Part shown: piece by piece, positions 1-64,000 of the stretch
Layout: each line of letters begins with the position of its first letter
Numbering within the stretch: the first letter of the stretch is position 1
DNA from: a virus
Lineage: Duplodnaviria; Caudoviricetes
Length of the DNA: 64,000 nucleotides
Reading direction: 5' to 3' (one strand)
IMG/VR virus record: IMGVR_UViG_3300034106_004043
Translations under genes and position numbers: made by a program
Notes under the pieces: model-generated
The model's input: the letters and a program-made list of their open reading frames with translations, nothing else
Database searches by the model: none
Told to the model about the DNA's origin: nothing

Positions 1-235
1 CCGCCTCTAATAACGAGTCACCTACTTGTGGAAGTTCTGCGTTACGAAGACGAACTTGGTGTTTACCAAATGAGCTCTTACCCACTTGTTTTGCTCCACT
101 TACTTGCCATCCGTTTTGGATGAACTTGTCAACTACATCAATGGTAGGAACCATGGTGTAACGGTCAGATAATTTTGAAAGTTTTTCAGTTTGGAATAAT
201 GCTGGTACTGTTGTTTTTAAATCTTGTAGGTTCAT
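1..235 (-). CDS. DUF932/DUF945-family phage protein (partial, runs off the window start)
   Basis: Not in the ORF track. Manual translation from ATG at 235: MNLQDLKTTVPALFQTEKLSKLSDRYTMVPTIDVVDKFIQNGWQVSGAKQVGKSSFGKHQVRLRN. The LSDRY..VPT..V....GW...KH.VRLR pattern is typical of DUF932. TATATTTG lies upstream. Confidence 0.7.
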   Translation of the reverse strand, partial: MNLQDLKTTVPALFQTEKLSKLSDRYTMVPTIDVVDKFIQNGWQVSGAKQVGKSSFGKHQVRLRNAELPQVGDSLLEA

Positions 236-257
236 AGTGTTTATTTGTTTATGACTA

Positions 258-265
258 CAAATATA
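258..265 (-). promoter_or_regulatory. Bacteroidota -7 promoter element TATATTTG
   Basis: Exact TAnnTTTG match 22 nt upstream of the ATG at 235. Confidence 0.55.
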
Positions 266-275
266 CAACACTTTC

Positions 276-566
276 TTAGTTAAGCCAAATAATTCCGTAA
301 TTTGTTTTGATAACAGGTGTTTTTATTTCTAATGGTTTAACAGTTTTGTTTGTCTCATCGTACATACCTACAACAATATCAATAAGTTGTTGCTGGGTAA
401 GGATAAGTTCCAAACCATTATCAAGGTTTTCGTAAACTTTTTCTTTAACCCTTTCGTAGAAAGTATTTTTCTTAAGTTTCCCGATTAAGTCAATCAAATC
501 GTTGGGGTTCTTTTCGAAGAACCCTATCAACTGATTTAAGTAAATTTCCGCATCTACATTTTTCAT
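276..566 (-). CDS. hypothetical protein (96 aa)
   Basis: ORF track; co-oriented with neighbours and tightly packed. Confidence 0.7.
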   Translation of the reverse strand: MKNVDAEIYLNQLIGFFEKNPNDLIDLIGKLKKNTFYERVKEKVYENLDNGLELILTQQQLIDIVVGMYDETNKTVKPLEIKTPVIKTNYGIIWLN

Positions 567-604
567 AGGCAGTAAGATTAGGAAACAAAGATATAACTAA
601 TTTA

Positions 605-1957
605 TTAAACTACATAATAATAACCATCACCTTCCTCATGTAAAACATCTTTAAGTTCTTCAGGAAGTTTAACATTACTTCCACTTACATTTAAGAAACC
701 TAACATAGGTAAATCTTTAATACACGTTGGGATAGTCGTTAACTGAGGGTTGTTTGGTAAAGCAAGTAATAGTAAACTTGTCAAATTACAAATACTATCA
801 GGAACAGATTTAACCATACCACCTAATAAAAGTGTTTGTAACTTATCAAATCTTCCAATACTTTCAGGAACCTCAAGAGCAATTGTTTCTTTAATGTTTT
901 TTGAAGTTTGGATAATTAATTGCTCCAAGTCATCTGGTAGGTTGTCAAATAATTCTTTAAATCCATATAATCCAACGAACTTACCTGCTGAAGATTCAGG
1001 ATAAACAATATCAACTCTCTTACCATTCTCTTTTGCCAATCCTTTAGCAAATTCAGGTTTGAAGAATTCTTTAAGTTCCGCCAACTTACCTTGTAACATT
1101 TCAACAATATTCACATTTCTATCGTTTCTATCCATAAACTGATTAGACTGAAAGTGCCATTGGTATCTTTCAACAGGTAGACCTGATTTCTTACCCAAAT
1201 CAGAACTTTGATTAGGTAGAATTACATATAATGGTCCTTGTTTGATATAAGTGTTAAAGTAACTTAAACCAGGTGAAGATGTACACCATCTTGTTTCACC
1301 CATATCAGGTTCGTGATAACCACCAAAGAAACAAGCCGCGTTTTTACCAAGTTCAGTTTGGTCTTCAATTTTAACAACAGTCCAGTTTGGTCCTTTAAAT
1401 GCAATCGTTGAACCAGGGTATTGGTAAGTTGATTTAGCTTCTTCTTTTTCTTGTTTTGTTCCTTTTGTTTTTTCTAACTTAAAGTCCTTAACCGCATCAA
1501 ATAATGTATCAACAGTCAATTTATTAATATCTCTTTTGTCAGCTTCTAATTGACCTTTGAATCTCTCAAACTTCTTTAAGTCGTCAGTAACCTTGTATAA
1601 ATCCTCAAGGTATAAGTCACGATATCTTTTAACTAATTGTTTATATTCAGGTGAACCAACTTCAACATCCGCTCTTTCATCACTAAATGATGGTTTCAAG
1701 AAATTCTTTAATATCCAGTTAGTATACTTACCAACCTTAACAATTTCCATTTGTTCAGGTGTTAGACTATCAATATTTTGAAGTAAGCTTTGCGGAGCTC
1801 TTGTAGTAGGGTCAGCAAAGATAATAGTTCTCAATGTTTCAAAAGGGATTTTACCAGGTTCAGGTTTTCTACCACCTTTGTCAACTAATTTATCATATAG
1901 AAGATTAAATCTTGAATCTTCTAAGATAATGTTTTTTAAGATATTAGTAAATTTCAT
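605..1957 (-). CDS. hypothetical protein with C-terminal leucine-rich repeats; possible virion internal protein
   Basis: LRR-like segments near the C-terminus (VPESIGRFDKLQTLLL, VPDSICNLTSLLLLAL, IPTCIKDLPMLGFLNV). Central WCTS...YFNTY..QGPLYVI block. N-terminus MKFTNILKNIILE. TATTTAT upstream. Confidence 0.75.
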   Translation of the reverse strand: MKFTNILKNIILEDSRFNLLYDKLVDKGGRKPEPGKIPFETLRTIIFADPTTRAPQSLLQNIDSLTPEQMEIVKVGKYTNWILKNFLKPSFSDERADVEVGSPEYKQLVKRYRDLYLEDLYKVTDDLKKFERFKGQLEADKRDINKLTVDTLFDAVKDFKLEKTKGTKQEKEEAKSTYQYPGSTIAFKGPNWTVVKIEDQTELGKNAACFFGGYHEPDMGETRWCTSSPGLSYFNTYIKQGPLYVILPNQSSDLGKKSGLPVERYQWHFQSNQFMDRNDRNVNIVEMLQGKLAELKEFFKPEFAKGLAKENGKRVDIVYPESSAGKFVGLYGFKELFDNLPDDLEQLIIQTSKNIKETIALEVPESIGRFDKLQTLLLGGMVKSVPDSICNLTSLLLLALPNNPQLTTIPTCIKDLPMLGFLNVSGSNVKLPEELKDVLHEEGDGYYYVV

Positions 1958-1981
1958 TTCTAAAGTTTTTATATAAATATA

Positions 1982-2824
1982 TCAATAATTCATAATTAAT
2001 AGTTCTTCCCCCATATTTTGTACCTTTCCTTTCTTTGCTGCCGCGGCTTTAGCAAATTCTTTCTTCTCCCATTTGTATTCCTCCTTTGGGAACCACTCAT
2101 TCAACAACTGAAAATCGTAGTAAGATAAACTAAACTTACCTTTAATACCTTTCAAACAATCAGCCAATCTTTCGTGGTCTTCCCTATCAAAATCGTGGTT
2201 TGAGTAATAGTTCTCGGTTTTCCAGTACGGCGGGTCAACATAAAAGTATGTTGTTGGACTATCAAACTCTTTAATAACATCTTCAAAATCACCCAATCTA
2301 AACTCTGATATTCTATTGAAATGTTCCACCCATTCAGGTTTAGATAATTTATCTCTAAAGGTAAGATATTTTGACTTATACTTTCCCTTTAAATCAATAA
2401 AACTTGATGTCTCAGGTTTTGAACCACTGAAAACCTGTGTCAGAACATAAGCATACTTCGCAGCAACACCATAATCAGGATAGTTAATTGTTAAACCATG
2501 AGAGAAAATTTCCTTTTGAAACTCATTAAATTGTTCTTTATAAACTGGTGGTGTTACTTCCACACCTTGTTGTTGACATGGGATACTATTAATTGAGGAT
2601 AACAGAGTCTCAGGGTCCTGAAGACACATAAACAAATTATAGTTCAAAGGATTAAAGTCGTTATAAACAACTCTTTTTAAATTAGGATATTGTTTTAAAT
2701 CCATGTTGAAGAAACACCAAAACATACCACCAAATGTTTCAACATACGTTTCCATATCTGTTGGGTAGAATGGGACAATCCACTTACCTATCTTACTCTT
2801 ACCTCCAATATATGATAATGCCAT
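1982..2824 (-). CDS. DNA adenine methyltransferase, Dam/D12 class (target site unknown)
   Basis: YIGGKS at the N-terminus, VETFGG SAM-binding motif, YNDFN, and catalytic DPPY. Confidence 0.9.
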   Translation of the reverse strand: MALSYIGGKSKIGKWIVPFYPTDMETYVETFGGMFWCFFNMDLKQYPNLKRVVYNDFNPLNYNLFMCLQDPETLLSSINSIPCQQQGVEVTPPVYKEQFNEFQKEIFSHGLTINYPDYGVAAKYAYVLTQVFSGSKPETSSFIDLKGKYKSKYLTFRDKLSKPEWVEHFNRISEFRLGDFEDVIKEFDSPTTYFYVDPPYWKTENYYSNHDFDREDHERLADCLKGIKGKFSLSYYDFQLLNEWFPKEEYKWEKKEFAKAAAAKKGKVQNMGEELLIMNY

Positions 2825-2850
2825 AAAATAATTTTTATCTAAATATAATT

Positions 2851-2988
2851 CTAATCTTGGTAGATATCAACCTTCTTAAGTTTTTTACGCGAATACTCCT
2901 TGCCGCATGGTACAACTTTTGTAATCATATTTCGTCTCACAATTTGAGCGACGTGACGTAAGTTAAGTGGTAGTATTTCCTGTTTCAT
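2851..2988 (-). CDS. small basic hypothetical protein (45 aa)
   Basis: Manual translation MKQEILPLNLRHVAQIVRRNMITKVVPCGKEYSRKKLKKVDIYQD*. TATCTTTG lies 4 nt upstream of the ATG. Confidence 0.5.
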   Translation of the reverse strand: MKQEILPLNLRHVAQIVRRNMITKVVPCGKEYSRKKLKKVDIYQD

Positions 2989-2992
2989 ACGA

Positions 2993-3000
2993 CAAAGATA
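2993..3000 (-). promoter_or_regulatory. Bacteroidota -7 promoter element TATCTTTG
   Basis: Exact TAnnTTTG match 4 nt before the ATG at 2988. Confidence 0.6.
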
Positions 3001-3043
3001 TGTCAAAAAAAGTTTAAAATATATTTTTTTATTCGGGATATTC

Positions 3044-3055
3044 TATTTATATTTG
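3044..3055 (+). promoter_or_regulatory. overlapping TATTTAT motif and TATATTTG -7 element in front of the candidate ncRNA
   Basis: Sequence TATTTATATTTG contains both recurrent upstream motifs of this window. Confidence 0.45.
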
Positions 3056-3059
3056 TATT

Positions 3060-3205
3060 CAAGTTAAACGAATGGGGTCAACTTAATAACCCAACCAAAT
3101 CATTAAGTCGGAATTGAACCCCGGTGTGTTCAAAGGCAAAAGCCTCAACCGTTAGGTGAAAAAGATAGAAACCCTCATTACATCGGATGTTTTGGGGGTT
3201 TTTAT
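3060..3205 (+). ncRNA. candidate structured non-coding RNA
   Basis: No ORF, and more GC-rich than its flanks. Nested stems GGGGTCA(3074)/TGAACCCC(3115) and ACTTAAT(3081)/ATTAAGT(3102), hairpin AGGC-AAAA-GCCT(3134), then a terminal hairpin with T-tract. Promoter-like motif directly upstream. Confidence 0.4.
3168..3205. terminator. probable bidirectional intrinsic terminator
   Basis: AAACCCTCA...TGGGGGTTT stem with inner ACAT-CGG-ATGT, and T-tracts on both strands. It abuts the stop of the minus-strand gene at 3206. Confidence 0.6.
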
Positions 3206-3592
3206 TTATACGTAAATTTGGAAATCGTTTTTACCAGTTGTGTAAAATCTTTTCTTACGTATGGTAGTGACAATATTAATTTGAAAATTATAACAATCTT
3301 GTTCTTCTAAATTGGTAATAACATTCAGGAATGGATAATCTTTTTGTGAAACTACTATTGATGAATCTTGTCCTAACTCTCCCTCTTTAATACCTCTTAA
3401 TATTTCAGGTAGTCCAAGGTTTAATAAACTTAAGATTTCATCATTAGTAATTACTTCATCTTTACCATGTCTATACCTTTGTGTATTTCCGTGCGCCGAG
3501 TTTTCAATAGATACTTTAACTTTAATATCTCCAAAAAGCTTTCCAATCCTTTCTTCATTTATTATTTTTACTATACAACTTAAAAGGTTCAT
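3206..3592 (-). CDS. hypothetical protein, possible virion internal protein
   Basis: ORF track 3206..3607. The ATG at 3592 (MNLLSCIVKIINEE) is preferred because it lies 4 nt after TATTTAT. Confidence 0.7.
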   Translation of the reverse strand: MNLLSCIVKIINEERIGKLFGDIKVKVSIENSAHGNTQRYRHGKDEVITNDEILSLLNLGLPEILRGIKEGELGQDSSIVVSQKDYPFLNVITNLEEQDCYNFQINIVTTIRKKRFYTTGKNDFQIYV

Positions 3593-3612
3593 AATTATAA
3601 ATAACACAGAAT

Positions 3613-3774
3613 ATGGAAAATTTAAAAAAAACCGAAGAAAAAAAATGTACTAAATGTGATAAAATGAAACAAAGTATCGTTCCTCAAGTCGCAATTGGGG
3701 TGTTAGTATTTAGTTTCACTATCTATGGTATAGTTGAATTTGTTAAAGACATTATTGAATTACTTACCAAGTAA
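3613..3774 (+). CDS. small membrane protein (53 aa) with CxxC
   Basis: Manual translation MENLKKTEEKKCTKCDKMKQSIVPQVAIGVLVFSFTIYGIVEFVKDIIELLTK*, with one hydrophobic helix. It fills the intergenic gap. Confidence 0.55.
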   Translation: MENLKKTEEKKCTKCDKMKQSIVPQVAIGVLVFSFTIYGIVEFVKDIIELLTK

Positions 3775-5892
3775 TTCAATAATTTTATCTTTTACCATCT
3801 CAGATGTTATCTTTTTAGAACATTCAAACATTTTATCATTCCCCTTATTTATTGGACACCAATTCCAATCACCTGGGTCTAATCTAAACTTATTTGCACA
3901 TCCTCTACAAGTATTTTCAGGTGCACTAACTTTATAAACATTATCATAAGGTTCGTTAAACTCTTCAGTAAATCCTGAAATCAATACTGTTGGGATATCC
4001 AAAGCCCAAGTAACCCATGAAATACCACTTGATATTCCAATAAAGAATTCACAGGTAGATAACTCTTCAATCAGTTTATAGATTGAGCCAGAAGGGTTTT
4101 GTTTAGCACCTTTAGGATAAAAATTACCCATATACCCATCTTCCTCTTTTGAATAAATGATTACCTCATAACCAAGAGATATAAGATAATCAGTAATTTC
4201 TTGCCATCCTTTTGGGTTATTCCAATATTTGGATTGAGCGGTTGAATGAATACCCAATCCAACTCGTTTTTTCTTTAACTTGTTAGGGTTTTTAATTAAA
4301 GGTTTTACTTCCTTATATTCCAAACCTAAAATGTCTGTCGCGGTTTTTTGTAATGGACCTAATTTAAAGTCACTTGGGTGTCTATCAGTTTTAACATTAT
4401 CACCATCGTAAAACCAACCTATCTCATACATTGCGTATAGGTTATCAACCGTACTGCCAGGGGGGACAAATTGTATTTCAGGATATTGTTTTACAAACAA
4501 ATCGTTAAAGAATGTTGAACAGATAACCTTACAATTATGTTTTTTTCTAAATTCCTCAGCGTAAGGTGCCCAAGCGAATGTATCACCTAAAGATTTAGAA
4601 TCTAAAGCGATATATACTCGTTTGTTCTCCGCATTATATTTCTTTTCACTAATTAAATTACCTTCAGAGTAAATTTTTAAAGTATACTCATCAAAATATT
4701 TCTTACTTAATCTGACCCACATATTACAACCAATCTCCTCACGATATTCACAGTCACCACTCTGATTCCAAAACTCAACCAAATATCGTTTATCACTATT
4801 ACCCTTAATTTCAACTAACGCTCCGTTGATATAATGATTAATTACTTCAATTTTTTCAACCATCTCTTTTGGTTTTATTTCAGTATTTTCAAATACTTTA
4901 TCAAATCTTTGTTTTGTCTCAAGACTATTCAAATTTTTTCTACTGTTAATAAGGTCTTCATAAATTCTAACCATCCTTTTAGTAATAACACTCCAATCGT
5001 ATTTTTGTCTATCTAATTCAGTGTTATTTAAATATAAATCATAATTGTCAATTACTTGTTTAATACCACTAACTATTTGATTTACATCTCTTTCAACTAT
5101 AACCATTCCTTCTATTGTTTGTGAACCCAAATAAGTACCAACAACGGGTATATTACAAGATACCGCCTCTAATAATGTTAGGTTTGGATGTCCGGCTTCC
5201 AACATAGATGGATGTAAGAAGATTGAATGACTTTTATATAGTTCTAATATTTGTTCTTCATTTGGATTTGAGAACATTAAAGTTAACTTATCGTAATTTA
5301 ATAAGTCATTGTGATGTTCAAAGAATATTCTGTTATTTTCAGGACCAGCAACAGTAATAGGTAAATCTAATTTGATTGCGGATTCAATCGCATATCTAAA
5401 TCCTTTTCTATCGTAGGTTGAATCACCACCAATACCATTGTTTGCTAAACACAATAATTTATGTTCAGTTCTTTTTGGATTGTCATTTTTAAAGAAATCA
5501 GTATTAACACCATGTGATAGATAGAACAACTTATCTGTCTCATCAAAGTAATCAACTAAAAACTCAGCGTGGGTGAAAGATATCACAGACCTTTTAATTG
5601 CTTCTAAATTTTGTTGGTAGTTAGATGACTCCTTACCGTAATAAACAACGTGGTGGTCATGTAATGAGAAGATATAAGGGATACCTCTATTTGCCGCTTC
5701 AATAGCCAAATTAGCCATATGAATATGAATAATATCACTACTGTTAGTATCTACCTCATTAAGATATTTTATATCACATTGGTGTCCTAACTCTTTAATA
5801 TTGTTGTAATATTCCCATATTACTTTTTCAACCGCCCCCCAACCATTTGGTGGTATTGTAATAATTCCAGGTGTTACTTGTGTAATTCTCAT
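3760..5892 (-). CDS. fusion of a GT4 glycosyltransferase and a TibC/AAH-like (autotransporter heptosyltransferase family) domain
   Basis: N-half: PPNGWGAVE and EAGHPNLTLLEA (GT4 E-x7-E). C-half: SKSLGDTFAWAPY, FIGISSGISWVTWA, and C-x2-C-x13-C-x11-C (CRGC...WCP...FECSK) resembling the iron-finger motif. Confidence 0.8.
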   Translation of the reverse strand: MRITQVTPGIITIPPNGWGAVEKVIWEYYNNIKELGHQCDIKYLNEVDTNSSDIIHIHMANLAIEAANRGIPYIFSLHDHHVVYYGKESSNYQQNLEAIKRSVISFTHAEFLVDYFDETDKLFYLSHGVNTDFFKNDNPKRTEHKLLCLANNGIGGDSTYDRKGFRYAIESAIKLDLPITVAGPENNRIFFEHHNDLLNYDKLTLMFSNPNEEQILELYKSHSIFLHPSMLEAGHPNLTLLEAVSCNIPVVGTYLGSQTIEGMVIVERDVNQIVSGIKQVIDNYDLYLNNTELDRQKYDWSVITKRMVRIYEDLINSRKNLNSLETKQRFDKVFENTEIKPKEMVEKIEVINHYINGALVEIKGNSDKRYLVEFWNQSGDCEYREEIGCNMWVRLSKKYFDEYTLKIYSEGNLISEKKYNAENKRVYIALDSKSLGDTFAWAPYAEEFRKKHNCKVICSTFFNDLFVKQYPEIQFVPPGSTVDNLYAMYEIGWFYDGDNVKTDRHPSDFKLGPLQKTATDILGLEYKEVKPLIKNPNKLKKKRVGLGIHSTAQSKYWNNPKGWQEITDYLISLGYEVIIYSKEEDGYMGNFYPKGAKQNPSGSIYKLIEELSTCEFFIGISSGISWVTWALDIPTVLISGFTEEFNEPYDNVYKVSAPENTCRGCANKFRLDPGDWNWCPINKGNDKMFECSKKITSEMVKDKIIELLGK

Positions 5893-6575
5893 ATTAAACT
5901 AAAATTTTCATTTTTTCTTTTATCATAAGTTTCCCTATCTGTTGAAGCATATTTTTCATTCTCAATATCTAGTTCATCCATTGACCCTGGGTTAAAATAA
6001 TAATGTTTATGTAAATAAATAAAATCACCAATATATGTTATTTTATTTAAAATTTTACCGACTTGAGTAAGTTCATCATCACAGTAAAAAGAATAATAAA
6101 TAGGGTTAAATATATAACCAAATCTTTCATAATATTTTCTACCCATAACAGGATGTGTACAAATTAATTCATTTTGTATACCATCAGGAAAATGTAAAAT
6201 ACCGTCTAAATCAGGGTAAAACTCTAACATATATTTTCTAATATGTAAATCAATATTTTCTTTAGGAAATTCAAAATCGTCAGCAATATTCATAACAATA
6301 TCCCAATCAGATATTTTATTAATATTATAATTTGTGGCAATTATTTTACCTTTAGAGTCCGATGAAAATACTTTTATAATACTTGAATATCTATGATTTA
6401 AAATAAAATTTTTAATTTCATCTGAATTCATTGTATCATCGTCATTATCTATTGAGACTAAAATTATACAATTTTCATAATCGTATAATTTATCACATAA
6501 CTCATTAATTACATTAATAAATTTTTTAGGTCTACTCCTTGTTGCAAAATTAAATAGGATTTTTAAATTTTTCAT
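5889..6575 (-). CDS. GT-A fold glycosyltransferase (GT2-like)
   Basis: FATRSRP N-terminus, IDNDD, IADD (DxD-like), YCDDEL. 4-nt overlap with the next gene. Confidence 0.7.
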   Translation of the reverse strand: MKNLKILFNFATRSRPKKFINVINELCDKLYDYENCIILVSIDNDDDTMNSDEIKNFILNHRYSSIIKVFSSDSKGKIIATNYNINKISDWDIVMNIADDFEFPKENIDLHIRKYMLEFYPDLDGILHFPDGIQNELICTHPVMGRKYYERFGYIFNPIYYSFYCDDELTQVGKILNKITYIGDFIYLHKHYYFNPGSMDELDIENEKYASTDRETYDKRKNENFSLI

Positions 6576-6576
6576 A

Positions 6577-7317
6577 CTATTTTGTAAAAACTTTATATTC
6601 TTTATCTATAAATGACTCACCATCTACTTGAGTTGTTATTCTTTTATTTAAAACACCCATGGTCAATCTTTGTTCTGAACATATTATATTGAAAAACGTG
6701 TCAGCACAATCCCATCTATGTGTTCTCAACTGGTTCATTATTGTTTTACGTGATTTCTTTGAAAACATTATACATTGTAAACCAATTATTTTATTTGTAA
6801 TAAACAATAAATCTTGATTTGGTATTTCCCTAACCACATCAGATTGGTGCCATCCATAATCTAAGGTTTTAGTATCACCGAATGAAAAATAAGAAATGTC
6901 TTCCTGATTAACAATACTACACACCTGATTAACTTTATCTATAAACTCCTCAATCGGAACTTCTATAATACAATCACCTTCACAGACAATTAAGAAATCT
7001 AAATCATTATCAAATTCAGATAAGATACCTATTTTAAATGCTTCAAAACATCCGTAGTGAGCCGGTGTTAAAGCGTTACCATATTCAGGGTCATTAACAT
7101 CTTCATACTTACCCATTCTAACATTATGTGGTCTAACACTAGTATGAATTGGAGGTAAAGAAGCATATAACTCGTTCTGATGTAAAACATATTCAATACC
7201 ATAAGGGATTACCTGTTGTACAGATTTTCTTGATTCTTTTTCTCTATGTTCATTCTGTGTTGTCTGTAAATGAACTAATTTAATCTTATAATTCATATGA
7301 TTTTTTACGGTCTCCAT
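6577..7317 (-). CDS. GT25-like glycosyltransferase
   Basis: HYGCFEAF...FLIVCEGD resembles the GC..SH...ILEDD core of GT25. The start may be the second Met (MNYKIK). Confidence 0.55.
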   Translation of the reverse strand: METVKNHMNYKIKLVHLQTTQNEHREKESRKSVQQVIPYGIEYVLHQNELYASLPPIHTSVRPHNVRMGKYEDVNDPEYGNALTPAHYGCFEAFKIGILSEFDNDLDFLIVCEGDCIIEVPIEEFIDKVNQVCSIVNQEDISYFSFGDTKTLDYGWHQSDVVREIPNQDLLFITNKIIGLQCIMFSKKSRKTIMNQLRTHRWDCADTFFNIICSEQRLTMGVLNKRITTQVDGESFIDKEYKVFTK

Positions 7318-8900
7318 AATCCAATACCACCAAACCCTTGTGAGTGTTGACCATTTAATTTAACATTACCAGATGACTTAGTACATACTAAATTAATTTT
7401 TGTACCTTCATCTAAATCTTGCCAAAATTTATAAACCTGACCGGCGTAACTATCGGCGAATATATGGTTAGGGTCAATGTCGTGGAAACCAATCACACCA
7501 CGTGGTGATAATAAATTTTTATATAATTCAAAATCATGTTTAACACCATCATATGTGTGGTCACCATCAATAAAAATAAAATCGTATTTTGGACAAAAAT
7601 CTTTTACTTGTTCAAACATATCTTTAGTATGTGAGTCCCCTTGGAAGAATTTCCAATCTTCTCCGTGCATAAAATGATGTATAATTGATTGTCTTGGTTC
7701 AATATCTACTGAAACTTTCTTACCCGTTGATAGTTTTGACATCAACCAAAAGGTACTACCCATTGTCCCAATTTCTAATATATTATGAGGTTTAAACCCT
7801 CCTAGCCAATAGGATAATGTTAATATTTCTTCATACACCTGCATGAAAATACATTTTTCCATCAAATCAAAATCCAAACAATAATCCACTAACTCTTTTG
7901 GTTCATTAGTTTTTATAATATTTGTTTTTGTTGATTTAGAAAGTTGTTTAGATAATAAATTCACTATTGAATCGTAATAACGAATATGGTGATTATTATT
8001 ACATAGTTTAGATGTGTCAACTAATCCATCAGGTAGTGTATAGTCTTTAGTCCAATCCAAATATTCAATAAAACCAATTTTATTTTTCCAATATGTATCG
8101 AATAATTTAAAACAAAGTTTTCTATCATCTTCAGTTCCTAATATATATTCATATAAAAATCCATCTCTCATCGGTGGATTAGGTGACAATATAACAATAC
8201 GATTATTATAAATTTCTTTAATTTTTAAAATTGAATTAAAGTAACTATCCATCAACTCTAAACAAGCTTCTTTTAAAGTAATGTTCTTGTTTTCACAATG
8301 TTTATGAATTGTGTATCTGAAATCTATCTCACCCAAATAGAACACTAAAACATCTTTTTCTTGTATCGGAAGAGAATCAAGTAACCCTAAGAAGTCACCA
8401 TTAACAAATCGATTTAAACTTAATGAAGTCTGACTAACCCTTATAGGTACATGTCTCCCTACCCTATCAAATTTATTATTAGTATCGCCAAAACTAGCCC
8501 AAGCGTTTGAATCCCCTATAATCCAAGCTCTTTTAAGATATTCAGGATTAGATAAAGAATGATTACGCATTTCAAAAGATTTATGGTGAGTCTTAATTAC
8601 CTCATCATATATTATTTGATTAGTACTTAAATCTTCAACTTTAATTCTAACACCAAATTTTAAATTAGGTTTTTCATTATTATCAATTTCATCAACACTA
8701 AATCGAGTCCAAAAATTAATATTATTTGGAATTGTAACAGTGTCCGAACCTGGTATGTATTCGATATTAAAAAATGGGTCTAGTATAGTTAATTTTATAG
8801 TACTTTCATTACTGATTGGATTTTCAACACTATAATGTATTTCACAAACAGATTCTGTAATTAATCGTTTTTCTTCCAATCTAATTAAATTAAACTTCAT
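7305..8900 (-). CDS. multidomain protein: unknown N-terminal domain + SGNH/GDSL-like domain + class I SAM methyltransferase (Methyltransf_24-like)
   Basis: IIGDS and LGEID blocks (SGNH-like); LEIGT and DFIFIDGDHTYDGVKHDF...GFHD (Methyltransf_24 type). Confidence 0.7.
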   Translation of the reverse strand: MKFNLIRLEEKRLITESVCEIHYSVENPISNESTIKLTILDPFFNIEYIPGSDTVTIPNNINFWTRFSVDEIDNNEKPNLKFGVRIKVEDLSTNQIIYDEVIKTHHKSFEMRNHSLSNPEYLKRAWIIGDSNAWASFGDTNNKFDRVGRHVPIRVSQTSLSLNRFVNGDFLGLLDSLPIQEKDVLVFYLGEIDFRYTIHKHCENKNITLKEACLELMDSYFNSILKIKEIYNNRIVILSPNPPMRDGFLYEYILGTEDDRKLCFKLFDTYWKNKIGFIEYLDWTKDYTLPDGLVDTSKLCNNNHHIRYYDSIVNLLSKQLSKSTKTNIIKTNEPKELVDYCLDFDLMEKCIFMQVYEEILTLSYWLGGFKPHNILEIGTMGSTFWLMSKLSTGKKVSVDIEPRQSIIHHFMHGEDWKFFQGDSHTKDMFEQVKDFCPKYDFIFIDGDHTYDGVKHDFELYKNLLSPRGVIGFHDIDPNHIFADSYAGQVYKFWQDLDEGTKINLVCTKSSGNVKLNGQHSQGFGGIGLWRP

Positions 8901-8904
8901 ATTA

Positions 8905-9702
8905 TTATTCTGATTTATTTATTGTATAAGCACTTGTTGATGGTTCAAAACCTAAATTGATAATGTGGAATCTTTTATGACATAAAGATTTATATTTTTT
9001 TGACCACCTTTCAGCAAATTCCAATTCAACTTTAGTTTCATTTGGATTGAATGTTGTTGAAAATTCCCCTATTGACAATAGTTTTTTGACATTATGAACA
9101 CCAGGTCTTAATGAAAAACTTGGCCAGTTAATATATGTTAACCATAAGTCAGGTGTTTGAACTACTTGTAATGCCGAAACATCATCATAAAATAAATTAC
9201 AATTCAATGGTAAATTTGGGTCATAGTACCACTCCCAATAATTTTCATATTCAACAGGTTTGATATTATCAGGAAATTTTTTAAAACTCTGAGAATATCC
9301 AAAATAAGCATAACCATTATTTAAACTTAACGCATCTATCGCTTCAGTAATCTTGAATAAATCCATAAAAAGATAATCATCCTCCAATAAAAAACAATAA
9401 TCAGAATCAGTCTCGATTAATTTATCTCTCCAAGAATTTAATACTCTAGCGTGTCTAAAATTATCAGGAAATGAATTCGGGTAAAAGTGAGTGATGATTT
9501 TGTTTGTATTTGGAAAATAATCATTTAGTAATTTTTCCATTTCTCTTTTATCGTCATTATTAGATGAGTCGTCAAAGAAAATTATATCATCTATTATTTC
9601 CGTATCTAAACAAAAAACAGAAAATGCTTTAATAACACGTCTTAAGAAATGTAGTCTTTTACAAGACATTATTGTTAAAGATATTTTTTTATTATTATAC
9701 AT
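8905..9702 (-). CDS. GT-A fold glycosyltransferase-like protein
   Basis: TIMSCKR, FFDDSS and LLEDDY motifs; sits inside the glycosyltransferase cluster. Confidence 0.6.
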   Translation of the reverse strand: MYNNKKISLTIMSCKRLHFLRRVIKAFSVFCLDTEIIDDIIFFDDSSNNDDKREMEKLLNDYFPNTNKIITHFYPNSFPDNFRHARVLNSWRDKLIETDSDYCFLLEDDYLFMDLFKITEAIDALSLNNGYAYFGYSQSFKKFPDNIKPVEYENYWEWYYDPNLPLNCNLFYDDVSALQVVQTPDLWLTYINWPSFSLRPGVHNVKKLLSIGEFSTTFNPNETKVELEFAERWSKKYKSLCHKRFHIINLGFEPSTSAYTINKSE

Positions 9703-9718
9703 TTTTTAAATTTTAAAA

Positions 9719-11455
9719 TTAAGAAAATACCACATAATCAAGAATATTTTCATTTATAATATCGTATAAAAATTCATTTGTCTGAGTGTCATATACCGAT
9801 ACTTTTTTAATTTCACTATTAAAAATATTAAATGACCAATGACCATAATTTTCCAAAGTATAATAATAAGTTTCATTACTATCATCTAAAAAATTAACAA
9901 TTATTTTTCTTTCTGATTTAAAATTATTGTAATTATACGATAATACCATTTTAGAATCTTGTCCTAAAATATTATAAATTTTAATTGAGCATCCGTTAAA
10001 CTTTGATGATATATTACTAACTGTCGTTTCAGTATTCCAAATCGTACCCACAAAATCTTCATTCATGGATATTTCACCATTTTTTCTAATCAAAAATCCA
10101 TTATCTTTTTGATTAATATTGTGATAAAGATATTTTTCAACATTAATAAAATCAGTACCAAATCCATTATTTTGTAAATAATTTTTATAATCTTCCTCAC
10201 AATTAATCCTATTAATTATCTGTTGGAAGTATTCTATTTCACAATAAAAATAATGGAACGAAACATCTCTACCTTCATTAAAATAAAACATTCCCTTTTT
10301 GTTTTGAGTAGAACAAATCACTGGTACAGTTGTCATATATTCATAACCTTCTTCACTATATAAATCATCAACTTCAATTCTTTGGAAATGTGTAAACCCA
10401 AATGACTTACACAAATCTAATGAGTTAAACAAATTAACCATAACAGGTAATCCATGTTTTTGTATTGTATTTGTAACTTCATGAGTTGTTAATGAACCAA
10501 GGTTTTTCCAAAAAATAACTGGTTCGGAATTAGTGTATTCACCTTCAAAAAGAATGTTATTTGAGTTATATAAATGATAATCAACAATTTTTAATATATG
10601 TTCAGGAACAATAGTATTAGACACAAGAAGTATTGTATGGTTATACTTTTTTAAGTTATTAATACATAACTCCAACTTATTTAAAACATTTTCATTATGG
10701 ATAAAACAATCGACTATTGTTATTGTTTTAAATTCATCTTTAATATTTTGTCTTTTGAGTTCATTAGAAACTATTATGTTTTTTTTGTTTTTTTCTTCTT
10801 CCGAAATATTTGAAAACATACCATCATTTGATATTCGATAAATTCCCCCACATTTATGAATACACTTAATTAAACCGTGTTTACTAATTTCATAATTAAG
10901 CGGCCAATCAACATAAGGTAAATTTGTAAAATAATCTTTAATTAAATTTGGTATGTTTCTAAATACCCTCGCAAAAGATGCATGATTAATAGTTAATAAA
11001 TCATCTGTAGTTATATCGTCAAGAAATGAACTAATAAACAATTCAGGAACTGTAGGTATCTTGGTACCATCGGGATGCAAATATCTTGTTCCTGTACAAA
11101 CCATACTATAATTTGGACTGTTCTCTAAAAATTCAACTTCTTCATTTAAGATTGTATAATTATCAAAATAATCATCTCCGTCAATATAAGCAATGTATTT
11201 TGTTTTACAGTAATTTAATAAAGTTCTAATATTTTCAAAACCTCCTAAATTAGTATCACCATTTAAAATTATTAAATTAGGGTATTTTTCTTTTAATTTA
11301 ATTAAAACATCTTTAGTATTATCTGTCGACCCATCATCCCTTACTATCACATCAAACCCATAATTAATTTTTTGAGAGTATATTGAATCAATACACTCTT
11401 CAATATATTTTTCAAAATTATAAGATGGTACTACTACCGTAAGTATTTTTTTCAT
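9719..11455 (-). CDS. GT2 glycosyltransferase with a large unknown C-terminal domain
   Basis: VVVPSYNFEKYIEECIDSI, DDGSTD and YIAYIDGDDY are canonical GT2 motifs. Confidence 0.85.
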   Translation of the reverse strand: MKKILTVVVPSYNFEKYIEECIDSIYSQKINYGFDVIVRDDGSTDNTKDVLIKLKEKYPNLIILNGDTNLGGFENIRTLLNYCKTKYIAYIDGDDYFDNYTILNEEVEFLENSPNYSMVCTGTRYLHPDGTKIPTVPELFISSFLDDITTDDLLTINHASFARVFRNIPNLIKDYFTNLPYVDWPLNYEISKHGLIKCIHKCGGIYRISNDGMFSNISEEEKNKKNIIVSNELKRQNIKDEFKTITIVDCFIHNENVLNKLELCINNLKKYNHTILLVSNTIVPEHILKIVDYHLYNSNNILFEGEYTNSEPVIFWKNLGSLTTHEVTNTIQKHGLPVMVNLFNSLDLCKSFGFTHFQRIEVDDLYSEEGYEYMTTVPVICSTQNKKGMFYFNEGRDVSFHYFYCEIEYFQQIINRINCEEDYKNYLQNNGFGTDFINVEKYLYHNINQKDNGFLIRKNGEISMNEDFVGTIWNTETTVSNISSKFNGCSIKIYNILGQDSKMVLSYNYNNFKSERKIIVNFLDDSNETYYYTLENYGHWSFNIFNSEIKKVSVYDTQTNEFLYDIINENILDYVVFS

Positions 11456-11467
11456 TATTTATCCCTA

Positions 11468-11836
11468 TTATTTTTTTAGAATTATTGCATTCCCCTCAAT
11501 TAAAATTTCATCATCTTTAAAAATTATTGTTTTTAAAAAAAACTTATTTCCGTCTTTTTTATCAAGTTCTACAATCACCTCAATTTCATCATTAATAAAA
11601 CAAGGGTTTTTAAAAATCAAATTTTGTTGTAGATATATTGAACCCTTACCAGGATATACTTCAGATATCAATCTTGAAAAAAAGGAACTTAATAACATCC
11701 CGTGAGCAACTCTTTTACCAAAAATAGTTGATTTAGCGTATTCCTCATCTAAGTGTATTGGGTTTTTATCTCCTGATAACTCAGAGAAATCTTTAACCAT
11801 ATCTTCAGAAATTAAAATTTTTTCAGATACTCGCAT
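11468..11836 (-). CDS. MaoC/PhaJ-family (R)-specific enoyl-CoA hydratase
   Basis: FSELSGDKNPIHLDEEYA...VAHGML hotdog-fold hydratase-2 motif. Confidence 0.9.
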   Translation of the reverse strand: MRVSEKILISEDMVKDFSELSGDKNPIHLDEEYAKSTIFGKRVAHGMLLSSFFSRLISEVYPGKGSIYLQQNLIFKNPCFINDEIEVIVELDKKDGNKFFLKTIIFKDDEILIEGNAIILKK

Positions 11837-12375
11837 TCTAAATTTATTATATTTTTTTTTCTATCCTTTATTTCTTTAGCCGGTATTCCAACCGCAATTT
11901 TAGACTCAGATATGTTTTTATTTACTAATGATAAACTACCTATAGCACTATAATCTTCAATCTCAACATTTGGTAATATTATAGTACCCGCACCAATAAT
12001 AACATGTTTACCTAATATGACTTTACCTGAAATCACATTTGTAAATTCTTTATTAACTGTGGGATTTGTCATGAATTCCCCACTATAATCATCTGTTGAT
12101 GTATATATGGATACTCTAGAAGATAGTCCTGAAAAATCTTTCATTACAATTTCTTCATTACCCATTAAACTACAGAAAATTGCAATATGGACATTATTAC
12201 CTAACTTAATTCCTCCATTACCAGCACTTATCACACAAAAATCATCAATTCTAACATTATTACCCAATTCAATATTTTTAGGATTATAAATTGAACATCT
12301 ATTAGAAATTAAAACATTATCCCCAATAGATTTGAAACCTATTTCGACCAACTCATTTTTACTATAAAATCCCAT
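11812..12375 (-). CDS. hexapeptide-repeat sugar N-acyltransferase, AntD-like
   Basis: FYSKNEL..IGFKSIG.NVLIS...SIYNP..I..GNNVRIDDFC and DDYSG...P closely follow the Bacillus AntD sequence as I recall it; left-handed beta-helix hexapeptides. Confidence 0.8.
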   Translation of the reverse strand: MGFYSKNELVEIGFKSIGDNVLISNRCSIYNPKNIELGNNVRIDDFCVISAGNGGIKLGNNVHIAIFCSLMGNEEIVMKDFSGLSSRVSIYTSTDDYSGEFMTNPTVNKEFTNVISGKVILGKHVIIGAGTIILPNVEIEDYSAIGSLSLVNKNISESKIAVGIPAKEIKDRKKNIINLECEYLKKF

Positions 12376-13028
12376 TATTTTTTATATATTTCAAATTTTG
12401 ATAAGTCAGGATATGGTAGTTCCAAATCTTCATTATGTTTAGGTGTACCATCCATGTTATAAAATTGATTCATAAGTAATAAACCTCTTGAAGCAATTTC
12501 AGGCATCATGTAAAAATTCCATCCTAACATATCAAAATTATCATCATGATACGATACTTCATTCCTACCTGAATATCTCGCTCGTTTAAACCACTTGTAA
12601 GCCTCAAAATCGTCAGTTAAGATTGCACCACCTTTACCAAGTTTTAAGTGTTTATATGGGCCTGTAAATGATAAACACATATGTGTTCCTGGTATATACA
12701 TATCACTTGTAAATCTTAATGCCGAATCCCAAACATTTGTTGGTGATAGTTGATACGCTCCTTTTAATGTTGACCCATAAACAGGTTCAAACTCGACTTT
12801 ACCTCCAGCGTGGATAATCTCGCAAGGTACTGACGGGTATGTTCTACTTGGTATTTTAATTGTTTTACCATTAATTTTCTCATAATACAACGCTAAAAAT
12901 AAAGCGTTACTTTGATTATCAACTGTAACAGCATATGGTGCACCAGCATATTCAGCTAATTGTTCTTCAAATTTTTTTGTGACATCGTAAACCGATGATG
13001 ACAATGTACCAGGTGTTCTTAATTTCAT
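12375..13028 (-). CDS. DegT/DnrJ/EryC1/StrS-family sugar aminotransferase (short form, 217 aa)
   Basis: FEEQLAEYAGAPYAVTVDNQSNALFLAL, and SFTGPYKHLKLGKGG (PLP lysine region), GWNFYM. Confidence 0.8.
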   Translation of the reverse strand: MKLRTPGTLSSSVYDVTKKFEEQLAEYAGAPYAVTVDNQSNALFLALYYEKINGKTIKIPSRTYPSVPCEIIHAGGKVEFEPVYGSTLKGAYQLSPTNVWDSALRFTSDMYIPGTHMCLSFTGPYKHLKLGKGGAILTDDFEAYKWFKRARYSGRNEVSYHDDNFDMLGWNFYMMPEIASRGLLLMNQFYNMDGTPKHNEDLELPYPDLSKFEIYKK

Positions 13029-13029
13029 A

Positions 13030-15636
13030 TTATTTTATTTTTTTAGCAATATAATTATCAGTTGTTGTATGCGTAATTGTAAATCCAAATTCATGTAGTT
13101 TTTGTATTATTTTTTGATTACTATTTTCATCATTAGTTTTTTCAACACACAATAATCTACATTTTTTTAATTTATTTTGTATTTCATCTATTACAATTAA
13201 TTCATGCCCTTCAACGTCAATATTAATGAAATCATAGGTATCTTTTTCTAAATCATAATATTCAACAATATCATTAAAATTGTATACTATTATTTGATTT
13301 TCTTTCCAACTCATTCCAATAAATCTTTCTTTATTTTCAGGATGTATAGTAGATAATATTCCCTGCGGAGCATCGCTCACATCCCAGTTCAAACTTTCAT
13401 GTATATTTATCACATCTGTTTTATTTGAAACACCCGCATTAATACATTTAATATTTTTATTTTTTTTATATAAATTCTGTAATTTTAAAAAAGCAGTTTG
13501 GGTAGGTTCAACACAAACTCCATCCCATCCTAATAATGCAAGCGCGTGTGTATTTGAAAATGTTTTACCGTCATTCGCACCAATATCTAAAAATTTATTT
13601 GTTTTTGGGTCTTCCCCATCAAAAAATGATAGAATTATTTCCTGTTCATTGTTTTGTGAAAAATCTAAAATGTCATTGTTAACTTTATTTTTAGGTTTAG
13701 CAAAGATTACTCCATGTTTAGCGTTTTTATCCGCTTTAGTTTTACGTCCCATTTCATAAATGATAATATCATATTCAAAATCATTTTTTTCAAGTTTTTC
13801 AAGTATGATATTAATTTGTCCATTGGTATTTTCATGAAACTCAATCATAAATCTATCCACCAATCCAATCTGTTCATCAGTAATTGATTCAAAAATTGGG
13901 TATTCACCACCCTCAATATCACATTTAAATAATGATATTCTACCATAGTCATTATCTTTGTAGATATCATCAATAGTAATAGTGTCACAACTAATTAAAT
14001 TGTTAAGTTGACCATATTCTCCCACATTACCGTCAAAAACATTTGACCCAATAGTTGAATTTTCTTTTGAAAATCTGAAATCAATCTTGGTATGTTCCTT
14101 GTAAACAGGGTTCATATAAATGGTTGATTTAGATAAATCACCATCTAAATGATATTCAATACTTTCCCTTAGGTATGGATTTGCCTCAACTAAAATAACT
14201 TTTTTAGCATTTATGGTATACATGTACTTAGCGAATAACCCAACATTAGCACCAATATCAATTACAGTATCAAGATTTTCTAACTTTAAATCATCAAAAC
14301 ATCTATCAACAAAAAACTCATAATAGTTAATGTAATTACAATCCAAAGGTTTAAATTTAAATTCAGGTATTCTTGGGTAGAAATTAGGATTAACAATTAA
14401 CTCTTGACCAAAAACTAATTCGTTTGTTTCCACATCATAGAACTCAACTAAAAATCCTCTAAAGTTAGGATTGTCTTTGAATTTTTTAATATGAATTGGG
14501 ATAGGCATTGTCCAATAAAATATTGGGTATTCCAAAGGTAAATTAAACCAATACATCGGAGCCTTTGAAGTTATGTCTCTAATACTAACATTAAAATCAA
14601 ACTTTTTATTGCCGGTATAGTTAATGGTAATCTGATTATTATCACCATTAAAATCAAAACTGAAAAGAGAGTCAATACCCCCAACATTTAATACATCCAT
14701 CATATTATTTACATCTTTATCTATATCTCCAGTTAAAAATGTAACTTGAGGTAGTTTATCATATTTTCCACAATACACATCCAAATTATACATCATCATA
14801 GGAATACCATATTCAATAGCCTCCTTAATGGCAATTGGATTTAATTCTTTATTATTTCTATCCCCTTTTGATGGGAACATAAACAAATCGGACGCTTCCA
14901 AAAATTCATTTACATTATCCTTTTCACCCCAAATAATACAGTTTTCAGGTTTGTTATTCATCAGTGGTTCCCAATAACTTCTAAAGTTATCTGCCTGATT
15001 TCCAATGAAATGAAATTTAATTTTACTATTTTCTAACTTACGAGCAATTTCAAAAATGTATTTTTGATTTTTTCTTTCAGTGAATAACCCAACATTAACA
15101 ACATGTTTCCACCCTTTATCGAACCCAAGTTTTTCTTGGAGCATGTTCTTTCTTTTTTCTCTGTTTTCAATAGGATACTCAATTACCTCATAAGGTATGT
15201 CAAACATTGAATACTGAATAGCATTAAACACACTAACAAAGATAAACTTGTCAGGAAACCAAACCTTAGATGTTGGTTTAAAACTTGAATCGTGCGTGGT
15301 TTCAAATATTTTATATGGACGATTTTGTCTATAAATTTGTCTTGTAATGTTATTATCCATGAAAAATTCAGGGAACTCCTCCATTGATATAATGTCAGGT
15401 TGGAAATCGTTAATAACATCAATTAAAACATTCTTATCATCCCATAGAGTAATAAGATTGTCCTCACCAATCATATTTTTAATTCTGTTCTTCTGAACAA
15501 CAAAATCCCAAGAATAACACCCGTATTCAACACACTTTATAATATAATCGTCTTTAAGAAGTTGAATCTTATTCGTAGTAACCTGTGGTAGTCCCCCAGT
15601 AGATAGGTGTGGGACTATAAATAATATTTTCTTCAT
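13030..15636 (-). CDS. GT4 glycosyltransferase fused to two FkbM-family methyltransferase domains
   Basis: PHLSTGGLPQ, RKNQK and ELNPIAIKEA (GT4). Two FkbM cores: IDIGANVG...KCDIEGGE and LDIGANDG...NIDVEGHE. ATG at 15636 preferred. Confidence 0.8.
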   Translation of the reverse strand: MKKILFIVPHLSTGGLPQVTTNKIQLLKDDYIIKCVEYGCYSWDFVVQKNRIKNMIGEDNLITLWDDKNVLIDVINDFQPDIISMEEFPEFFMDNNITRQIYRQNRPYKIFETTHDSSFKPTSKVWFPDKFIFVSVFNAIQYSMFDIPYEVIEYPIENREKRKNMLQEKLGFDKGWKHVVNVGLFTERKNQKYIFEIARKLENSKIKFHFIGNQADNFRSYWEPLMNNKPENCIIWGEKDNVNEFLEASDLFMFPSKGDRNNKELNPIAIKEAIEYGIPMMMYNLDVYCGKYDKLPQVTFLTGDIDKDVNNMMDVLNVGGIDSLFSFDFNGDNNQITINYTGNKKFDFNVSIRDITSKAPMYWFNLPLEYPIFYWTMPIPIHIKKFKDNPNFRGFLVEFYDVETNELVFGQELIVNPNFYPRIPEFKFKPLDCNYINYYEFFVDRCFDDLKLENLDTVIDIGANVGLFAKYMYTINAKKVILVEANPYLRESIEYHLDGDLSKSTIYMNPVYKEHTKIDFRFSKENSTIGSNVFDGNVGEYGQLNNLISCDTITIDDIYKDNDYGRISLFKCDIEGGEYPIFESITDEQIGLVDRFMIEFHENTNGQINIILEKLEKNDFEYDIIIYEMGRKTKADKNAKHGVIFAKPKNKVNNDILDFSQNNEQEIILSFFDGEDPKTNKFLDIGANDGKTFSNTHALALLGWDGVCVEPTQTAFLKLQNLYKKNKNIKCINAGVSNKTDVINIHESLNWDVSDAPQGILSTIHPENKERFIGMSWKENQIIVYNFNDIVEYYDLEKDTYDFINIDVEGHELIVIDEIQNKLKKCRLLCVEKTNDENSNQKIIQKLHEFGFTITHTTTDNYIAKKIK

Positions 15637-15707
15637 ACCTAAAAAAAATAACAATATTTATTTCATAAATCCATAGAATATAGTATCTTTACAAAAAAAT
15701 ATACACA

Positions 15708-16094
15708 ATGAAAAAATTTATCTTATCAGTCTTTTTAGTTCTTTCAACACTATTATCATTCTCTCAAGAAGTAGGTTTTGCTAAAGCCGTAGAACTCTAT
15801 ACAGGTTATAGAGACACAAATAACGAAATCGTATGGAATGGTTCACCAACATCAGTGGATATTCTAATCAAGTTAGAAGACGACAAAGTAACCATCTTTA
15901 GTCAACAAACCCAAGTATATCGTGTAGTAACCAAACTAAGTGACGAAGATTCATATATCACTTACAGAATGTTAGATTCACAAGGTGGTAACTGTAACTT
16001 CCATATGGGTCCATCTGAAACTCAAGGTTATATATTCATCGCAATTGAATACAACGATTATGCTTGGATGTATCTAACAGAGATAGACGAATAA
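15708..16094 (+). CDS. secreted protein with a Sec signal peptide
   Basis: MKKFILSVFLVLSTLLSFS|Q. Cleavage before Gln is typical of Bacteroidota. TATCTTTA lies upstream. Confidence 0.75.
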   Translation: MKKFILSVFLVLSTLLSFSQEVGFAKAVELYTGYRDTNNEIVWNGSPTSVDILIKLEDDKVTIFSQQTQVYRVVTKLSDEDSYITYRMLDSQGGNCNFHMGPSETQGYIFIAIEYNDYAWMYLTEIDE

Positions 16095-16096
16095 AT

Positions 16097-17017
16097 CTAC
16101 CCCCTCTTGTGTTTAACGTACATATTAACATAGAAATCACCAATACCGTCATTTTTAAAACCCTTACCTTTAACACGTAGGGGTTTTGTTGTATCTATCT
16201 CTTCAGGTAATTTAATATTTAGACTACCTGATGGATGTGGGACATCTAAAGTATCTTTATTAAAATCATCTAACGACATTTGATAATTGTATACTAAGTC
16301 GTTGTTTACCTTATCAAAACCATCCTGTGGTGTTATTTTAACTTTTAATATTAAATCACCAAACAAACCATTATGATAATCACCCATAGATGATGCTTTA
16401 ATCAATTGACCATCAGATATACCATGAGGTAAATTGATATTAATAGTTTCAAACTTATTATTTTTACCTTCACCAGCACAGGAGAAACAAACATTCTTTA
16501 ATGAATATCCCTTACCTTGACATGAGTTACATGTTGTCTGTAAAATATTTGAGAAGAAAGAATTACCAACTCTTTGTACTATTCTACCTGAACCATTACA
16601 AGTGTTACAAGTAATTCTATCCCCACCCTGTCCATTACAGGTGTTACAATTAACTTTTCGACTAAACTGAACATCTATATTATGAGCTAAAAAAGAATCA
16701 ATTGTACCTATATTTAAATCAACTACTTTATCAGGTGCTCTTTTCTGTTTTGGACCCGCCATATTATTAAACAAATCGTTAAACATACTAAATGGGTCTG
16801 AGTCAAACCCTCCAAACGGATTACTACCACCTAAATCATATTGTCTTCTTTTTTCATCATCACCCAAAGTATCATACGCTTGAGAAATTTTCTTAAATGT
16901 CTCTTCATTACCACCTTTATCAGGGTGATGTTCAACTGCTAATTTTCGATACGCCTTTTTAATTTCATCTTGTGTTGATGACCTATCGACTCCAAGTATT
17001 TCGTAAAAATTTTCCAA
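16097..17017 (-). CDS. dnaJ: DnaJ co-chaperone (J domain, short G/F region, four CxxCxGxG motifs, C-terminal domain)
   Basis: FYEILGV...IKKAYRKLA...HHPDKGG, followed by [24 protein letters not shown] and CFSCAGEG. Confidence 0.92.
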
Positions 17018-17054
17018 CTATTTTAATTTTTTATAAATTTATTATCATTACTCT

Positions 17055-17684
17055 ATGGATTCAAAATACCATATAATTTTATTTAAAAATAACAAGAAAA
17101 AAAAGAAACTTAAATCCTTTGTTAGAGAAAATCTTGCAAATGAATATTATAAAAATTTAATATCAAAGTCAAATGAAATTATTTTTGATAAGAAATTTGA
17201 AAATGGTTATGAGTGTCAGTTTTTCCTTGGTATTGTATCTGACAAATATGTCGATAATAATATTCATTATTTAGATGAGTTTGGTAGGAATAAATCAATC
17301 GACCCTAAGATTGACAATAACAACTATATACAAAAAATTAACGTGTATAGATTAGAAGAAAGTCTTTTTGATGTAAAAAATGATAATAAGATTAGTGTCG
17401 ACTACTTTATTAAGAATTATATAAAAGATAAATTGTATCTTATCTCACAAATTAAAAATAAATTTGTTTTACAAAATGATGACGATTTTTCATTATTTAG
17501 TTTAAAGAATGAAGAAGATTGTGAAAGATTTTTAACAATACTGAGTACTTTGGAAGTTAAATCAAAACTAATGATTGTTAGAGATGTCTCTCAGTCACAG
17601 AGAAAATACCTATACAACTTATTGATTGAGAAAGGATTTAATAAAAAGTTCTTGTATACAAGTTTTACTACTTATCCAAGATAA
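17055..17684 (+). CDS. hypothetical protein (209 aa)
   Basis: ORF track; divergent from dnaJ and fills the gap. Confidence 0.7.
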   Translation: MDSKYHIILFKNNKKKKKLKSFVRENLANEYYKNLISKSNEIIFDKKFENGYECQFFLGIVSDKYVDNNIHYLDEFGRNKSIDPKIDNNNYIQKINVYRLEESLFDVKNDNKISVDYFIKNYIKDKLYLISQIKNKFVLQNDDDFSLFSLKNEEDCERFLTILSTLEVKSKLMIVRDVSQSQRKYLYNLLIEKGFNKKFLYTSFTTYPR

Positions 17685-17889
17685 AAATAAAATCAGTCCC
17701 TGAAATATCTACTTTAAATTGTTCAGCCTCGCTATCTTTACCAGTATTAAATGTTGATAACGATGTTTCAAATTCTTCCAAAGGTAACTCAAATATAATT
17801 GTAACTTTACCTTTTAATAAAGTCTGTGAAGCGTCAGCAATAATCGCCAATTTACTTAGAAATTCATCACTTTCCTTATTCTCTGCCAT
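17668..17889 (-). CDS. hypothetical protein (73 aa)
   Basis: ORF track; operon-like packing. Confidence 0.65.
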   Translation of the reverse strand: MAENKESDEFLSKLAIIADASQTLLKGKVTIIFELPLEEFETSLSTFNTGKDSEAEQFKVDISGTDFIFILDK

Positions 17890-18047
17890 AATGTTAATTT
17901 TTTTTCAGGTTTAAAGAAATCTTCTTTTTTGAACTGTTTGAACAATTCCGCCATTTCTTTTTTTTGTCTTTCTAAATCATCTTTATCCTTCTTCTGCGAT
18001 GATGCTAGGGAGTTCAATAACTTCTGAGTTTGGTCTAGATTTAACAT
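17856..18047 (-). CDS. hypothetical protein (63 aa)
   Basis: ORF track; bridges the gap and overlaps both neighbours. Confidence 0.5.
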   Translation of the reverse strand: MLNLDQTQKLLNSLASSQKKDKDDLERQKKEMAELFKQFKKEDFFKPEKKLTLWQRIRKVMNF

Positions 18048-18426
18048 CGTTTAAACTTATTTTTTTATTAATATCAAATTTAAAATTTTTAAGATTATCT
18101 AATGACTCTTTATCAAAAATAGTTTTTAATTCATTAATCTTAGATTCCAATAGTCTTTCTTTCTCCTCTCGCTCTAAATTATAATTAATAATATTCAAGA
18201 TGTTTTCCTGAATAAGATTAATATTTTTTTCATCATATTCACTAACAAATGATAAATTCAATAAGTCATTTGCAGTACCGTTATTAACAAACTTATCCTC
18301 AATTATGTGTTTTTTTAACATTTTCCAAGTCATCGGGAAAGCAACATCAAAAACTAAGTAATTTTCTAATTTCCTAATTTGTGTTAAATAATTTATAATT
18401 GGTGTTAATTCTTTATATATACTCAT
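17983..18426 (-). CDS. hypothetical protein (147 aa)
   Basis: ORF track; 4-nt overlap with the upstream gene. Confidence 0.7.
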   Translation of the reverse strand: MSIYKELTPIINYLTQIRKLENYLVFDVAFPMTWKMLKKHIIEDKFVNNGTANDLLNLSFVSEYDEKNINLIQENILNIINYNLEREEKERLLESKINELKTIFDKESLDNLKNFKFDINKKISLNDVKSRPNSEVIELPSIIAEEG

Positions 18427-18614
18427 GATAAATCAATAATGTAGGTTATAATATAACTTAAAGTTAAATAGAAAGTTAAGAGGTCCCTACCACTTAACTT
18501 TAACCTTTCGGGTGAAGTTTGTAGTAGGGCTCTTAAAAAAATAAATGAAATTCTAAACACATTTAAAATGCTAAGAACAAAGAAAAATAAAAATATTGAC
18601 GTTATATTAAGCAT
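18423..18614 (-). CDS. small membrane protein with two hydrophobic segments
   Basis: ORF track; hydrophobic N- and C-terminal stretches. Confidence 0.6.
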   Translation of the reverse strand: MLNITSIFLFFFVLSILNVFRISFIFLRALLQTSPERLKLSGRDLLTFYLTLSYIITYIIDLS

Positions 18615-18783
18615 CCTTCTTTTTACCTTCTAAAATTTCTCCTCTAAATTGTTGTAATAACGCCTTTAACTCTTGAGCACTTTTTCTAGCTCGAGTTCCA
18701 GCACTTTTATTACCGTTATAGAATTTTCCGGCATCAACAGAAAGTAATTCAGTTAATTCTTTGATTTTTTCTACAGTCTCCAT
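18607..18783 (-). CDS. histone H1-like protein, Bacteroidota Hc1 type (58 aa)
   Basis: Missed by the ORF track. Manual translation METVEKIKELTELLSVDAGKFYNGNKSAGTRARKSAQELKALLQQFRGEILEGKKKDA*. GNKxAGTRARK is the family hallmark. Confidence 0.8.
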   Translation of the reverse strand: METVEKIKELTELLSVDAGKFYNGNKSAGTRARKSAQELKALLQQFRGEILEGKKKDA

Positions 18784-18837
18784 TTAATTAAAAATTAAAA
18801 ATTGTTTATTATAATATCAAGAATAAAGGTTTTTAAA

Positions 18838-19311
18838 TTATTGTAAATTTACTTTGACATTTTTTTCTAATGATTTATACAAAGTAGTTAACAAATCTAA
18901 ATCAGATTTAGTAAAGATTGTATCCATATTAAAAACTTCAGAGAAAAACTTAACTAAAGACATTCTAACCTCAGTAACTTTTTGAGAATAAAAAGTTTCA
19001 TCTAAAAAACTTCTTATAAAAGTTTTGTGTTCACCATCATATTCAAAAAATACACCTTCTTTATTAAAATTTTTAATGGTTTTTTCCCAACACCAATCAA
19101 AGTGTTTTAAATCATCTTCTTCAGTTATTTTAATATTTGTTTCCATAGTTGTTTCATGACCAAGATATGTACTGTAAACCAAATTTACTAAGGATATAAC
19201 AAAATCTTGGAACAACTCCATTTTCAAATAACATATATTATTTGAATCAACCCAAAAATCAAACTCTTCGTCGTCAACGGGTTTAGATATATATAAAAAA
19301 AAATTCTCCAT
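18838..19311 (-). CDS. hypothetical protein (157 aa)
   Basis: ORF track. Confidence 0.7.
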   Translation of the reverse strand: MENFFLYISKPVDDEEFDFWVDSNNICYLKMELFQDFVISLVNLVYSTYLGHETTMETNIKITEEDDLKHFDWCWEKTIKNFNKEGVFFEYDGEHKTFIRSFLDETFYSQKVTEVRMSLVKFFSEVFNMDTIFTKSDLDLLTTLYKSLEKNVKVNLQ

Positions 19312-19355
19312 ATTTCTATAGAGAATTATAAATTAAATTATTATAAAGTAACTAA

Positions 19356-20855
19356 TTATTTTTTGTATTGATACCCAATAAGTTTTTTCATGTTTTCCAT
19401 TTCCTCATTAAGCAACGAACTTTTTTCATTTAAAATTGATTCGTCAACATTATCTAAAACTTTTTGAGCTTTAGCGGCTGATGAACTTTTCTTACTTTTT
19501 AATCCACCCTTTTGAGTTACTTCACCAGCAACCTCAACAGGTTGTGATTGTCTCTTATAAGACGCCTCTAACTGTTCTGCACCATATAAATTATCCTTGT
19601 AGTTCTTATACATCTTTTCACCTAACTTACTTGGAACAACATTACCTAGTGGGTTTCCGTCCTCATCTAATTCAGCGTTACCTGTTAGTTTATTACCTTT
19701 AAGGTACATCTCAATTTTTTTATCATCAGGTTTAATCTCATCAAATACTATATTAGTTTGACCTGGGTATGCAAATGCGTCAACATACTCATCAACATAC
19801 TCAGATGCAGTATAAGCCTTTTTATCCATTTTTGCAAGTTCTCCATTACCTTTTGGGAACATAACAGGATTAGATTTAAACGTATCTTTAGAACCCGCTT
19901 TAACATATTCAGACATCTTTTTAAAAGATTCTTTATTTGCCTTTGAGTTCTGTTCTTTATCTTTTTTAGAAACTCTATCGTATTGAACCAAACCAGCCGG
20001 TTTACCTGTCTTTTTTAAATTATCTTTAACTTTTTCTTCAGTGACAAGTTCTTCAATCATATCAACTAATTCAGATTCAGATAAATCAAGAAAATCACCA
20101 TCAGACATTTTAACTCGATAATTAATAGGTTCTTCATTATCAGAAACAAAATCAACCTCTTGGTCAATTTCTGGATAGTTTCTCATATACTTTTTCTTTA
20201 GTGATTGAACTCTTGGATTTTCATCGTCAGATAGATTAATATCTTCAAATTCATCATGTCCCATACCTAAACCCATACCACCTAAATCTTCATCAAGTTC
20301 AGAGTTATCAGTATAAGTTTTACCACCTAATTTAAATTTACCACCTTTTGGCGTGTCTTTTAATTTTTTAGTAAAAGCGTTACCTTCTTCTACTTCTTCT
20401 TCCATTTTTTGTAATTTTAAAAAATCCGCTTTAGTCAGTTTACCTTTAGGTTCTGCAACATCTAATTTTTTTTGACCACCATGTAGTCTTTCAGTTGTTT
20501 CACTTCTCGCATCTTTAGAACCCATCGCTAATGCCAAATCTTCAAGACCTGCATTATCATCTTCTTTAATTCTTTTTTTCATATTTGCTATTTTTTTTTC
20601 TCCAAAGGCGACATCACCACCTTGTTTATTTCTTTTAAAATGAAACGGTCCATGTGATGAATGTTTACCTCTTCTCATAAACGTATAATCCTCATCCTCA
20701 TCATCAAAACCATAATCAGTACCAACTTCTAAGTCGTACTTATCAACGTCTTCCATTGTTTCAACCTTTTCCTTAATTTTTTTTGTAATTTCTTCAGCCT
20801 TTTCATTTAAACTTTCATTTAAAATTTTACTGAATAATTTTTGGTTTTGGTTCAT
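19356..20855 (-). CDS. acidic, Glu-rich protein; possible prohead core or internal protein
   Basis: Many (L/I)-x-E motifs (ILNES, SLNEK, ILNEK, LLNEE); TATTTAT upstream. Function is inferred. Confidence 0.65.
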   Translation of the reverse strand: MNQNQKLFSKILNESLNEKAEEITKKIKEKVETMEDVDKYDLEVGTDYGFDDEDEDYTFMRRGKHSSHGPFHFKRNKQGGDVAFGEKKIANMKKRIKEDDNAGLEDLALAMGSKDARSETTERLHGGQKKLDVAEPKGKLTKADFLKLQKMEEEVEEGNAFTKKLKDTPKGGKFKLGGKTYTDNSELDEDLGGMGLGMGHDEFEDINLSDDENPRVQSLKKKYMRNYPEIDQEVDFVSDNEEPINYRVKMSDGDFLDLSESELVDMIEELVTEEKVKDNLKKTGKPAGLVQYDRVSKKDKEQNSKANKESFKKMSEYVKAGSKDTFKSNPVMFPKGNGELAKMDKKAYTASEYVDEYVDAFAYPGQTNIVFDEIKPDDKKIEMYLKGNKLTGNAELDEDGNPLGNVVPSKLGEKMYKNYKDNLYGAEQLEASYKRQSQPVEVAGEVTQKGGLKSKKSSSAAKAQKVLDNVDESILNEKSSLLNEEMENMKKLIGYQYKK

Positions 20856-20877
20856 TTTTGTTTTTTATAATAAATAC

Positions 20878-21423
20878 TTATTTTTTTAGATTTTTTAGTA
20901 TTTCTTCATTAATCATTTTAGTAATTGTTGTTTCACTTAAATTATATTCTTTAGATAATTTACCAACAATATTTTCAAATATATCAGTTTCAGAAAGTTT
21001 TAAAGCATTAATATCACCTTGGTTACAGTAAGGGTACTTTTGACATTTCTTTTTAATTTTAACAAACTTTCCACCTTTATATAAAGGTTTTGACGCACCT
21101 CTCCAATCTTTCTTACTTGATGACTTAGCCAAAAATGAAGGTCCTTCATATGAACCAGATGAGCTAGAACCTGTCGCTTCAGTTGCTTCAACTTTTTTAA
21201 TACCATCACAACTACATTCAGATTTAGTTTTATCACAAACATCACAATGTTCTTCTTCTGATAACGGTCCAACAAACGCTCCTACTGAGCCTGAACTAGT
21301 TGCTTCTTTAGTTTCTAATGCTTTTGAATACTTATTCAAATCTTCCGCAGCATCTGCACCTGATTGACCAAGTTGTCCATACTGTTTTCTAATACTATTC
21401 ATTAAAGATTGTCCTAAGTTCAT
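20878..21423 (-). CDS. hypothetical protein (181 aa) with repeated EAT..SS.G.(F/Y).GP motif and Cys clusters
   Basis: KEATSSGSVGAFVGP and TEATGSSSSGSYEGP; CDVC...ECSC and KCQKYPYC. Confidence 0.7.
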   Translation of the reverse strand: MNLGQSLMNSIRKQYGQLGQSGADAAEDLNKYSKALETKEATSSGSVGAFVGPLSEEEHCDVCDKTKSECSCDGIKKVEATEATGSSSSGSYEGPSFLAKSSSKKDWRGASKPLYKGGKFVKIKKKCQKYPYCNQGDINALKLSETDIFENIVGKLSKEYNLSETTITKMINEEILKNLKK

Positions 21424-21426
21424 ATT

Positions 21427-21669
21427 TTATCTTTTTAATCTATCTCCCCAAATATTTCTTGATGTAAATAAATACTCATAAAAATCTTGTAATGATTTGG
21501 TTACAATTAATTTTATATCTTTATTTATACCACCCTTCTTAACTTCAGATGATATAATATCAATAAGTTTAGTTTCAAATTGTTTTAAAGTGTTTGATTC
21601 AAGAAATCCTTTCACTTCTTTTTTAACAATTTTTTCTATTTCGTTTTTTTCAGATTGATTGAAAGCCAT
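21427..21669 (-). CDS. hypothetical protein
   Basis: ORF track 21427..21681; ATG at 21669 preferred. Confidence 0.65.
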   Translation of the reverse strand: MAFNQSEKNEIEKIVKKEVKGFLESNTLKQFETKLIDIISSEVKKGGINKDIKLIVTKSLQDFYEYLFTSRNIWGDRLKR

Positions 21670-21670
21670 T

Positions 21671-22093
21671 TTAAAACGCAAGTATTAATAATAAAAGTGT
21701 TAATCCTCCACCAGCATAGGTTCCGACTTTCCACCATTTAGTTTTATCGTTATTGGTTTTAATCTCATCCTTTAAATCATCAGTCATATCAACATATAAA
21801 CCAATTTGTTTGTCTTTCTCACCAATAATAATTTGATTGTTTTTATCTTTCTCTTCTAAAATTTCAATTTTCTTATCTTTATCACCTTCCCTCTTTTCCA
21901 ATAAAGAAATTTTAGAATATAATTGTTGGTTTTCTTCAATACAACCATCCAACCTAATCAAATCTTTAGCAATCTTTCTAGCAACCTCAGAACTGATAAC
22001 AACCTTAGTAGTGTCTTTACTTACCGTATTTGTCTGTGAAAAAATGTTGAAGGTCATCATTACCGAGATTATCAACAGAAGCAACTTTTTCAT
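21671..22093 (-). CDS. secreted coiled-coil protein with a C-terminal hydrophobic anchor (spanin-like?)
   Basis: Signal peptide MKKLLLLIISVMMTFNIFS|Q, coiled coil, C-terminal GGGLTLLLLILAF. Overlaps the upstream gene by 77 nt. Confidence 0.6.
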   Translation of the reverse strand: MKKLLLLIISVMMTFNIFSQTNTVSKDTTKVVISSEVARKIAKDLIRLDGCIEENQQLYSKISLLEKREGDKDKKIEILEEKDKNNQIIIGEKDKQIGLYVDMTDDLKDEIKTNNDKTKWWKVGTYAGGGLTLLLLILAF

Positions 22094-22361
22094 TTGTTTT
22101 CTTTTTAATTACGTTTATGTTGTTATCAACCAATTGTATTTCTTGGGTTATTTCTAATATATTTGTATCGAGTTCCGCTAATTTATTATCTAATTCTTTA
22201 TTCAAAATTGAGACTGAATCAATCTTTGTTTGGATACTATCAATTGATGTTTGATATTTTTTAACATCAGTTTTAATTTGATTTGTTGTAATAATATTAT
22301 ACACAAACAAACCGATAATAATTAAAAATAAAATTCCAATTATATTATTCTTATTGTTCAT
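22017..22361 (-). CDS. membrane-anchored coiled-coil protein (i-spanin-like?)
   Basis: ATG at 22361 (MNNKNNIIGILFLIIIGLFVY), single N-terminal TM segment followed by heptad repeats. Confidence 0.6.
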   Translation of the reverse strand: MNNKNNIIGILFLIIIGLFVYNIITTNQIKTDVKKYQTSIDSIQTKIDSVSILNKELDNKLAELDTNILEITQEIQLVDNNINVIKKKTNEKVASVDNLGNDDLQHFFTDKYGK

Positions 22362-22956
22362 TTGTCTCAGGTTTTGTTTTCTTTCTACTAGCAAGAACTT
22401 TAGCCCATTTTGACTTAAATTTCTCATAGAAAGTTTGAAGTTTATTAATACCATCTAAAAAGTTTTCATCAACTTTTACCATATCACCTGAAATGTAGAT
22501 ACCATTACTTTCACCTATAGTGAAATAAAAATTTAAATCAAAATCAACAATCTTACCACTCCAATCAACATTACTCTGATAAACATTTAATTGACCAAAA
22601 TTCACCAAATCAGAAACTTCGGAAACAAACTCGTCCATCGTTTCTTGGAAATTTTTCTTATCATCAGTTGTTAATTCAACATCTTGAGTGCTATTACCAT
22701 GTAAAACTAATAATCCACCTGAAATACGATATCCCTGTTCAAATTCACTACTTTTACCATCAGTGTCTTCAATTTCATCTTCAACCGCACCTGGTACATT
22801 ATACCTATCATTAATATTAGGAGTATCTCTAATTGCGTCCTCAACTAAATAAGTTTTCTTTATTTCACTAATGTGTTCAGATATATTAGGATTTTTACTA
22901 TTAATTAAATCTCTAATTATATTAATCTGATTTTTGATGTCTTGGTTATCCTTCAT
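22351..22956 (-). CDS. hypothetical protein (201 aa)
   Basis: ORF track; overlaps both neighbours. Confidence 0.7.
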   Translation of the reverse strand: MKDNQDIKNQINIIRDLINSKNPNISEHISEIKKTYLVEDAIRDTPNINDRYNVPGAVEDEIEDTDGKSSEFEQGYRISGGLLVLHGNSTQDVELTTDDKKNFQETMDEFVSEVSDLVNFGQLNVYQSNVDWSGKIVDFDLNFYFTIGESNGIYISGDMVKVDENFLDGINKLQTFYEKFKSKWAKVLASRKKTKPETNEQ

Positions 22957-23545
22957 TTTCTATATTGTTTTTAAAATATTCATAATTAAAAGATGGGCTT
23001 AAATCAGTAAATCGATTGTTGAAATTACTTTTACAAACAATCCCATTAAACAATTTTACACCCTCAACTTTTGTGTTGTGTCCAATAAATCTATTATCTA
23101 TTGAAAACTTACTCAAAAGTTTTTTTGATAATCCAACAAGAGAATCAATCTGTTCTAATGGGTATGGTTCCCACCAAATCTTATCTCTCCATTTTTTTTC
23201 AAAAATATCTTTACTATAAATATCACCAATCCAATTAGAATATGATATTCCTAAAGGAGTTTTTTTTAACCATCCTAAATTCTCCAAACAAATGACAATA
23301 GAATTTCTATTTATCTCCGTATCAGTAAAAATATTTGAATAAGAATCGTCAGGTATTAGACTTATGATATCACCTTTTTTATTTATAAAATAGTTTGGTA
23401 TTCTATCAAAATTACCATTATTTCGATTCTTTAATGACGTTAGATATTCATTCTGAGGCCTAAAACTATGACAAAGAATTATTTGCTTTTTGTTTTTGTT
23501 TTTTTCAAACTTAGGAAATTTACCATATTTTTTAATATTAAGCAT
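22946..23545 (-). CDS. N-acetylmuramoyl-L-alanine amidase (Amidase_2-like), putative endolysin
   Basis: IILCHS, NYFINKKGDI, NSIVICLEN, PYPLEQIDSL and FIGH follow the T7-lysozyme/AmpD layout. The first Zn-ligand position reads Cys rather than His. Confidence 0.7.
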   Translation of the reverse strand: MLNIKKYGKFPKFEKNKNKKQIILCHSFRPQNEYLTSLKNRNNGNFDRIPNYFINKKGDIISLIPDDSYSNIFTDTEINRNSIVICLENLGWLKKTPLGISYSNWIGDIYSKDIFEKKWRDKIWWEPYPLEQIDSLVGLSKKLLSKFSIDNRFIGHNTKVEGVKLFNGIVCKSNFNNRFTDLSPSFNYEYFKNNIENEG

Positions 23546-24482
23546 CCCTTTTCAAATAGTTTAAAACCTTGTAATCTTGAGTCGATTCGACATTTTCATC
23601 ATTTTTTTTTTCAACCTCTTCAGGTTGTATTTCTTCTTCTTTTTTAAGTAAACCCATATAAACCGTATTGTCATACTGATTTTCCTCAGTAATTGTTTTA
23701 ACTTCTTCTACAGGTTCTTCAACAACGTCTTCAGTTATTACCTCATTGTTCTCATTAATATTTTCTTTAACAATTTCAGTATAACCATTTAAAACTTCTT
23801 CAATCTTACGTAAATCTTCTTCTGATGGTCGATATGGGTCATTTTTAGGTTCCTCTTTAACCGGATAATTATTTTTTAATATTTCCTCTAACTGATTTAG
23901 TTGTTCTTGATTAGGTTCCCATTTTTTAGGTTCCTCAGTTTTTTTCGTTTCATCAAAAACTATTTTAATTTCTTCTCTCACCGGAATAGTTTCAACATCT
24001 TTCTCAATAACTTCTTTGTTCTTTTCAGTGAACTTAACCAACATGTGAGCAAATGTAAGAGAGATGATTGGTAGTAATCCGCCAGTTAGGAATGCTAAAA
24101 CTGTTTTATGACTGTTTAAATCAGTCTTTTCAATACCCATATTTTCAAGTAATCCACCAACCATTGAAATCCAATCTTGGAATGTCTGTGATGTTTCATC
24201 AATGTATGTAAACGAAAAGAATATGTTTCCCAACATTTGAATAAATGTTACGATTAAAAACGGAAAATAAACAAATCTACCCATGTTAACTGATACGGCA
24301 GCTAAGGCAGATAATGCAGCAATTTCAATACCTACTGAAAGATATATAGCCCAAGTAAAAGGATTAGATAAACCATAAAAACTCGTAACGTGTGATATTG
24401 ACACAAACGCTACGAGTAATATTGGAATAACAAAGGCTAAAGAAATTATGTTTGTTAAATTTCTACTAAACCAATTTTTCAT
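23538..24482 (-). CDS. multi-pass membrane protein (about 4 TM) with an acidic cytoplasmic tail
   Basis: Four hydrophobic segments in the first 150 aa, VSISHV...AIYLSVGIEIA block (DUF2637-like), then an E/K-rich tail. Confidence 0.7.
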   Translation of the reverse strand: MKNWFSRNLTNIISLAFVIPILLVAFVSISHVTSFYGLSNPFTWAIYLSVGIEIAALSALAAVSVNMGRFVYFPFLIVTFIQMLGNIFFSFTYIDETSQTFQDWISMVGGLLENMGIEKTDLNSHKTVLAFLTGGLLPIISLTFAHMLVKFTEKNKEVIEKDVETIPVREEIKIVFDETKKTEEPKKWEPNQEQLNQLEEILKNNYPVKEEPKNDPYRPSEEDLRKIEEVLNGYTEIVKENINENNEVITEDVVEEPVEEVKTITEENQYDNTVYMGLLKKEEEIQPEEVEKKNDENVESTQDYKVLNYLKRDA

Positions 24483-24757
24483 TGTCCCAACTCATTCTTG
24501 TAATGGTTTATGGGCATATGGTTCTTATCCGACAATTCTTCAATTTCTAAAGTCTTCCAACTTGGAGTTTCTTTAATGATAGTAATTAGTTTATCCTGAG
24601 ATACTACGATAGTACTTAAAGAGTCAACTTTCTTTGTTAATAACTCAATCTGTTTTTCAGTCGTTTTGACTTGGGTTGAGGTTCCACATCCTTTAAAGAA
24701 GGATAATAATACGATTACCAAAATCGCGGGGATAAAGTATTTCTGTAATTTTTCCAT
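24479..24757 (-). CDS. possible lipoprotein (92 aa)
   Basis: Hydrophobic leader ending FKGC (imperfect lipobox), short coiled coil; TATTTAT upstream. Confidence 0.55.
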   Translation of the reverse strand: MEKLQKYFIPAILVIVLLSFFKGCGTSTQVKTTEKQIELLTKKVDSLSTIVVSQDKLITIIKETPSWKTLEIEELSDKNHMPINHYKNELGQ

Positions 24758-24807
24758 AATGTTTTTTTATCTAATTTAAAATTAAATTTATAACAATAAA
24801 TAGTTGA

Positions 24808-25608
24808 TTACATATAATCAAACAAGGTAACACTTTCATTTCGTAACTTACGAAGAGCTTTTTCTTTAATTTGTCTTACTCTTTCCTTAGTTAAACTGAA
24901 ATCTGAACCAATATCTTCAAGTGTTCTTGGGGTTCCTGAGATACCATAATAGTCTTCAATAATCTGTCTTTCACGTTCATCCAAAATATTCATAATACTG
25001 AATAATCCGTCTTTAAGTTGTTCCCCATTATTGAATATCTCATCAGGCATATCACTGTCTTTGTTCACAATCAAATCAATCAATGTATCACCATCCTCAT
25101 TAATCTGAGTTTGTAGGTTAATCGTTGATGGTAGGTTAGCAAATCGGTCATCAATTCTCTCACCTGTCTTGTCTGTACGTTTCTTTTCTTTATATAAATC
25201 TTGGATAACATTCACAGGGATACGGATTGTTCTTGAGTGTTCATTCAAAGACTGTAGAATAGATTGTCTAATCCACCACACTGCATATGATATAAAACGA
25301 AGGTTCTTTGTCCAATCAAAACTCTGAATTGCCTTCATAAGCCCTATATTCCCTTCCGCAACTAAATCACTAAAATCAACACCTTGTCCCTGATACTGTT
25401 TAGCGACAGTAATGACAAATCGTAGGTTACCCTCTAACAATTCTTTACAGATGCCAGCCTTTTCACTATCAGGTGTCTCTGGGTTTTGCATCGTAGCTGA
25501 CAGTTCCCTTTCTCTTTCAGGAGTCATTACCTTAATACGTCTAAGTTCTTTAAGGTAGATTTGTACTTCGTCTTGATTAATCGGGATAACTTGGTTTTTT
25601 TCCATCAT
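24808..25608 (-). CDS. RNA polymerase sigma70-family factor, Bacteroidota RpoD-like (no region 1.1)
   Basis: NLRFVITVAKQYQ, DLVAEGNIGLMKA, RFISYAVWWIRQSILQSL..HSRTIRIP and TLEDIG..F.LTKERVRQIKEKALRKLR. Confidence 0.92.
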   Translation of the reverse strand: MMEKNQVIPINQDEVQIYLKELRRIKVMTPERERELSATMQNPETPDSEKAGICKELLEGNLRFVITVAKQYQGQGVDFSDLVAEGNIGLMKAIQSFDWTKNLRFISYAVWWIRQSILQSLNEHSRTIRIPVNVIQDLYKEKKRTDKTGERIDDRFANLPSTINLQTQINEDGDTLIDLIVNKDSDMPDEIFNNGEQLKDGLFSIMNILDERERQIIEDYYGISGTPRTLEDIGSDFSLTKERVRQIKEKALRKLRNESVTLFDYM

Positions 25609-26159
25609 ATTATTTGTTTTGAGTAAATTTCTAATTGTTTTAATTGAATTTCTGACAAACTATCTATACCTTTTTCTTTTATCTTATCCAATAAATCATT
25701 AAGTGTCATAACTGGTACATCTTGAATAACTTCTTCATTAAGAATTTTAAGAATATCATCAAAAGGACTACCCCTGTGAATATGTATACCCTTTAAAAAT
25801 TCAGGAACTCCTGTATTATCACTTACGTATCTAGTCTGATTTAATTCTTCTTTTTCTGTCAAAATGTCAGTGTTTTCAAACAAATGTTTTTTAATATCTT
25901 CGTCCATAGAATATATCATGTCAGATTCAATAGGGAAAACAAAATACATTGCCGTTAATTTAACAATATTTTTTTTCATATAGTCGTCTATATCTTCCCA
26001 ATCCAACTTCGTGCCAAATGTTATTATGACACCACTGTCTCCATGTTGGAATTTTATCTCACCTTTTGATATTTGTGATACCGTTTCAGTTAAAAGGTTT
26101 AAAGCCTGTGGGTTTTCTTTATATTCCCCGAATGCAAATAATATATAATTCATAATCAT
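25605..26159 (-). CDS. hypothetical protein
   Basis: ORF track 25605..26180; ATG at 26159 preferred because it follows TATCTTTG. The C-terminal LNDLLDKIKEKGIDSLS..E..LE resembles DUF6576-type tails. Confidence 0.65.
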   Translation of the reverse strand: MIMNYILFAFGEYKENPQALNLLTETVSQISKGEIKFQHGDSGVIITFGTKLDWEDIDDYMKKNIVKLTAMYFVFPIESDMIYSMDEDIKKHLFENTDILTEKEELNQTRYVSDNTGVPEFLKGIHIHRGSPFDDILKILNEEVIQDVPVMTLNDLLDKIKEKGIDSLSEIQLKQLEIYSKQII

Positions 26160-26166
26160 AGTCTTA

Positions 26167-26174
26167 CAAAGATA
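26167..26174 (-). promoter_or_regulatory. Bacteroidota -7 promoter element TATCTTTG
   Basis: Exact match 7 nt upstream of the ATG at 26159. Confidence 0.55.
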
Positions 26175-26198
26175 ATACAATTTTTTAATTTACCAAAC

Positions 26199-28526
26199 TT
26201 AATGTGAAATTTTTGAAATGTTGTCAGTTTTCGTAATCTTGATAATGTTATCAGACCAGTTTGAAATCATAGGGTTGTGAGTAATAACAAGTATGTTTTC
26301 AAAGTATTCTTTAATCTTAATAAAGAACTCATAAACCATTTCCAAGTTATCGTTAGAAATCTTACCAAATACTTCATCAAATACTGTAATATTTGGTTTA
26401 GGTAATGAACACACTTTAGCCATCACCGCTCTTAGTGCCAGTGAAGCAATTGTCTTCTCATATCCCGAACCTGAAGTCATTAACTTTTCAATTTGAGTAT
26501 TATTGTCTATCATCCAAAATTCTACCTCATTCTTTTCACTAATACGAATTTCCAATCTAAAATAACATGAGTCCTGTAATAGTCGTTGAAGTTCAGAGTT
26601 AATCAAAGGCATCATACTCTTCATAATTCTTTTTGAAATACCGTTCTTACCAAACAACTCTAAATAAACTTTATACTTAACTTCCTTTTGTTGTTCCTCA
26701 GAAATCTTAATGATTAAACTGTTATTAGAATTAATCTTTTCAAGGTTATTAGTTATCTTAAATCTTGAATTGGTTATTTCCTGTTGAACAAGTTGTTCCT
26801 CTCGTTTTAAATCTTCCAATCGTAAGTTAGCCTTAATGATTTGACTTTCAATCTGTTCGTTAGATTTAATAACATCTTGTACATCATCATATCTTTTCAA
26901 CTTATCTAATAAACTTTCCTTTTTTAACTCAAAGTTTTCAATTGTAGCTTGGTATTTTTCATAGACAAGTTTGTTTCTTTCGTACTCATCAAAGTCTTTT
27001 TTAAGTTTAACAAAACCTTGTTCTTTGTCCGATAATTCTTGTATTAAACCTTCAATCTTGGTTTTTTGCCCAATAAGTCCGTCAAGTTCAGCAATTCTTG
27101 ATTGTGTAATTGCCGCATTCATAAGTTCAATACCACAGTGCTCACACTTTATACCACCACTTACTGAACTCTTTAACTTTTGGATGGATGATATGTTAGT
27201 ATCTAACTCAACCTTTTGTTTGTAAGTCTTTTGGTACTCTTCCTTAACCTTATCATGTTCATTTTCATAATAAAACTCAGAAGGTTCAACAATCTTAACA
27301 CCATCTCTTAACTGAACATTCTGTTTGATTTGATATTCAAAAGTTTCAACTTCTTTTTTTGTGTTTTCAGGATTAAGTAATGAAATTTCTCTATCAACGA
27401 CAACTTTTGATTTCAAAAGGTTATCACGATATTCTTGTCCTTTAACAATCCTACCTCTAACATCTTCAATTTTAAATTCACTTTCTACAATATTCTTATC
27501 AAACTCTTGGTTTTTAACCAATAGTTCTTCGTTCTCATTCTTCAATGTTTCAGTATTGTAAATGTTTGAAATCATTGACTTGGAGAACTCTGAATAGATT
27601 TCTTTACCAGTCTCTTCTTTTCTTTTAAGAAAATCTAATCCTAAAAATCTTGATAAGACTTGTCCACGAGCTGTTGGTTTTGCTTCCAACAAGTCCTCAA
27701 GGTTAGTACCAGTGGTTAATATCGTCATCAAGAAGTCTTCATAACTACCAATGGATGTCTTAATAAACTTTTCAGTTTCACGTCGTTGTTCACCCGTAAA
27801 TTTAACCAATGAACCATCAGGAAACTTCTTAAAGAAGTCTAACTCTGTTTTAACATTCCATTCACCTGATTTAGATTTCTTACGTTCAAGTTCACGAACA
27901 ATAATGTAATCTTCACCATCAATAATAATCTCTCCTCTAACAGATACTTTATCTTTGTCAGAATATCTGTTGAATATCTCCTCAGCTTTGTTTGTCTTTG
28001 TTGTTGTATTGAAAAACAAGAACATTAACAAATCCACCGACAACACAGTCTTACCTCCAAAGTTAGGTGGGTCCGATTCAATTACGGTAATCCCACCCAA
28101 CTTTTCAAAGTTTATATGTTGGTTTTCACCATAAGATAGAAAGTTAGAAAACTCAATCTTCTTAATATACCACTTCTTAAATGAAGCAATCTCATCTTGT
28201 TCGGCAATCATCTTATTGTTCACCGCTGAGTCAATCTTCAGTATATCTTCGTAAAGGTTTTCTTGGGATTTAGATTGAAGGATGGACTTAATCAAATCGT
28301 GTTGATAGTTCTCGTCCATAATGTTGATAGTTACATCAACATTGTCTTGTACCTCTTCTGTTTTTTTTAACTTGGTAATAACATTTACGCTTGTAGTTGA
28401 ATACTTTTTTTGAAAGTACGCTTTCACACTTTTTAACTTTTCTTGTGTAAAATTCTCTGGGGTATCTTCCCATACTACTTGTACGTAAGGATTCTCAAGT
28501 TTTGAAAAATCTAAATCTTTTATCAT
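26199..28526 (-). CDS. SbcC/Rad50 (T4 gp46-like) recombination ATPase with an N-terminal extension
   Basis: KKIEFSNFLSYG, Walker A variant PPNFGGKT, zinc hook CEHC, signature SGSGYEK, Walker B VFDEVF, ITH. Start at 28526 or 28568. Confidence 0.9.
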   Translation of the reverse strand: MIKDLDFSKLENPYVQVVWEDTPENFTQEKLKSVKAYFQKKYSTTSVNVITKLKKTEEVQDNVDVTINIMDENYQHDLIKSILQSKSQENLYEDILKIDSAVNNKMIAEQDEIASFKKWYIKKIEFSNFLSYGENQHINFEKLGGITVIESDPPNFGGKTVLSVDLLMFLFFNTTTKTNKAEEIFNRYSDKDKVSVRGEIIIDGEDYIIVRELERKKSKSGEWNVKTELDFFKKFPDGSLVKFTGEQRRETEKFIKTSIGSYEDFLMTILTTGTNLEDLLEAKPTARGQVLSRFLGLDFLKRKEETGKEIYSEFSKSMISNIYNTETLKNENEELLVKNQEFDKNIVESEFKIEDVRGRIVKGQEYRDNLLKSKVVVDREISLLNPENTKKEVETFEYQIKQNVQLRDGVKIVEPSEFYYENEHDKVKEEYQKTYKQKVELDTNISSIQKLKSSVSGGIKCEHCGIELMNAAITQSRIAELDGLIGQKTKIEGLIQELSDKEQGFVKLKKDFDEYERNKLVYEKYQATIENFELKKESLLDKLKRYDDVQDVIKSNEQIESQIIKANLRLEDLKREEQLVQQEITNSRFKITNNLEKINSNNSLIIKISEEQQKEVKYKVYLELFGKNGISKRIMKSMMPLINSELQRLLQDSCYFRLEIRISEKNEVEFWMIDNNTQIEKLMTSGSGYEKTIASLALRAVMAKVCSLPKPNITVFDEVFGKISNDNLEMVYEFFIKIKEYFENILVITHNPMISNWSDNIIKITKTDNISKISH

Positions 28527-28542
28527 TCTAACTTTTGTGAAA

Positions 28543-28725
28543 TTAATTTGCGGGCTGAACAGGTTCATTTGTTTCTACTTCTTCTGTCTTTTCAGAAGCG
28601 GTTTGTCTCATCTTTTCAAACAAATCTGACATTGTTCTTTGATAGCGTCTTTCAGCATGGATGTTTCTTAATTTCCACGCAGCAACCTTCTGCTTGTGGT
28701 TTGGTCTTAATCTTGACTTTGGCAT
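28543..28725 (-). CDS. small basic hypothetical protein (60 aa)
   Basis: ORF track; MPKSRLRPNHK N-terminus. Confidence 0.65.
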   Translation of the reverse strand: MPKSRLRPNHKQKVAAWKLRNIHAERRYQRTMSDLFEKMRQTASEKTEEVETNEPVQPAN

Positions 28726-28745
28726 ATATTTATTTGGTTTTTAAA

Positions 28746-29096
28746 TTAATCTATTTTAGCTGGTCGGTTTACTTCAAACCATTCAATGAAAGCGTTGATA
28801 GCCCATACTGCCCCTGATGCAAATAACCCATCAAAGAACCATGAAATGTATGGACTTGTTCCGAAAAACTGATAAGTCGGTGAGAATAAAACTGTTCCTA
28901 AGAAGAACCCTATCCAAGTGGAACAACACATCATACAGGATAAAATACCTGAAATGAAATTGAATGTGTTTGAAAAAATTAAATCGGAGTTTCCATAAGC
29001 TTTGATGAAATCTCTCATTCCTTTGAAGATGGTTCCATAAACCATAATTGTTGAAAACCCGTAGGCTAAAATCATAAATAATACTAACTGTGTCAT
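28746..29096 (-). CDS. DUF1360-like membrane protein
   Basis: Hydrophobic, with LSCMMCCSTWIG (L.C..C...W) signature. Confidence 0.65.
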   Translation of the reverse strand: MTQLVLFMILAYGFSTIMVYGTIFKGMRDFIKAYGNSDLIFSNTFNFISGILSCMMCCSTWIGFFLGTVLFSPTYQFFGTSPYISWFFDGLFASGAVWAINAFIEWFEVNRPAKID

Positions 29097-29545
29097 ATTC
29101 TGTTTTTTAAGTTTGAATTCTGTAGGTAGAAAGCATAAGAAGTTTTTGTCATATCTTCAAGCTCATTTACCTTTCTTGTTAATTCTTTTATTGTGTTATT
29201 TTTATCACTTAATTGTCTGTTTAGTTCAAAAAGGGTTTCTTGTAGTTTTCCACACTCCACTTCCTTTTTATCTTCCAATTTACCTTTAAGAATGTAAATT
29301 TCATTTTGTAGTTCTTCAATCTTTGAGTTATCTTCAACAATAACTTCCTTCTCAAATTCTCTGTCAATTACATCAGGTAAGTTCCCTTGGTTAAGTAATC
29401 CATATTTTTCAATATAGTATCCTTTACGGAAACATAGTTTAACAAAACCATTAGGGTCAGTTATTTCATTAATCTTACAGAACGAGTTGAAATCCTCAAC
29501 ATCCTGTTTAGATAACTCAATAGTTAACGAATTTTTCTGTTCCAT
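29093..29545 (-). CDS. hypothetical coiled-coil protein
   Basis: ORF track; ATG at 29545. Confidence 0.7.
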   Translation of the reverse strand: MEQKNSLTIELSKQDVEDFNSFCKINEITDPNGFVKLCFRKGYYIEKYGLLNQGNLPDVIDREFEKEVIVEDNSKIEELQNEIYILKGKLEDKKEVECGKLQETLFELNRQLSDKNNTIKELTRKVNELEDMTKTSYAFYLQNSNLKNRI

Positions 29546-30296
29546 TTTCAATATCTTCGTATGAGTTTATTCTAAATGATATGAAAGGTTTTGGGTTGAA
29601 TAAATCCACGGTTGTATACTCATCTTTTTCCACATCATAAATTCCATATCCGTGTTTGGTTACCGTTTCACCATAATTCTGCCCAATGGTTGAACCAATC
29701 ATATAAGCCTTCTTACCACCAGGTATATCAAAGATTTGTCTCTTGTGAATATCACCACATAATACCAAGTCACATCCATCAAACTTTGATGTTTCAAACC
29801 CATCTTCAAACTTAAATCCTAAGTTGGTTGTAAGTCCCTGAACTGGTCCGTGAAATAATCCAATTTTAACTCTATCAGATTTTTCAATCGTAGGTGGGAT
29901 GTTATGGTCCATAAGTGAATACACACACCAATCAATATTTTCATCCTGATATACACCTCTGTTCTTGTAGTAAACCACCATATCATTTTTAAGTGAGTCA
30001 ACCACAGGTGTTAAAGCGTCCAATCGTTCCATATTGTTTTCAAGGAAGTCGTGATTACCAGGTATTAATATTGTTTTAGCAATCTTTGAACACTCCGTCA
30101 ATACCCAAGCGATGAACTCAACAAGTTCAGGTGTCATTTGATTTTTTGAGTGAACCAAATCCCCCGTGAATACAATTCTATCAGGAGCAATATCTTTCCA
30201 TTGTTTAAAAGCTTCTTCTAAAATTGACTTATATAGTTGGTGGTCTTTAAACAACCTAACGTGTAAATCAGAGAAATGAACTAACTTTTTTATCAT
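29517..30296 (-). CDS. SbcD/Mre11 (T4 gp47-like) metallophosphoesterase nuclease
   Basis: SDLH, GDLVH, PGNHD, FHG and GDIH metallophosphoesterase motifs; near the Rad50 homologue. Confidence 0.85.
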   Translation of the reverse strand: MIKKLVHFSDLHVRLFKDHQLYKSILEEAFKQWKDIAPDRIVFTGDLVHSKNQMTPELVEFIAWVLTECSKIAKTILIPGNHDFLENNMERLDALTPVVDSLKNDMVVYYKNRGVYQDENIDWCVYSLMDHNIPPTIEKSDRVKIGLFHGPVQGLTTNLGFKFEDGFETSKFDGCDLVLCGDIHKRQIFDIPGGKKAYMIGSTIGQNYGETVTKHGYGIYDVEKDEYTTVDLFNPKPFISFRINSYEDIENGTEKFVNY

Positions 30297-30526
30297 AGTT
30301 CTAATTTCGGAGATTCAATGTGAAATGGGTTTAATTCTTCATTAACATTACCACAAGCCAAACAAGCGTATGTTGGGAATGGAACAACGGTATCGTCAGG
30401 TGAACCAGTTAATAACTTTGGTACTCGTTTTAGATACGTAATTTCTTTGAACTCGTTATGTTCACATTTGTCACAGACAATAAAGTCCATGTCTCTTAAA
30501 TTAATTTTTGGTTTTTCTAATTGCAT
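30293..30526 (-). CDS. zinc-ribbon protein (77 aa)
   Basis: CDKC...CLAC. Confidence 0.7.
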   Translation of the reverse strand: MQLEKPKINLRDMDFIVCDKCEHNEFKEITYLKRVPKLLTGSPDDTVVPFPTYACLACGNVNEELNPFHIESPKLEL

Positions 30527-30527
30527 A

Positions 30528-30725
30528 TTATTCTTCTATAAACATTATTGTATTACTAATCGGTACTCTAAGTACTGGTTTAGATTTCTCATCAGTTTTA
30601 GTCATTACTTCGTAGTAACCTTCTCTCACCTGTACTGTTGATACGTTTAAGTAATCCTCAAAATGAAGTTGACCTAAATCAACGCTTACTGTTTTTTCTG
30701 TTGTGTTAAATGTTAGTTTTATCAT
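30528..30725 (-). CDS. hypothetical protein (65 aa)
   Basis: ORF track; promoter-like sequence upstream. Confidence 0.7.
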   Translation of the reverse strand: MIKLTFNTTEKTVSVDLGQLHFEDYLNVSTVQVREGYYEVMTKTDEKSKPVLRVPISNTIMFIEE

Positions 30726-30733
30726 AATTTTTA

Positions 30734-30762
30734 AATATATAACTTTTTAAGGTGATTGTCAA
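30734..30762 (-). promoter_or_regulatory. sigma70-like promoter TTGACA-N17-TATATT (also readable as TTTG-N20-TATATTTA)
   Basis: Direct motif and spacing match, 8 nt upstream of the ATG at 30725. Confidence 0.55.
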
Positions 30763-30802
30763 ATTTGGGGATATAAAACCTTTTAATTGATAAATTTAAG
30801 GT

Positions 30803-31753
30803 TTAATGATTGTTTAATAATTTTTCAATTTTAAATATTGATTGGTTAAAGTAATTTTCATCTATCTCACAACCTAAAAAAAGTCTGTTGTTATTTATAC
30901 AAGATATTGCTAAAGAACCGCTACCCATAAAAGGGTCAACTATAATATCTAATTCATTTGTACAGGATAATACTAACCTGTCAATTAGTTTTAAAGGTTT
31001 TTCAGTAGGATGAATTTTGTTTTCTTTCGGGATATAAAAATTTATATCATCAAAAACATCTGTAACACCCATAGGTAAATTAAAAGTATAAACTAAATCT
31101 TCGTACTTGGGTAATCCACCAAATAAAACGCTTAACTTTTCCCAATCTTCTTTTGTTGGTTCTTGTAATTTTTTTTGTTTTTTACCTGCAATTGAGGACC
31201 ATGTGCCGCCCCCGTTTGATGATTTACCTAAATATTCATTAATTTCTTTAGACGTTAAGTTTTTCTCTTCAGCCTTAATTTGTAATAAATCACGAATATA
31301 ACTTGTACTATCTTTTACAAAATAATAAATATATTCAGTCGTTGTTGGGAACATTTTTAATTTTGAAGATACCCTACCAGCAGCACTTTTCATTCCCTTC
31401 CAAACAACAATTTGTTGTCTGAATTTGAATCCGTAAGATTCTATAATAGGAAGTAAATGAGATAACTGATAACTATATCCAAATAGAAAAAAACTTCCAC
31501 TTTTTTTTGTAACTCTACTAATTTCTTTTAACCACTCCGAACACCAATCTTTGTATTCTTCAATACTTTTCCATTGTTTATCCCATTCCTCATCTACTAC
31601 CCCCCAATATGGAGGGTCAGTTATACATGCATCACAACATTCGTCAGATAAGTTTTTAAGAAAAGAAATACAATCTTGATTATAAATTTTGTTCACTTCT
31701 ACGTTTTGTTTCACCTCTTTTTTTTCCATGTGCGGTTTTAAAATTTTTAACAT
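30803..31753 (-). CDS. N6-adenine/N4-cytosine DNA methyltransferase, beta class
   Basis: CITDPPY precedes IVDPFMGSGS; IHPTEKP. Possible start at 31729. Confidence 0.9.
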   Translation of the reverse strand: MLKILKPHMEKKEVKQNVEVNKIYNQDCISFLKNLSDECCDACITDPPYWGVVDEEWDKQWKSIEEYKDWCSEWLKEISRVTKKSGSFFLFGYSYQLSHLLPIIESYGFKFRQQIVVWKGMKSAAGRVSSKLKMFPTTTEYIYYFVKDSTSYIRDLLQIKAEEKNLTSKEINEYLGKSSNGGGTWSSIAGKKQKKLQEPTKEDWEKLSVLFGGLPKYEDLVYTFNLPMGVTDVFDDINFYIPKENKIHPTEKPLKLIDRLVLSCTNELDIIVDPFMGSGSLAISCINNNRLFLGCEIDENYFNQSIFKIEKLLNNH

Positions 31754-32513
31754 TTAATAATGACTCAATTTCATCGTATTGATAAATATCTTTTTTAACA
31801 ATAAAATCTTTAGGGAGGTATCTTTTAATACCTTTTGGTTGTGTAAGTATTTTTTTTGTTAAAACTATACTTGAAACATTTTTTACACTAATTGATAAAT
31901 TAGAATTTTTTTTATTAAATTTTAATTTGAAGCAAGCCTCGTATTTTGGATTACTAGCGTAAAAATCTTTCGAGTAAGGTAAAAAATTTTTACTTTTACT
32001 TTTAGAATCATTTTGAACTTTTAATATTTCATTAAACATTCTATTTTTACTTGAAACAGTAAAAAGTTTTAAATAAAATATTTTATTTGTAGACACATAC
32101 TCACTTGCCTCTAAAATCCAAAAATGATAGTTTGGTACTTTATATTTAAAATGAGCAATAGTGTCAATACCCCAACGAATATCAGTTCTATTCTCATCAT
32201 CACCATACAAAAATTCAGATGAACCACATTCACATTTTTCAGAAAACCAATGACATATTTTACCACAGTTACATTCTTTAGGTTTTATTTTATTAGCCCC
32301 TTTTGTTTCATCACCATTACTATGGTCATTGTCACCAGATGTTTTTCCAGTACCTTTCAAATCATAAATCAAACAACTAAGAGCTTCATAATCTGTTTGT
32401 GCAATTTCTACACCGATTGGTAAATTAAGTTCAATACCATATTTTATTTTTTCACCCCAAGGTTTTGTGATGATTTTTAAAAAATCAATAACTTTTTGAT
32501 AATTTTTTTTCAT
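31680..32513 (-). CDS. putative type II restriction endonuclease, MamI-family-like
   Basis: D-x5-ETK (DHSNGDETK) PD-(D/E)xK-like core, followed by C-x-C...C-x-CGS and D.RW. This is the layout I recall for RE_MamI. It overlaps the methylase gene. Confidence 0.55.
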   Translation of the reverse strand: MKKNYQKVIDFLKIITKPWGEKIKYGIELNLPIGVEIAQTDYEALSCLIYDLKGTGKTSGDNDHSNGDETKGANKIKPKECNCGKICHWFSEKCECGSSEFLYGDDENRTDIRWGIDTIAHFKYKVPNYHFWILEASEYVSTNKIFYLKLFTVSSKNRMFNEILKVQNDSKSKSKNFLPYSKDFYASNPKYEACFKLKFNKKNSNLSISVKNVSSIVLTKKILTQPKGIKRYLPKDFIVKKDIYQYDEIESLLNVKNFKTAHGKKRGETKRRSEQNL

Positions 32514-32517
32514 ATAA

Positions 32518-32525
32518 CAAATATA
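32518..32525 (-). promoter_or_regulatory. Bacteroidota -7 promoter element TATATTTG
   Basis: Exact match 4 nt upstream of the ATG at 32513. Confidence 0.55.
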
Positions 32526-32535
32526 TAACAAAATT

Positions 32536-33393
32536 CTAACTTACCAAATAATCTTTCACATTCATATTCATCACCGTATCAATCACATCTTGTGGTACTC
32601 TGAACTCTTTGAACTCTGAATCCTCTTGCAATAATACAACAATACATCCATATAATTTCATGTTTTCGTATTTTGTCCCTTCCAACATTTTTAAGATTAA
32701 CTTACCGTATAAAGGTAATTGAACATAGTAGTGTCCAAGAGCGGTATTTGGTAGGTTTTGGAATGGTTTATACATAGGTTTTGTAAAGTTATTACTTTCA
32801 AAGTTTTTAGGTTTGTTTGTTTTCCAGTCAGTTATCAATAATCCAAACCCGTCTTTCTTCTTGTTTATAACCAACCACACCTTATCGGGTTGTCCTGTAT
32901 ATCCTAATTCAGGATGACCCAAAACAATCTCCGTGTCTAACAAAACAACTTCACGTTCCTTCATTAGTTTTAGAAACTTAGAACCAGCAGTAATCATACT
33001 ATCACCCTTTAAAATCTGTGTAACATCACAATCAAAAATTGGTTGACGGACTTCTTTATAACTTCCACTACTTTCAATCAACTTCTTCTCCAAAAAGAAG
33101 TGAACCCTACTACCCATATTGGTAGAATAATCACCAGCGGCAGCCCACTCTTTAATCAGTGATTGTTTAATTACAGGATTTCCTTTTGATTTCCTTTCAG
33201 CCGCTTCGTCAGTCGGAAACTCAGGGTAGAACTTCTTCAACACCTTTGATACCGATGGGAAATTATTTTTAACAACCCCATCAACATCTTTCATAAAATA
33301 CGTGTGGGTATCCTCAATAAAGGTTAACTCCAACTCTTGTCTTTTGTTCTCTAAAATTTCTCGTAATTCTAAAGCAATTTCTTTTAATTCCAT
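32536..33393 (-). CDS. PD-(D/E)xK exonuclease (RecB/Cas4-like phage nuclease)
   Basis: GSRVH, TE..L, GQPD, DWKT and YYVQL..Y motifs. Confidence 0.85.
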   Translation of the reverse strand: MELKEIALELREILENKRQELELTFIEDTHTYFMKDVDGVVKNNFPSVSKVLKKFYPEFPTDEAAERKSKGNPVIKQSLIKEWAAAGDYSTNMGSRVHFFLEKKLIESSGSYKEVRQPIFDCDVTQILKGDSMITAGSKFLKLMKEREVVLLDTEIVLGHPELGYTGQPDKVWLVINKKKDGFGLLITDWKTNKPKNFESNNFTKPMYKPFQNLPNTALGHYYVQLPLYGKLILKMLEGTKYENMKLYGCIVVLLQEDSEFKEFRVPQDVIDTVMNMNVKDYLVS

Positions 33394-33394
33394 T

Positions 33395-34291
33395 TTAATA
33401 ACTCATTTCATAAAAATAATCATCTATCTTACCTTTCAAATCTGCAATGTCAGAATCTTTTGGTAGTTTTAGAATCTTCACTCTTCCCCTTAACTTCCCT
33501 CCATTTAGTTGGTTGTAAAGTTTTTGAGCGTCTTTCCAAGCATCAGCGTCCAAACATATAATAACATCTGACTTAGCTTTGGTATATATTGTTTCAAACA
33601 ACAATTCATGTAATACCTTCCCAAGTAAAACAACTGGGTTGGGTGTGAAGAACCCGTCAATCGCACCTTCACATAAGTAAATTGGTTTTTCCCAATCAAT
33701 CAACCTCTCATTGAATATAATTGTCTCCTTCGGGTATTCAGGATTTTTATACTTGTTCTTCGTTTTAAACCATGCTCTTGATATGAAGTAGTTAATCTCA
33801 TCGTCCATACCATATGACGGTATGATAATCCTACCTCCGTAGTCACCATCGGTAGCAAAACCAATATTAAACTTTTCAATCATCTCATCAGTAATACCAC
33901 GTGTCTTAATATATTTTAAAACTTCTCTGTGTGGGATGTGAAGGGGGTTAGCATCCTTAATTGAAATAAATTCTTTGGGGAGTTTTAACTTTTTTAATTC
34001 AACATGTTTTGACTTGTGTTCTTCGGGTTTGAATATGTCGTAAGTTTTCTTTTGGTTTTTGGTTCCAAAAATATCAATTAACTTACCTAAAACCCCGTGT
34101 GTTCCATTTGAGTCTGAACACGACCAACATTTATATACGTGTTCGTTAATATTAATTTCAAGGTTTCCTTTGTTTCTACCTTCATCACAATACGGACAAT
34201 TTATTGAAATCTGACCTTTGGAAGCATAATAATGTTTCTCTTTACCAAATAAGTCCCTAATAATTTCAAGTAAAATTTCATCTTCATCCAT
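33395..34291 (-). CDS. DNA primase (zinc finger + TOPRIM)
   Basis: CPYC...CWSC zinc finger, RIIIP, LCEGAID and LDAD. ATG at 34291. Confidence 0.88.
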   Translation of the reverse strand: MDEDEILLEIIRDLFGKEKHYYASKGQISINCPYCDEGRNKGNLEININEHVYKCWSCSDSNGTHGVLGKLIDIFGTKNQKKTYDIFKPEEHKSKHVELKKLKLPKEFISIKDANPLHIPHREVLKYIKTRGITDEMIEKFNIGFATDGDYGGRIIIPSYGMDDEINYFISRAWFKTKNKYKNPEYPKETIIFNERLIDWEKPIYLCEGAIDGFFTPNPVVLLGKVLHELLFETIYTKAKSDVIICLDADAWKDAQKLYNQLNGGKLRGRVKILKLPKDSDIADLKGKIDDYFYEMSY

Positions 34292-34298
34292 TACCTTA

Positions 34299-34327
34299 AT
34301 AATAAGATAAAAACTTATTGTTGTCAA
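34299..34327 (-). promoter_or_regulatory. sigma70-like promoter TTGACA-N17-TATTAT
   Basis: Direct motif and spacing match, ending 7 nt before the primase ATG. Confidence 0.55.
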
Positions 34328-34353
34328 ACTTCACAAAGTTTTAAACCCTTTTA

Positions 34354-34360
34354 TATTTAT
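34354..34360 (+). promoter_or_regulatory. recurrent TATTTAT motif (putative late promoter); representative copy
   Basis: The same 7-mer occurs in the sense orientation just upstream of genes at 1973, 3597, 20870, 24796, 41453, 44580, 48262 and 62299 (all minus strand) and at 3044 and 34354 (plus strand). Confidence 0.6.
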
Positions 34361-34365
34361 ATCAT

Positions 34366-34587
34366 ATGCCAACAACAATTACGGTTAGTAGTATTACAGG
34401 TTCAACTCCATTTGACATTTATTTATGTATGACTGGTGGAACTCCTTGTTATTTTATTGATAGAATAACTACAGGTGACCTTCCGTATAATTTCACTGTC
34501 CCAACTCCTATCCAAGAATTAAACGGATATGATTTAAGGGTAACTGATTCAGTTGGTTGTATAATAACAGGAACAACAAGTATTTAA
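34366..34587 (+). CDS. small Cys-containing protein, paralogue of 44627..44905
   Basis: Shared pattern I.G..PF..Y.C..GG..C...........VP.........L...DS..C. Confidence 0.75.
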
Positions 34588-34591
34588 AAAA

Positions 34592-37045
34592 TTGGCACTA
34601 AATTGGTATTCATTTTCGGGTTGTTGTAGTGGTACTACCTTTCAGGTTGAAGCTCCAAAACCTCCTTATAACTTTTCTTCAGGTAACACATATTATCTGA
34701 TAACTGACCAATACACGGGTTGTTCTCAATATTTAAGTTCAGGATATGCCTCAGGGACTACAGTATATAATTTGGAGAGTGGTAGTACATTATCATTTAC
34801 TAGTTGTACTCAATGTATTTCAACATATCCTTGTGTACCAAATCCTAGTCCAACTCCAACGTCAACACCCGCACCTACATCTACACCAACAGTTACACCA
34901 AGTATAACTCCAACAAACACACCAACAATCACTAAAACACCAACTAGCACTAAAACACCAACACCTACAAATACTTCGACAAAGACACCAACACCTTCAG
35001 TTACAAAAACAAACACACCTACGTTAACACAAACTCCAACATTAACACCAACACCTACAAATACCGGAACTCTTACTCCAACACCATCAATTACCGCAAC
35101 ACACACACCTACAAGAACATCAACACCAACATCAACGGTAACACCTACTAACACACCAACTAATACCGTAACATCAACTAACACACCAACACCATCAATA
35201 ACTTCAACCAATACTCCAACACCAACTGTTACCAAAACCCCATTACCAACATTTGCTGTAACTCAAACTGCAACACCAAGTGTTAGCGTTACTCAAACAC
35301 CAACACCAAGTCCAAGTACACCATACCAATGTGAACAAAATAGTTTTTGTGTTTCTATTAATCTATCAGGTTATAATGAATATAATGGAACATATTACAA
35401 TTATGGTAATTTTAATAGTTACGCTTTATTTTATTCACCCGACTCATTAACACCATCATACATTTATTACAATACTGTTGAAACAAGGTGGTGTTTATCC
35501 GAAACAAGTGGTGGAACATGTGTATTGTTTGGTCCAACAGGTAGTATTAGTTTATGTCCTGATTTAGACGAAACTTTATTTTTTACAAATTGTCCAACAC
35601 CAACTCCAACAAATACTGACCCTTGTAATGTATTTGACTTTACAGCAGTGTTTGATTGTAATATTACTTCAGGAGCAACTCCAACCCCAACTTTAAGTTT
35701 AACACCAACAACTACTCCAACCCCAACCCCAACACCAACACCATTATGTAATGGTAAATCTGTTATTTTCTCAGGTGTAAGTTATCCATTACCAGGACCA
35801 AGCCCGACACCATCTGTAACTCCAACAAACGCAGTTAAAGGAGTATCAATAACAGGTATTAGTGAATTCTTAACATTCTCAAACAAATTTTCAAGTCCAT
35901 ATTCAAAACTACTATTAGACTGTGATGGATATAACAAATATTTAGTTTATGGAGAAATACCATTTAACACAGGCGCAACATTTAGTGTTGTTATTAATAA
36001 TAATTCAGTTTGTGTAACTTATAATAGTGATGTTCTAAACGCACCAACACATGTTTTACAATCAATTGAAAGTGGTAACTTATTTGATTGTAGATTTTGT
36101 AATCCAGTATTAACTTCAACACCTACACCAACACCGACAATTACCCCAACCCCAACACAACCATGTCCAAATATAATACAAACAATATCAGTGGGAACAG
36201 GTCCATTCTTTATAGTATTTGACGATGTTAATGAATACATGTATGTAATTAATCAAACAAGTGATAATGTTACAGTTATTAACATTAACGATTATTCAAT
36301 TGTCACAACAATACCTGTGGGGAATCAACCTTTAGGTGGTGTATTGAATAACGATAATACAATATTATATGTTGGTAATTTCTCAGATAATACAATATCA
36401 GTAATTAACACATCAACGCTTTCAACAGGAACAACTATATCTGTAAATAGTGGCCCATACGGCTTAACGTATGATAATATTCAAGATGTATTATACGTTG
36501 CAGAATACAATAATGGTACTGTAAGTTCAATAAAAGGTGGTACAATAATTAATACATACTCAACAGGAACTCGACCACTTCAACCAGCGTTTAATGAAAA
36601 TAATTCACAAGTATATGTACCAAACACAATAAGTAGTACTGTGGTATCAATTGACACTATAAAAGGAATTACCGCATCAACTATAACAATGCCTTCCGGG
36701 TCTTTACCTAGATACTGTTTATATGTACCAATAAACAATACTGTATATACACTTTTAAATGGTACTGATAAAGTCATAACAATTAACCCAATAACTAACA
36801 CAACAGGAACAACAATAACTGTTGGTACAAATCCAATAGGTATGGCATTTGACACTAACAGTAACACACTATATGTAAGTAATGCAACAACAGATAATAT
36901 TAGTGTGATAGATGTATTAACTAATACAGTTATTAAAACAATTAATGTTGGTAATTTCCCAAGAGGTGTAGCATATGACACTAAATATGATAGAATCTAC
37001 GTTGAAAATAGTTTAGACAATACAGTATCGGTATTGTGTACATAA
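34592..37045 (+). CDS. modular putative virion appendage protein: Cys-rich module + Pro-Thr linkers + C-terminal YVTN/NHL-type beta-propeller
   Basis: Long TPT repeats. C-terminal repeats such as [33 protein letters not shown] and [14 protein letters not shown] start. Confidence 0.8.
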
Positions 37046-37050
37046 CAAAA

Positions 37051-37070
37051 AAGGTGTCAAACGACACCTT
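37051..37070. terminator. bidirectional intrinsic terminator
   Basis: Perfect 8-bp stem AAGGTGTC-AAAC-GACACCTT between convergent genes, with A/T tracts on both sides. Confidence 0.75.
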
Positions 37071-37091
37071 AATTTTAAATTAAAAATCTTA

Positions 37092-37685
37092 TTATTTTTT
37101 AGAATTTAGATAACTTAATACAACAGTATAAGCATCTGTCATATCAAAATTCTCTTTCTTTAAAGTATTGTTTCTTGTATATAACCAATTAATTTGAGGT
37201 TCTCTCTTCGCAACAAGTTCCCATATAATCATCTTCTTATCACAATCTTTTGGATACCCCCCAAATAATACAAACTTACCTTTCTCGTTTTTTTTAACCA
37301 ATTCAGGCCAAGCTTCTTTTCTTGAGTTATATGTTGAGACGTATTCAGGAACGATACCTAATACATCATAAACTTCTTTAGTAATTAATGTGTTGTATCT
37401 TAATAGTGTTCCGATAGTATAAGCATTATTACTATTCAACAAAGGTTCTTCAATTACACATCTAACAACACCAACACCTTTGTATTCCTCCAACTTCTTT
37501 CTGAATGTCGCAGATTTTAATAACATTTCTTCAATCTTGGTTTCAGGTGTCGGTTTTGGTTGTGGTGAAACATGTGTCAACTCCAATAAATCTCTTGAAG
37601 ATAAATCAAACAATGCAACACCAATAGTTTTAGTTGAAACATCCAATCCCAAAATCTTAGGAGAATTCTTAATACTTTTTGCCAT
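37092..37685 (-). CDS. RuvC-like Holliday junction resolvase
   Basis: ILGLDVSTKTIG, VIEEP and DMTDAY acidic catalytic motifs. Confidence 0.8.
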   Translation of the reverse strand: MAKSIKNSPKILGLDVSTKTIGVALFDLSSRDLLELTHVSPQPKPTPETKIEEMLLKSATFRKKLEEYKGVGVVRCVIEEPLLNSNNAYTIGTLLRYNTLITKEVYDVLGIVPEYVSTYNSRKEAWPELVKKNEKGKFVLFGGYPKDCDKKMIIWELVAKREPQINWLYTRNNTLKKENFDMTDAYTVVLSYLNSKK

Positions 37686-37741
37686 ATCTAATGTTAGTTA
37701 TTAGATTTAATATTAAATTAATTAACTTAATAGTAAATAAT

Positions 37742-39928
37742 TTAAAAATCTAACTTAACAACTGCTTGTTGAACACCTTGTCTTATTTGAGGTGATTGGA
37801 ATTTAGTCAGTACTAATAAGTTTTTATTAACATCATATAAACCTATTTCAGACATATAAGGTGTGTTACCCGCAGTCCAAGTTGGGTTAGATGTATTAAC
37901 AAATTGAGTATTAGGTAGATTAATTATATATCTCATCTCATAAATTGTTGCCTGAATATCAGTATTAACATTACCATAGAATGAATATTCATCACCAAAC
38001 CCTAAATAATTTGTCTCAGTCGCCAATGGAATTTCAATCTGATTACTTAAATTATATGAACTACCATTATTATATATTGTAGGTGTAATTGTATATGTTA
38101 TCGCACTTAATCCAACAGGATTAATATAACCACCAACTGTATAACCTGATAAAGAATTAGTAAAATCAATTGAAACCCATTTTGTCGGGTCGGGAGTGAC
38201 TTGTGATGTCGTACCTGTTTGCACCAACATTGTAAAACCTGTTGCAAAAAACCCATTAGTTGCACCTGTCGTCATACATCCAAACTCATCCCCAAATCTA
38301 ACAATAACATTTTGTTCTGTTGTACTAACACCTGTTACTGGTCCAATAATTTTTTGATAATAATTACAATGAAGTCCTTGCCATGGTCCTTGGAATGAGT
38401 AAGTCACCCAAGCACATTGTTGGTCATTATCAAGTAAACCATCTGTGGTATTATCACCACAAGAACCAGGTGTAACCAATCCTAATTTAGGTGCAGGTAA
38501 TGTGTAATTTCTATTAGAGATATTATTCATTACCGCAACGATTTCCTCATCATCAAAAATAATAACTTTATCATCAGGAAAAACTTTTCCAACTCTATTT
38601 GGTAATCCATTTTTTGGATTTGGATGAGTATCATATAAATGATAATATCTCATACCAGGTGAATTCATGTCTGAGTTCTTAAGTGATTTTAAATAATAAG
38701 GTGTTAATAAATCGTAGTTATTAAATCCTGCAGGGTCTATCCAAAATGTCTCTCCACTACAACAAGTTGTTGGGTTTTTATGCCACATTAACCAAGGTAA
38801 ATTAATACTAAAGTTCCTTGCCTGTCCTGTCGCTCCAGGATTTGTGGTGTCATAAGCTTCACAAGCAAACTTTTCACCATAAAAATTAATAATCGTATTG
38901 TTAGTATAATGTACTATCGCAACCGCCTTTTGTTCTTCAGGTGTCACTATAATTTCCTCATTAAATGAGTTATAATAATAAACATTAGAAGTACCACTTT
39001 GTCCACTTGAGGACATGTAACCAAAATACTCTTTTGAACTAATGTAATCTTTTGAACCAAAGTCATTAAATTGTCTGTAAGGTGTTATTAAACCAGCAGG
39101 ATTAACCGACCAAGGAATATTCATATTCCAAACTTTAACTAAACCATCTTCAGGTGTACAAACTGATTCGTAATTAATAACACTATCATTCCAATAGTTC
39201 ATCGGTGTTGGTAAATCATAACCAGTCATACCTGATGGGTAAAAGAATAAACGAGCATTACCCGTATATCCAATAGTATTTAAATCAGGTAAAAATCTAT
39301 CTAAAGTAATGTTTAATCCATTAACACTTATAACTTTGTATGTTAATATAGGATGACACGAATCAATACAACCACAAGATGACCCTCCACTCATATAGAT
39401 GGTAACAAAAGTACCTGCTGAAATAGTGGTACCTGATGCTGAATCAGAACAAGGACTTGAACTCATAGTTAAAATCGTACTTCCACCATTAAATGATGAA
39501 CCAGATAAATTAACAACATATTGTGAGTTGTAGGTATAAGCACTTGTATGATATGGCATAAAACAAGTAGACGCAGTAGTAGCTGTTACAAAAAAACCAC
39601 TAGGTGCCGCAGTGTTATAAACTGAATCATCCGCAGATGCCATAAATGGAATACCGTAAGTTATACCATTAAATCCTTGTAAATAAAATGGGTATTTAAT
39701 ATCCGTTCTTGTAGATTGTGGAATACCAACATTGTTTTGAGCATTGTATGGCGGTTCCAAAACCATATAATCAGAATTATCGTAATTAGATAAAGCGGTG
39801 TAATTAACTTCACTATCACCTATTTGAAAATAAGCCACGTTGAAATTACCTTCGGATATTTTTCTTCTCCCAACATCCGTTAATCTTGTTACAAGTAATC
39901 CTTGATTTTCTTTTATTATATAACCCAT
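37742..39928 (-). CDS. virion structural protein, baseplate/tail-collar type
   Basis: N-terminal LTDVGRRKI...FQIGDSEVNY and C-terminal MSEIGLYD...LLVLTK...P motifs typical of baseplate/collar-fibre proteins. Confidence 0.65.
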   Translation of the reverse strand: MGYIIKENQGLLVTRLTDVGRRKISEGNFNVAYFQIGDSEVNYTALSNYDNSDYMVLEPPYNAQNNVGIPQSTRTDIKYPFYLQGFNGITYGIPFMASADDSVYNTAAPSGFFVTATTASTCFMPYHTSAYTYNSQYVVNLSGSSFNGGSTILTMSSSPCSDSASGTTISAGTFVTIYMSGGSSCGCIDSCHPILTYKVISVNGLNITLDRFLPDLNTIGYTGNARLFFYPSGMTGYDLPTPMNYWNDSVINYESVCTPEDGLVKVWNMNIPWSVNPAGLITPYRQFNDFGSKDYISSKEYFGYMSSSGQSGTSNVYYYNSFNEEIIVTPEEQKAVAIVHYTNNTIINFYGEKFACEAYDTTNPGATGQARNFSINLPWLMWHKNPTTCCSGETFWIDPAGFNNYDLLTPYYLKSLKNSDMNSPGMRYYHLYDTHPNPKNGLPNRVGKVFPDDKVIIFDDEEIVAVMNNISNRNYTLPAPKLGLVTPGSCGDNTTDGLLDNDQQCAWVTYSFQGPWQGLHCNYYQKIIGPVTGVSTTEQNVIVRFGDEFGCMTTGATNGFFATGFTMLVQTGTTSQVTPDPTKWVSIDFTNSLSGYTVGGYINPVGLSAITYTITPTIYNNGSSYNLSNQIEIPLATETNYLGFGDEYSFYGNVNTDIQATIYEMRYIINLPNTQFVNTSNPTWTAGNTPYMSEIGLYDVNKNLLVLTKFQSPQIRQGVQQAVVKLDF

Positions 39929-39963
39929 TTCTAATAATTATCTATTATTTATATTTTATTCTA

Positions 39964-41439
39964 TTAAGGCCCATATGAATTTAAAAGAACCGACCCACTA
40001 ACAGGTTGCCCAACAGATTTTTGAATATCTAAAGTTATTATTCTAAGGAGATAATTTACATCAAATCCTGTTGATAAATAACCACAAATATTTGTAGTTT
40101 CAGAATTTGTATGTACAAAACCACCAGATAATTTTATCATATCATAACATGTTGTAAGTTGTGGTGTTCCATCAAATGACCAACTAAATGTTAATTCAAT
40201 ATCTAATTGGTCACCTCTATTAATAGTTAATTGATTGTTACTTGTGTATATATAATTATCATTTTTAATTGACCCACAAGGACTATTATCAACAATGTTT
40301 GATAGTGACGAACCTAATGTAAATGGTATTGTTTGTTGCGTACCATTTTGAAAAGTTTGAATTACATTAAATGAAATGGTGTAATTGATAGAATTATTTA
40401 TCAACTGAATTAATTCAACTTGTGGATTAAAAGTTAGGTATGTCGTTATTTGAGAACCTTGTGGTAATGAAGGATAAGTTACGTTTGAAGTATAAGTTAA
40501 ATTTGAAACAACTGGATAGGTATTAGATATTACATTATTAACTTGTGTAGAATAATTAATTTCAACAGGTTCTGTATTTATAATTTCAAAACTTACTGAG
40601 TCACTAATATTACCATTAGAATCAATAGCTTGTGCGGTATGTGAACCCACAGATAATCCAAATATAACGTTTGAATTCTTCAATTGCCCATCAACATAAT
40701 ATGTAAATGGTCCACCTGAGTTTGATGTAGCAATTAATGTAACAGAGCCATTATTTTCATTTATAAATGAACATCCAGGTTCTGTTTGATATTGTAAATC
40801 AACAACTGTAGATTGGGTATTAGCACTACACGCACCTTCTAAAAAATTTGCAGATACTCCAACAATATTTCCAATCCCACCTCCAATCCAAATACCTGTC
40901 GGCTGGTCATTTAATGGACTTGGGTTTTTAGTAAATGAAATAATCCCTATTGAACAATCATTTGTTATAGAAAATGTGTTTTGGTTTTCAACTGATGAAA
41001 CCCAACCGTTACTACCATAAGACAATGTCATTCCTGTAACTCCAATGTCCGAAATATTAACTAATGAATAAACGGGATGGTAATTTTGAGTTGACGCACT
41101 TATAAAATTCAAAAATATTGGTGTACCACATAATTCAAATGTTAAACACAATTCAGGAGAATAATAAATTGGTGTAGGACTTGATATTGAACAACAATAT
41201 GAAGGTGCCGATGAACATGTATTAACGTCACTTGATACTAATGTCGCAGTGTCCGCAATATAATCAAATCCTGACATACTCAACCCTAATATCTGTTCAA
41301 TTATACAACAGAAATTATACCCACCAACTGATTGAATATACCACATCTCACCAACTAATGCACCACTTGGCATATTAACGATGTACTGGTTACCACTACA
41401 ACAATCTGATACTAAATAATTATAAGGAGTCACAATCAT
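39964..41439 (-). CDS. putative virion appendage protein with a Cys-rich module and a SprB-like repeat
   Basis: DCCSG N-terminus; PGC...NNGSVTL....GGPFTY...GLSVGSHTAQAIDSNG. Confidence 0.65.
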   Translation of the reverse strand: MIVTPYNYLVSDCCSGNQYIVNMPSGALVGEMWYIQSVGGYNFCCIIEQILGLSMSGFDYIADTATLVSSDVNTCSSAPSYCCSISSPTPIYYSPELCLTFELCGTPIFLNFISASTQNYHPVYSLVNISDIGVTGMTLSYGSNGWVSSVENQNTFSITNDCSIGIISFTKNPSPLNDQPTGIWIGGGIGNIVGVSANFLEGACSANTQSTVVDLQYQTEPGCSFINENNGSVTLIATSNSGGPFTYYVDGQLKNSNVIFGLSVGSHTAQAIDSNGNISDSVSFEIINTEPVEINYSTQVNNVISNTYPVVSNLTYTSNVTYPSLPQGSQITTYLTFNPQVELIQLINNSINYTISFNVIQTFQNGTQQTIPFTLGSSLSNIVDNSPCGSIKNDNYIYTSNNQLTINRGDQLDIELTFSWSFDGTPQLTTCYDMIKLSGGFVHTNSETTNICGYLSTGFDVNYLLRIITLDIQKSVGQPVSGSVLLNSYGP

Positions 41440-41496
41440 AATTTACTATACTATAAATAATAGTACTAATGTTTTTTAAAAATGAAATAAATATCA

Positions 41497-44400
41497 TTAT
41501 GGTTTTACCGTAATATTCCAATTGTATGGAGAATTTTTAAGTAATAAATAATATGGATTAGTTAAACCTCCCGTCGGTGATTCAGGTTGTGGGAATGTGG
41601 TTCCTGTAAACAATAAAGTCTTATTGTACAAAGTATTTGCCGTCGCAATAGTCGCAACATCTTGTAAAATATAATCTACCGCCGCGGTTTTAAGGTCACT
41701 ACCTCTAAAATCTAATGATAACATATTGGTCATTGCTGAGAATGTTGATGTCCATCCTGTTAATGTTGGGATTCCCACACTAAATGTTCTCAAAGTTGAT
41801 GGGAAATTACCTTGTATTATTTGTGTACTATCTATGAAATTATTACTTCCAATATCTAATGTAACTACTGAGGTATGTGCGGATAAATTTGTTGTACCTG
41901 TTAATATATTATCATATAGACTAATTGATGTTGCCCCTTGAGTGTAATTAAAATCAAAATTCTGTAAAATATTACTTTCAAAATTTATTGTTCTAATAGA
42001 CGTTGGGAATAGTGTTGTCCATCCTGATAAACCAACACTATTTAAATTGAAAGTTTGTAATGACGTTGCTCCCGTTAAATCTACCGACCATTGAGGAACA
42101 GTCTGTAAAGTTGCTGAAACATCACTCATATTAAAAGTCACACAACTAGTCGGGAAGTTACTTGTATATCCTGTTATATCATTTGAATCCAATCTCAAAG
42201 TTTGTATACTATTAGGGAATATAGGTGGTAATGATGTCAAATTATTACTATCTAACCTTAACGTTGTTAACGATGTACAAGCTGAGATAGTATTTGTGAA
42301 TGAACTTAAAACAAGATTACTATTTAAATTTAAATCAGTTAAATTCGTATTTGCTGATAAATCAATATCAAAATTACGGATTCTGTTACCACTAAGATTG
42401 GCAATTTCAGCAGATACTGGTAATGTATAGGTCCATCCTGATAATGATGTATTAGAAAAAACATTTATTAATTCAAGACCTGTACAACCCGATAAATTAT
42501 TGGTCACATTAAGTATTGGTAATGATGTATTAAGTACAATGTATATTTGATTGAATGTTGAGCCAGTTGGTACCGTCACATTCAAGTTAGTTAAACTATT
42601 ATTACCAATTAAAGTTAAAGTTCTAAATGAACTACTTCCTGAAAAATTGTAGGTAAACCCTGATATATCAGTATTCTGAATTAATAGTTCCCTAAATACG
42701 GGTAATGTCGCCAAATTAGTTGTAGGACTAAATTGGAAATTTTGAGACCCTGGAGCATTTGTATTATAGATATAAAAATCAACAAGTGAGTTAGGTAAAC
42801 TAGAACTGAAATCAGTTAGAGTCGTACCTGATAACCATATATCAGTCGCAGCAGTAAATGCACTAAAAGTGTAAACATTTTCAATGATATCTGAGATATT
42901 AAATAATCTAATTTCCTGAATATTATTAGTAGACGTTACGGATGAAAGTTGGAAATTATCAAATGTTGCAGTGTATAGGTTAGAATCATACGTATGATTG
43001 TACGAATATGCAGAATATGATGGTGAATATGGTGGATTCGTAATATTAACAGGAAGTGTTGATGCATCACCCCAATTAATATTAAAACTACTATCAGGTG
43101 CAGTTATAAAGGTCGATATTAATGGATTCGTATCAATAATATTTTGTACTTGGAAATAAGGTCCAATTGGAAGAACCGCTGTTTGAGTTGGAGTAAGAGT
43201 TGGTGTTGGTGTTAATGTTGTTGTTGCCGTTGGGGTTAATGTTGTTGTCGTTGTTGGAGTTGGTGTTAACGTCGGTGTCGTTGTTGGAGTTGGTGTAAAT
43301 GTTGGTGTAACCGTTGGTGTTGGTGTTAATGTTGCCGTTGGAGTTGGACTAGGACACGGGTGTGCTGAGTTACATGTATCACAATCTCCAATAAACTGTG
43401 ATTGATATACTAATGTAGCAACGTCAATATCGATTGTTCCAACTGTATAACATAGATTATTTGTTGCAACAATTATATCACCAACAACTAAATTATTTGG
43501 AACATAACCTTTACCATTTGTACCACCACAACATGAAATTAATCTTCTAAACGACCAAGCAGTTGGTGTAGGAGTTTGAGTATTTGTTGGAGTAGATGTA
43601 ACAGTTGGGGTAGATGTTAAAGTTGGCGTAACACTTGGAGTAGACGTTTGTGTCGGTGTTGGATTATTAGTAGGAGTAACTGATGGTGTAGGTGTTGGTG
43701 TTTGAGTAGGTGTTTGAGTAGGTGTCTGAGTAGGAGTTTGACTATTAACCGGCATTGGGTTAGTTACAATACAAGTCACTGTTTGACTTTGTTGGAACAC
43801 TCCTTCACCGCTATCAGTAACTAAAATAGTATATGTACCAGCAGTTAATCCAACCGCGCTAAACGAGTCATTACCTGTTGTAGTAACACCATTAAATGTG
43901 TAGGAAAATGGTTGTGTACCATCTACAACAGTAATGTAAATTGACCCATTATTTCCACCATAATAAGTCGGTGATGTTGATGAACAATAAGCAATTATTG
44001 ACCTAGGAGCGTCAAGTAATATACAATCAACAGTTTCAATATAATCACCATAAAAATCATAAACAATAGATGTATATGTTCCAGCTGAAACATTACTATA
44101 AACTTGAAATGTTTGTCCATTAGTGCTTTGTCCAACCGCAGTTGTACTTGTACCTGTAAAAATAGAATAAGGAGGAGTTCCCCCTACAATATATAAACCT
44201 ACTTGCCCGTCCAATGAATCGGTCGCTGAAGGAAAAGTTCTTATACAAGTAACCTCCATTGGAAAAATTGTTTTTAACGAGCAATCATTGACTAATGCGG
44301 TTGTTGAATACTGAGCATTTAAATCAACGGTAATACCTGTAGGACATGGATTTAATAAATTACAAGTTGTACAACTTGTTTGTCCAGTCATTCCAACTAA

Positions 44401-44574
44401 ATTATATGTGGTTGGTTGATAATTTAATGCGGGAATCTCAACGTATTCACCACAAAATATTTCGCCTTCAAGAGTTTCAATATAATATATCTCAAACTCA
44501 GACACATAACCAGGAATACCAGTTAAGTAGAAATATTCATTACTATCACAACAATTTTTAAATCCTAAAGCCAT
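41497..44574 (-). CDS. modular putative virion appendage protein: two Cys-rich modules, two SprB-like repeats, Pro-Thr linkers, C-terminal LRR solenoid
   Basis: NCCD and SCCG modules; NNGSIYITVVDGTQPFSYTF...GLTAGTYTILVTDS; LRRs such as SLTTLRLDSNNLTSLP and SIQTLRLDSNDIT. Confidence 0.75.
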   Translation of the reverse strand: MALGFKNCCDSNEYFYLTGIPGYVSEFEIYYIETLEGEIFCGEYVEIPALNYQPTTYNLVGMTGQTSCTTCNLLNPCPTGITVDLNAQYSTTALVNDCSLKTIFPMEVTCIRTFPSATDSLDGQVGLYIVGGTPPYSIFTGTSTTAVGQSTNGQTFQVYSNVSAGTYTSIVYDFYGDYIETVDCILLDAPRSIIAYCSSTSPTYYGGNNGSIYITVVDGTQPFSYTFNGVTTTGNDSFSAVGLTAGTYTILVTDSGEGVFQQSQTVTCIVTNPMPVNSQTPTQTPTQTPTQTPTPTPSVTPTNNPTPTQTSTPSVTPTLTSTPTVTSTPTNTQTPTPTAWSFRRLISCCGGTNGKGYVPNNLVVGDIIVATNNLCYTVGTIDIDVATLVYQSQFIGDCDTCNSAHPCPSPTPTATLTPTPTVTPTFTPTPTTTPTLTPTPTTTTTLTPTATTTLTPTPTLTPTQTAVLPIGPYFQVQNIIDTNPLISTFITAPDSSFNINWGDASTLPVNITNPPYSPSYSAYSYNHTYDSNLYTATFDNFQLSSVTSTNNIQEIRLFNISDIIENVYTFSAFTAATDIWLSGTTLTDFSSSLPNSLVDFYIYNTNAPGSQNFQFSPTTNLATLPVFRELLIQNTDISGFTYNFSGSSSFRTLTLIGNNSLTNLNVTVPTGSTFNQIYIVLNTSLPILNVTNNLSGCTGLELINVFSNTSLSGWTYTLPVSAEIANLSGNRIRNFDIDLSANTNLTDLNLNSNLVLSSFTNTISACTSLTTLRLDSNNLTSLPPIFPNSIQTLRLDSNDITGYTSNFPTSCVTFNMSDVSATLQTVPQWSVDLTGATSLQTFNLNSVGLSGWTTLFPTSIRTINFESNILQNFDFNYTQGATSISLYDNILTGTTNLSAHTSVVTLDIGSNNFIDSTQIIQGNFPSTLRTFSVGIPTLTGWTSTFSAMTNMLSLDFRGSDLKTAAVDYILQDVATIATANTLYNKTLLFTGTTFPQPESPTGGLTNPYYLLLKNSPYNWNITVKP

Positions 44575-44626
44575 TAACTATAAATAACAAGATTTTCATT
44601 TTTATGAATATTAAAAACGAAATATA

Positions 44627-44905
44627 TTAAGAAGTAGGTGTCGGTGTTGGTGTTGGTGTGTTAGTAGGTGTCTGAGTAGGGGTTGGACAATTATAAATTG
44701 TCATAGTTTCACATAAATTAGAATCGACAATCTTTAACATAAATGATTGTATCCCATAAAATGTTGATGGAACATAAACATTTATTGGCCAATAAATTGG
44801 GTCGTATTCTGTTTGTACTAATTCACAATTATTTCCACCATAATCACAGACATAAAACTGAAAGGGTGGTGTACCATCAATATTAGATATTTGTATATAA
44901 GCCAT
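44627..44905 (-). CDS. small Cys-containing protein with a Pro-Thr tail, paralogue of 34366..34587
   Basis: IDGTPPFQFYVCDYGGNNC...LKIVDSNLC. Confidence 0.75.
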   Translation of the reverse strand: MAYIQISNIDGTPPFQFYVCDYGGNNCELVQTEYDPIYWPINVYVPSTFYGIQSFMLKIVDSNLCETMTIYNCPTPTQTPTNTPTPTPTPTS

Positions 44906-44914
44906 ATTATATAA

Positions 44915-45823
44915 TTACCAACAAGTTATGATTACTAAACCGTCACCACCAGGACCTCCAGCACCACCAGCAGATAGAGATGTTCCAGCACCTCCTCCCC
45001 CACCTCCGCACCCAGGACCCCCTTTACCACCAACACCTCCCACACCAGCATTGTTACTAGCACCACCTGTACCTCCAAGACTAACAAATGGTTTCATCAT
45101 AAACATTCCATTAACACCTGCCCCACCAGCCGCGGCTCCTCCAACAACATCAACAACAAAACCTCTACCCGATATTGACCCACCATTTGCACTTGTACCA
45201 GGGTTTGCCGCATTTATACCACCTCCACCTCGTCCAGCAGAAAATGGTATAGAACCTGTTCCATATACACCAGCAAGTGGTGAAGCAGTTGCGTTACCAT
45301 CTCCACCTGTTATACCAATTCTATTTGTAAATGTTCCTAATGACACCATACCCATACCTGTATTAGTTGTCGCGGTACCTCCCGCACCTCCTGTACCACC
45401 CGCAGCACCTGTTCCAGGATTTCCGGCCGCTCCTCCATTAGCCTGAGCAATATATAAATTATTTAAACTCACCGTACCACCTAAGTTAGTACTAACAATT
45501 GATTGACCACCAGCAGTACCCGCAGTTGCAGGATTACCACCAGCACCACCTGGTCCTCCCGTACCAACCAATATGAGTAAACTATCTGATAGAAAAATTT
45601 TAGGTATAACTACACGAGTAAGAGCACCTGTTCCTCCACCTCCACCTCCACCACCAGCTGAACCAGCGGCTCGAGTAAATCCACCTCCTCCTCCACCTCC
45701 TGCACCCATACATAAGATATAGACCATAGTTATACCTTTAGGTAAAGTGTAAGCATATTGACCCGCAGTATAATATATTTGCGTTTTGTGAGCGTTATTT
45801 GTTAAATTATATGCAAAATCCAT
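44915..45823 (-). CDS. glycine-rich domain protein, paralogue 3 (putative adhesin)
   Basis: PKGITMVYI..MGAGGGGG N-terminal block and GGDGLVIITCW C-terminus. Confidence 0.8.
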   Translation of the reverse strand: MDFAYNLTNNAHKTQIYYTAGQYAYTLPKGITMVYILCMGAGGGGGGGFTRAAGSAGGGGGGGGTGALTRVVIPKIFLSDSLLILVGTGGPGGAGGNPATAGTAGGQSIVSTNLGGTVSLNNLYIAQANGGAAGNPGTGAAGGTGGAGGTATTNTGMGMVSLGTFTNRIGITGGDGNATASPLAGVYGTGSIPFSAGRGGGGINAANPGTSANGGSISGRGFVVDVVGGAAAGGAGVNGMFMMKPFVSLGGTGGASNNAGVGGVGGKGGPGCGGGGGGAGTSLSAGGAGGPGGDGLVIITCW

Positions 45824-45833
45824 AATTAAATTT

Positions 45834-46706
45834 TTACCAACACTGTATTATTACTAAACCATCACCTCCACGTCCTCCTGTCCCTCCAACACCTGTAGGT
45901 GTGGTACCAGCACCACCACCTCCACCACCAGTACCAATGTTTCCATCACCACCTGCTCCACCTGAAGCAGGTGTAGTACCACCTCCTCCACCACCACTTC
46001 CTGCAATAGAATAGAATGGGGTTAATGAAAATACCCCTACACTACCTGCACCACCTGACTGTCCTCCAGTATTTGTAGGGACTATACCTGCACCTGTTAA
46101 ATTTCCTCCATTTGTTGGTGTGGTAGCTCCTGCCGCCATACCCCCTCCACCAGCACCCCCATATAACATACCAAGAGAACCCCATGTAAGTGAAGTTCCA
46201 TTAGTTGTTGTCCCTGCACCTCCACCAAGGCCTGCAATTGTTGTCCAAACTCCAATCGTTGAGTATAATGCGTCTGCAACGTTAGCGGTGGAGCCTCCAT
46301 TACCAGCAGTTGCTCCATTACCTCCAGTACCACCTGAAGTGGTTATAATACGTGTATATATATCAGTATTACCAGGAACAGGCATATCAACAAATGTAGG
46401 ACCTCCATTACTTCCAGCTCCTCCACTCGATACTCCCCCAGCACCTCCAGTACCTACATTTATTATCAAAGAATCTGTTATAAAAATTTCAGGAATAATT
46501 AATCTAGTTAAACATCCACCTCCACCACCTCCACCTCCTGACCTATTATTTGCAGATGAGTTAGTAGCACCACCAGCTCCCCCACCACCAGCACTAATAG
46601 CAGTAATGGATATCATAGTTATACCTTGAGGTTTTATCCAAGTTCCTGACTGATAAAACACTTGTGTTTTATAACTATAATCAGCTAAATCATATACAAA
46701 ACTCAT
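45834..46706 (-). CDS. glycine-rich domain protein, paralogue 2 (putative adhesin)
   Basis: PQGITMISI..ISAGGGG and GGDGLVIIQCW. Confidence 0.8.
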   Translation of the reverse strand: MSFVYDLADYSYKTQVFYQSGTWIKPQGITMISITAISAGGGGAGGATNSSANNRSGGGGGGGGCLTRLIIPEIFITDSLIINVGTGGAGGVSSGGAGSNGGPTFVDMPVPGNTDIYTRIITTSGGTGGNGATAGNGGSTANVADALYSTIGVWTTIAGLGGGAGTTTNGTSLTWGSLGMLYGGAGGGGMAAGATTPTNGGNLTGAGIVPTNTGGQSGGAGSVGVFSLTPFYSIAGSGGGGGGTTPASGGAGGDGNIGTGGGGGGAGTTPTGVGGTGGRGGDGLVIIQCW

Positions 46707-46718
46707 ATTACATACAAA

Positions 46719-47621
46719 TTACCAACAAGTTATTATTACCATCCCAGGTCCTCCATCTCCACCACTACCACGTGTGGTTCCTGAACCCCCACCTCCTCCT
46801 CCACAACCAATTTCACCTTTTCCACCATTACCAGCAGTTCCAAGAGCAAAAGAACCACCACCAGCTCCTCCTAATGAGAAAAAAGGTAAGTTTATAAAAA
46901 TACCACTTGCCCCATTATTTGTTCCACCACCCGCACCTCCTGTCATTGTTGGGATTGTTGCACTTCCGGTAATATTACCACCGGCGAAATTTGCGTCAGC
47001 CGCACTTTTTCCTCCTCCAGCAGCTCCGCCTGTTATTGGTAATCCTGACGACGCAACAGTTATTGAACCTCCAGCGGCAGCATTGACACCTCCCGCACCT
47101 GCTTGTCCAGCGATAGACACAAAAGTACCCATTGTTAGATAAATTGCGTTTCCTTGAGTTGCAATTGCTCCTGCACCTCCACCGGCAGAGGAAGCACCAG
47201 CAGCACCTACGTTTCCACCTGAACCCGCGGCCGCGAATACTACACGAGTTTGGATAGCAGTCGTATCCCCTCTTGCGATATCAACATATGTCGACGCACC
47301 ATTCGCGCCTCCTGAACCTCCTGTACCACCCGTACCTCCAGCACCAACAGTTACTTTTAAACTTTCAGATAATAAAATAGCAGGTATTGTTAATCGAGTT
47401 ATTGCCCCCGAACCACCACCACTACCGCCTGAAGCCGCAGTACCCGTAGATTGGTTACCCGAAGCTCCTCCTCCTCCAGCACCAATAGCCGTGATATGTA
47501 CCATAGTAATACCTCTTGGTTTAACCCAATAAAAAGTACTTAAAGAGGCATTGGTACCTATTGTCCCTGTATAGATTTTAGTGTGATATTGATTGTCAGC
47601 TAAATTGTAATAGTCAATCAT
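46719..47621 (-). CDS. glycine-rich domain protein, paralogue 1 (putative adhesin)
   Basis: PRGITMVHI..IGAGGGG and GGPGMVIITCW. Confidence 0.8.
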   Translation of the reverse strand: MIDYYNLADNQYHTKIYTGTIGTNASLSTFYWVKPRGITMVHITAIGAGGGGASGNQSTGTAASGGSGGGSGAITRLTIPAILLSESLKVTVGAGGTGGTGGSGGANGASTYVDIARGDTTAIQTRVVFAAAGSGGNVGAAGASSAGGGAGAIATQGNAIYLTMGTFVSIAGQAGAGGVNAAAGGSITVASSGLPITGGAAGGGKSAADANFAGGNITGSATIPTMTGGAGGGTNNGASGIFINLPFFSLGGAGGGSFALGTAGNGGKGEIGCGGGGGGSGTTRGSGGDGGPGMVIITCW

Positions 47622-47627
47622 AATTTT

Positions 47628-47813
47628 TTAAGCCCATGATGGTCTTGGAGGGTTTGAATCAACAACTCGGTATCCGAAATTTATTGTCAAATCTAAAGTA
47701 TTACCGTCTAAATCGGTTAATCTTAAACATTGTCCTGCCATCCAATCTATTTCCATATATCCCATAGATACTGGCGAACCGTATTCAAATTGTATTAATT
47801 GGTATATTAACAT
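47628..47813 (-). CDS. hypothetical protein (61 aa)
   Basis: ORF track; stop/start overlap with the upstream gene. Confidence 0.65.
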   Translation of the reverse strand: MLIYQLIQFEYGSPVSMGYMEIDWMAGQCLRLTDLDGNTLDLTINFGYRVVDSNPPRPSWA

Positions 47814-48232
47814 TAGTAGTCCCCTCCTATAACCGTTGCGTCAATACCACCAGCGGCTGCGGCACCGATTGTTACATAAATTATATAATTAGGAGGTAAA
47901 GCAAACATAAGTGGTAATTCATAGTTGGTTGACGCTGCGTTGGTAACAAATGTTGCATTTGCCGCAATTGTTATTTCATCAAATAAAGTGTTATTAGCTG
48001 CGGTAGTAGTTGTTGAACCATTATTAATCCAAACACGACCAACAGTTGCCGCCGAATTTGCACCTGTATGTCTAAATCTTATTTTTTGCACATAACTCCC
48101 TTCGGTACCTGCGGTAAAAACAGGATAAACTGTACCTGAGGTTAAATCTCCCGTATTATTCGCAGCCGTAATGCTAACATTCCACATAATCTCAGGTCTT
48201 AGTGTAAAAATTGGTGCTGTATTTGCTGGCAT
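47813..48232 (-). CDS. hypothetical beta-rich protein (139 aa), probably fibre-associated
   Basis: ORF track; directly downstream of the giant repeat gene, with TATTTAT upstream. Confidence 0.7.
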   Translation of the reverse strand: MPANTAPIFTLRPEIMWNVSITAANNTGDLTSGTVYPVFTAGTEGSYVQKIRFRHTGANSAATVGRVWINNGSTTTTAANNTLFDEITIAANATFVTNAASTNYELPLMFALPPNYIIYVTIGAAAAGGIDATVIGGDY

Positions 48233-48268
48233 AGTATTATAATAATTTAATTTAGTTTATTATAAATA

Positions 48269-51200
48269 TTATATAAAGTTAAAATTGTTTGCTGTTGTAT
48301 AAACAAGTCCTAATGTGAATGTTCCACCCGCAGCTCCTGCAGCTCCTGAGGTACCTGATGAACCAGTAATACCCGATGAACCTGAAGTACCTGATGAACC
48401 TGATGTTCCAGATGTACCGTTAACAATAATAGTAACTGCACATACGTCATTTACTGTAAGTGTTGTATCACCACCATTTGTATATAATGCACCTGTAAAC
48501 AAATAATCACTACCACTTACACTTACATTGTTGAAGTAGTAAATATCAATTTTATTTGAACCATTTAAATTAAAAATTAAATATACAATCCCTTGTGTTC
48601 CAACTAAGTTTAAAAAATAATCACTTAAATCTGCTGAGTCAGCAGTTACTACGTCAAATTTCAAATCATACACCGCTACACCCGCTCCTTGATAAGTAAA
48701 TTGACCTGAAGCAGGTGCACCTCCTGTCCCACCACCGTATTGGTATTGAAGACCACCTTTATTACCTTGACTACCTGATGTGCCTGATGAACCACTTGTT
48801 CCTCTTGAACCCGTACTTCCGCTAGACCCCGAACTACCTGAAGAACCCGAACTTCCACTAGAACCACTTGTTCCCGATGAACCTGAAGAACCTGAACTAC
48901 CAGATGAACCTGATGTGCCAGAACTACCTGATGAACCACTTGAACCTGATGTTCCTGAGCTTCCGCTTGTCCCTGAAGAACCAAAACCTGATGAACCAGA
49001 TGTTCCACTAATACCATCTAATCCGCTTGTTCCTGATGAACCTGAACCTGAGCTACCTGATGAACCAGCACTTCCTGAAGAACCGCTAGTTCCACTACTT
49101 CCTGTAATACCTGAAGAACCTGAGCTTCCACTTGAACCTGATGAGCCAGAAGAACCTGATGTTCCTGAACTACCGCTAGTACCCGAAGAACCTGTATTAC
49201 CGCTTGAACCTGAACTTCCTGAAGAACCGCTAGTTCCTGAGCTACCACTTGTACCTGTACTACCCGATGAACCCGAACTTCCTGAAGAACCACTTGTTCC
49301 TGATGAACCTGATGTACCAGAACTTCCAGTATTACCTGACGAGCCTGAACTACCCGCACTTCCACTTGAACCTGATGTTCCTGAGCTTCCACTTGTTCCT
49401 GATGAACCTGTATTACCAGAACTACCACTACTTCCTGAAGAACCACCTGACCCTGATGTACCCGAAGAACCAGATGTTCCTGAGCTACCACTTGAACCTG
49501 AAGTTCCACTCGTTCCTCTTGACCCTGTACTACCAGATGAACCAGAACTACCACTAGAACCTGATGACCCACTACTACCTGAAGTTCCTGAAGAACCGCT
49601 AGTTCCACTTGACCCAGCACTTCCACTAGAACCTGAACTTCCGCTTGACCCCGAACTACCTGAAGAGCCTGATGTACCACTTGAACCAGAAGTTCCTGAT
49701 GAACCACTATTACCCGAAGAACCTGAGCTTCCACTTGAGCCAGAAGACCCTGATGTTCCTGATGAACCGCTAGTACCAGATGAACCTGTGTTTCCACTTG
49801 ACCCTGAACTACCAGCACTTCCTGAAGAACCACTTGTCCCTACTGAACCTGAAGTACCAGCACTACCGCTAGAACCAGAACTACCTGTACTACCACTTGA
49901 GCCTGATGTTCCAGAACTACCACTTGTTCCTGTACTACCCGATGAACCGCTAGTTCCTGAAGTACCACTTGTTCCTCTTGAGCCTGTACTTCCGCTAGAA
50001 CCCGAAGACCCACTTGAGCCTGAACTTCCAGCACTTCCTGAAGAACCACTTGTACCTACCGAACCTGAAGTACCAGCACTACCGCTAGAACCACTACTTC
50101 CACTTGAACCAGATGAACCTGACGTTCCACTACTACCAGATGCCCCTGAACTTCCACTAGACCCTGACGAGCCACTTGAACCAGAAGAACCGCTAGAACC
50201 TGAAGTCCCTGATGAACCAGAGCTACCTGATGTTCCGCTACTTCCATTAGCACCTGATGTACCAGCAGAGCCAGAACTACCACTACTTCCCGAAGAACCT
50301 GAACTTCCACTTGTACCAGATGTTCCCGAACTTCCGTTAACTCCTGATGTTCCTGAACTACCACTTGAACCTGATGAACCAGCACTTCCTGATGAACCAC
50401 TTGACCCAGATGTTCCACTGCTTCCATTAGCACCTGATGTACCAGCACTTCCTGAAGAACCAGTTGAACCTGAACTTCCACTAGAACCACTACTACCTGA
50501 TGTTCCACTACTTCCATTGGCTCCAGATGTTCCTGATGAACCTGAACTACCACTTGAACCCGAACTACCACTTGAGCCAGAAGAACCTGATGTACCAGAG
50601 CTACCATTAGAACCAGAAGTTCCTGAAGACCCACTTGAACCTGAGCTACCTGATGTTCCCGATGTTCCTGAGGTTCCTGAAGAACCACTAGTACCTCTTG
50701 AACCCGTACTACCCGATGACCCTGAACTACCACTACTTCCACTAGAACCTGATGTTCCAACAGAACCAGAACTACCGCTACTTCCACTTGAACCAGATGA
50801 ACCACTTGAGCCAGATGTTCCTGAACTACCATTAGCACCTGATGTACCAGAACTTCCAGCACTACCACTAGAACCTGAAGAACCACTAGACCCTGAACTT
50901 CCTGATGTTCCACTTGAACCAGAAGAACCTGTACTTCCTGAACTACCACTTGAACCAGATGTCCCAGTTGAACCTGAACTTCCTGATGAACCAGCACTTC
51001 CGCTAGACCCCGAACTACCTGATGTTCCACTGCTTCCATTGGCCCCCGATGTACCACTACTTCCTGAGCTTCCAGCACTACCGCTAGAACCTGACGAACC
51101 ACTTGTACCTGAAGAACCGTTAGTTCCAGATGTTCCCGACGAACCTGAAGAACCACTAGAACCTGAAGAACCTGATGTACCCGAAGTACCTGATGTTCCT

Positions 51201-54200
51201 CTTGAACCAGTACTTCCTGAAGAACCTGAACTACCACTACTTCCTGAACTTCCACTCGTACCAGCACTTCCTGATGAACCAGAACTTCCTGATGAACCGC
51301 TAGAACCTGATGTTCCAACGGAACCAGAACTACCACTTGAACCAGATGTTCCTGAACTTCCATTAGCACCTGATGTACCCGCAGAGCCAGATGACCCTGA
51401 ACTACCACTACTTCCTGAAGAACCACTTGTACCTGAACTTCCGTTAGCTCCCGATGTACCTGATGAACCACTACTTCCTGAGCTTCCGGATGACCCCGAA
51501 CTACCTGATGTACCAACAGAGCCAGAACTTCCTGAACTTCCAGTACTACCGCTAGACCCTGACGAACCACTTGTTCCTGACGAACCTGATGTTCCGCTAC
51601 TACCCGATGAACCTGAACTACCAGCACTTCCTGAAGAGCCACTTGTCCCTACTGAACCTGAAGTACCAGCACTACCACTAGAACCACTACTACCTGATGT
51701 ACCACTAGTACCCGATGTTCCTCTTGAACCTGTAGAACCTGAACTTCCGGATGAACCACTTGAACCAGAACTTCCTGAAGAACCAGATGTACCTGATGTT
51801 CCACTATTTCCTGAACTACCACTAGTACCGTTTGTACCATCAACACCACTTAATCCTGATGAACCCGAAGTACCAACAGAACCTGAACTCCCACTACTAC
51901 CCGATGAACCAGAACTTCCTGATGTACCATTTGAACCAGATGTTCCTGAACTACCACTAGTTCCTGAAGTACCGCTAGTTCCTCTTGAACCTGTACTACC
52001 AGATGACCCTGAACTTCCACTAGAACCCGATGAACCGCTAGACCCTGAAGAACCACTAGTTCCACTTGAACCTGAGCTTCCTGAAGTACCTGTACTACCC
52101 GATGAACCAGAACTTCCTGAACTACCACTAGAACCAGTACTTCCCGAAGTTCCTGATGTCCCGCTTGTACCTACAGAACCTGACGTTCCTGAGCTTCCAG
52201 TACTACCGCTAGAACCTGATGAACCTGATGTTCCACTACTACCTGATGTTCCAGTACTTCCACTTGAACCTGAACTACCACTTGAGCCAGAAGAACCAGC
52301 ACTACCTGATGTTCCTGTACTTCCTGACGAACCACTTGAGCCAGTACTTCCTGACGAACCAGATGTTCCAACACTTCCGCTTGAGCCTGATGTTCCACTA
52401 GTACCTACACTACCTGAAGTACCACTTGTACCCGATGTACCTACAGAACCCGAAGAACCTGAACTTCCACTAGTCCCCGAAGTACCTACCGAACCACTAG
52501 TCCCCGATGTTCCTGATGAACCAGATGTTCCTGACGTTCCGCTAGTTCCTGACGAACCAGAAGTTCCACTTGTTCCTCTAGAACCTGTTGAACCAGAACT
52601 TCCGCTTGAGCCTGAGCTTCCTGAAGAACCCGTACTACCACTTGAGCCAGATGAACCTGAAGTACCAGATGAACCACTTGTTCCACTACTTCCTGAACTA
52701 CCCGTTGAACCTGATGACCCACTACTACCTGAAGTTCCTGAACTTCCGCTAGTTCCCGATGTACCTGATGAACCAGAACTACCGCTAGACCCTGAACTTC
52801 CACTACTTCCTGATGTACCTGCAGAACCAGATGACCCTGAACTACCACTACTTCCACTAGAACCTGATGTTCCACTTGTACCAGTACTCCCTGAAGAACC
52901 TGATGAGCCACTACTTCCACTCGAACCTGAAGTACCAGTTGAACCCGAACTTCCACTTGTACCAGTACTCCCTGATGACCCCGCACTACCACTTGAGCCA
53001 GAGCTTCCAGATGTTCCACTAGTACCTACTGAACCTGAAGTTCCTGAAGAACCAGACGAACCTACTGAACCTGACGTTCCTGAAGTACCAACACTTCCAG
53101 ATGAACCTGATGTTCCGCTAGTTCCTCTAGAACCTGTTGAACCAGAACTTCCTGATGAACCTGAAGTTCCACTACTCCCTGATGAACCCGCACTACCACT
53201 TGAGCCAGAGCTTCCAGATGTTCCACTACTACCTGAAGTACCAACAGAACCGCTAGACCCTGACGAGCCAGCACTACCTGATGAACCTGAAGTTCCGCTT
53301 GTACCTACTGAACCCGAACTACCTGAAGAACCTGAACTTCCACTTGAGCCAGCAGAACCTGATGTTCCTGAAGAACCATTAACCCCTGATGTACCAGCAC
53401 TTCCCGCAGAACCTGATGAACCAGTACTTCCTGAGCTTCCAGCACTACCGCTAGAACCTGACGAACCACTTGTTCCTGATGAACCGCTAGTTCCAACACT
53501 ACCACTTGAACCTGATGACCCACTTGAACCAGAAGTTCCAGATGTTCCTACACTTCCACTTGTACCTGCAGAACCTGAACTTCCACTACTTCCTGATGTT
53601 CCCGAACTACCTGAAGAACCGGATGTACCTACACTACCACTAGTTCCTGAAGTACCGCTAGTTCCTCTTGAACCTGTACTACCTGAAGAGCCAGATGACC
53701 CAGAACTTCCTGAAGAACCGCTAGAACCTGAACTACCGCTAGTTCCGCTTGACCCTGATGAACCGCTAGTACCTGATGAACCGCTAGTACCTGATGTACC
53801 AACACTACCACTTGAACCAGAAGAACCTGAACTACCACTAGTCCCTGATGTACCAACACTTCCTGAACTTCCAGCACTACCGCTAGAGCCTGAAGAACCG
53901 GATGTGCCTACACTTCCCGATGAACCACTACTTCCGCTTGACCCAGATGTACCAACAGAACCAGAACTACCACTTGTTCCAGCACTACCACTAGAACCGC
54001 TACTACCTGATGTTCCTGAAGAACCGCTAGTTCCTGTTGAACCTGAACTTCCAGATGACCCAGTACTTCCCGAAGAGCCGCTAGTACCAGATGAACCCGT
54101 ACTACCACTTGAGCCTGAACTTCCTGATGTACCACTTGTACCTACTGAACCTGAGGTTCCACTTGTTCCTACACTTCCAGATGAACCTGAACTTCCACTT

Positions 54201-57200
54201 GAACCAGACGAACCTGAATTACCACTAGTTCCGCTTGACCCTGTACTTCCGCTAGAACCTGAACTTCCACTTGAACCAGAAGAACCGCTAGTACCTACGC
54301 TACCTGATGACCCTGATGTTCCCGAACTACCACTAGAACCTGAAGTTCCAGAACTTCCTGAACTACCAGTCGAGCCAGAACTTCCTGATGAACCACTACT
54401 ACCGCTAGTACCTGAACTACCCGTACTTCCAGATGAACCTGAAGTTCCCGATGTACCTACACTACCACTTGAACCTGATGTTCCAGTACTTCCTGACGTA
54501 CCACTTGTCCCAACACTTCCTGATGTACCACTAGAACCTGATGTTCCTGAAGAACCGCTAGTTCCTCTTGAACCTGTTGACCCTGAACTTCCTGATGAAC
54601 CAGAACTTCCACTTGAACCGGATGAGCCACTTGTACCTGATGAACCGCTAGTTCCAACACTTCCACTTGAACCAGAACTTCCTGAACTTCCACTTGTACC
54701 AGATGTACCTGACGAACCTGATGTCCCAACAGAACCAGAACTTCCTGAGCTTCCAGCACTTCCGCTAGAACCTGACGAACCACTTGAACCTGATGTACCT
54801 GAACTTCCGTTAGCACCTGATGTACCCGACGAACCACTTGAACCAGATGACCCCGTACTTCCACTACTTCCTGAAGAACCAGAAGTTCCAGAACTTCCGC
54901 TTGTTCCTACACTACCACTAGACCCTGAAGAACCACTTGAACCAGATGTTCCACTAGTTCCAGAAGTACCAACACTACCACTTGAGCCAGATGTTCCGCT
55001 AGTTCCTACACTACCTGAAGAACCTGATGTTCCACTAGTACCTACACTACCCGATGAACCTGATGTTCCAACACTACCACTTGAACCTGAACTACCTGAA
55101 GAACCAGAACTACCTGATGTTCCTGAGGTTCCAGTACTTCCACTAGAACCTGCACTTCCTGAAGAACCACTTGAACCTGATGTACCAGAAGTTCCAACGC
55201 TACCACTACTACCTGAACTTCCACTTGAGCCGGTAATACCTGAAGTTCCACTTGAACCTGAACTACCTGATGAACCGCTAGTCCCTGTTGAACCAGAGGT
55301 TCCACTAGTTCCTGTACTTCCGCTAGAGCCTGAACTACCGCTAGTACCTACACTACCCGACGTACCAGAGCTTCCTGAAGACCCTGTACTTCCACTTGTA
55401 CCTGATGTTCCAGTTGAACCACTTGTTCCTGAAGTCCCCGTTGAACCTGATGTACCACTAGTTCCTGTACTTCCACTTGAACCGCTAGTTCCTGAAGTAC
55501 CCGATGTTCCTCTTGAACCTGTAGAACCTGAACTTCCGGATGAACCACTTGAACCAGAACTTCCTGAAGAACCAGATGTTCCTACACTTCCACTTGTACC
55601 AGCTGAACCTGAACTACCAGAACTTCCTGAAGACCCACTAGAACCTGATGTTCCTGAAGAACCACTTGTACCTACTGAACCTGAACTTCCTGAAGAGCCA
55701 CTTGTACCTACTGAACCTGAACTTCCAGCACTACCACTAGACCCTGAACTTCCACTGCTTCCATTGGCTCCCGATGTACCTGATGAACCAGAAGTTCCGC
55801 TAGAACCTGATGAACCAGAAGTTCCCGAAGTGCCTGATGTTCCACTTGTACCACGACTTCCTGTAGAACCAGAACTTCCTGATGAACCAGTACTACCACT
55901 ACTTCCTGACGTACCACTAGTACCACTTGAGCCAGATGTTCCTGAAGAACCTGAGCTTCCAGCACTACCACTACTTCCACTTGTTCCCGTAGAACCTGAA
56001 CTACCAGCACTACCGCTAGACCCTGAACTTCCACTACTTCCTGATGTACCAGCCGAACCACTTGTTCCTGTAGACCCAGACGAACCACTTGAACCCGAAC
56101 TTCCTGAAGAACCACTTGAACCTGTTGAGCCAGAAGAACCTGAGGTTCCTGAACTACCACTTGAGCCACTAGTTCCAGTACTTCCCGAAGAACCTGAAGT
56201 ACCTACACTTCCTGACGAGCCAGATGTTCCTGAACTTCCAGTACTACCACTTGAACCCGAAGTACCACTTGTACCTGAGCTTCCAGCGCTTCCGCTAGAA
56301 CCTGACGAACCACTAGTTCCTGAAGTACCCACACTTCCCGAACTTCCACTTGAACCTGAAGACCCAGTTGAACCCGATGTTCCACTTGTACCTGAACTTC
56401 CACTATTTCCTGACGAACCGCTAGAACCTGACGTTCCACTAGTACCCGAAGTTCCTGATGTACCAACACTACCAGATGAACCTGAACTACCTGATGTTCC
56501 TGAGGTTCCATTAGTGCCGCTTGAACCAGATGTTCCTACACTTCCTGAGCTTCCACTAGTACCTGAAGTACCTACACTTCCTGAGGAACCAGATGTTCCG
56601 CTTGTACCTACAGAACCACTTGTTCCTGAAGAACCTGACGTACCAGTAGAACCACTTGTTCCTGAAGAACCTGACGTACCAGTAGAACCACTTGAACCTG
56701 TGCTACCGCTAGAACCTGACGTTCCTGAGCTTCCAGCGCTACCGCTAGAACCTGATGAACCACTTGTTCCAGATGTTCCGCTAGTTCCTACTGAACCAGA
56801 CGTTCCACTAGTTCCAACAGAACCAGAACTTCCTGATGTTCCGCTAGTTCCTCTTGAACCCGTACTACCTGAAGAACCAGAACTTCCCGATGAACCGCTA
56901 GTACCTGAACTACCTGTTGAACCTGAACTTCCACTTGAGCCAGATGAACCTGAAGTACCACTTGTTCCTACACTTCCACTTGTACCGGCAGAACCAGAAC
57001 TTCCCGATGAACCACTTGTTCCTGATGTGCCAGAAGTTCCAACACTTCCACTAGAACCAGATGTTCCGCTACTTCCTGAACTACCTGAAGACCCACTTGA
57101 ACCTGAAGTTCCGCTAGTACCTGTAGTTCCTGATGAACCACTAGTACCTGAAGAACCTGATGTCCCACTTGTTCCCGCAGTTCCTGAAGAACCTGAAGAA

Positions 57201-60200
57201 CCTGAAGTTCCACTTGAACCGCTAGTTCCCGATGTTCCTGTTGTACCTGAAGTTCCGCTTGTACCTGACGAACCTGAAGTTCCACTTGTTCCTGTAGTAC
57301 CGCTTGTGCCTGATGAACCTGACGTTCCACTCGTACCTGAAGAACCACTAGTTCCCGATGTTCCTGTTGTTCCGCTAGTTCCTGAGGAGCCTGAAGTACC
57401 ACTTGTACCTGAACTACCCGATGTTCCACTTGTTCCTGCAGTACCACTAGTTCCTGACGAACCGCTAGTACCACTCGTTCCTGATGAACCTGATGTTCCT
57501 GAAGTACCACTTGAACCTGAAGTTCCGCTAGTACCTGAAGAACCACTTGTTCCGCTTGTACCTGTTGTACCTGATGTTCCTGAACTTCCCGATGTTCCGC
57601 TAGTTCCCGAAGAACCACTTGTACCTGAGGTACCTGTAGTCCCACTTGTTCCTGAAGAACCTGATGTACCACTTGTACCTGTTGTCCCTGATGAACCACT
57701 AGTTCCAGAAGTTCCACTTGAGCCTGATGTTCCGCTTGTTCCTGAAGAACCTGATGTCCCACTTGTTCCACTTGAACCGCTAGTTCCCGATGTTCCTGTT
57801 GTACCCGAAGTTCCTGATGAACCTGAAGTTCCGCTTGTACCTGTTGTTCCGCTAGTACCTGAAGAACCACTTGTACCTGACGAACCTGAAGTTCCACTTG
57901 TTCCTGAAGAACCACTAGTTCCCGATGTTCCTGTTGTACCCGAAGTTCCTGAACTACCCGAAGTTCCGCTAGTCCCTGTTGTTCCACTTGAACCTGATGT
58001 TCCACTTGTTCCCGAAGTACCACTTGAACCTGACGTTCCGCTAGTTCCTGATGTTCCACTTGTTCCTGTTGTACCGCTAGTTCCTGAAGAACCTGAAGTA
58101 CCACTAGAACCTGAAGTTCCGCTAGTACCACTTGTTCCTGATGAACCTGAAGTTCCACTAGTACCTGTAGTACCTGATGTACCACTAGAGCCACTTGTAC
58201 CCGATGAGCCTGAAGTACCACTTGTACCCGTAGTGCCTGATGTACCACTTGAACCTGAAGTTCCGCTTGTTCCTGACGAACCTGAAGTTCCGCTAGTACC
58301 TGTAGTACCTGATGAACCGCTAGTACCACTTGTTCCTGAACTACCTGAAGTACCACTTGTTCCTGTAGTACCGCTAGTTCCTGAAGAACCTGATGTACCA
58401 CTCGTACCTGAAGAACCCGAAGTTCCGCTAGTACCCGATGAACCTGAAGTTCCACTTGTTCCTGTAGTACCGCTAGTTCCTGACGAACCCGAAGTTCCGC
58501 TAGTTCCTGATGTTCCTGAAGAACCGCTAGTTCCACTTGAACCCGATGTTCCACTCGTACCCGATGAGCCTGAAGTACCACTTGTTCCTGTAGTACCACT
58601 TGTTCCCGATGAACCTGATGTTCCGCTTGTGCCTGAAGAGCCTGATGTTCCGCTTGTTCCCGTAGTACCTGATGTCCCACTAGAACCTGAAGTTCCGCTA
58701 GTCCCTGATGAACCCGAGGTACCTGAAGTACCACTTGTTCCTGAAGAACCTGACGTACCACTCGTACCTGTAGTTCCAGATGTGCCTGAAGAACCACTTG
58801 TACCACTACTTCCTGATGTTCCTGAAGAACCGCTAGTACCCGATGTACCCGAGCTACCTGATGTACCGCTCGTACCCGATGAGCCTGAACTACCACTTGT
58901 ACCTGAACTACCACTTGAGCCAGATGTACCATCACTACCACTAGACCCTGAACTTCCTGACGTGCCACTTGAACCTGAAGTTCCTGATGAACCAGTTAAA
59001 CCAGAACTACCTGATGAACCTGAACTACCAGTAGAACCTGATGTACCACTACTTCCTGAAGAACCTGTTGTTCCACTTGTACCACTAGTACCACTAGTAC
59101 CAGCACTTCCTGAAGAACCTGAAGAACCTGTTGTTCCACTTGTACCACTAGTACCTGCACTTCCTGAAGAACCTGATGTTCCACTAGTACCATTAGTTCC
59201 TGAAGTACCCGAACTTCCCGAAGAACCAGATGTACCTGTAGTCCCACTAGTTCCTGATGTTCCTGAAGAACCAGAACTTCCCGATGAACCACTTGTTCCT
59301 GTTGTTCCACTAGTACCTGAACTGCCACTTGAACCATTTACCCCACTACTACCTGAACTACCACTTGAACCACTAATTCCTGAAGAACCTGATGTTCCCG
59401 ATGAACCACTTGTTCCGCTTTCACCTGATGTTCCTGACGAACCACTTGTCCCGCTTTGTCCTGATGTTCCACTTGAACCACTTGTCCCGCTTTGTCCTGA
59501 TGTTCCACTTGAACCTGTTAATCCACTACTACCTGACGAACCTGTTGAGCCAGAGCTACCACTAGTACCAGTACTACCTGATGTACCCGATGAACCACTT
59601 GAACCTGAACTTCCCGATGAACCACTTGAACCTGAAGTTCCTGAACTTCCGCTTGTACCAGAACTTCCCGAAGAACCTGACGTTCCACTTGTTCCCACAC
59701 TTCCTGAAGAACCTGAGGAGCCAGATGTTCCTGATGTACCCGAAGAACCTCCAGTACCTGATAGTCCTGATGAACCACTTGTACCTGATGTTCCACTTGC
59801 ACCATCAACACCATTAATACCTGATGTTCCAGCACTACCTGAACTACCGCTAGTTCCAGTACTTCCCGAAGAACCGCTATCCCCTGATGAACCAGACGTT
59901 CCACTTGTTCCTGATGTACCCGCAGAACCAGAACTACCTGATGAACCAGAACTACCTGAAGTTCCACTTGTACCTGCTGAACCTGAAGAACCAGAGCTAC
60001 CTGAAGAACCACTTGTACCCGCAGAACCTGATGTTCCAGAACTACCATTAGAACCAGATGCCGTAATACCTGTTACAGAAATAATAGTTCCATCACTATT
60101 ATATAATTCTAATGTACTTGTACCTGAAAAATAAGTACCACCCGTTAATTCAGTACCTTGAGCAAAAACTCTCCATCTCGCATTTTCTCTTGTAACACCA

Positions 60201-60676
60201 CTAACACCTTCAATAGTTGAGCCTGTCCAAGCATTAATAAATGCCTGACCTTCAGGTGTATTATTCTTTATAATAGTTTCGTAAGATAATTGAGTTACAG
60301 AATTAGCACTTACTGCAGCATCCCATAAATCATTGTAATTGTCTATTTGATATTGATATGCCGTTTCAGTTTCATTAACCCAAACAATCATACCCAATCT
60401 TCTTCTACCCGAAGAGAAATTGTCAGAATTTAAAGTTAAATATGTTGGAGAAAATGTACCGTTACCAATGTTAATATTAATAGGTATATTATTAACACTT
60501 AATTGTTGTTGTCCTTGCCCACTAAATGTTAAACCTAAATTAGTAAGGTATGCCGCCTCTTGCCATCCACCAACATTTAAAACATTAAAATTGGTTCCGT
60601 ATGGACTTGTTCTCGCTACACTGAAAGGTCCTGTAATTTGGGACGCACTTATTGGATTTTGATACGGTATTGCCAT
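48269..60676 (-). CDS. giant Gly-X-Y repeat protein (4135 aa; X and Y mostly Ser/Thr), putative fibre
   Basis: Unique N-terminal domain of about 205 aa, then about 3760 aa of GSS/GTS/GST/GSA/GSV triplets with no Pro, a unique domain of about 110 aa, a short second repeat and a short C-terminus. Co-oriented with its neighbours and has an ATG start. Confidence 0.85.
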   Translation of the reverse strand: MAIPYQNPISASQITGPFSVARTSPYGTNFNVLNVGGWQEAAYLTNLGLTFSGQGQQQLSVNNIPININIGNGTFSPTYLTLNSDNFSSGRRRLGMIVWVNETETAYQYQIDNYNDLWDAAVSANSVTQLSYETIIKNNTPEGQAFINAWTGSTIEGVSGVTRENARWRVFAQGTELTGGTYFSGTSTLELYNSDGTIISVTGITASGSNGSSGTSGSAGTSGSSGSSGSSGSAGTSGTSGSSGSSGSSGSAGTSGTSGTSGSSGDSGSSGSTGTSGSSGSAGTSGINGVDGASGTSGTSGSSGLSGTGGSSGTSGTSGSSGSSGSVGTSGTSGSSGSSGTSGSSGTSGSSGSSGSSGSSGSSGTSGSTGTSGSSGSTGSSGSSGLTGSSGTSGQSGTSGSSGTSGQSGTSGSSGTSGESGTSGSSGTSGSSGISGSSGSSGSSGVNGSSGSSGTSGTTGTSGSSGSSGSSGTSGTSGTTGTSGSSGSSGTSGTNGTSGTSGSSGSAGTSGTSGTTGSSGSSGSAGTSGTSGTSGTTGSSGSSGTSGSTGSSGSSGSSGLTGSSGTSGSSGTSGSSGSSGSDGTSGSSGSSGTSGSSGSSGTSGTSGSSGTSGTSGSSGTSGSSGTSGSSGTSGTTGTSGTSGSSGTSGTSGTSGSSGTSGTSGSSGTSGTTGTSGTSGSSGTSGTSGSSGTSGTTGTSGTSGSSGTSGTSGSSGTSGSSGTSGTSGTSGSSGTSGTTGTSGTSGSSGTSGTSGSSGTSGTSGSSGTSGTTGTSGTSGSSGTSGTSGSSGTTGTSGTSGSSGTSGTSGSSGTSGTTGTSGTSGSSGTSGSSGTSGTTGTSGTSGSSGTSGTSGTSGSSGTSGSSGTSGTTGTSGTSGTSGTSGSSGTSGTSGTSGSSGTTGTSGTSGSSGTSGTTGTSGTSGSSGTSGTSGSSGTSGSSGTSGTTGTSGTSGSSGTSGTTGTSGTSGSSGTSGTSGSSGTSGTSGSSGTSGTSGSSGTTGTSGTSGSSGTSGTTGTSGTSGSSGTSGTSGSSGTSGTTGTSGTSGSSGTSGTSGSSGTSGTSGSSGTSGTSGSSGTSGTAGTSGTSGSSGTSGTSGSSGTSGTTGTSGTSGSSGTSGTSGSSGTSGTTGTSGTSGSSGTSGTSGTTGTSGTSGSSGTSGSSGSSGTAGTSGTSGSSGTSGSSGTTGTSGTSGSSGSSGSSGSSGTSGSSGSVGTSGTSGTSGSSGSSGSAGTSGSVGTSGTSGSSGSSGSSGSTGSSGTSGSSGSSGSSGSTGSRGTSGTSGSSGSVGTSGTSGSVGTSGTSGTSGSSGSSGSAGSSGTSGSSGSTGSSGSTGTSGSSGTSGSTGTSGSSGTSGSVGTSGTSGSSGSVGTSGTSGSSGSVGTSGSSGTNGTSGTSGSSGSSGSVGTSGTSGTSGTSGSSGSSGNSGSSGTSGTSGSTGSSGSSGSSGSVGTSGTSGSSGSSGSAGSSGTSGTSGSSGSTGSSGTSGSSGSVGTSGSSGSTGTSGSSGSSGTSGSSGSTGSSGSSGSSGSSGSSGSTGTSGSAGTSGSSGSSGSSGSAGSSGSTGTSGSSGSAGSSGSSGTSGSSGTSGTSGSSGSTGSSGSSGSTGSRGTSGTSGTSGTSGSSGSSGTSGSSGTSGANGSSGSSGSSGSAGSSGSVGTSGSSGSSGSVGTSGSSGTSGSSGSSGSSGSSGSAGTSGSVGTSGSSGSSGSSGSSGSSGSTGSRGTSGTSGTSGSSGSTGTSGTSGSTGTSGTSGSTGTSGTSGSTGSSGSSGTSGSVGTSGSSGSSGSTGTSGTSGSTGTSGSSGSSGSSGTSGITGSSGSSGSSGSVGTSGTSGSSGSSGSAGSSGSTGTSGTSGSSGSSGSSGSSGSVGTSGSSGSVGTSGTSGSSGSVGTSGTSGSSGSVGTSGTSGTSGSSGSSGSSGSVGTSGSSGTSGSSGSSGSTGSSGSSGSSGTSGANGSSGTSGSSGSSGSSGSAGSSGSSGSVGTSGSSGTSGTSGSSGSSGSSGSVGTSGSSGTSGSSGSSGSSGSSGSSGSTGSRGTSGSSGTSGSSGTSGSVGTSGTSGSTGTSGSSGSVGTSGTSGSSGSTGSSGTSGSSGSSGSSGSTGSSGSSGTSGSSGSSGTSGSSGSVGTSGSSGSSGSSGSSGSTGSSGTSGNSGSSGSSGSSGSSGSVGTSGTSGSVGTSGTSGSSGSSGSTGSSGTSGSSGSTGSSGSSGSTGTSGSSGTSGSSGSSGSAGTSGSSGSVGTSGSSGSSGSSGSVGTSGSSGSSGSAGSSGSVGTSGTSGSSGSSGSSGSVGTSGTSGSSGTSGSSGSSGTSGSSGSSGSSGSSGSSGSSGSTGSRGTSGTSGTSGSVGTSGSSGSSGTSGSSGSSGSAGTSGSVGTSGTSGSSGSSGSSGSVGTSGSSGTSGSSGSSGSAGSSGSTGSSGSAGSAGTSGVNGSSGTSGSAGSSGSSGSSGSSGSVGTSGTSGSSGSAGSSGSSGSVGTSGSSGTSGSSGSSGSAGSSGSSGTSGSSGSSGSTGSRGTSGTSGSSGSVGTSGTSGSVGSSGSSGTSGSVGTSGTSGSSGSSGSAGSSGSTGTSGSSGSTGTSGSSGSSGSSGSSGSTGTSGTSGSSGSSGSSGSSGSAGTSGSSGSSGSSGSSGSSGTSGTSGSSGTSGSSGSSGSTGSSGSSGTSGSSGTSGSSGSSGSTGSSGSSGSSGSSGSTGSRGTSGTSGSSGTSGTSGTSGSSGTSGTSGSVGTSGTSGSSGSSGSVGTSGTSGTSGSVGTSGTSGSSGSVGTSGSSGSTGSSGSSGSTGTSGSAGSSGSSGSSGSSGSTGTSGSSGTSGSSGSSGSTGSSGTSGSVGTSGTSGTSGSTGSSGSSGSSGSSGSTGTSGSSGSSGTSGSSGSSGSSGSSGSSGSSGSTGSRGTSGTSGTSGSSGTSGSNGTSGSSGSSGSSGSSGSVGTSGSSGLSGVDGTNGTSGSSGNSGTSGTSGSSGSSGSSGSSGSSGSTGSRGTSGTSGTSGSSGSSGSAGTSGSVGTSGSSGSAGSSGSSGSSGTSGSSGTSGSSGSSGSTGSSGSSGSVGTSGSSGSSGSSGSSGSSGTSGANGSSGTSGSSGSSGSSGSSGSAGTSGANGSSGTSGSSGSSGSVGTSGSSGSSGSSGSSGSAGTSGSSGSSGSSGSSGSTGSRGTSGTSGTSGSSGSSGSSGSSGTSGTNGSSGTSGSSGSSGSAGSSGSSGTSGANGSSGTSGSSGSSGSAGSSGSSGSTGTSGSSGSSGSTGSSGSSGTSGSSGSSGSSGSSGSAGSSGTSGANGSSGTSGSSGSSGSSGSSGSSGSVGTSGSSGSSGSSGSSGSTGSRGTSGSSGTSGTSGTSGSSGSSGSSGTSGSNGSSGTSGSSGSSGSSGSSGSSGSSGTSGANGSSGTSGSSGSSGSSGSTGSSGSAGTSGANGSSGTSGSSGSSGSAGSSGSSGSSGTSGVNGSSGTSGTSGSSGSSGSSGSSGSAGTSGANGSSGTSGSSGSSGTSGSSGSSGSSGSSGSSGSSGASGSSGTSGSSGSSGSSGSSGSAGTSGSVGTSGSSGSAGSSGSSGSSGSSGSTGSRGTSGTSGTSGSSGSTGTSGSSGTSGSSGSTGSSGSSGSAGTSGSVGTSGSSGSAGSSGSSGNTGSSGTSGSSGTSGSSGSSGSSGSSGNSGSSGTSGSSGTSGSSGSSGSSGSSGSSGSAGSSGTSGSSGTSGSSGSSGSSGSSGSSGSTGSRGTSGTSGSSGSSGTSGSSGTSGSGGSSGSSGSSGNTGSSGTSGSSGTSGSSGSAGSSGSSGNTGSSGTSGSSGTSGSSGSSGSSGSTGTSGSSGTSGSSGSSGSSGNTGSSGTSGSSGTSGSSGSSGSSGSSGSSGITGSSGTSGSSGSAGSSGSSGSGSSGTSGLDGISGTSGSSGFGSSGTSGSSGTSGSSGSSGSSGTSGSSGSSGSSGSSGTSGSSGSSGSSGSSGSSGSTGSRGTSGSSGTSGSQGNKGGLQYQYGGGTGGAPASGQFTYQGAGVAVYDLKFDVVTADSADLSDYFLNLVGTQGIVYLIFNLNGSNKIDIYYFNNVSVSGSDYLFTGALYTNGGDTTLTVNDVCAVTIIVNGTSGTSGSSGTSGSSGITGSSGTSGAAGAAGGTFTLGLVYTTANNFNFI
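48770..60060 (-). repeat. 9-nt-period low-complexity coding repeat (about 1250 Gly-X-Y triplets)
   Basis: On the plus strand, a CC dinucleotide recurs every 9 nt for about 11.3 kb; synonymous codons vary between units. Confidence 0.95.
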
Positions 60677-60705
60677 TTTTTTACTTACTAATAATTATCT
60701 TTTTT

Positions 60706-61914
60706 TTAGGTTTTATACACCCCTTTGAAATAATAATTATTTTTATCAGGAAGTTTTGGAGGTAACAATCCATCGTTAGACAAGTATAATACTCTATAAA
60801 TCCCCGCAGGTATTGCTCCACCTGGAGTTATTGTAATATCCCCAACCGAAATTTTAGGGTCAGGAGTTGCTAAAATATCAAAGTCACAAGGTTGTGATTG
60901 ATAACCAACATTTACTGTCATGTTATTTAAACTTTCATCAACACCCGCAAGTGGTATCCAAATCGTATACATGTACTGTAAACTAGTGTTAATAACACTA
61001 TTATCAACTTCAATTGTTTCAAAAGTATATTGGTTAATTAAACATCCAAATCTATCGTTAATTGTATTTGAAAATTGATTTATCGCACCTTTTAAATTTG
61101 TAGGTTTAACAAAGTTTCCTGTTCCACCTGTAAATCCTGAGTATGATGCGTATTTGTTCATCATATAACTGTAGTTTGGACTTGTTGGTAATGGAAGTGC
61201 TCCCGAATTACCCCATCCGTACCAATTAACACTAGTATCAGGTGTTATACCGTCCGATAAGTAATACATATAACTTCCTAATCCATATAACGAACCACTT
61301 CCCGAAGAATCTTGCGGTTCCGCAAATACGTAAGCGTAATATAGAGGTGTTGTAATTGATGGTGTTGGGGTAAATGTTGGTGTTGGTGTAGTTGTTGGCG
61401 TAGGTGTTGATGTTGCTGTCGGTGTTAAAGATAGAGTTGGTGTAACACTTGGAGTAATTGATGGTGTTGGAGTTGGTGTTGCCGGTAGAGCAGGTGCGTT
61501 ACAACAAGGTCTATCAATAATGTAAGGATTATTAGTCGGATAAGAGTAAGAGTTTAAACTAAAACTACTAAGAACACTTACATAAATTTTTTGAGGTAGT
61601 GGTATAATAACAATACCCTGAGATGATTGTTTTAAAAACTGAACTAAAAACTTACCTTCATTTTTTGTTTCTCTACTTGTGAATTGATAGTTCACATAAT
61701 AAGTAATATCTAAAGGATTAACAGTAGACGCACTTGTTGTAATATAACATTCTTTAGACGCTACAACATATTTCTTATTAAATTCGTCATATACCGAAAT
61801 TAAAATTGTATTACCCGAAATATTTTCATTTAAACCAAAATCACTTCTCCCGTCTTTTGATATCTCAACTTGGAAAACTGGTAACGTTGAATTTTTCTTA
61901 ATAAACCATTCCAT
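60706..61914 (-). CDS. putative structural protein: BppU-like N-terminal domain, Pro-Thr linker, unknown C-terminal domain
   Basis: MEWFIKKNSTLPV...YQFTSRETKNEGKFLVQF, shared with the upstream gene; TPTPTPS linker. ATG at 61914. Confidence 0.7.
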   Translation of the reverse strand: MEWFIKKNSTLPVFQVEISKDGRSDFGLNENISGNTILISVYDEFNKKYVVASKECYITTSASTVNPLDITYYVNYQFTSRETKNEGKFLVQFLKQSSQGIVIIPLPQKIYVSVLSSFSLNSYSYPTNNPYIIDRPCCNAPALPATPTPTPSITPSVTPTLSLTPTATSTPTPTTTPTPTFTPTPSITTPLYYAYVFAEPQDSSGSGSLYGLGSYMYYLSDGITPDTSVNWYGWGNSGALPLPTSPNYSYMMNKYASYSGFTGGTGNFVKPTNLKGAINQFSNTINDRFGCLINQYTFETIEVDNSVINTSLQYMYTIWIPLAGVDESLNNMTVNVGYQSQPCDFDILATPDPKISVGDITITPGGAIPAGIYRVLYLSNDGLLPPKLPDKNNYYFKGVYKT

Positions 61915-61915
61915 A

Positions 61916-62284
61916 TTAAATAGATACGTAACTATTACCAATTTTTATCGTTAGTTTTTCTCTGATTGGTAAAATATAAGTTCCTGTATCAGTGATAAAA
62001 ACAAACTCTCCTTCATAAAGTCCCTCTCTACTTGTATCGCTTGAAGTGAATTTATAATAAACATAGTATTCTGTCTCAGCATTTGGGTCAATAAATGTCT
62101 TTTCAACAAACCCTCCTTTCTTATTCAGAATTTTGTAACCCCCTGTTTTAACATCTATCATGGAAAAATAAATCAACGAGTTTTCTATCAGTGACATAAA
62201 CTCTGTTATGTCAGCAATACCATCTTTAACCACTTGCATTTTAAGAACAGGCAGTGTTGCACCTTTGTTAATAAAAAATTCCAT
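61916..62284 (-). CDS. putative structural protein, stand-alone BppU-like Ig domain
   Basis: MEFFINKGATLPVL...YKFTSSDTSREGLYEGEF...ILP; paralogous to the N-terminus of 60706..61914. Confidence 0.7.
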   Translation of the reverse strand: MEFFINKGATLPVLKMQVVKDGIADITEFMSLIENSLIYFSMIDVKTGGYKILNKKGGFVEKTFIDPNAETEYYVYYKFTSSDTSREGLYEGEFVFITDTGTYILPIREKLTIKIGNSYVSI

Positions 62285-62313
62285 TAATAGTTTTTTAAAT
62301 AAATATCAAAAAA

Positions 62314-63984
62314 TCAACATTCTTTCCTTAAATTACTATCATAATGTTCAAATCTATTATGTTCGGTAGGTGTGAGTAATAAAATACCTGGTTTTAATTT
62401 ACCTTTAATTGTGTTTTGGAAGTTGTGAGACATTAAAGTTTGTTCATACGGGTGTTGATATTTTGTCTCCAAATAACATTTATAACTCCCACTTTTTGAA
62501 AGAATTATCGGCCAATTACACAAATAGATTTCCCCTGACGCATAAGGTAAACCCTTATGTGTTTTTATCTCGTTGAATTTTGTTTTTGGAGCGTTCGGGT
62601 CTAATCCCTGTTGAGGTAGTTTTGGATTTTTTGGCCAATGTTGTTCTCTGAAATTTTGTGGTACATTATACCAACTCCATTGAGTACTATTATCACCATA
62701 AAACTCTGAAAAATTTAATTTTAAAAAATCAAAGTTTTCTTTATTAACTATCTCTAAACTTTTTTGATATAGATTACTTGCATACCTATTAAACCCATTT
62801 CTACACACTTCATTTTTTTGTGAATAAAAAAACATATCATCCTCAAAGAATAACATATAGTCCAACCCTGTTTCATCAAAATGTTCCGCAGTCCATTGTC
62901 TTCCACCTGTAATACCTATGTTATCTTTTTTAATATGTTCAAAATCATATTCTTTACAAAGTCTCAAGTATTCTTCTGTTGTTGATAGGTCAGTTGAGTT
63001 ATCCAATAAAAATTTCTTTGGTCTGTCTAAGAAATCCCTATCATATTCAATCATAGATTTAATTAATGTTTCAAATTGTTTTGGAGAATTGAATGTTATT
63101 ACATACAATGCAACTTTATCCATATCTAAGTCATTTTGAATTTTAACAAACTCTGTCTTTTTAACTAAAACATCATCTTTTAAATCCTCAAAGAATTTTC
63201 CAAATAAACCATTATATTCAATTTCAAAATAATTTATATATTCACTTAACTTATAAACCATTATTGAAAATATTGACTCCTCAGTTCCCATATACCCACT
63301 TGATAATGTATCATTCAATAGGTTATAGTATTCACCATTCATCTGTGATATGGTTTCTTTTGGTCCCCCAAAAAACCCACCTCGAGCAACTTTCTTCACA
63401 TCATCTTCAGCCCATTCATTAATCTTTGGATATGAAAATCCGTGTATCTCATTACTTGCGTCGTATGGAAAACAAACAAATGTAAACTTATCAATATACT
63501 TACTTAAATTATTTAAAACCTTATCGTGTGTGAAATATCCGGGATGAACAGTATTTGTAAGACCCGCATCAATCCAAAATAAAAACTCTGAATTAAATCT
63601 ATCAAAAATCCTTGCGTCGTTTAATAAAAACATTTTTGACATAACAAGTGGATTATACATTTCTAATCTACCTTGTGTTGATTCCTTTAACCAACCTGAT
63701 TGATTATACCATTCGGGATTGTTTCTGATTTGTTGTATTTTATTATAAAAGTCATTTTCAACAAACCAACTTTTATCTCTTAAAATAAATTGTGTATTAC
63801 TTTGGTCTCTTTTTTCCCAAACAAAATCTTCCAATTCTTTTTCACCAAAAATTATTAAGTTTTCTTCAACTTTTAATAGTTGTTCAAATTTTTCTAAATA
63901 ATGTGAAAAAGAACGAGACCAACCTTCTTCAAGATTTTCTCTACCAATATTCCACAATCCTGTAACTAATGTAATATTACTCAT
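62314..63984 (-). CDS. HtrL/YibB (WlaTC)-family glycosyltransferase fused to a GT-A-like domain
   Basis: ITLVTGLWNIGR, FWIDAG, GGFFGG and GTEESI (HtrL type). Second domain has YVITFN..., LDNSTD and FFEDDM. Confidence 0.7.
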   Translation of the reverse strand: MSNITLVTGLWNIGRENLEEGWSRSFSHYLEKFEQLLKVEENLIIFGEKELEDFVWEKRDQSNTQFILRDKSWFVENDFYNKIQQIRNNPEWYNQSGWLKESTQGRLEMYNPLVMSKMFLLNDARIFDRFNSEFLFWIDAGLTNTVHPGYFTHDKVLNNLSKYIDKFTFVCFPYDASNEIHGFSYPKINEWAEDDVKKVARGGFFGGPKETISQMNGEYYNLLNDTLSSGYMGTEESIFSIMVYKLSEYINYFEIEYNGLFGKFFEDLKDDVLVKKTEFVKIQNDLDMDKVALYVITFNSPKQFETLIKSMIEYDRDFLDRPKKFLLDNSTDLSTTEEYLRLCKEYDFEHIKKDNIGITGGRQWTAEHFDETGLDYMLFFEDDMFFYSQKNEVCRNGFNRYASNLYQKSLEIVNKENFDFLKLNFSEFYGDNSTQWSWYNVPQNFREQHWPKNPKLPQQGLDPNAPKTKFNEIKTHKGLPYASGEIYLCNWPIILSKSGSYKCYLETKYQHPYEQTLMSHNFQNTIKGKLKPGILLLTPTEHNRFEHYDSNLRKEC

Positions 63985-64000
63985 ATTTAATATCCTCTAA

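Follow-up and report, generated by a model that had tools for sequence, protein, structure and literature searches.

A phage gene cluster with a TibC/Aah-type glycosyltransferase domain as a probable pathway for glycosylation of a collagen-like fibre

The TibC/Aah enzymes of the BAHT family (PDB 4RAP/4RB4; eLife 2014, PMC4358343) are soluble cytoplasmic proteins that hyperglycosylate a long repetitive surface protein on Ser. The key residues of TibC are the catalytic base Asp110, the four Cys of an iron finger (339, 342, 358, and 370), and four residues that bind ADP-heptose, Thr226, Lys230, Arg286, and Trp305 (PMC4358343). In Bacillus anthracis the antABCD operon (PMC10050317) is associated with anthrose, a sugar described in PMC6222408 as 2-O-methylated, and with the collagen-like surface filament BclA. 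The flagellin of Pseudomonas syringae bears an O-linked glycan on Ser that is capped by 4-N-(3-hydroxybutanoyl)-2-O-methyl-viosamine, for which a viosamine island contains vioA, vioB, vioM, vioT, vioR, and vioS (PMC3927599). Among viruses, the fibrils of Mimivirus and the capsid and tail tube of mycobacteriophages carry glycans. Here we describe a phage gene cluster with features of each of these systems; we found no published description of such a phage system.

The window analyzed is a stretch of 64,000 nucleotides of viral DNA. Ten co-oriented ORFs, here called P1 to P10, occupy positions 3760–15654 of its minus strand and are tightly packed, with intergenic gaps of −25 to +16 bases. For P10, an ATG at 15636 is a likelier start than a TTG at 15654, in agreement with an earlier note on this DNA, made from the sequence alone, that had described ten contiguous co-oriented genes at 3760–15636. 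The same note had counted at least six glycosyltransferase domains, and six are supported (the N- and C-terminal domains of P1, P2, P3, and the N-terminal domains of P6 and P10). Of the three methyltransferase domains it had listed, those of P4 and of the C-terminus of P10 are solid, but the one in the middle of P10 is weak, falling below the Pfam cut-off. The adjacent trio of DegT, AntD-like, and MaoC genes that it had pointed out is present at 11468–13028, with a DegT gene of only 217 amino acids. All ten proteins are soluble, none containing a membrane-spanning stretch, and family searches of the ten revealed no flippase, polymerase, ligase, or lipid-carrier priming transferase within the cluster.

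P1 (710 aa; 3760–5892, minus strand) consists of a GT4 domain identified by Pfam (approximately residues 1–330) fused to a TibC/Aah-type domain (residues 369–705). The latter scored 258.4 bits against the NCBIfam equivalog model TIGR04414, for which the cut-off is 200, and matched the TibC structure 4RAP with an E-value of 9e-53. In P1 the catalytic base Asp110 (TibC numbering) and all four Cys of the iron finger are aligned, and they are invariant in 56 distinct phage homologues, as are the ADP-heptose-binding residues Thr226, Lys230, and Trp305. By these sequence features the C-terminal half of P1 is a bona fide TibC/Aah-type protein O-glycosyltransferase domain, and we propose P1 as the initiating enzyme on Ser/Thr. 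The fourth ADP-heptose-binding residue, Arg286, is Leu in P1; across the phage clade this position is variable, and no basic residue is conserved there. A search of five large genomes of TibC-bearing phages, of which two are close relatives, gave no match to GmhA (SIS_2), and hence no sign of a heptose pathway; one of the five has a CTP_transf_like gene. Given the lack of conservation at Arg286 and the failure to find a heptose pathway in the phages, the donor for the TibC-like domain may differ from ADP-heptose.

The proposed glycan acceptor is a giant collagen-like fibre protein of 4135 amino acids (48269–60676, minus strand), which has globular ends and an unbroken Gly-X-Y run of 1224 G-S/T-S/T triplets, although the length of this repeat may be an assembly artefact. 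Its composition (1805 Ser, 604 Thr, 1309 Gly, and 8 Pro) confirms the Gly-X-Y protein with roughly 2,400 Ser/Thr reported earlier, 2409 of its 4135 residues being Ser or Thr. IMG/VR records were searched for such repeats with the pattern (GGN WSN WSN)x6, the reversed pattern serving as control; in the giant gene the repeat pattern matched 568 times, as compared to 0 for the control. The C-terminal 159 amino acids of the protein gave weak, repeat-driven matches to tail-fibre PHROGs. Just downstream lie three paralogous Gly_rich_2 genes resembling tail-fibre or minor-tail genes (44915–47621, minus strand; Pfam PF21722 and tail-protein PHROGs), and the giant gene thus sits among tail-fibre-like genes, 42 kb from the gene for P1. 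The several Pro-Thr mucin-like proteins also reported for the window proved to be three proteins with Pro-Thr linkers in their translations. One of 1025 amino acids (41497–44574, minus strand; phrog_15511 match) has leucine-rich-type repeats, and one of 817 amino acids (34592–37045, plus strand; Pfam Lactonase/YNCE propeller) has a C-terminal beta-propeller, both being possible further acceptors; the third, of 411 amino acids (60706–61941, minus strand), is encoded directly upstream of the giant gene.

Repeats were present in 34 of 50 IMG/VR records with the TibC-like domain, as compared to 0 for the reversed-pattern control, and in all five of the domain-bearing records that were at least 90% complete, these and the counts that follow being of records that are related to each other and hence not independent events. 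In the reverse direction, the domain was found in 12 of 44 arbitrary repeat-bearing records, the other 32 being without it; the base rate of the domain is 4 in 50,697 phage records (about 0.01%), and among 2.9 million viral contigs some 250 carry it. The 16 domain-bearing records without repeats were mostly small fragments, and neither Microcystis phage Mel-JY01 nor LR756504, both of which carry the domain, has a strict repeat. The carriers have genomes of 66 kb to 735 kb, and their domains are 35–57% identical to that in the window. Co-occurrence with GSS/GTS proteins, the comparison by which the earlier note had suggested checking its proposal, was thus positive for the TibC-like domain, and it was positive as well for the core partners of this domain (the GT4 domain, the GT25-like GT-A domain, and the methyltransferase).

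The two kinds of gene can also be neighbors. A repeat lies within 10 kb of the TibC-like gene in 25 of 80 loci, and in two distant phages the gene for the GT4-TibC enzyme is located directly upstream of the fibre gene on the same strand, 57 bases before a gene for a 1049-aa GSS/GTS fibre in one (L097) and 95 bases before a gene for a 1467-aa GSS/GTS fibre in the other (L079). Comparable adjacency of enzyme and substrate is found in the gene pairs aah-aidA and tibC-tibA. The terminal domains of fibres from distant TibC-bearing phages gave no BLAST match to one another; what these phages have in common is thus not a terminal domain but the G-S/T-S/T repeat. Glycosylation of the fibre is well supported by comparison and is the most likely role of the enzyme, because the TibC/Aah-type domain both co-occurs with and adjoins GSS/GTS fibre genes. 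The proposal that the phage glycosylates its own fibre is supported in part, by the protein O-glycosyltransferase domain, which tracks the repeats, but not by the anthrose-like trio, which does not.

The trio itself consists of three genes. P7 (122 aa; 11468–11836, minus strand) is a MaoC/PhaJ-type (R)-specific enoyl-CoA hydratase, with a match to MaoC_dehydratas (PF01575) of 72.9 bits (cut-off 27; E = 2.3e-20) and to PhaJ 1IQ6 of 3e-21, the catalytic-motif residues Asp and His being aligned; it is the proposed supplier of 3-hydroxyacyl-CoA. P8 (187 aa; 11812–12375, minus strand) is predicted to be an AntD-type left-handed beta-helix N-acyltransferase acting on a nucleotide-linked 4-amino-4,6-dideoxyhexose; that its acceptor would be dTDP-4-amino-4,6-dideoxyglucose and its donor a 3-hydroxyacyl-CoA is suggested by the MaoC gene next to it. 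Residues 2–186, essentially its full length, match 3VBI, which we take to be the structure of AntD (Kubiak and Holden 2012), with an E-value of 1.1e-51. All of 3VBI to 3VBP match, and the next-best structure, from the next family, reaches only 2e-8, such that the likeness to AntD noted earlier is a strong one.

The third gene encodes P9 (217 aa; 12375–13028, minus strand), a shortened sugar aminotransferase-like protein that we call mini-DegT. It matches PF01041 at 56 bits (cut-off 19.8) over two stretches, and its cofactor-binding Asp101 and PLP lysine Lys126 are invariant among homologues, Lys126 aligning with the position at which 9BGR has Ala in place of the lysine. The family norm is approximately 370 amino acids (a two-domain fold of 360–400 aa), and P9 lacks this full fold, about 40% of which is missing. 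A predicted structure (pLDDT 80) yields a partial fold with a TM-score of about 0.5–0.6 by query and about 0.33 by target, and all 50 of the structural matches listed are DegT-family sugar aminotransferases or dehydratases. Bacterial loci with P8 homologues have a full-length DegT gene nearby in 59 of 78 cases, mostly ending just upstream; the mini-DegT gene, which overlaps the start of the P8 gene, occupies the same position. The predicted mini-DegT may nevertheless be something other than an aminotransferase. At least 8000 homologues of about 209–217 amino acids exist, and this family of thousands of members shows about 80% identity. The presence of a hydratase and an AntD-type acyltransferase beside an aminotransferase-like gene fits with production of an N-(3-hydroxyacyl) amino-deoxy sugar, and its membership of the operon is what would place this sugar on the fibre.

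Comparison of relatives indicates that the trio is a variable part of the cluster. Among 80 related loci, a single other one has the pair of MaoC and AntD genes, contrary to the expectation that the trio would co-occur with the fibres, and the amino-sugar module is missing from nearly all other TibC-plus-fibre phages. Relatives that are 88–97% identical carry FkbM and a PglD-type acetyltransferase in place of the trio; the FkbM part stands as a gene of its own in near relatives, where it is mini-DegT that is fused into the P10 homologue instead. The MaoC and AntD genes and the gene for the PglD-type N-acetyltransferase thus occupy the same position and are swapped between close relatives, as would be expected if one amino sugar could be N-acylated in alternative ways. 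In a 240-kb relative, 4,6-dehydratase, mini-DegT, and LbH acyltransferase follow each other in this order at a second locus. Because it is rare in related loci and is replaced in relatives of 88–97% identity, the anthrose-like trio is a rare, swappable, strain-level decoration and not the core of the system.

The remaining genes encode further glycosyltransferases and methyltransferases. P3 (246 aa; 6577–7317, minus strand) has no Pfam match and was assigned as a GT-A (GT25-like) glycosyltransferase by its predicted fold (AlphaFold pLDDT 76, pTM 0.81), for which Foldseek ranks COLGALT1, Mimivirus R655/R699, and further GT-A enzymes highest (E-values down to 1e-8). Of 80 TibC-bearing loci, 38 have a P3 homologue, which is often the C-terminal domain of a neighboring multi-domain enzyme, and in one locus (L082) the homologue shares a single ORF with the TibC-like domain. 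From the modeled fold, P3 is probably a GT-A/GT25-like glycosyltransferase that acts as a core partner of the TibC-like domain. P2 (228 aa; 5889–6575, minus strand) is a small glycosyltransferase (phrog_14945 'glycosyltransferase', 2.6e-12; weak HpsN match) that varies among close relatives and is missing from near relatives. P6 (578 aa; 9719–11455, minus strand) has an N-terminal GT2 domain (Glycos_transf_2, 1.3e-23); for residues 200–578 a weak atlas lead to a GT-A domain, with a score below 0.9, hints at a second GT-A domain, which would be the seventh glycosyltransferase domain of the cluster. P10 (approximately 868 aa; 13030–15636, minus strand) contains, by Pfam and NCBIfam, a GT4 domain, then a weak class-I methyltransferase domain, which reaches 21.7 bits against a Pfam cut-off of 27 yet is conserved in relatives, and then a solid FkbM methyltransferase domain. 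P4 (531 aa; 7305–8900, minus strand) ends in a sugar-type O-methyltransferase of the Methyltransf_24/CmcI type, a solid assignment (Methyltransf_24, 5.8e-14; RMNT_CmcI, 25.7 bits, cut-off 23.2); its N-terminal half gives weak SGNH-like leads, and the gene varies among close relatives. P5 (265 aa; 8905–9702, minus strand) had no family match in Pfam, NCBIfam, and PHROG searches, and relatives carry homologues of 39–61% identity.

Taken together, these data suggest that the cluster is probably a phage-encoded cytoplasmic pathway for protein O-glycosylation that acts upon the phage's own G-S/T-S/T fibre, in a scheme whose acceptor, order of steps, and donor sugars we infer. The TibC/Aah-type domain of P1 would attach the first sugar to Ser/Thr of the 4135-aa fibre, and possibly to virion proteins with Pro-Thr linkers as well. 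The chain would be extended by the GT4 domain fused to it, by the GT25-like P3, by the GT2 enzymes, and by the GT4 domain of P10, and its sugars O-methylated by the methyltransferases of the cluster. A cap would be made in this strain as a side branch: mini-DegT would aminate a 4-keto-6-deoxyhexose nucleotide supplied by a 4,6-dehydratase of the phage or the host, and the AntD-type enzyme would N-acylate the aminated sugar with the 3-hydroxyacyl-CoA made by the MaoC hydratase, to give a sugar resembling anthrose or a modified viosamine. That the glycan stabilizes the helix, shields it from proteases, or mimics the host is speculation. A wider reading, which we hold only tentatively, is that many uncultured aquatic phages (66 kb to 735 kb) possess a dedicated pair of BAHT-derived enzyme and fibre plus swappable strain-specific tailoring cassettes. 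Proline-free G-S/T-S/T fibres would be hyperglycosylated by the enzyme, which is fused to GT4 and would work together with methyltransferases and a GT25-like enzyme. Through the cassette, here one for an anthrose-like N-hydroxyacyl amino sugar that a minimal aminotransferase of 210 aa would help to make, the glycan coat would differ from strain to strain.

The sugar clusters of large phages are usually interpreted as altering the host surface, and a cluster such as this one could build or decorate host LPS, capsule, or other surface polysaccharide, for example against superinfection. Jumbo-phage clusters of sugar and glycosyltransferase genes, and their variability, have been read as capsule or LPS modification (Iyer et al. 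2021, PMC7824862), bacterial AntD-like homologues lie in polysaccharide loci with Wzx flippases (e.g. in Pontibacter), and the strain-level swaps of cassettes are also compatible with diversification of a surface antigen. P6 does match a 'GtrB-like O-antigen conversion' PHROG, but the match is limited to its soluble GT2 domain, and the cluster is without a membrane protein and without the flippase, polymerase, ligase, and priming transferase mentioned above. Furthermore, the family of the core enzyme is known only as protein glycosyltransferases (PMC4358343), and a role in host LPS does not predict that a TibC-like enzyme should track, and sometimes adjoin, repeat-fibre genes across unrelated phages. 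We thus consider remodeling of the host surface to be quite unlikely. Still less probable by far is hypermodification of DNA, in which the glycosyltransferases and methyltransferases would decorate modified bases of the phage genome for evasion of restriction. Phage glycosyltransferases that build glycans on DNA have been described (Pyle et al., bioRxiv 10.1101/2023.12.21.572611), DNA methylase genes lie near the cluster, and the gene at 62314–63984 has a weak match to a beta-glucosyl-HMC glucosyltransferase PHROG; however, no base-hydroxymethylating or TET-type enzyme was seen within the window, enoyl-CoA hydratases, AntD-type acyltransferases, and TibC-type protein transferases have no known role in DNA modification, and co-occurrence with the fibres would be left unexplained.

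A different question is whether the modified protein is the fibre. The acceptor could be the Pro-Thr-linker proteins, capsid or tail proteins, or secreted cargo destined for the host surface, or the system could be split, with the TibC core serving the fibre and the amino-sugar branch another target. Such an acceptor would be consistent with the three Pro-Thr-linker proteins of the window, with the mycobacteriophage glycans described on capsid and tail-tube subunits (Freeman et al. 2023, as cited in PMC12619734), with the failure of the amino-sugar module to track fibres, and with the TibC-bearing phages that have no strict GSS/GTS repeat. We nonetheless judge it unlikely, as the repeat and not the terminal domains is shared by distant TibC-bearing phages and the enzyme gene directly adjoins the fibre gene in two of them. 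The evidence here points instead to glycosylation of the phage's own fibre, by an enzyme family known so far only from the maturation of bacterial adhesins. If this is true, phage tail fibres of one large class would be glycoproteins, with consequences for recognition of the host, for stability, and for shielding from immunity and proteases, and glycosylated Ser/Thr could explain the order in proline-free Gly-X-Y repeats that are thousands of residues long. The swappable cassettes would be a phage counterpart of the glycan diversity of bacterial spores and flagella. Collagen-like materials with dense O-glycosylation, and rare N-acyl amino sugars, could then be produced with compact soluble systems taken from phages, and the mini-DegT family would represent a minimal sugar aminotransferase that merits study in itself.

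With the TibC/Aah enzymes the phage protein shares the family model, which P1 passes, the catalytic Asp, Thr226, Lys230, Trp305, and the Cys finger, as well as solubility and, as proposed, hyperglycosylation of a long repetitive surface protein on Ser; some phages, as with tibC and tibA, encode the enzyme directly upstream of the presumed substrate. The phage enzyme differs in lying behind a fused GT4 domain, whereas TibC and Aah stand alone, in its Arg286 position, which is not conserved, and in the heptose pathway, for which no phage counterpart was found. Its presumed acceptor is a Gly-X-Y fibre, theirs the beta-helical passenger of an autotransporter; no autotransporter is present here, and the recurring neighbor of the phage gene is the Gly-X-Y fibre. 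The likeness to the antABCD/BclA system lies in a collagen-like Thr-rich surface filament as (here presumed) acceptor, in the AntD-type N-acyltransferase (1e-51) with an aminotransferase-like gene just upstream, in an enoyl-CoA hydratase gene as putative source of hydroxyacyl-CoA, and in methylation. However, the phage aminotransferase-like protein is a mini form of 217 amino acids, the fibre is almost proline-free and about ten times longer than BclA, the initiating transferase is of the TibC-like type that Bacillus does not use, and the module is an accessory that related phages rarely carry.

The Pseudomonas syringae system likewise modifies a filament protein by means of an aminotransferase, an acyltransferase, a methyltransferase, and a dedicated transferase, with a gene content that depends on the strain. 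It is a cellular and not a viral system, its transferases are unrelated to those of the phage, and in it a ketosynthase and a reductase form the hydroxyacyl group on an acyl carrier protein, whereas the phage would employ a MaoC hydratase on a CoA ester. Mimivirus makes a methylated N-acyl viosamine. Mimivirus and the mycobacteriophages differ from the phage described here in hosts, enzyme families, and acceptor proteins, and for neither is a BAHT-type enzyme or a collagen-like G-S/T-S/T acceptor known. What they share with it is the use of virus-borne sugar-nucleotide tailoring enzymes and glycosyltransferases to coat the particle, a likeness that extends in Mimivirus to R655/R699, which the predicted fold of P3 resembles.

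The glycan cluster consists of ten contiguous ORFs (P1 to P10, numbered from 3760 to 15636), all on the minus strand and separated by -25 to +16 bases, an arrangement that agrees with the earlier note. P1 joins a GT4 domain to a TibC/Aah-type domain, P2 is a small glycosyltransferase recognized by a PHROG match only, P4 is a CmcI/Methyltransf_24 methyltransferase, P6 belongs to GT2, P7 is a MaoC protein, P8 a hexapeptide acyltransferase and P9 a DegT protein; P10 contains GT4, FkbM and weak methyltransferase domains, and P5 gave no family match in any search. P3 lacks a sequence match and was assigned by predicted fold. A model built from aligned phage homologues (pLDDT 76) had GT-A enzymes as its best structural matches, the top ones being the GT25 collagen galactosyltransferase COLGALT1 and Mimivirus R655/R699. 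With this predicted GT-A fold, the cluster total comes to the six glycosyltransferase domains originally counted. Two of the three methyltransferase domains claimed for the cluster are clear (P4 and the FkbM domain of P10), the third being the weak domain of P10, and the adjacent DegT, AntD-like and MaoC trio is present, with the DegT member shortened to 217 aa. Structure-atlas searches with P4 (N-terminal half) and P6 (C-terminal half) yielded sub-threshold leads only. Scans for sigma-70 promoters and terminators gave scores not above those of shuffled sequence, so operon boundaries were not taken from them.

The C-terminal half of P1 (residues 369-705) scored 258 bits against the NCBIfam model TIGR04414 ('autotransporter strand-loop-strand O-heptosyltransferase'; cut-off 200) and matched the TibC crystal structure at 9e-53. 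We checked the residues listed in the TibC paper (PMC4358343) in 56 distinct, aligned homologues from phages. The catalytic Asp110, Thr226, Lys230, Trp305 and the four cysteines of the iron finger do not vary. Among the four residues that bind the sugar, the Arg286 position is variable, and the heptose-stereoselectivity position is occupied by Gly or Ser. The model score, the structural match and the conserved residues therefore make the enzyme class clear, a class that does not fix the donor sugar. Five large TibC-bearing phage genomes, of which three are rated complete, gave no match to a GmhA-type (SIS_2) heptose isomerase; one of the five has a CTP_transf_like gene. Complex prediction for the TibC-like domain with a 61-residue fibre piece gave a score of 0.02, which speaks neither for nor against binding. 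In the isolated cyanophage Microcystis phage Mel-JY01 (L002), a 1226-aa protein (4750-8430) annotated solely as 'methyltransferase FkbM' has the TibC-like domain at its C-terminus, with a 'cytidylyltransferase like' gene nearby.

The proposed acceptor, encoded at 48269-60676 (-), is a collagen-like protein of 4135 residues, of which 2409 are Ser/Thr, bearing out the earlier figure of roughly 2,400, and only 8 are Pro. A single run of 1224 unbroken Gly-X-Y triplets lies between its globular ends, and the repeat region has a G+C content of about 49%, compared with about 30% elsewhere in the window. An ORF of 3784 aa on the opposite strand (48780-60134, +) was rejected as a gene, being a mirror-frame by-product of the triplet repeat. 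Close relatives have 261-477 matches to the repeat pattern and the window has 568, so the repeat length is either polymorphic or partly mis-assembled. Directly downstream of this gene are three tandem paralogues (44915-47621, -) of about 300 aa each and about 30% Gly, with a Gly_rich_2 domain and matches to tail-fibre or minor-tail PHROGs. Two genes upstream lies the gene of a 556-aa protein (62314-63984, -) that contains an HtrL_YibB domain and weakly matches a beta-glucosyl-HMC glucosyltransferase PHROG; it may be an additional glycosyltransferase tied to the fibre. The several Pro-Thr proteins noted previously correspond to three proteins with Pro-Thr linkers in the window. Three large putative virion proteins (34592-37045, +; 39964-41439, -; 41497-44574, -) open with a similar Cys-containing module, in which a ..CC(S/D)(G/S).. 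motif is followed by conserved aromatics and then C..C...PC; in the last of these the module recurs after the first Pro-Thr linker. This module could be a common anchoring or folding domain.

The TibC-like domain is rare, occurring in 4 of 50,697 isolated or curated phage records and in about 250 IMG/VR contigs. Records that carry the domain were scanned for the repeat pattern (GGN WSN WSN)x6, with the reversed pattern as control. The repeat was present in 34 of 50 such records, including all five with a completeness of 90% or more, and those without it were mostly fragments of less than 50 kb; the reversed pattern gave zero matches anywhere among them. We also performed the reverse test, in which 44 arbitrary viral records were picked by the repeat pattern alone. 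The domain was found at E <1e-25 in 12 of these, including three of the six that are near-complete. This represents an enrichment of more than a thousand-fold over the base rate across many lineages, the counts not being phylogenetically independent. The smallest carrier is a complete 66-kb genome and the largest the 735-kb LR756501, in which the pattern matches 1130 times; the TibC-like domains of the carriers are 35-57% identical to that of the window. Four large phages that lack the domain (immuto, LR756500, LR756511 and LR756502) were searched for the repeat and none was found; Mel-JY01 and LR756504 have the domain, and the strict GSS/GTS repeat was not found in them. In 25 of 80 TibC-bearing loci the enzyme gene has the repeat no more than 10 kb away. 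In two of the loci, L097 and L079, a GT4-TibC gene is followed after 57 and 95 bases, respectively, by a same-strand GSS/GTS fibre gene (1049 and 1467 aa). The terminal domains of these two fibres show no relation to those of the giant fibre in the window, and the common element is thus the repeat itself.

Among the 80 loci the most frequent partners of the TibC-like domain are a GT4 domain (59 loci), a GT25-like domain of the P3 type (38) and a methyltransferase (30). The P3-type domain is often fused into a neighbouring multi-domain enzyme, and at L082 it shares one ORF with the TibC-like domain. Amino-sugar genes fall outside this recurrent core. The co-occurrence of cluster and GSS/GTS repeats that the earlier note proposed to test holds for the TibC-like domain, in both directions, and for its core partners, and not for the amino-sugar genes. 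A mini-DegT with an LbH transferase occurs in close relatives and at three distant loci; the MaoC and AntD-like genes recur together at only one other of the 80 loci, L024. P8 matches the AntD structures 3VBI to 3VBP over its full length at 1e-51 (next-best structure, 2e-8), and its bacterial homologues (34-62% identity) are widespread in polysaccharide loci. A full-length DegT gene lies near the homologue in 59 of 78 such bacterial loci, usually ending just upstream, and the mini-DegT occupies this position in the window. P7 is a PhaJ-type (R)-hydratase that keeps the Asp/His motif; a hydratase neighbour is rare in the bacterial loci (1 of 78, in Pontibacter).

The mini-DegT itself (P9; 12375-13028, -) is one of a very large, highly conserved family: homologues with lengths of about 209-217 aa number at least 8000, and many share 78-86% identity. 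About 40% of the normal DegT fold is missing. The two cofactor residues, Asp101 and Lys126, are kept without variation, the latter lining up with the lysine that forms the Schiff base in solved enzymes. Structural matches to the predicted model (pLDDT 80) were confined to the DegT family and spanned part of that fold. Aminotransferase activity is plausible for this putative enzyme. In four relatives (L022, L025, L029 and L032; about 2660-4050 in these loci, 88-97% identical), an FkbM gene and a PglD-type N-acetyltransferase replace the AntD-like and MaoC genes at 11461-12375 of the window; in these relatives the GT4-methyltransferase protein carries the mini-DegT as a fusion at its end, and FkbM follows as a separate gene. 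Two alternative N-acyltransferases behind one aminotransferase-like domain are what would be expected of alternative N-acylations of one amino sugar. P2, P4 and P5 also differ between close relatives. A second locus in a 240-kb relative encodes an RmlD-like reductase, an SDR, a 4,6-dehydratase, a second mini-DegT, an LbH transferase, GT17, GT2, a UDP-GlcNAc 2-epimerase and a GT2_5-GT4 fusion, indicating that the lineage can make 4-keto-6-deoxy sugars itself. The second mini-DegT (L220:10568-11191, -) sits between the 4,6-dehydratase and the LbH acyltransferase.

The window is AT-rich (about 30% G+C), with almost all genes on the minus strand, and encodes tail-fibre-like proteins, an SbcC-like nuclease, an amidase, a sigma factor, DnaJ and DNA methylases. 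The full three-domain DnaJ gene (16097-17017, -) directly adjoins the glycan cluster, and the sigma factor (24808-25608, -) is of the sigma-70 family. The 728-aa protein at 37742-39928 had no match in a structure search. IMG/VR viral contigs of 240 kb share near-identical stretches with the window (88-97% nucleotide identity); Flavobacterium phage immuto and several 'huge phages' of 460-735 kb are more distant, single-gene relatives. At the nucleotide level the cluster matched none of 50,697 phage records, and a look-up of the identical AntD-like protein gave no contig. Among the records searched, the nearest, G001, which is 26% complete, has the repeats and lacks the AntD-like gene. The DnaJ gene and the aquatic relatives point to a Bacteroidota host, and the phage may belong to the recently named 'moraphage' lineage, whose description lists four core glycosyltransferase groups and leaves collagen unmentioned (PMC12619734).

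The cluster would act in the cytoplasm, glycosylating protein ahead of virion assembly, with the hydroxyacyl donor for the amino sugar supplied by the MaoC hydratase. Sugar clusters of jumbo phages are generally read in the published literature as modifying host capsule or LPS against superinfection (PMC7824862), and this is the main rival. No membrane-spanning length of hydrophobic residues occurs in any of the ten proteins, and the cluster is without a flippase, polymerase, ligase or lipid-carrier transferase. These absences fit a protein glycosylated in the cytoplasm, as with TibC, flagellins and BclA, rather than a polysaccharide target. We consider capsule or LPS modification unlikely. 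Another protein acceptor, or a split function, carries a small though appreciable probability, and glycosylation of DNA is highly improbable. Comparative evidence gives good support to a core system of the TibC type that glycosylates the fibre as the probable function. The original proposal that the phage places its own glycan on its own fibres is partly supported, by comparison, for the TibC-type core, which tracks the repeat fibres; the anthrose-like module of P7, P8 and P9 is rare and not core. Its sugar is plausibly a rare, strain-specific decoration, and we infer its attachment to the fibre from operon membership only.

A full-text literature search found no paper linking a TibC-type enzyme to phage fibres. 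The window's system resembles in its working TibC/Aah with their adhesins, the Bacillus anthrose/BclA system (PMC10050317) and modified viosamine on Pseudomonas flagellin (PMC3927599), and virion glycosylation in Mimivirus and mycobacteriophages is conceptually close. It does not fall squarely within any of these: it lacks one of the sugar-binding residues of TibC as well as an autotransporter acceptor, and differs from the known systems in its truncated aminotransferase, its proposed MaoC-derived hydroxyacyl donor and its proposed acceptor, a proline-free Gly-X-Y fibre.

What the first reader, a model, noticed from the sequence alone, without database searches (positions are those of the whole stretch)
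3760..5892. GT4 fused to an iron-finger protein O-heptosyltransferase domain in a phage
Seen: the C-terminal half has SLGD..AW.PY and C-x2-C-x13-C-x11-C. Known: TibC/AAH enzymes have an LGD catalytic Asp and a four-Cys iron finger, and they hyper-heptosylate serines in repetitive autotransporter passenger domains. Inference: this is the best candidate for the initiating protein O-glycosyltransferase on the serine-rich repeat, with the GT4 domain extending the chain. The donor may not be ADP-heptose, since that pathway is not universal in Bacteroidota and no gmh/hld genes are in this window.
Basis: partly seen in the sequence, partly recalled or inferred. Interest (0 to 1): 0.75.

Follow-up and report, generated by a model that had tools for sequence, protein, structure and literature searches.

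The report
Phage fibre-glycosylating GT4–TibC-like fusion enzyme
A roughly 240-300 kb lake phage encodes one protein that joins an ordinary sugar transferase to a complete relative of the E. coli adhesin-glycosylating enzyme TibC, and comparison of about 120 related loci indicates that this branch of the family acts on proline-free Gly-Ser/Thr-Ser/Thr repeat proteins such as the phage's own 4135-residue fibre, not on autotransporter adhesins.

Summary
ORF 3760-5892 (-) encodes 710 aa: a GT4 domain, then a complete TibC/Aah-type module. That module scores 258 bits on TIGR04414 (cut-off 200), matches PDB TibC at E 9e-53, and superposes on it at Foldseek TM 0.84. The catalytic Asp, the phosphate and heptose contacts and all four iron-finger Cys are conserved.

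A tree of 104 TibC-like domains splits (100% support) into two clades. Clade B holds E. coli Aah. It has AIDA-I-like autotransporters within 10 kb in 27/52 loci and Gly-Ser/Thr-Ser/Thr repeats in 0/52. Clade A holds this phage, all other phage copies and some bacteria. It has such repeats within 10 kb in 24/44 unbiased loci (p 7e-11), often in the adjacent gene, and autotransporters in 0/67.

In this window the 4135-aa repeat fibre lies 42 kb away. A GT60 gene just beyond the window is a local rival initiator.

The donor sugar is unresolved. The adenine-reading Glu-Arg pair is invariant in clade B but lost here. No ADP-heptose genes were found in sister phage contigs, although 63% of sampled Bacteroidota carry one.

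This scan reached the same reading earlier on other phage DNA. I found no published description.

The parts
3760..5892 (-). Whole gene: 710-aa GT4 - TibC-like fusion (stop codon 3760-3762). It is the last gene of a ten-gene co-oriented operon.
   Evidence: ORF list and translation. Its start overlaps the stop of the upstream ORF by 4 nt.
4939..5892 (-). GT4 (GT-B, retaining-type) glycosyltransferase domain, aa 1-318
   Evidence: Pfam PF00534 34.6 bits and PF13692 33.8 bits, both above cut-off. Foldseek matches BshA, MshA and PimA. Many residues are invariant across 39 full-length homologues.
4633..4857 (-). Beta-barrel domain equivalent to TibC residues 1-97, aa 346-420. It follows a helical linker at aa 319-345.
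   Evidence: The AF2 model has seven strands at aa 348-418. The Foldseek alignment covers 374/381 TibC residues. The TIGR04414 match starts at model position 28.
3763..4632 (-). TibC-like catalytic domain with thumb and iron finger, aa 421-710
   Evidence: phmmer to 4RAP at E 9e-53. Asp437 corresponds to TibC D110, Thr551/Lys555 to T226/K230 and Trp626 to W305; all are invariant in 39 homologues.
4561..4593 (-). SLGDTFAWAPY motif holding the catalytic base Asp437 (nt 4582-4584)
   Evidence: It aligns with TibC D110, which is mutated to Ala in the 4RB4 sequence.
3820..3909 (-). Four-Cys iron-finger motif C662-x2-C665-x13-C679-x11-C691
   Evidence: It aligns with TibC C339/C342/C358/C370 (PMC4358343) and is invariant in 39/39 homologues.
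5889..15654 (-). Nine upstream genes of the same operon. They include a GT25-like 246-aa ORF, a CmcI-like methyltransferase, a GT2, a MaoC hydratase, a hexapeptide acyltransferase, a DegT aminotransferase and a GT4+methyltransferase+FkbM protein.
   Evidence: Pfam. Gene junctions span -25 to +16 nt. GT25 lead from atlas features.
13030..15654 (-). 874-aa GT4-methyltransferase-FkbM protein. Its GT4 domain is the commonest companion of clade-A TibC-like genes elsewhere.
   Evidence: Pfam. tblastn finds this GT4 type in 21/54 clade-A loci and 0/52 clade-B loci, directly next to TibC in L147, L092 and L087.
48269..60676 (-). Proposed acceptor: a 4135-aa protein with about 3760 aa of proline-free Gly-Ser/Thr-Ser/Thr triplets (1805 Ser, 604 Thr)
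   Evidence: Translation and composition. GC is 0.49 against about 0.30 for the flanks. The assignment as substrate is an inference from neighbourhoods in other genomes.

Best explanation
The gene encodes a two-module cytoplasmic protein O-glycosyltransferase made late in infection, as the last gene of a ten-gene glycan operon.

The C-terminal module is a complete TibC/Aah-type enzyme: beta-barrel, GT-B-like catalytic domain, thumb and Cys4 metal finger. By analogy with TibC, Asp437 would activate a Ser hydroxyl of the acceptor, which attacks C1 of a nucleotide sugar whose beta-phosphate is held by Thr551 and Lys555, with Trp626 on the sugar. The first sugar would thus be placed on serines of proline-free Gly-Ser/Thr-Ser/Thr repeats. 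In this phage that means above all the 4135-aa fibre protein.

The fused GT4 module would then add further sugar. The other transferases and methyltransferases of the operon would extend and cap the chain.

Shown here: domain identity, conserved catalytic and metal residues, fold, operon structure, and the clade-wide neighbourhood link to Gly-S/T-S/T repeat genes. Inferred: the acceptor in this phage, the order of action of the two modules, Ser specificity, and the donor. The donor may be ADP-heptose supplied by the host, or another nucleotide sugar, because the adenine-reading Arg is missing.
For: Family and fold: TIGR04414 258 bits against cut-off 200; TibC 4RAP at E 9e-53; Foldseek TM 0.84 over 374/381 residues.

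Catalytic residues: equivalents of D110, T226, K230, W305, F368 and the four Cys are invariant in 39 full-length homologues. The residue roles are taken from PMC4358343.

Neighbourhood, forward direction: among viral contigs found by TibC homology alone, Gly-S/T-S/T ORFs lie within 10 kb in L015-18, L020, L022, L023, L025, L028 and L030. In L016-18 they are the next gene downstream, and they carry tail-fibre chaperone-like C-termini as judged by eye.

Neighbourhood, reverse direction: of 120 viral stretches (1.03 Mb) chosen only by a (GGNWSNWSN)x8 pattern, 7 carry a TibC-like gene. In L067 a GT4-TibC fusion lies 69 bp upstream of a 2567-aa repeat fibre on the same strand. By contrast, only 4 of 50,697 deposited phage records have a TibC-like domain.

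Tree: clade A has repeats in 24/44 unbiased loci and clade B in 0/52, Fisher p 6.7e-11. AIDA-I-like genes occur in 27/52 clade-B and 0/67 clade-A loci. E. coli Aah beside AIDA-I falls in clade B.

Bacterial clade-A genes sit beside small signal-peptide or lipoprotein genes with (GTS)n/(GSS)n repeats. All 5 phage records tested that carry a TibC-like gene contain the repeat pattern. TibC modifies Ser but not Thr, for example in QN-S-GG.
Against: In this window the fusion gene is 42 kb from the fibre gene, not adjacent to it. A GT60 homologue and HtrL/YibB-like genes lie much closer to the fibre.

Neighbourhood is not activity, and nothing here shows that the fibre is glycosylated at all. 20 of 44 unbiased clade-A loci show no repeat within 10 kb, although many of these are short contigs.

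Phage structural genes and glycosylation genes may cluster for reasons other than an enzyme-substrate relation.

The Arg that reads adenine in TibC is Leu607 here, so the chemistry may differ from heptosylation. The thumb residues needed for the TibC ring are only partly conserved. A homodimer prediction gave no verdict.
Confidence: 0.6

Rival explanations
1. The giant fibre is initiated by the GT60-type polypeptide GlcNAc-transferase encoded just upstream of the fibre module. The GT4-TibC fusion would then serve another acceptor, such as a different fibre, a capsid or tail protein, or Thr-Pro linkers, or would add only secondary sugars.
For: In sister contig G003 a PF11397 (GT60) protein, E 1.1e-68, lies about 5.4 kb upstream of the fibre gene. 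It sits in a co-oriented run with a weak GT2 match (below its Pfam cut-off) and the HtrL/YibB-like gene that is at 62314-63984 in the window. The TibC fusion is 42 kb away.
Against: Neither GT60 nor its four operon partners was found in any of the 120 repeat-selected viral stretches, whereas TibC-like genes were found in 7. The two enzymes are not exclusive: TibC is Ser-specific, and the fibre has both Ser and Thr.
Confidence: 0.2
2. The enzyme works on a non-protein acceptor, as LPS-core GT9 heptosyltransferases do. It would remodel the host's surface glycan during infection, or build a free or lipid-linked oligosaccharide.
For: There is a weak Pfam GT9 match (23 bits). The operon contains sugar-nucleotide tailoring genes typical of polysaccharide clusters. 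PHROGs files the N-terminus under 'moron, auxiliary metabolic gene and host takeover'.
Against: The specific TibC features are all present: beta-barrel, thumb and iron finger, with TM 0.84 to TibC. LPS heptosyltransferase models score only 12-13 bits. No flippase, polymerase or lipid-carrier genes were seen in the operon. The clade-wide adjacency to repeat-protein genes also argues against it.
Confidence: 0.08
3. The TibC-like module is a non-catalytic scaffold or targeting factor, as has been discussed for the Burkholderia relative BimC, and only the GT4 half is an enzyme.
For: Some BAHT relatives are discussed with roles other than heptosyl transfer (paper listed; not read in detail). The adenine-contacting Arg is missing.
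Against: The catalytic Asp, the phosphate-binding Thr and Lys and the sugar-contacting Trp are invariant across 39 fusion homologues and nearly so across clade A. That pattern is expected only under selection for catalysis.
Confidence: 0.04

Closest known systems
TibC (ETEC) and Aah (DAEC), the bacterial autotransporter heptosyltransferases (BAHT family; TIGR04414; PDB 4RAP/4RB4; Yao et al. 2014, PMC4358343)
   Same: The protomer architecture is the same: beta-barrel, atypical GT-B catalytic domain, thumb and Cys4 iron finger. The catalytic Asp in LGD is the same, as are the equivalents of T226, K230, W305 and F368. Sequence identity is about 35-40% and TM 0.84. Both are cytoplasmic enzymes expected to hyper-glycosylate Ser in long repetitive proteins.
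   Different: This enzyme lies in a sister clade, split with 100% SH-aLRT support. It has no autotransporter partner; the neighbours are Gly-S/T-S/T repeat proteins instead. The Glu-Arg pair that reads adenine is invariant in the Aah clade but lost here (Lys606-Leu607). It is fused to a GT4 domain and is phage-encoded. The dodecameric ring, iron binding and heptose use are untested.
Mycobacteriophage virion glycosylation (Freeman et al. 2023, Cell Host Microbe; cited in PMC12619734)
   Same: Phage-encoded glycosyltransferases O-glycosylate the phage's own structural proteins.
   Different: In the mycobacteriophages the acceptors are C-terminal tails of capsid and tail-tube subunits. No TibC-type enzyme or Gly-X-Y fibre is mentioned in the passage of PMC12619734 that I read; I did not read the primary paper.
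Bacillus anthracis BclA / anthrose system (from general knowledge, not tested here)
   Same: A collagen-like Gly-X-Thr repeat protein is heavily O-glycosylated. The sugar pathway uses an aminotransferase, an N-acyltransferase and an enoyl-CoA hydratase, and that trio has counterparts at 11468-13028 in this operon.
   Different: That system is not known to include a TibC-type initiating enzyme. It belongs to a bacterial exosporium rather than a phage, and its repeats contain Pro.
LPS-core heptosyltransferases WaaC/WaaF (CAZy GT9, PF01075)
   Same: Distantly related GT-B fold, with ADP-heptose-type donor contacts.
   Different: The match is only 12-23 bits. These enzymes lack the beta-barrel, thumb and iron finger, and their acceptor is lipid A-Kdo.

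Membership tests
BAHT (TibC/Aah; TIGR04414) | Score above the curated cut-off of the family model | tested here: met
   258.4 bits against cut-off 200, E 9.9e-77, model positions 28-372 of 374.
BAHT (TibC/Aah; TIGR04414) | Protomer fold: N-terminal beta-barrel, catalytic domain, thumb and finger | tested here: met
   The AF2 model (pLDDT 87.7) matches 4RAP chains at TM 0.84, rmsd 2.9 A, over 374/381 columns.
BAHT (TibC/Aah; TIGR04414) | Catalytic base Asp110 in the LGD motif | tested here: met
   Asp437 aligns with D110 and is invariant in 39/39 fusions.
BAHT (TibC/Aah; TIGR04414) | Four iron-coordinating Cys (C339, C342, C358, C370) | tested here: met
   C662, C665, C679 and C691 align with them and are invariant. 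Metal binding itself cannot be tested here.
BAHT (TibC/Aah; TIGR04414) | Donor contacts Thr226, Lys230 and Trp305 | tested here: met
   T551, K555 and W626 are invariant.
BAHT (TibC/Aah; TIGR04414) | Arg286 contacting adenine N1 (basis of ADP specificity) | tested here: not met
   The aligned residue is Leu607. Arg occurs in 1/39 fusions and 12/52 clade-A sequences, against 52/52 in clade B.
BAHT (TibC/Aah; TIGR04414) | Thumb with two hydrophobic residues (F265, V266), and assembly into a dodecamer | tested here: inconclusive
   The aligned residues are Tyr587-Met588. The second position varies, and half of the fusions lack three residues just after it. A homodimer prediction gave no verdict.
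BAHT (TibC/Aah; TIGR04414) | Partner autotransporter with strand-loop-strand repeats as acceptor | tested here: not met
   No AIDA-I-like gene was found in 0/67 clade-A loci, against 27/52 clade-B loci. None was seen among the window ORFs that were scanned.
BAHT (TibC/Aah; TIGR04414) | Same clade as the characterised enzymes | tested here: not met
   Aah falls in clade B and the window in clade A; the split has 100% SH-aLRT support. The tree used a quick IQ-TREE search with LG+G4.
BAHT (TibC/Aah; TIGR04414) | Transfer of heptose from ADP-heptose to Ser | not testable with these tools
   Needs an enzyme assay or mass spectrometry.
GT4 (Pfam Glycos_transf_1, retaining GT-B) | Family model above cut-off and a GT-B fold like characterised GT4 enzymes | tested here: met
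   PF00534 34.6 bits (cut-off 26.4) and PF13692 33.8 bits (cut-off 27). Foldseek matches BshA, MshA and PimA at E about 1e-11 to 1e-12. The N-lobe model PF13439 is below its cut-off (19.4 against 28.5).

The most novel reading that the evidence does not exclude
Clade A of the TibC family may be a widespread, undescribed protein O-glycosylation system dedicated to proline-free Gly-Ser/Thr-Ser/Thr repeat proteins. The acceptors would be phage fibres, up to micrometre scale if the repeat is extended, and small secreted or lipid-anchored proteins of Methylococcales and other Gammaproteobacteria. The enzymes work with modular partners (GT4, GT2, FkbM). Having lost the adenine-reading Arg, many members may use a donor other than ADP-heptose.
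Probability: 0.45. Interest if true: 0.78.

Novelty: new variant of a known kind. Interest (0 to 1): 0.6.

Why it matters
BAHT enzymes are known only as virulence-linked partners of autotransporter adhesins. A sister clade with a different acceptor class would widen the family's biology. The acceptors would be collagen-like, proline-free Gly-Ser/Thr repeats, found in phages and in environmental bacteria.

It would also give a concrete enzyme-substrate pair for studying phage virion glycosylation, which is currently documented experimentally mainly in mycobacteriophages. And it would explain how fibres with thousands of hydroxyls are decorated.

The pair can be tested directly by co-expression. 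The clade-specific loss of the adenine-reading Arg offers a natural experiment on donor specificity. The module could also become a tool for glyco-engineering Ser-rich repeats.

Tried and rejected
- Whole genome: none is held for this window, so sister IMG/VR contigs G002 and G003 (about 240 kb, estimated 82% complete) were used instead.
- megablast of 24 kb of the window against deposited phages: no match.
I used the reverse test and the clade-B loci as controls instead.
- Host inference from Bacteroidota-type promoters (TTG...TAnnTTTG): 7 on the coding strand against 3.9 in shuffles, with a shuffle maximum of 12. This is not significant, so the host is left undetermined.
- ADP-heptose genes in phage records carrying clade-A genes: gmhA was absent from 5 records. 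rfaE domain II was found in only 1 of 15 records, at 111 bits and below its cut-off. Most of these records are incomplete, so this is not proof of absence.
- The 'cytidylyltransferase like protein' near the Mel-JY01 TibC gene: no NCBIfam match, so no support for an HldE-like role.
- Homodimer prediction for aa 340-710: no verdict, and therefore no evidence for or against binding.
- Literature searches for TibC/BAHT in phages or with collagen-like repeats found nothing relevant.
- PHROGs gave only a generic glycosyltransferase hit for the N-terminus.
Full report
**1. The observation**

ORF 3760-5892 on the minus strand is open for 710 aa. SLGDTFAWAPY lies at aa 434-444. C-x2-C-x13-C-x11-C lies at aa 662-691. 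Both were re-translated from nt 4561-4593 and 3820-3909.

They are part of a strong family match and not chance:
- NCBIfam TIGR04414 (hepto_Aah_TibC) scores 258.4 bits against a curated cut-off of 200, E 9.9e-77, over aa 369-705.
- phmmer against PDB finds only TibC (4RAP and 4RB4), at E 9e-53.
- The N-terminal half passes Pfam Glycos_transf_1 and Glyco_trans_1_4.
- The generic GT9 model reaches only 23 bits and the LPS heptosyltransferase models 12-13 bits. The similarity is therefore to TibC/Aah specifically.

**2. Structure**

I built an AlphaFold2 model on an alignment of 39 full-length homologues (pLDDT 87.7; pTM 0.54, so the mutual orientation of the two halves is not fixed). The model shows a GT-B domain at aa 1-318, a helical linker, a seven-stranded beta unit at aa 348-418, and then the catalytic domain.

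Foldseek ranks 21 TibC chains first, at TM 0.84, rmsd 2.9 A and 374 of 381 columns. Retaining GT4 enzymes (BshA, MshA, PimA) follow, presumably through the N-terminal half, since the table gives no aligned ranges. The whole TibC protomer is therefore present, including the beta-barrel that Yao et al. found essential (PMC4358343).

**3. Residues**

I used the residue roles given in PMC4358343 and the printed alignment.

| TibC residue | Role | Window residue |
|---|---|---|
| D110 | catalytic base | Asp437 |
| T226, K230 | beta-phosphate contacts | Thr551, Lys555 |
| W305 | heptose O4 contact | Trp626 |
| P300 | stereoselectivity | Ser621 (the paper gives Ser-294 for AAH; the Aah variant in L244 aligned with Ala) |
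| F368 | contact (mutant insoluble) | Phe689 |
| C339, C342, C358, C370 | iron finger | Cys662, Cys665, Cys679, Cys691 |

All but position 621, which is Ser in 23 and Gly in 16, are invariant in 39 fusion homologues.

One defining contact is missing. Arg286, which reads adenine N1, corresponds to Leu607. That column is Thr, Val, Ile or Leu in the fusions.

The thumb pair F265/V266 corresponds to Tyr587-Met588. The first position stays hydrophobic, the second varies, and half of the family has a three-residue deletion just after it.

**4. Setting**

The gene is the last of ten co-oriented genes between 15654 and 3760, with junctions of -25 to +16 nt. The others include:
- a GT4-methyltransferase-FkbM protein,
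- a DegT aminotransferase, a hexapeptide acyltransferase and a MaoC hydratase,
- a GT2,
- a CmcI-like methyltransferase,
- three ORFs without Pfam matches, one of which looks GT25-like by language-model features (a lead only).

Copies of the gene at 92-97% protein identity lie on IMG/VR contigs of up to 242 kb, with estimated completeness 82%. The same fusion occurs at 41.5% identity in the 735-kb uncultured phage LR756501. A GT4-FkbM-TibC protein occurs in the cultured Microcystis phage Mel-JY01.

The family is large. More than 1800 word-sharing relatives were found, many of them full-length at 50-60% identity, and some carry an added FkbM or GT2 domain. An exhaustive search with the TibC-like part alone found 715 clusters at E <= 1e-30, in proteins of about 260 to 2033 aa.

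**5. What the TibC-like module acts on**

The window holds a 4135-aa ORF (48269-60676, minus strand). About 3760 of its residues are proline-free Gly-Ser/Thr-Ser/Thr triplets, with 1805 Ser and 604 Thr. It lies 42 kb from the fusion gene, so this window alone says little. I therefore tested the link in other genomes, in both directions.

*Forward test.* Among viral contigs retrieved by TibC homology alone, ORFs with such repeats lie within 10 kb in L015-18, L020, L022, L023, L025, L028 and L030. In L016, L017 and L018 the repeat ORF is the next gene downstream on the same strand. Its C-terminus looks like the intramolecular chaperone of tail fibres and spikes, judged by eye and not by HMM. All five whole records tested contain the repeat pattern.

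*Reverse test.* 120 viral stretches (1.03 Mb) were chosen only by the DNA pattern (GGNWSNWSN)x8.
- Seven hold a TibC-like gene.
- In L067 a GT4-TibC fusion ends 69 bp upstream of a 2567-aa repeat fibre on the same strand.
- For scale, only 4 of 50,697 deposited phage records (2.3 Gb) hold a TibC-like domain. The two collections differ, so this comparison is only rough.
- Other transferases of this phage (GT2, GT60 and its operon) were not found in those 120 stretches.
- The GT4 domain of ORF 13030-15654 was found in five of them. In three (L147, L092, L087) it lies directly beside the TibC-like gene.

**6. Internal control from cellular genomes**

A scan of one genome per prokaryote species returned 80 loci. 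I built a tree of 104 TibC-like domains (IQ-TREE quick search, LG+G4). It splits with 100% SH-aLRT support into two halves.

| | Clade A | Clade B |
|---|---|---|
| Members | the window, every phage copy, and bacterial loci of Methylococcales, other Gammaproteobacteria, a Burkholderiaceae MAG, Bdellovibrionota and Bacteroidota | Burkholderia and relatives, Selenomonadales, Victivallales, and E. coli Aah |
| Gly-S/T-S/T repeats (at least 8 triplets) within 10 kb | 31/51; 24/44 after removing the 7 loci ascertained by the repeat | 0/52 |
| AIDA-I-like sequence within 10 kb | 0/67 | 27/52 |

- E. coli Aah was taken from a plasmid where it sits next to AIDA-I, and it falls in clade B.
- The repeat difference gives Fisher p 6.7e-11.
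- In the clade-A bacteria the neighbouring genes encode small proteins with signal peptides or lipoboxes followed by (GTS)n or (GSS)n.
- The Glu285-Arg286 pair is invariant in clade B (50/52 and 52/52), but Arg is present in only 12/52 clade-A sequences.
- GT4 genes of the two types found in this operon accompany clade A (21/54 and 6/54 loci) and never clade B.

Caveats:
- Some MAG contigs in clade A may be mis-binned phage DNA.
- Related loci are not fully independent.
- The tree used a quick search.

**7. Mechanism proposed**

The TibC-like module would use Asp437 as base to transfer a first sugar to Ser of the repeats in the cytoplasm. This follows what TibC does on TibA, where only Ser is modified, for example in QN-S-GG. 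The GT4 half and the other operon enzymes would extend and methylate the chain. The order of action is inferred from the recurrent but variable partners around a constant TibC-like core.

**8. Donor sugar**

For ADP-heptose:
- Family membership, and conserved phosphate and sugar contacts.
- 127 of 201 sampled genomes of the phylum of a Flavobacteriales MAG carry rfaE domain II above its cut-off.
- All five cellular genomes that hold clade-A genes carry it as well.

Against ADP-heptose, or at least leaving it open:
- The adenine-reading Arg is lost.
- The sister contigs lack gmhA and rfaE domain II.
- Only 1 of 15 phage records has a match to rfaE domain II, and that match is weak.
- The sister contig encodes dTDP-glucose 4,6-dehydratase and a GDP-mannose-dehydratase-like enzyme, so the phage does tailor dTDP- and GDP-linked sugars.

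The host was not established. A DnaJ-like N-terminus (recognised by eye) and the lake origin recall the 'moraphages' predicted to infect Flavobacteriia (PMC12619734), but I did not test membership in that group.

**9. Rival within this phage**

A note from this scan (e1-5342801) pointed to an operon beyond the window's end. In sister contig G003 I confirmed a GT60 homologue (PF11397, E 1.1e-68) about 5.4 kb upstream of the fibre gene. It could initiate on the fibre as well, or instead. It shows no association with repeat genes elsewhere. The two enzymes may also divide Ser and Thr between them, which is speculation.

**10. Comparison and novelty**

By model score and fold the domain is a BAHT-family member. 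However, it fails three defining features of the characterised enzymes: the autotransporter partner, the adenine-reading Arg, and clade membership with Aah. It is best described as a sister-clade variant with a new acceptor class, fused to GT4 and carried by a phage.

Automatic annotation already labels such proteins 'autotransporter strand-loop-strand O-heptosyltransferase', which is misleading for this clade. I found no paper describing phage TibC-like enzymes or a BAHT link to collagen-like repeats.

Follow-up agents of this scan reached the same reading on other phage DNA (e1-5322121, e1-5322334, e1-3970572). Those are unchecked AI notes. The tests reported here were run independently of them.

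**11. Verdict**

It is unresolved for the donor and for which enzyme initiates in this particular phage. All functional claims rest on sequence, predicted structure and gene neighbourhood. No activity has been measured.

Noticed in passing
window 48269-60676 (-): A 4135-aa ORF with about 3760 aa of proline-free Gly-Ser/Thr-Ser/Thr triplets (S 1805, G 1309, T 604) and small unique end domains. Its GC is 0.49 against about 0.30 around it. A 3784-aa antisense ORF is a by-product of the repeat.
   Followed up: partly
L159:10129-11373 (sister contig G003; just beyond the window's end at 64000): A GT60-type polypeptide GlcNAc-transferase homologue (PF11397, E 1e-68) heads a co-oriented run with a weak GT2 match (below its Pfam cut-off) and the HtrL/YibB-like gene that is at window 62314-63984. 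It lies about 5.4 kb upstream of the giant fibre gene and is a second candidate protein O-glycosylation system.
   Followed up: partly
window 11468-13028 (-): A MaoC hydratase, a hexapeptide acyltransferase and a DegT aminotransferase lie side by side, the enzyme trio of the Bacillus anthrose pathway (from general knowledge). The DegT ORF is only 217 aa against a 360-position profile, so it may be truncated or split.
   Followed up: no
window 6577-7317 (-): A 246-aa ORF with no Pfam hit looks GT25-like by language-model features (score 0.97, viral clusters). A homologue at 39% identity sits directly upstream of the GT4-TibC fusion in L157.
   Followed up: partly
L160:1201-2169 and L161:966-8375 (sister contig G002): The phage genome encodes dTDP-glucose 4,6-dehydratase (TIGR01181, 401 bits, above cut-off), a GDP-mannose 4,6-dehydratase-like protein (380 bits, just under the cut-off of 415), further SDR reductases or epimerases, and sugar acetyl- and aminotransferase-like ORFs. 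These form a second sugar-nucleotide island.
   Followed up: partly
L172:11181-12062, L167:11205-11855, L176:8850-9800, L171:11190-11522, L184 and L187 (bacterial genomes): Methylococcales, Burkholderiaceae and other gammaproteobacterial genomes carry small signal-peptide or lipobox proteins made largely of (GTS)n/(GSS)n, directly beside clade-A TibC-like genes. I know of no description of these probable secreted glycoproteins.
   Followed up: partly
window 44915-47621 (-): Three tandem paralogues of about 300 aa. Two of them were scanned and match the Pfam Gly_rich_2 domain. All three have poly-Gly tracts and a conserved C-terminal 'GLV/MVIIxCW'. A 92-aa ORF ending in a Thr-Pro linker (44627-44905) lies next to them.
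   Followed up: no
window 16097-17017 (-): An ORF whose N-terminus resembles a DnaJ J-domain (recognised by eye; no HMM was run). The aquatic jumbo 'moraphages' predicted to infect Flavobacteriia are reported to carry DnaK/DnaJ (PMC12619734). Membership in that lineage was not tested.
   Followed up: no
L163:9152-9986 (Microcystis phage Mel-JY01, PP395634): Plus-strand frames with GSSGTSGSS repeats run through a stretch annotated as two minus-strand hypothetical genes, about 0.7 kb downstream of the GT4-FkbM-TibC gene. A repeat-protein gene may have been missed or frameshifted in the annotation.
   Followed up: no
one search hit list (P0122, P0132, P0135, P0236 and others): Some environmental proteins contain two to four TibC-like stretches in one chain, or place the module at the N-terminus, middle or C-terminus of proteins up to 2033 aa. 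The module behaves as a mobile building block.
   Followed up: no

Follow-up and report, generated by a model that had tools for sequence, protein, structure and literature searches.

What does a 4,135-aa frame encode when glycine returns at every third residue over most of its length, serine and threonine fill nearly all remaining positions and proline is missing, and can a gene of this size be trusted? These questions are raised by positions 48269..60676 (minus strand) of the 64,000-nt stretch of phage DNA analyzed here (hereafter the window), which an initial annotation had read as a phage fiber. We give slightly better than even chances to a virion fiber that has a collagen-like trimeric shaft, probably O-glycosylated, and belongs to a jumbo phage with a contractile tail; the conformation, length, glycosylation and function of this fiber we infer.

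The fiber gene and its Gly-X-Y shaft

Translation of 48269..60676 (minus strand) gives a single frame that is uninterrupted across 12.4 kb and yields, as annotated, a protein of 4,135 aa (~339 kDa unmodified). From the N- to the C-terminus it consists of an N-terminal cap (N-cap), 1,224 Gly-X-Y triplets, two register slips, 26 triplets, a knob of ~110 aa, 11 triplets and a tail, with about 1,270 triplets in total. The main shaft (aa 208-3879; 49040..60055, minus strand) has Ser or Thr in X and mostly Ser in Y, and the claim of a glycine at every third residue holds there for all 1,224 triplets with zero exceptions. The two register breaks described near the C-terminal part of the repeat proved to be single-residue deletions, G-S-G near aa 3877-3879 and G-F-G near aa 3897-3899, with a kink region between them (aa 3880-3898; 48983..49039, minus strand). 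A second run of 26 triplets in shifted register (aa 3899-3976; 48749..48982, minus strand) leads to the knob. A third run of 11 triplets, ending in Gly-Ala-Ala triplets (aa 4087-4119; 48320..48418, minus strand), and a 16-aa tail follow the knob, and both had gone unmentioned in the initial annotation. The unique domains that it placed at the two ends are thus a 207-aa N-cap and a C-terminal knob flanked by repeat runs.

The composition of the repeat (S 1764, G 1254, T 560, A 59, V 57, N 28, R 14, D 5) includes no Pro and no Lys, and 21 of its 3,767 residues (0.56%) are charged, in agreement with the earlier description of a proline-free and almost uncharged sequence. GSS (552) and GTS (427) are the most frequent triplets in the shaft. 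The two variable positions have different preferences, with Thr in the main run skewed to X (458 vs. 94 in Y, where Ser is found 992 times), Val, Ala, Arg and Asn nearly confined to Y (including 13 of the 13 Arg of the main run), and Pro never at X. This asymmetry is as expected of an ordered helix. Autocorrelation of the residues other than Ser and Thr gave no higher-order period up to 40 triplets, and with no periodic interruptions there is nothing to mark turns. Two 600-aa pieces of the shaft score 283-289 bits against the Pfam Collagen HMM (PF01391, cut-off 27.2), which together with uninterrupted Gly at each third residue is the sequence pattern of PF01391 / IPR008160 proteins.

Orthologs with near-identical caps and other repeat lengths, a search for which had been proposed in the initial annotation, are present on related phage contigs (2,429, 2,435 and 4,766 aa), and shaft length therefore differs among near-identical phages. 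Within aligned blocks of these orthologs, positions 1-2 of the Gly codons are changed at 0 of 1,228 sites, compared with 61 of 612 sites at position 3 and ~75 changes per ~2,430 sites at positions 1-2 of the X and Y codons. The pattern of third-position substitutions confirms the reading frame as opposed to a frame artifact, and the Gly-X-Y pattern cannot be due to chance. Judged from these aligned codons, the shaft frame is shown to be under purifying selection, with Gly fixed at every third residue. Of the 17-aa windows, 67% recur as peptide but a mere 0.7% as DNA, a natural case of complete codon scrambling in a repetitive protein that is of interest for materials work.

The N-terminal cap and the C-terminal knob

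The N-cap (aa 1-207; 60056..60676, minus strand) is the conserved fiber anchor domain of an uncultured-phage family. Its matches form 203 clusters (50% identity), always cover residues ~1-210 and belong to proteins of 105-2,196 aa; there are more than 1,591 metagenomic relatives, all from uncultured phages, and INPHARED phages gave neither a DNA nor a protein match. The distal parts of N-cap proteins match tail-fiber, tail-spike and long-tail-fiber PHROGs as well as Collagen, Peptidase_S74 (a trimer-associated module) is carried by 4 of 59 relatives, and in a clade whose N-cap is 92% identical the C-end differs. A conserved N-terminal attachment module joined to a variable distal part is the arrangement of tail fibers. 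By homology, the N-cap is shown to be a widespread N-terminal module of phage tail-fiber and tail-spike-like proteins, and this upholds the original assignment as a phage fiber. The AF2 model of the N-cap has a pLDDT of 81.7. The Foldseek comparison that the initial annotation had recommended gave no solved-fold match in the PDB (best E 0.35), and neither did VIA-align wide (best Z 3.8); a profile search of PDB sequences returned a chance-level match only, and the sole match in BFVD is an uncharacterized homolog.

The knob (aa 3977-4086; 48419..48748, minus strand) is predicted to be mostly beta. A profile search for homologs returned one fragment only, jackhmmer over the fetched loci recovered three distinct copies, and a related knob is also present within the shaft of one relative, G002. 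The AF2 model, built from a 3-sequence alignment, was unreliable (pLDDT 54.6) and too poor for a fold search, so that no trimerization fold could be assigned. Prediction of a trimer from three copies of aa 3886-4135 gave a score of 0.01 and a pLDDT of ~47, values that speak neither for nor against a trimer. Atlas look-alikes of the knob are Uroviricota proteins, some of them in clusters with Collagen repeats, an observation that we treat as a lead only. The protein ends in the hydrophobic 16-aa tail (…TFTLGLVYTTANNFNFI; 48269..48319, minus strand, with the stop codon), which is conserved in orthologs, being the same in G001 and G005 and one residue off in G002.

Neighboring genes and genome context

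The setting among structural genes that had been proposed for the fiber gene stands for the adjoining genes, which are fiber-like (the partner and Gly_rich_2 genes described below), but not for the rest of the window, where the other genes are for glycosyl- and methyl-transferases, replication, sigma factor and DnaJ, and no baseplate, tube, sheath or capsid gene was recognized. A tail sheath gene is carried by G002, ~53 kb from its fiber gene.

The 411-aa partner gene (60706..61941, minus strand) stops 29 nt ahead of the fiber start codon and encodes an N-domain, a Thr/Pro-rich linker that fits the mucin-like PTS type, and a C-domain. In 23 of 27 related loci the N-cap gene is immediately preceded by sequence for the C-domain, which is kept in distant loci while the N-domain is swapped for another. 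The partner has no match in Pfam or PHROG, and a “BppU-like” label for its N-domain was dropped for this reason. A 122-aa ORF (61916..62284, minus strand) is a paralog of the partner N-domain (tblastn, ~30% identity), and in 12 loci a second tblastn match of this type lies directly upstream of the partner. Farther upstream (62314..63984, minus strand) lies a gene that is syntenic with the fiber module in the closest clade; its 556-aa product belongs to the HtrL_YibB family and weakly matches a glucosyltransferase PHROG. On the other side, directly downstream of the fiber gene, are a 139-aa ORF (47813..48232, minus strand) that matches phrog_20100 (function unknown) and has no match in Pfam, and then three paralogous Gly_rich_2 (PF21722) genes of 300, 290 and 302 aa (44915..47621, minus strand). 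A Gly_rich_2 array is also found directly downstream of the fiber ortholog in G002, and the encoded proteins are candidate tip adhesins or fiber-assembly proteins.

A cluster of glycosyltransferase and methyltransferase genes (GT1/GT4, GT2, GT9-like, FkbM and Methyltransf_24; 3760..15654, minus strand) provides, by context, candidates for modification of the Ser/Thr shaft. The glycosyltransferase genes are syntenic in the closest clade only. In records too incomplete for counting, GT2 genes occur on two fragments with Gly-X-Y fibers and on 0 of 3 other small fragments (two with repeat-less fibers). The glycosyltransferases could instead act on DNA or host glycans.

A genome size of ~290 kb is estimated from G001 (75 kb, 26% complete) and G002 (241 kb, 82%). 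Between 77 and 89% of the 31-mers of the window are present in 18 lake-water metagenome runs, compared with only 5-7% of its words in two RNA runs. As a hint to the host, the DnaJ gene gave one weak J-domain match, to an Anaerolineae MAG, which is uninformative. The source is best read as an uncultured, contractile-tailed jumbo phage of fresh water.

A proposed collagen-like shaft and its alternatives

In the mechanism that we propose for a collagen-like virion fiber, the C-domain of the partner would dock the N-cap, and its interchangeable N-domain would connect both proteins to the virion. Starting from alignment at the C-terminal knob and tail, three chains would zip up toward the N-terminus to give a collagen-type triple helix, held by dense Ser/Thr O-glycosylation (from phage glycosyltransferases), hydroxyl-water networks, or both, and cool lake temperatures would favor its stability. 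The collagen triple helix rises by ~0.29 nm per residue, and ~1,270 triplets would measure ~1.1 μm by calculation when fully extended. Such a fiber may serve as a long flexible line of first contact that lets a jumbo virion, itself slow to diffuse, capture over a wider radius, with contact made via the C-terminal knob or the Gly_rich_2 proteins encoded just downstream.

The composition of the shaft counts against a helix. Non-animal collagens are stabilized by two sequence features, Pro (imino acids) and charge pairs (PMC11923368), and with 0 Pro and 0.56% charge both are absent here; neither imino acids in X/Y nor Lys-Gly-Glu/Asp salt bridges, the known stabilizing code of collagen, are found in a repeat that lacks Pro and Lys altogether. 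A helix without proline or salt bridges would thus need glycans and/or hydroxyl-water networks. There is a chemical basis for the former, as (Gly-Pro-Thr)10 is triple-helical only if galactosylated, meaning that glycosylated Thr can stand in for Hyp (PMC11923368), and the same source names vent-worm cuticle collagen and BclA as natural cases of glycosylated Thr. If the shaft is an extended rod of ~1 μm, it would be a collagen-type helix without both known stabilizing features. The boldest form of our reading, a triple helix of more than 1 μm that is held entirely by O-glycans or Ser/Thr hydroxyl-water networks, has neither imino acids nor salt bridges and is retuned in length by in-register indels in natural populations, is a tentative proposal that we consider possible without expecting it. 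The in-register indels could also reflect slippage on the 9-nt period instead of selection.

The alternative that survives best, and which we judge somewhat unlikely, retains the virion fiber but has a shaft that is intrinsically disordered and not triple-helical, a mucin-like tether or brush with heavy O-glycosylation whose chains meet at the globular nodes only. Gly/Ser-rich sequences are common flexible linkers, and the composition of the shaft, without Pro or charge, is of this kind; the Thr/Pro mucin-like linker of the partner, the numerous glycosyltransferase genes nearby and the low-confidence structure prediction of the C-terminal trimer point in the same direction. A linker would have no need for exact Gly periodicity, yet 0 of 1,224 Gly are replaced, Gly codons change only silently between orthologs, and X and Y differ in residue preference. 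The shaft also departs from the mucin-like PTS type in its lack of Pro and strict period of 3, and the Gly-(Ile/Leu/Val/Phe/Gln)-Ser triplets that occur in the shafts of relatives would be odd for a mucin. A disordered shaft would reach tens to a few hundred nm unless stiffened by glycans, and might function in hydration, anti-aggregation, sticking to particles or mucus, or shielding.

A second alternative, which is improbable, is that the length of the 4,135-aa copy is an assembly product, such as a chimera of strain variants, and that the true gene is shorter and similar to the 2,429-aa form. No contig or read across the whole gene was seen; Logan contigs are fragments of 300-620 nt, none of which spans the 12.4-kb variant, with many short-sided joints, numerous IMG/VR contigs end inside the repeat, and length variants co-occur in lake metagenomes. 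(The many Logan “joints”, with sides of 18-24 nt, are repeat noise.) Against this, the frame remains open over 12.4 kb, the longest exact repeat inside the gene is 84 nt and every 101-mer is unique, so that assembly graphs with words >84 nt should stay unbranched within one strain. All 101-mers of the still longer 4,766-aa ortholog are likewise unique, and its 10.6 kb of repeat were recovered from three metagenomes with 1-3 nt differences. The depth of exact repeat pieces is about equal to that of the flanks in the lake metagenome runs. The fiber gene is genuine, a simple assembly artifact behind its length is unlikely, and the refutation by assembly artifact that the initial annotation had allowed for is largely answered. 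A shorter relative exists as well, in the form of a 665-aa paralog in G001 with ~65 triplets and its own partner gene.

We give marginally less credence again to the possibility that the shaft folds back, or associates with numerous other chains, to form polyglycine-II / polyproline-II bundles, which would make it a compact or sheet-like body instead of a micron rod. Bundles of this kind, among them those of snow-flea antifreeze protein and the phage S16 gp38 adhesin, are recognized in sequence by proline-free Gly-X-X repeats built on small residues, and Gly_rich_2 genes adjoin the fiber gene; the examples are built from short helices with regular turns, however, whereas the 1,224 triplets here are unbroken and have no period in the autocorrelation to 40 triplets. 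Least probable by our estimate, and hardly to be expected, is a protein outside the virion that is shown on or shed from the infected cell, e.g., as a decoy or surface coat: capsid, baseplate and sheath genes are absent from the window, but the N-cap family is found on tail-fiber, tail-spike and Peptidase_S74 proteins, the fiber-like neighbor genes are syntenic, and no signal-peptide-like hydrophobic stretch is apparent by eye in the first 30 residues.

Comparison with known systems

A literature search found no paper on proline-free Ser/Thr collagen-like phage fibers. For collagen biophysics, the gene provides a natural, strongly selected Gly-X-Y polymer without imino acids or charge pairs, in a natural length series from 65 to ~1,400 triplets. 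If the triple helix is true, it would amount to a third stabilization code for collagen and to a phage appendage that exceeds the virion several-fold in length. A fiber of up to ~1 μm would alter models of how large phages, which diffuse slowly, adsorb in dilute lake water, and would point to phage-encoded protein glycosylation at a scale not yet described.

At the level of the whole phage, the closest likeness is to the moraphages, a group of jumbo phages from fresh water that encode DnaJ/DnaK and core glycosyltransferases, have contractile tails and are predicted to infect Bacteroidota (PMC12619734). The likeness is one of features (lake-water origin, the ~290 kb estimate, DnaJ, many glycosyltransferases and a sheath gene), and the moraphage paper mentions fibers once and collagen nowhere (PMC12619734). 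Among fibers, the phage collagen-like proteins (EPclA of E. coli O157:H7 prophages, PMC3368898; PHROG 1806, “collagen like minor tail”) also combine N-terminal attachment, a Gly-X-Y shaft and a C-terminal globule. They set a trimeric fiber context, and the fiber described here passes the Pfam Collagen HMM. Known phage collagen-like shafts have tens to ~100 triplets and are rich in Pro and charged residues (PMC3368898, PMC11923368). In contrast to EPclA-type shafts, the present one has ~1,270 triplets, no Pro and 0.56% charge.

BclA, a bacterial spore protein, has a few dozen triplets at most and a C1q/TNF-like C-terminal domain. As outlined in PMC11923368, it forms the hair-like surface nap on the exosporium of Bacillus anthracis/cereus and shares with our fiber a hydroxy-amino acid in Y, a repeat number that varies among strains and sugar-pathway genes nearby. 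It differs in its Gly-Pro-Thr triplets with Pro in X, since the shaft here never has Pro in X and has Ser (992) far more often than Thr (94) in Y.

Glycosylation of virion proteins by a phage's own glycosyltransferases has been described for mycobacteriophages (Freeman et al., 2023, as summarized in PMC12619734). In that summary the O-glycans decorate short tails at the C-termini of capsid and tail-tube subunits, and not a giant repeat shaft. Riftia cuticle collagen is an animal extracellular protein that keeps Pro and charged residues, and glycosylation of the present fiber, unlike that of the worm collagen, is our inference. As reported in outline in PMC11923368 (citing Mann et al., 1996), it is of micrometer scale and has mostly glycosylated Thr in Y rather than Hyp, and by analogy it is the best precedent for a glycan-stabilized triple helix.

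Composition and Layout of the Fibre Protein

The fibre gene (48269–60676, minus strand) runs through 4,135 codons without interruption. Its translation begins with a unique N-terminal domain (the N-cap, aa 1–207), followed by a main Gly-X-Y run (aa 208–3879) of 1,224 triplets with Gly at every expected position; two one-residue deletions, G-S-G and G-F-G, then flank 19 residues, and a second run of 26 triplets follows these register slips. A unique segment of ~110 aa (the C-terminal knob, aa 3977–4086), a third run of 11 triplets, the last of them Gly-Ala-Ala, and a hydrophobic tail of 16 aa complete the chain, which unmodified has a mass of 339 kDa and contains 2,409 Ser and Thr residues. The repeat (S 1764, G 1254, T 560, A 59, V 57, N 28, R 14) has no Pro and only 21 charged residues in 3,767. 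The initial annotation had described a proline-free protein of Gly-Ser/Thr-Ser/Thr triplets capped at both ends, and translation and triplet counting show this to be correct; its layout overlooked only the last short run and the tail.

The X and Y positions of the main run are not equivalent in residue preference, with S 730 and T 458 in X, and S 992 and T 94 in Y, followed there by V 52, A 47, N 20 and R 13. The 13 Arg residues of this run all occupy Y, inside the motif GSTGSRGTSG (14 copies in the protein); in collagen host-guest studies, an Arg guest at Y is strongly stabilising. We found no higher-order period of the non-Ser/Thr residues up to 40 triplets, and regular turns are therefore unmarked in the shaft.

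Selection and Coding Strand

Substitutions were counted in colinear blocks of the window gene aligned with its orthologues from two related IMG/VR phage contigs, G001 and G002. Positions 1–2 of Gly codons are changed at 0 of 1,228 sites and position 3 at 61 of 612, with about 75 of ~2,430 sites changed at positions 1–2 of the X and Y codons. All four Gly codons are used (GGT 666, GGA 426, GGG 73, GGC 59), which together with the substitution pattern means that the frame is translated and that Gly is specifically protected.

An antisense open frame also exists at 48780–60134 (plus strand), with 3,784 codons of Pro-(Glu/Asp)-(Leu/Val) triplets (P 1259, E 749, L 721, V 566). We reject it as a gene, as it mirrors the Gly-Ser/Thr codon pattern, and the substitutions and caps set the minus strand as coding.

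Architecture and Stability of the Shaft

These findings fit a modular virion fibre with an anchor (the N-cap together with the product of a partner gene), a shaft and a distal knob. We favour reading the shaft as a collagen-type homotrimer, since Gly is absolutely protected, the residue preferences of X and Y differ, turn signals are absent, and trimer-associated modules occur in relatives. The main rival, a disordered glyco-tether or brush, accounts for the composition but leaves the invariance of Gly unexplained, while a polyglycine-II bundle would call for a turn periodicity that is absent.

The difficulty for a collagen-type shaft is its stability. Viral and bacterial collagen-like proteins are stabilised by Pro, by Lys-Gly-Glu/Asp salt bridges, or by Thr-containing triplets that are supposedly glycosylated, and folding of (Gly-Pro-Thr)10 is reported to require galactosylation (PMC11923368). 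Only the third of these routes is open to the window shaft. Dense O-glycosylation by phage transferases is plausible but unproven, given the many such genes in this phage: GT1/GT4, GT2, GT9-like, FkbM and other methyltransferase genes lie at 3760–15654, upstream of the fibre module lies an HtrL_YibB-family gene whose match to a glucosyltransferase PHROG is weak, and relatives carry a glycosyltransferase of phrog_24687 on that side as well.

If extended, about 3,800 residues at 0.29 nm each would give a calculated length of roughly 1.1 µm; the reach of an unmodified coil would be far smaller. We infer that the fibre could act as a capture line; in dilute lake water, a jumbo virion that diffuses slowly would thereby gain a wider encounter radius, and the knob or the Gly_rich_2 proteins encoded nearby would make first contact.

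Family and Gene Neighbourhood

At E ≤ 0.001, the N-cap has matches in 203 clusters (50%-identity representatives), always over about residues 1–210, in proteins of 105 to 2,196 aa. A second search yielded over 1,591 metagenomic relatives, none of them named and some on contigs of 320–343 kb. Ten or more Gly-X-Y triplets occur in only 7 of 150 representatives, and these are again proline-free Gly-X-Ser. Among 59 full-length members, four carry Peptidase_S74 (chaperone of endosialidase in its Pfam description), three pass the Collagen HMM, and many match tail-fibre, tail-spike or long-tail-fibre PHROGs with E down to 1e-31; this family context speaks against a product outside the virion. The N-cap structure model is confident (pLDDT 81.7) with no match among solved folds, and its single match in BFVD is an uncharacterised homologue. 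The C-terminal knob is rare, with one fragment among 5.8 billion proteins and three distinct copies in the fetched loci, one of them within the G002 shaft; its model (pLDDT 54.6) gives no usable fold.

The partner gene (60706–61941, minus strand, 411 aa) lies upstream of the fibre gene and stops 29 nt before its start; in the product, a Thr/Pro linker joins an N-domain to a C-domain. Of 27 loci, 23 encode this C-domain immediately upstream of the N-cap gene, and the N-domain is swapped for other sequence in more distant ones. The linker (aa ~150–195) comprises ~45 aa, nearly all Thr, Pro and Ser; it resembles tracts that carry mucin-type O-glycosylation and might serve the phage transferases as a second substrate. 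A second, short pair in G001 (C1:25870–28881; locus L002, 487–3498) couples a partner of 334 aa, again with a Thr/Pro linker, to a fibre of 665 aa that comprises the same N-cap (49% identical), some 65 Ser/Thr triplets and a distal domain of ~260 aa. Such pairs fit an adaptor-plus-fibre module. Downstream, the fibre gene is followed by an ORF of 139 aa and by three Gly_rich_2 paralogues, whose PHROG matches are to tail-fibre-assembly and minor-tail families; G002 shows this order too.

Elsewhere in the window, the genes at 34592–37045 (plus strand, 817 aa) and 41497–44574 (minus strand, 1,025 aa) share phrog_15511 repeats, and their products may be additional surface or structural proteins. 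The former, which ends in a lactonase-type beta-propeller, is the sole sizeable plus-strand gene thereabouts.

Reality of the Gene and Variation in Its Length

Several results indicate that the gene is real and giant. As DNA it does not amount to a simple repeat: exact internal repeats reach at most 84 nt and all 101-mers are unique, with 67% of 17-aa peptide windows recurring and 0.7% of the same windows recurring as DNA, about the expectation from fully random synonymous codon choice. The repeat is nearly fully codon-scrambled, with Ser drawn from both the AGY and TCN families in X and Y alike, and the GC content of the gene is 44–50% vs. ~30% in its flanks.

Eighteen lake-water runs contain 77–89% of the 31-mers sampled from a 10-kb piece of the gene, and four of these yield exact pieces of 300–620 nt at a depth close to that of the flanks. 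None of the contigs bearing exact pieces in those four runs crosses the whole repeat, which leaves the window variant's exact length of 12.4 kb without separate confirmation. Giant size in itself is reproducible. Three different metagenomes each yielded the first 10.6 kb of a 4,766-aa form, with 1–3 nt between the assemblies, and a short form is represented by two copies set apart by an 18-nt in-register indel; a misassembly of the window copy is unlikely.

The N-terminal domain is shared by 27 related IMG/VR loci, and all relatives of the fibre are metagenomic. Complete orthologues have 2,429 and 2,435 aa (G001 and a further contig, G005) and 4,766 aa (G002, a 240,759-bp contig), with N-caps 98–100% and C-terminal knobs 80–100% identical to those of the window fibre. 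A clade at 92% N-cap identity has a 1,998-aa fibre with a different C-terminus, and more distant relatives reach at least 3,337 aa (the contig stops inside the gene) or 1,290 aa, or lack the repeat altogether. The rapid in-register changes of length among near-identical phages suggest that selection on length itself is diversifying or fluctuating, or that length is simply mutationally labile.

The 4,766-aa orthologue (G002:C1:168785–183101; locus L041) carries an additional 117-aa knob within its shaft (aa 3712–3828), 27% identical to the C-terminal knob, and knobs are therefore insertable as beads along the fibre. In the 92% clade, the related contig G003 has, around C1:70261–70404 (minus strand), a second open frame of 2,636 aa besides the 1,998-aa fibre, ending in the same conserved tail region, so that one genome may encode two giant Gly-X-Y fibres.

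Comparison with Known Systems

Collagen-like segments are a well-known element of phage fibres, and the window fibre passes the Pfam Collagen HMM, so its kind is known. What is new is the lack of Pro, the virtual lack of charge, the near-exclusive Ser/Thr, the more than 1,200 unbroken triplets and orthologues of up to 4,766 aa. Our literature searches found no published description of such a variant, and collagen is unmentioned in a 2026 jumbo-phage review and in the paper describing the freshwater “moraphage” lineage (PMC12619734).

As to the type of phage, the window encodes SbcC-like and DNA methylase genes, a sigma-70 family factor (24808–25608, minus strand) and a complete DnaJ (16097–17017, minus strand) with J, zinc-finger and C-terminal domains, and G002 has a tail sheath gene. 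DnaJ is a hallmark of the moraphages (PMC12619734), which are alike also in lake origin, many glycosyltransferases and a contractile tail, a likeness by features rather than by sequence; the estimated ~290-kb genome is similar as well.
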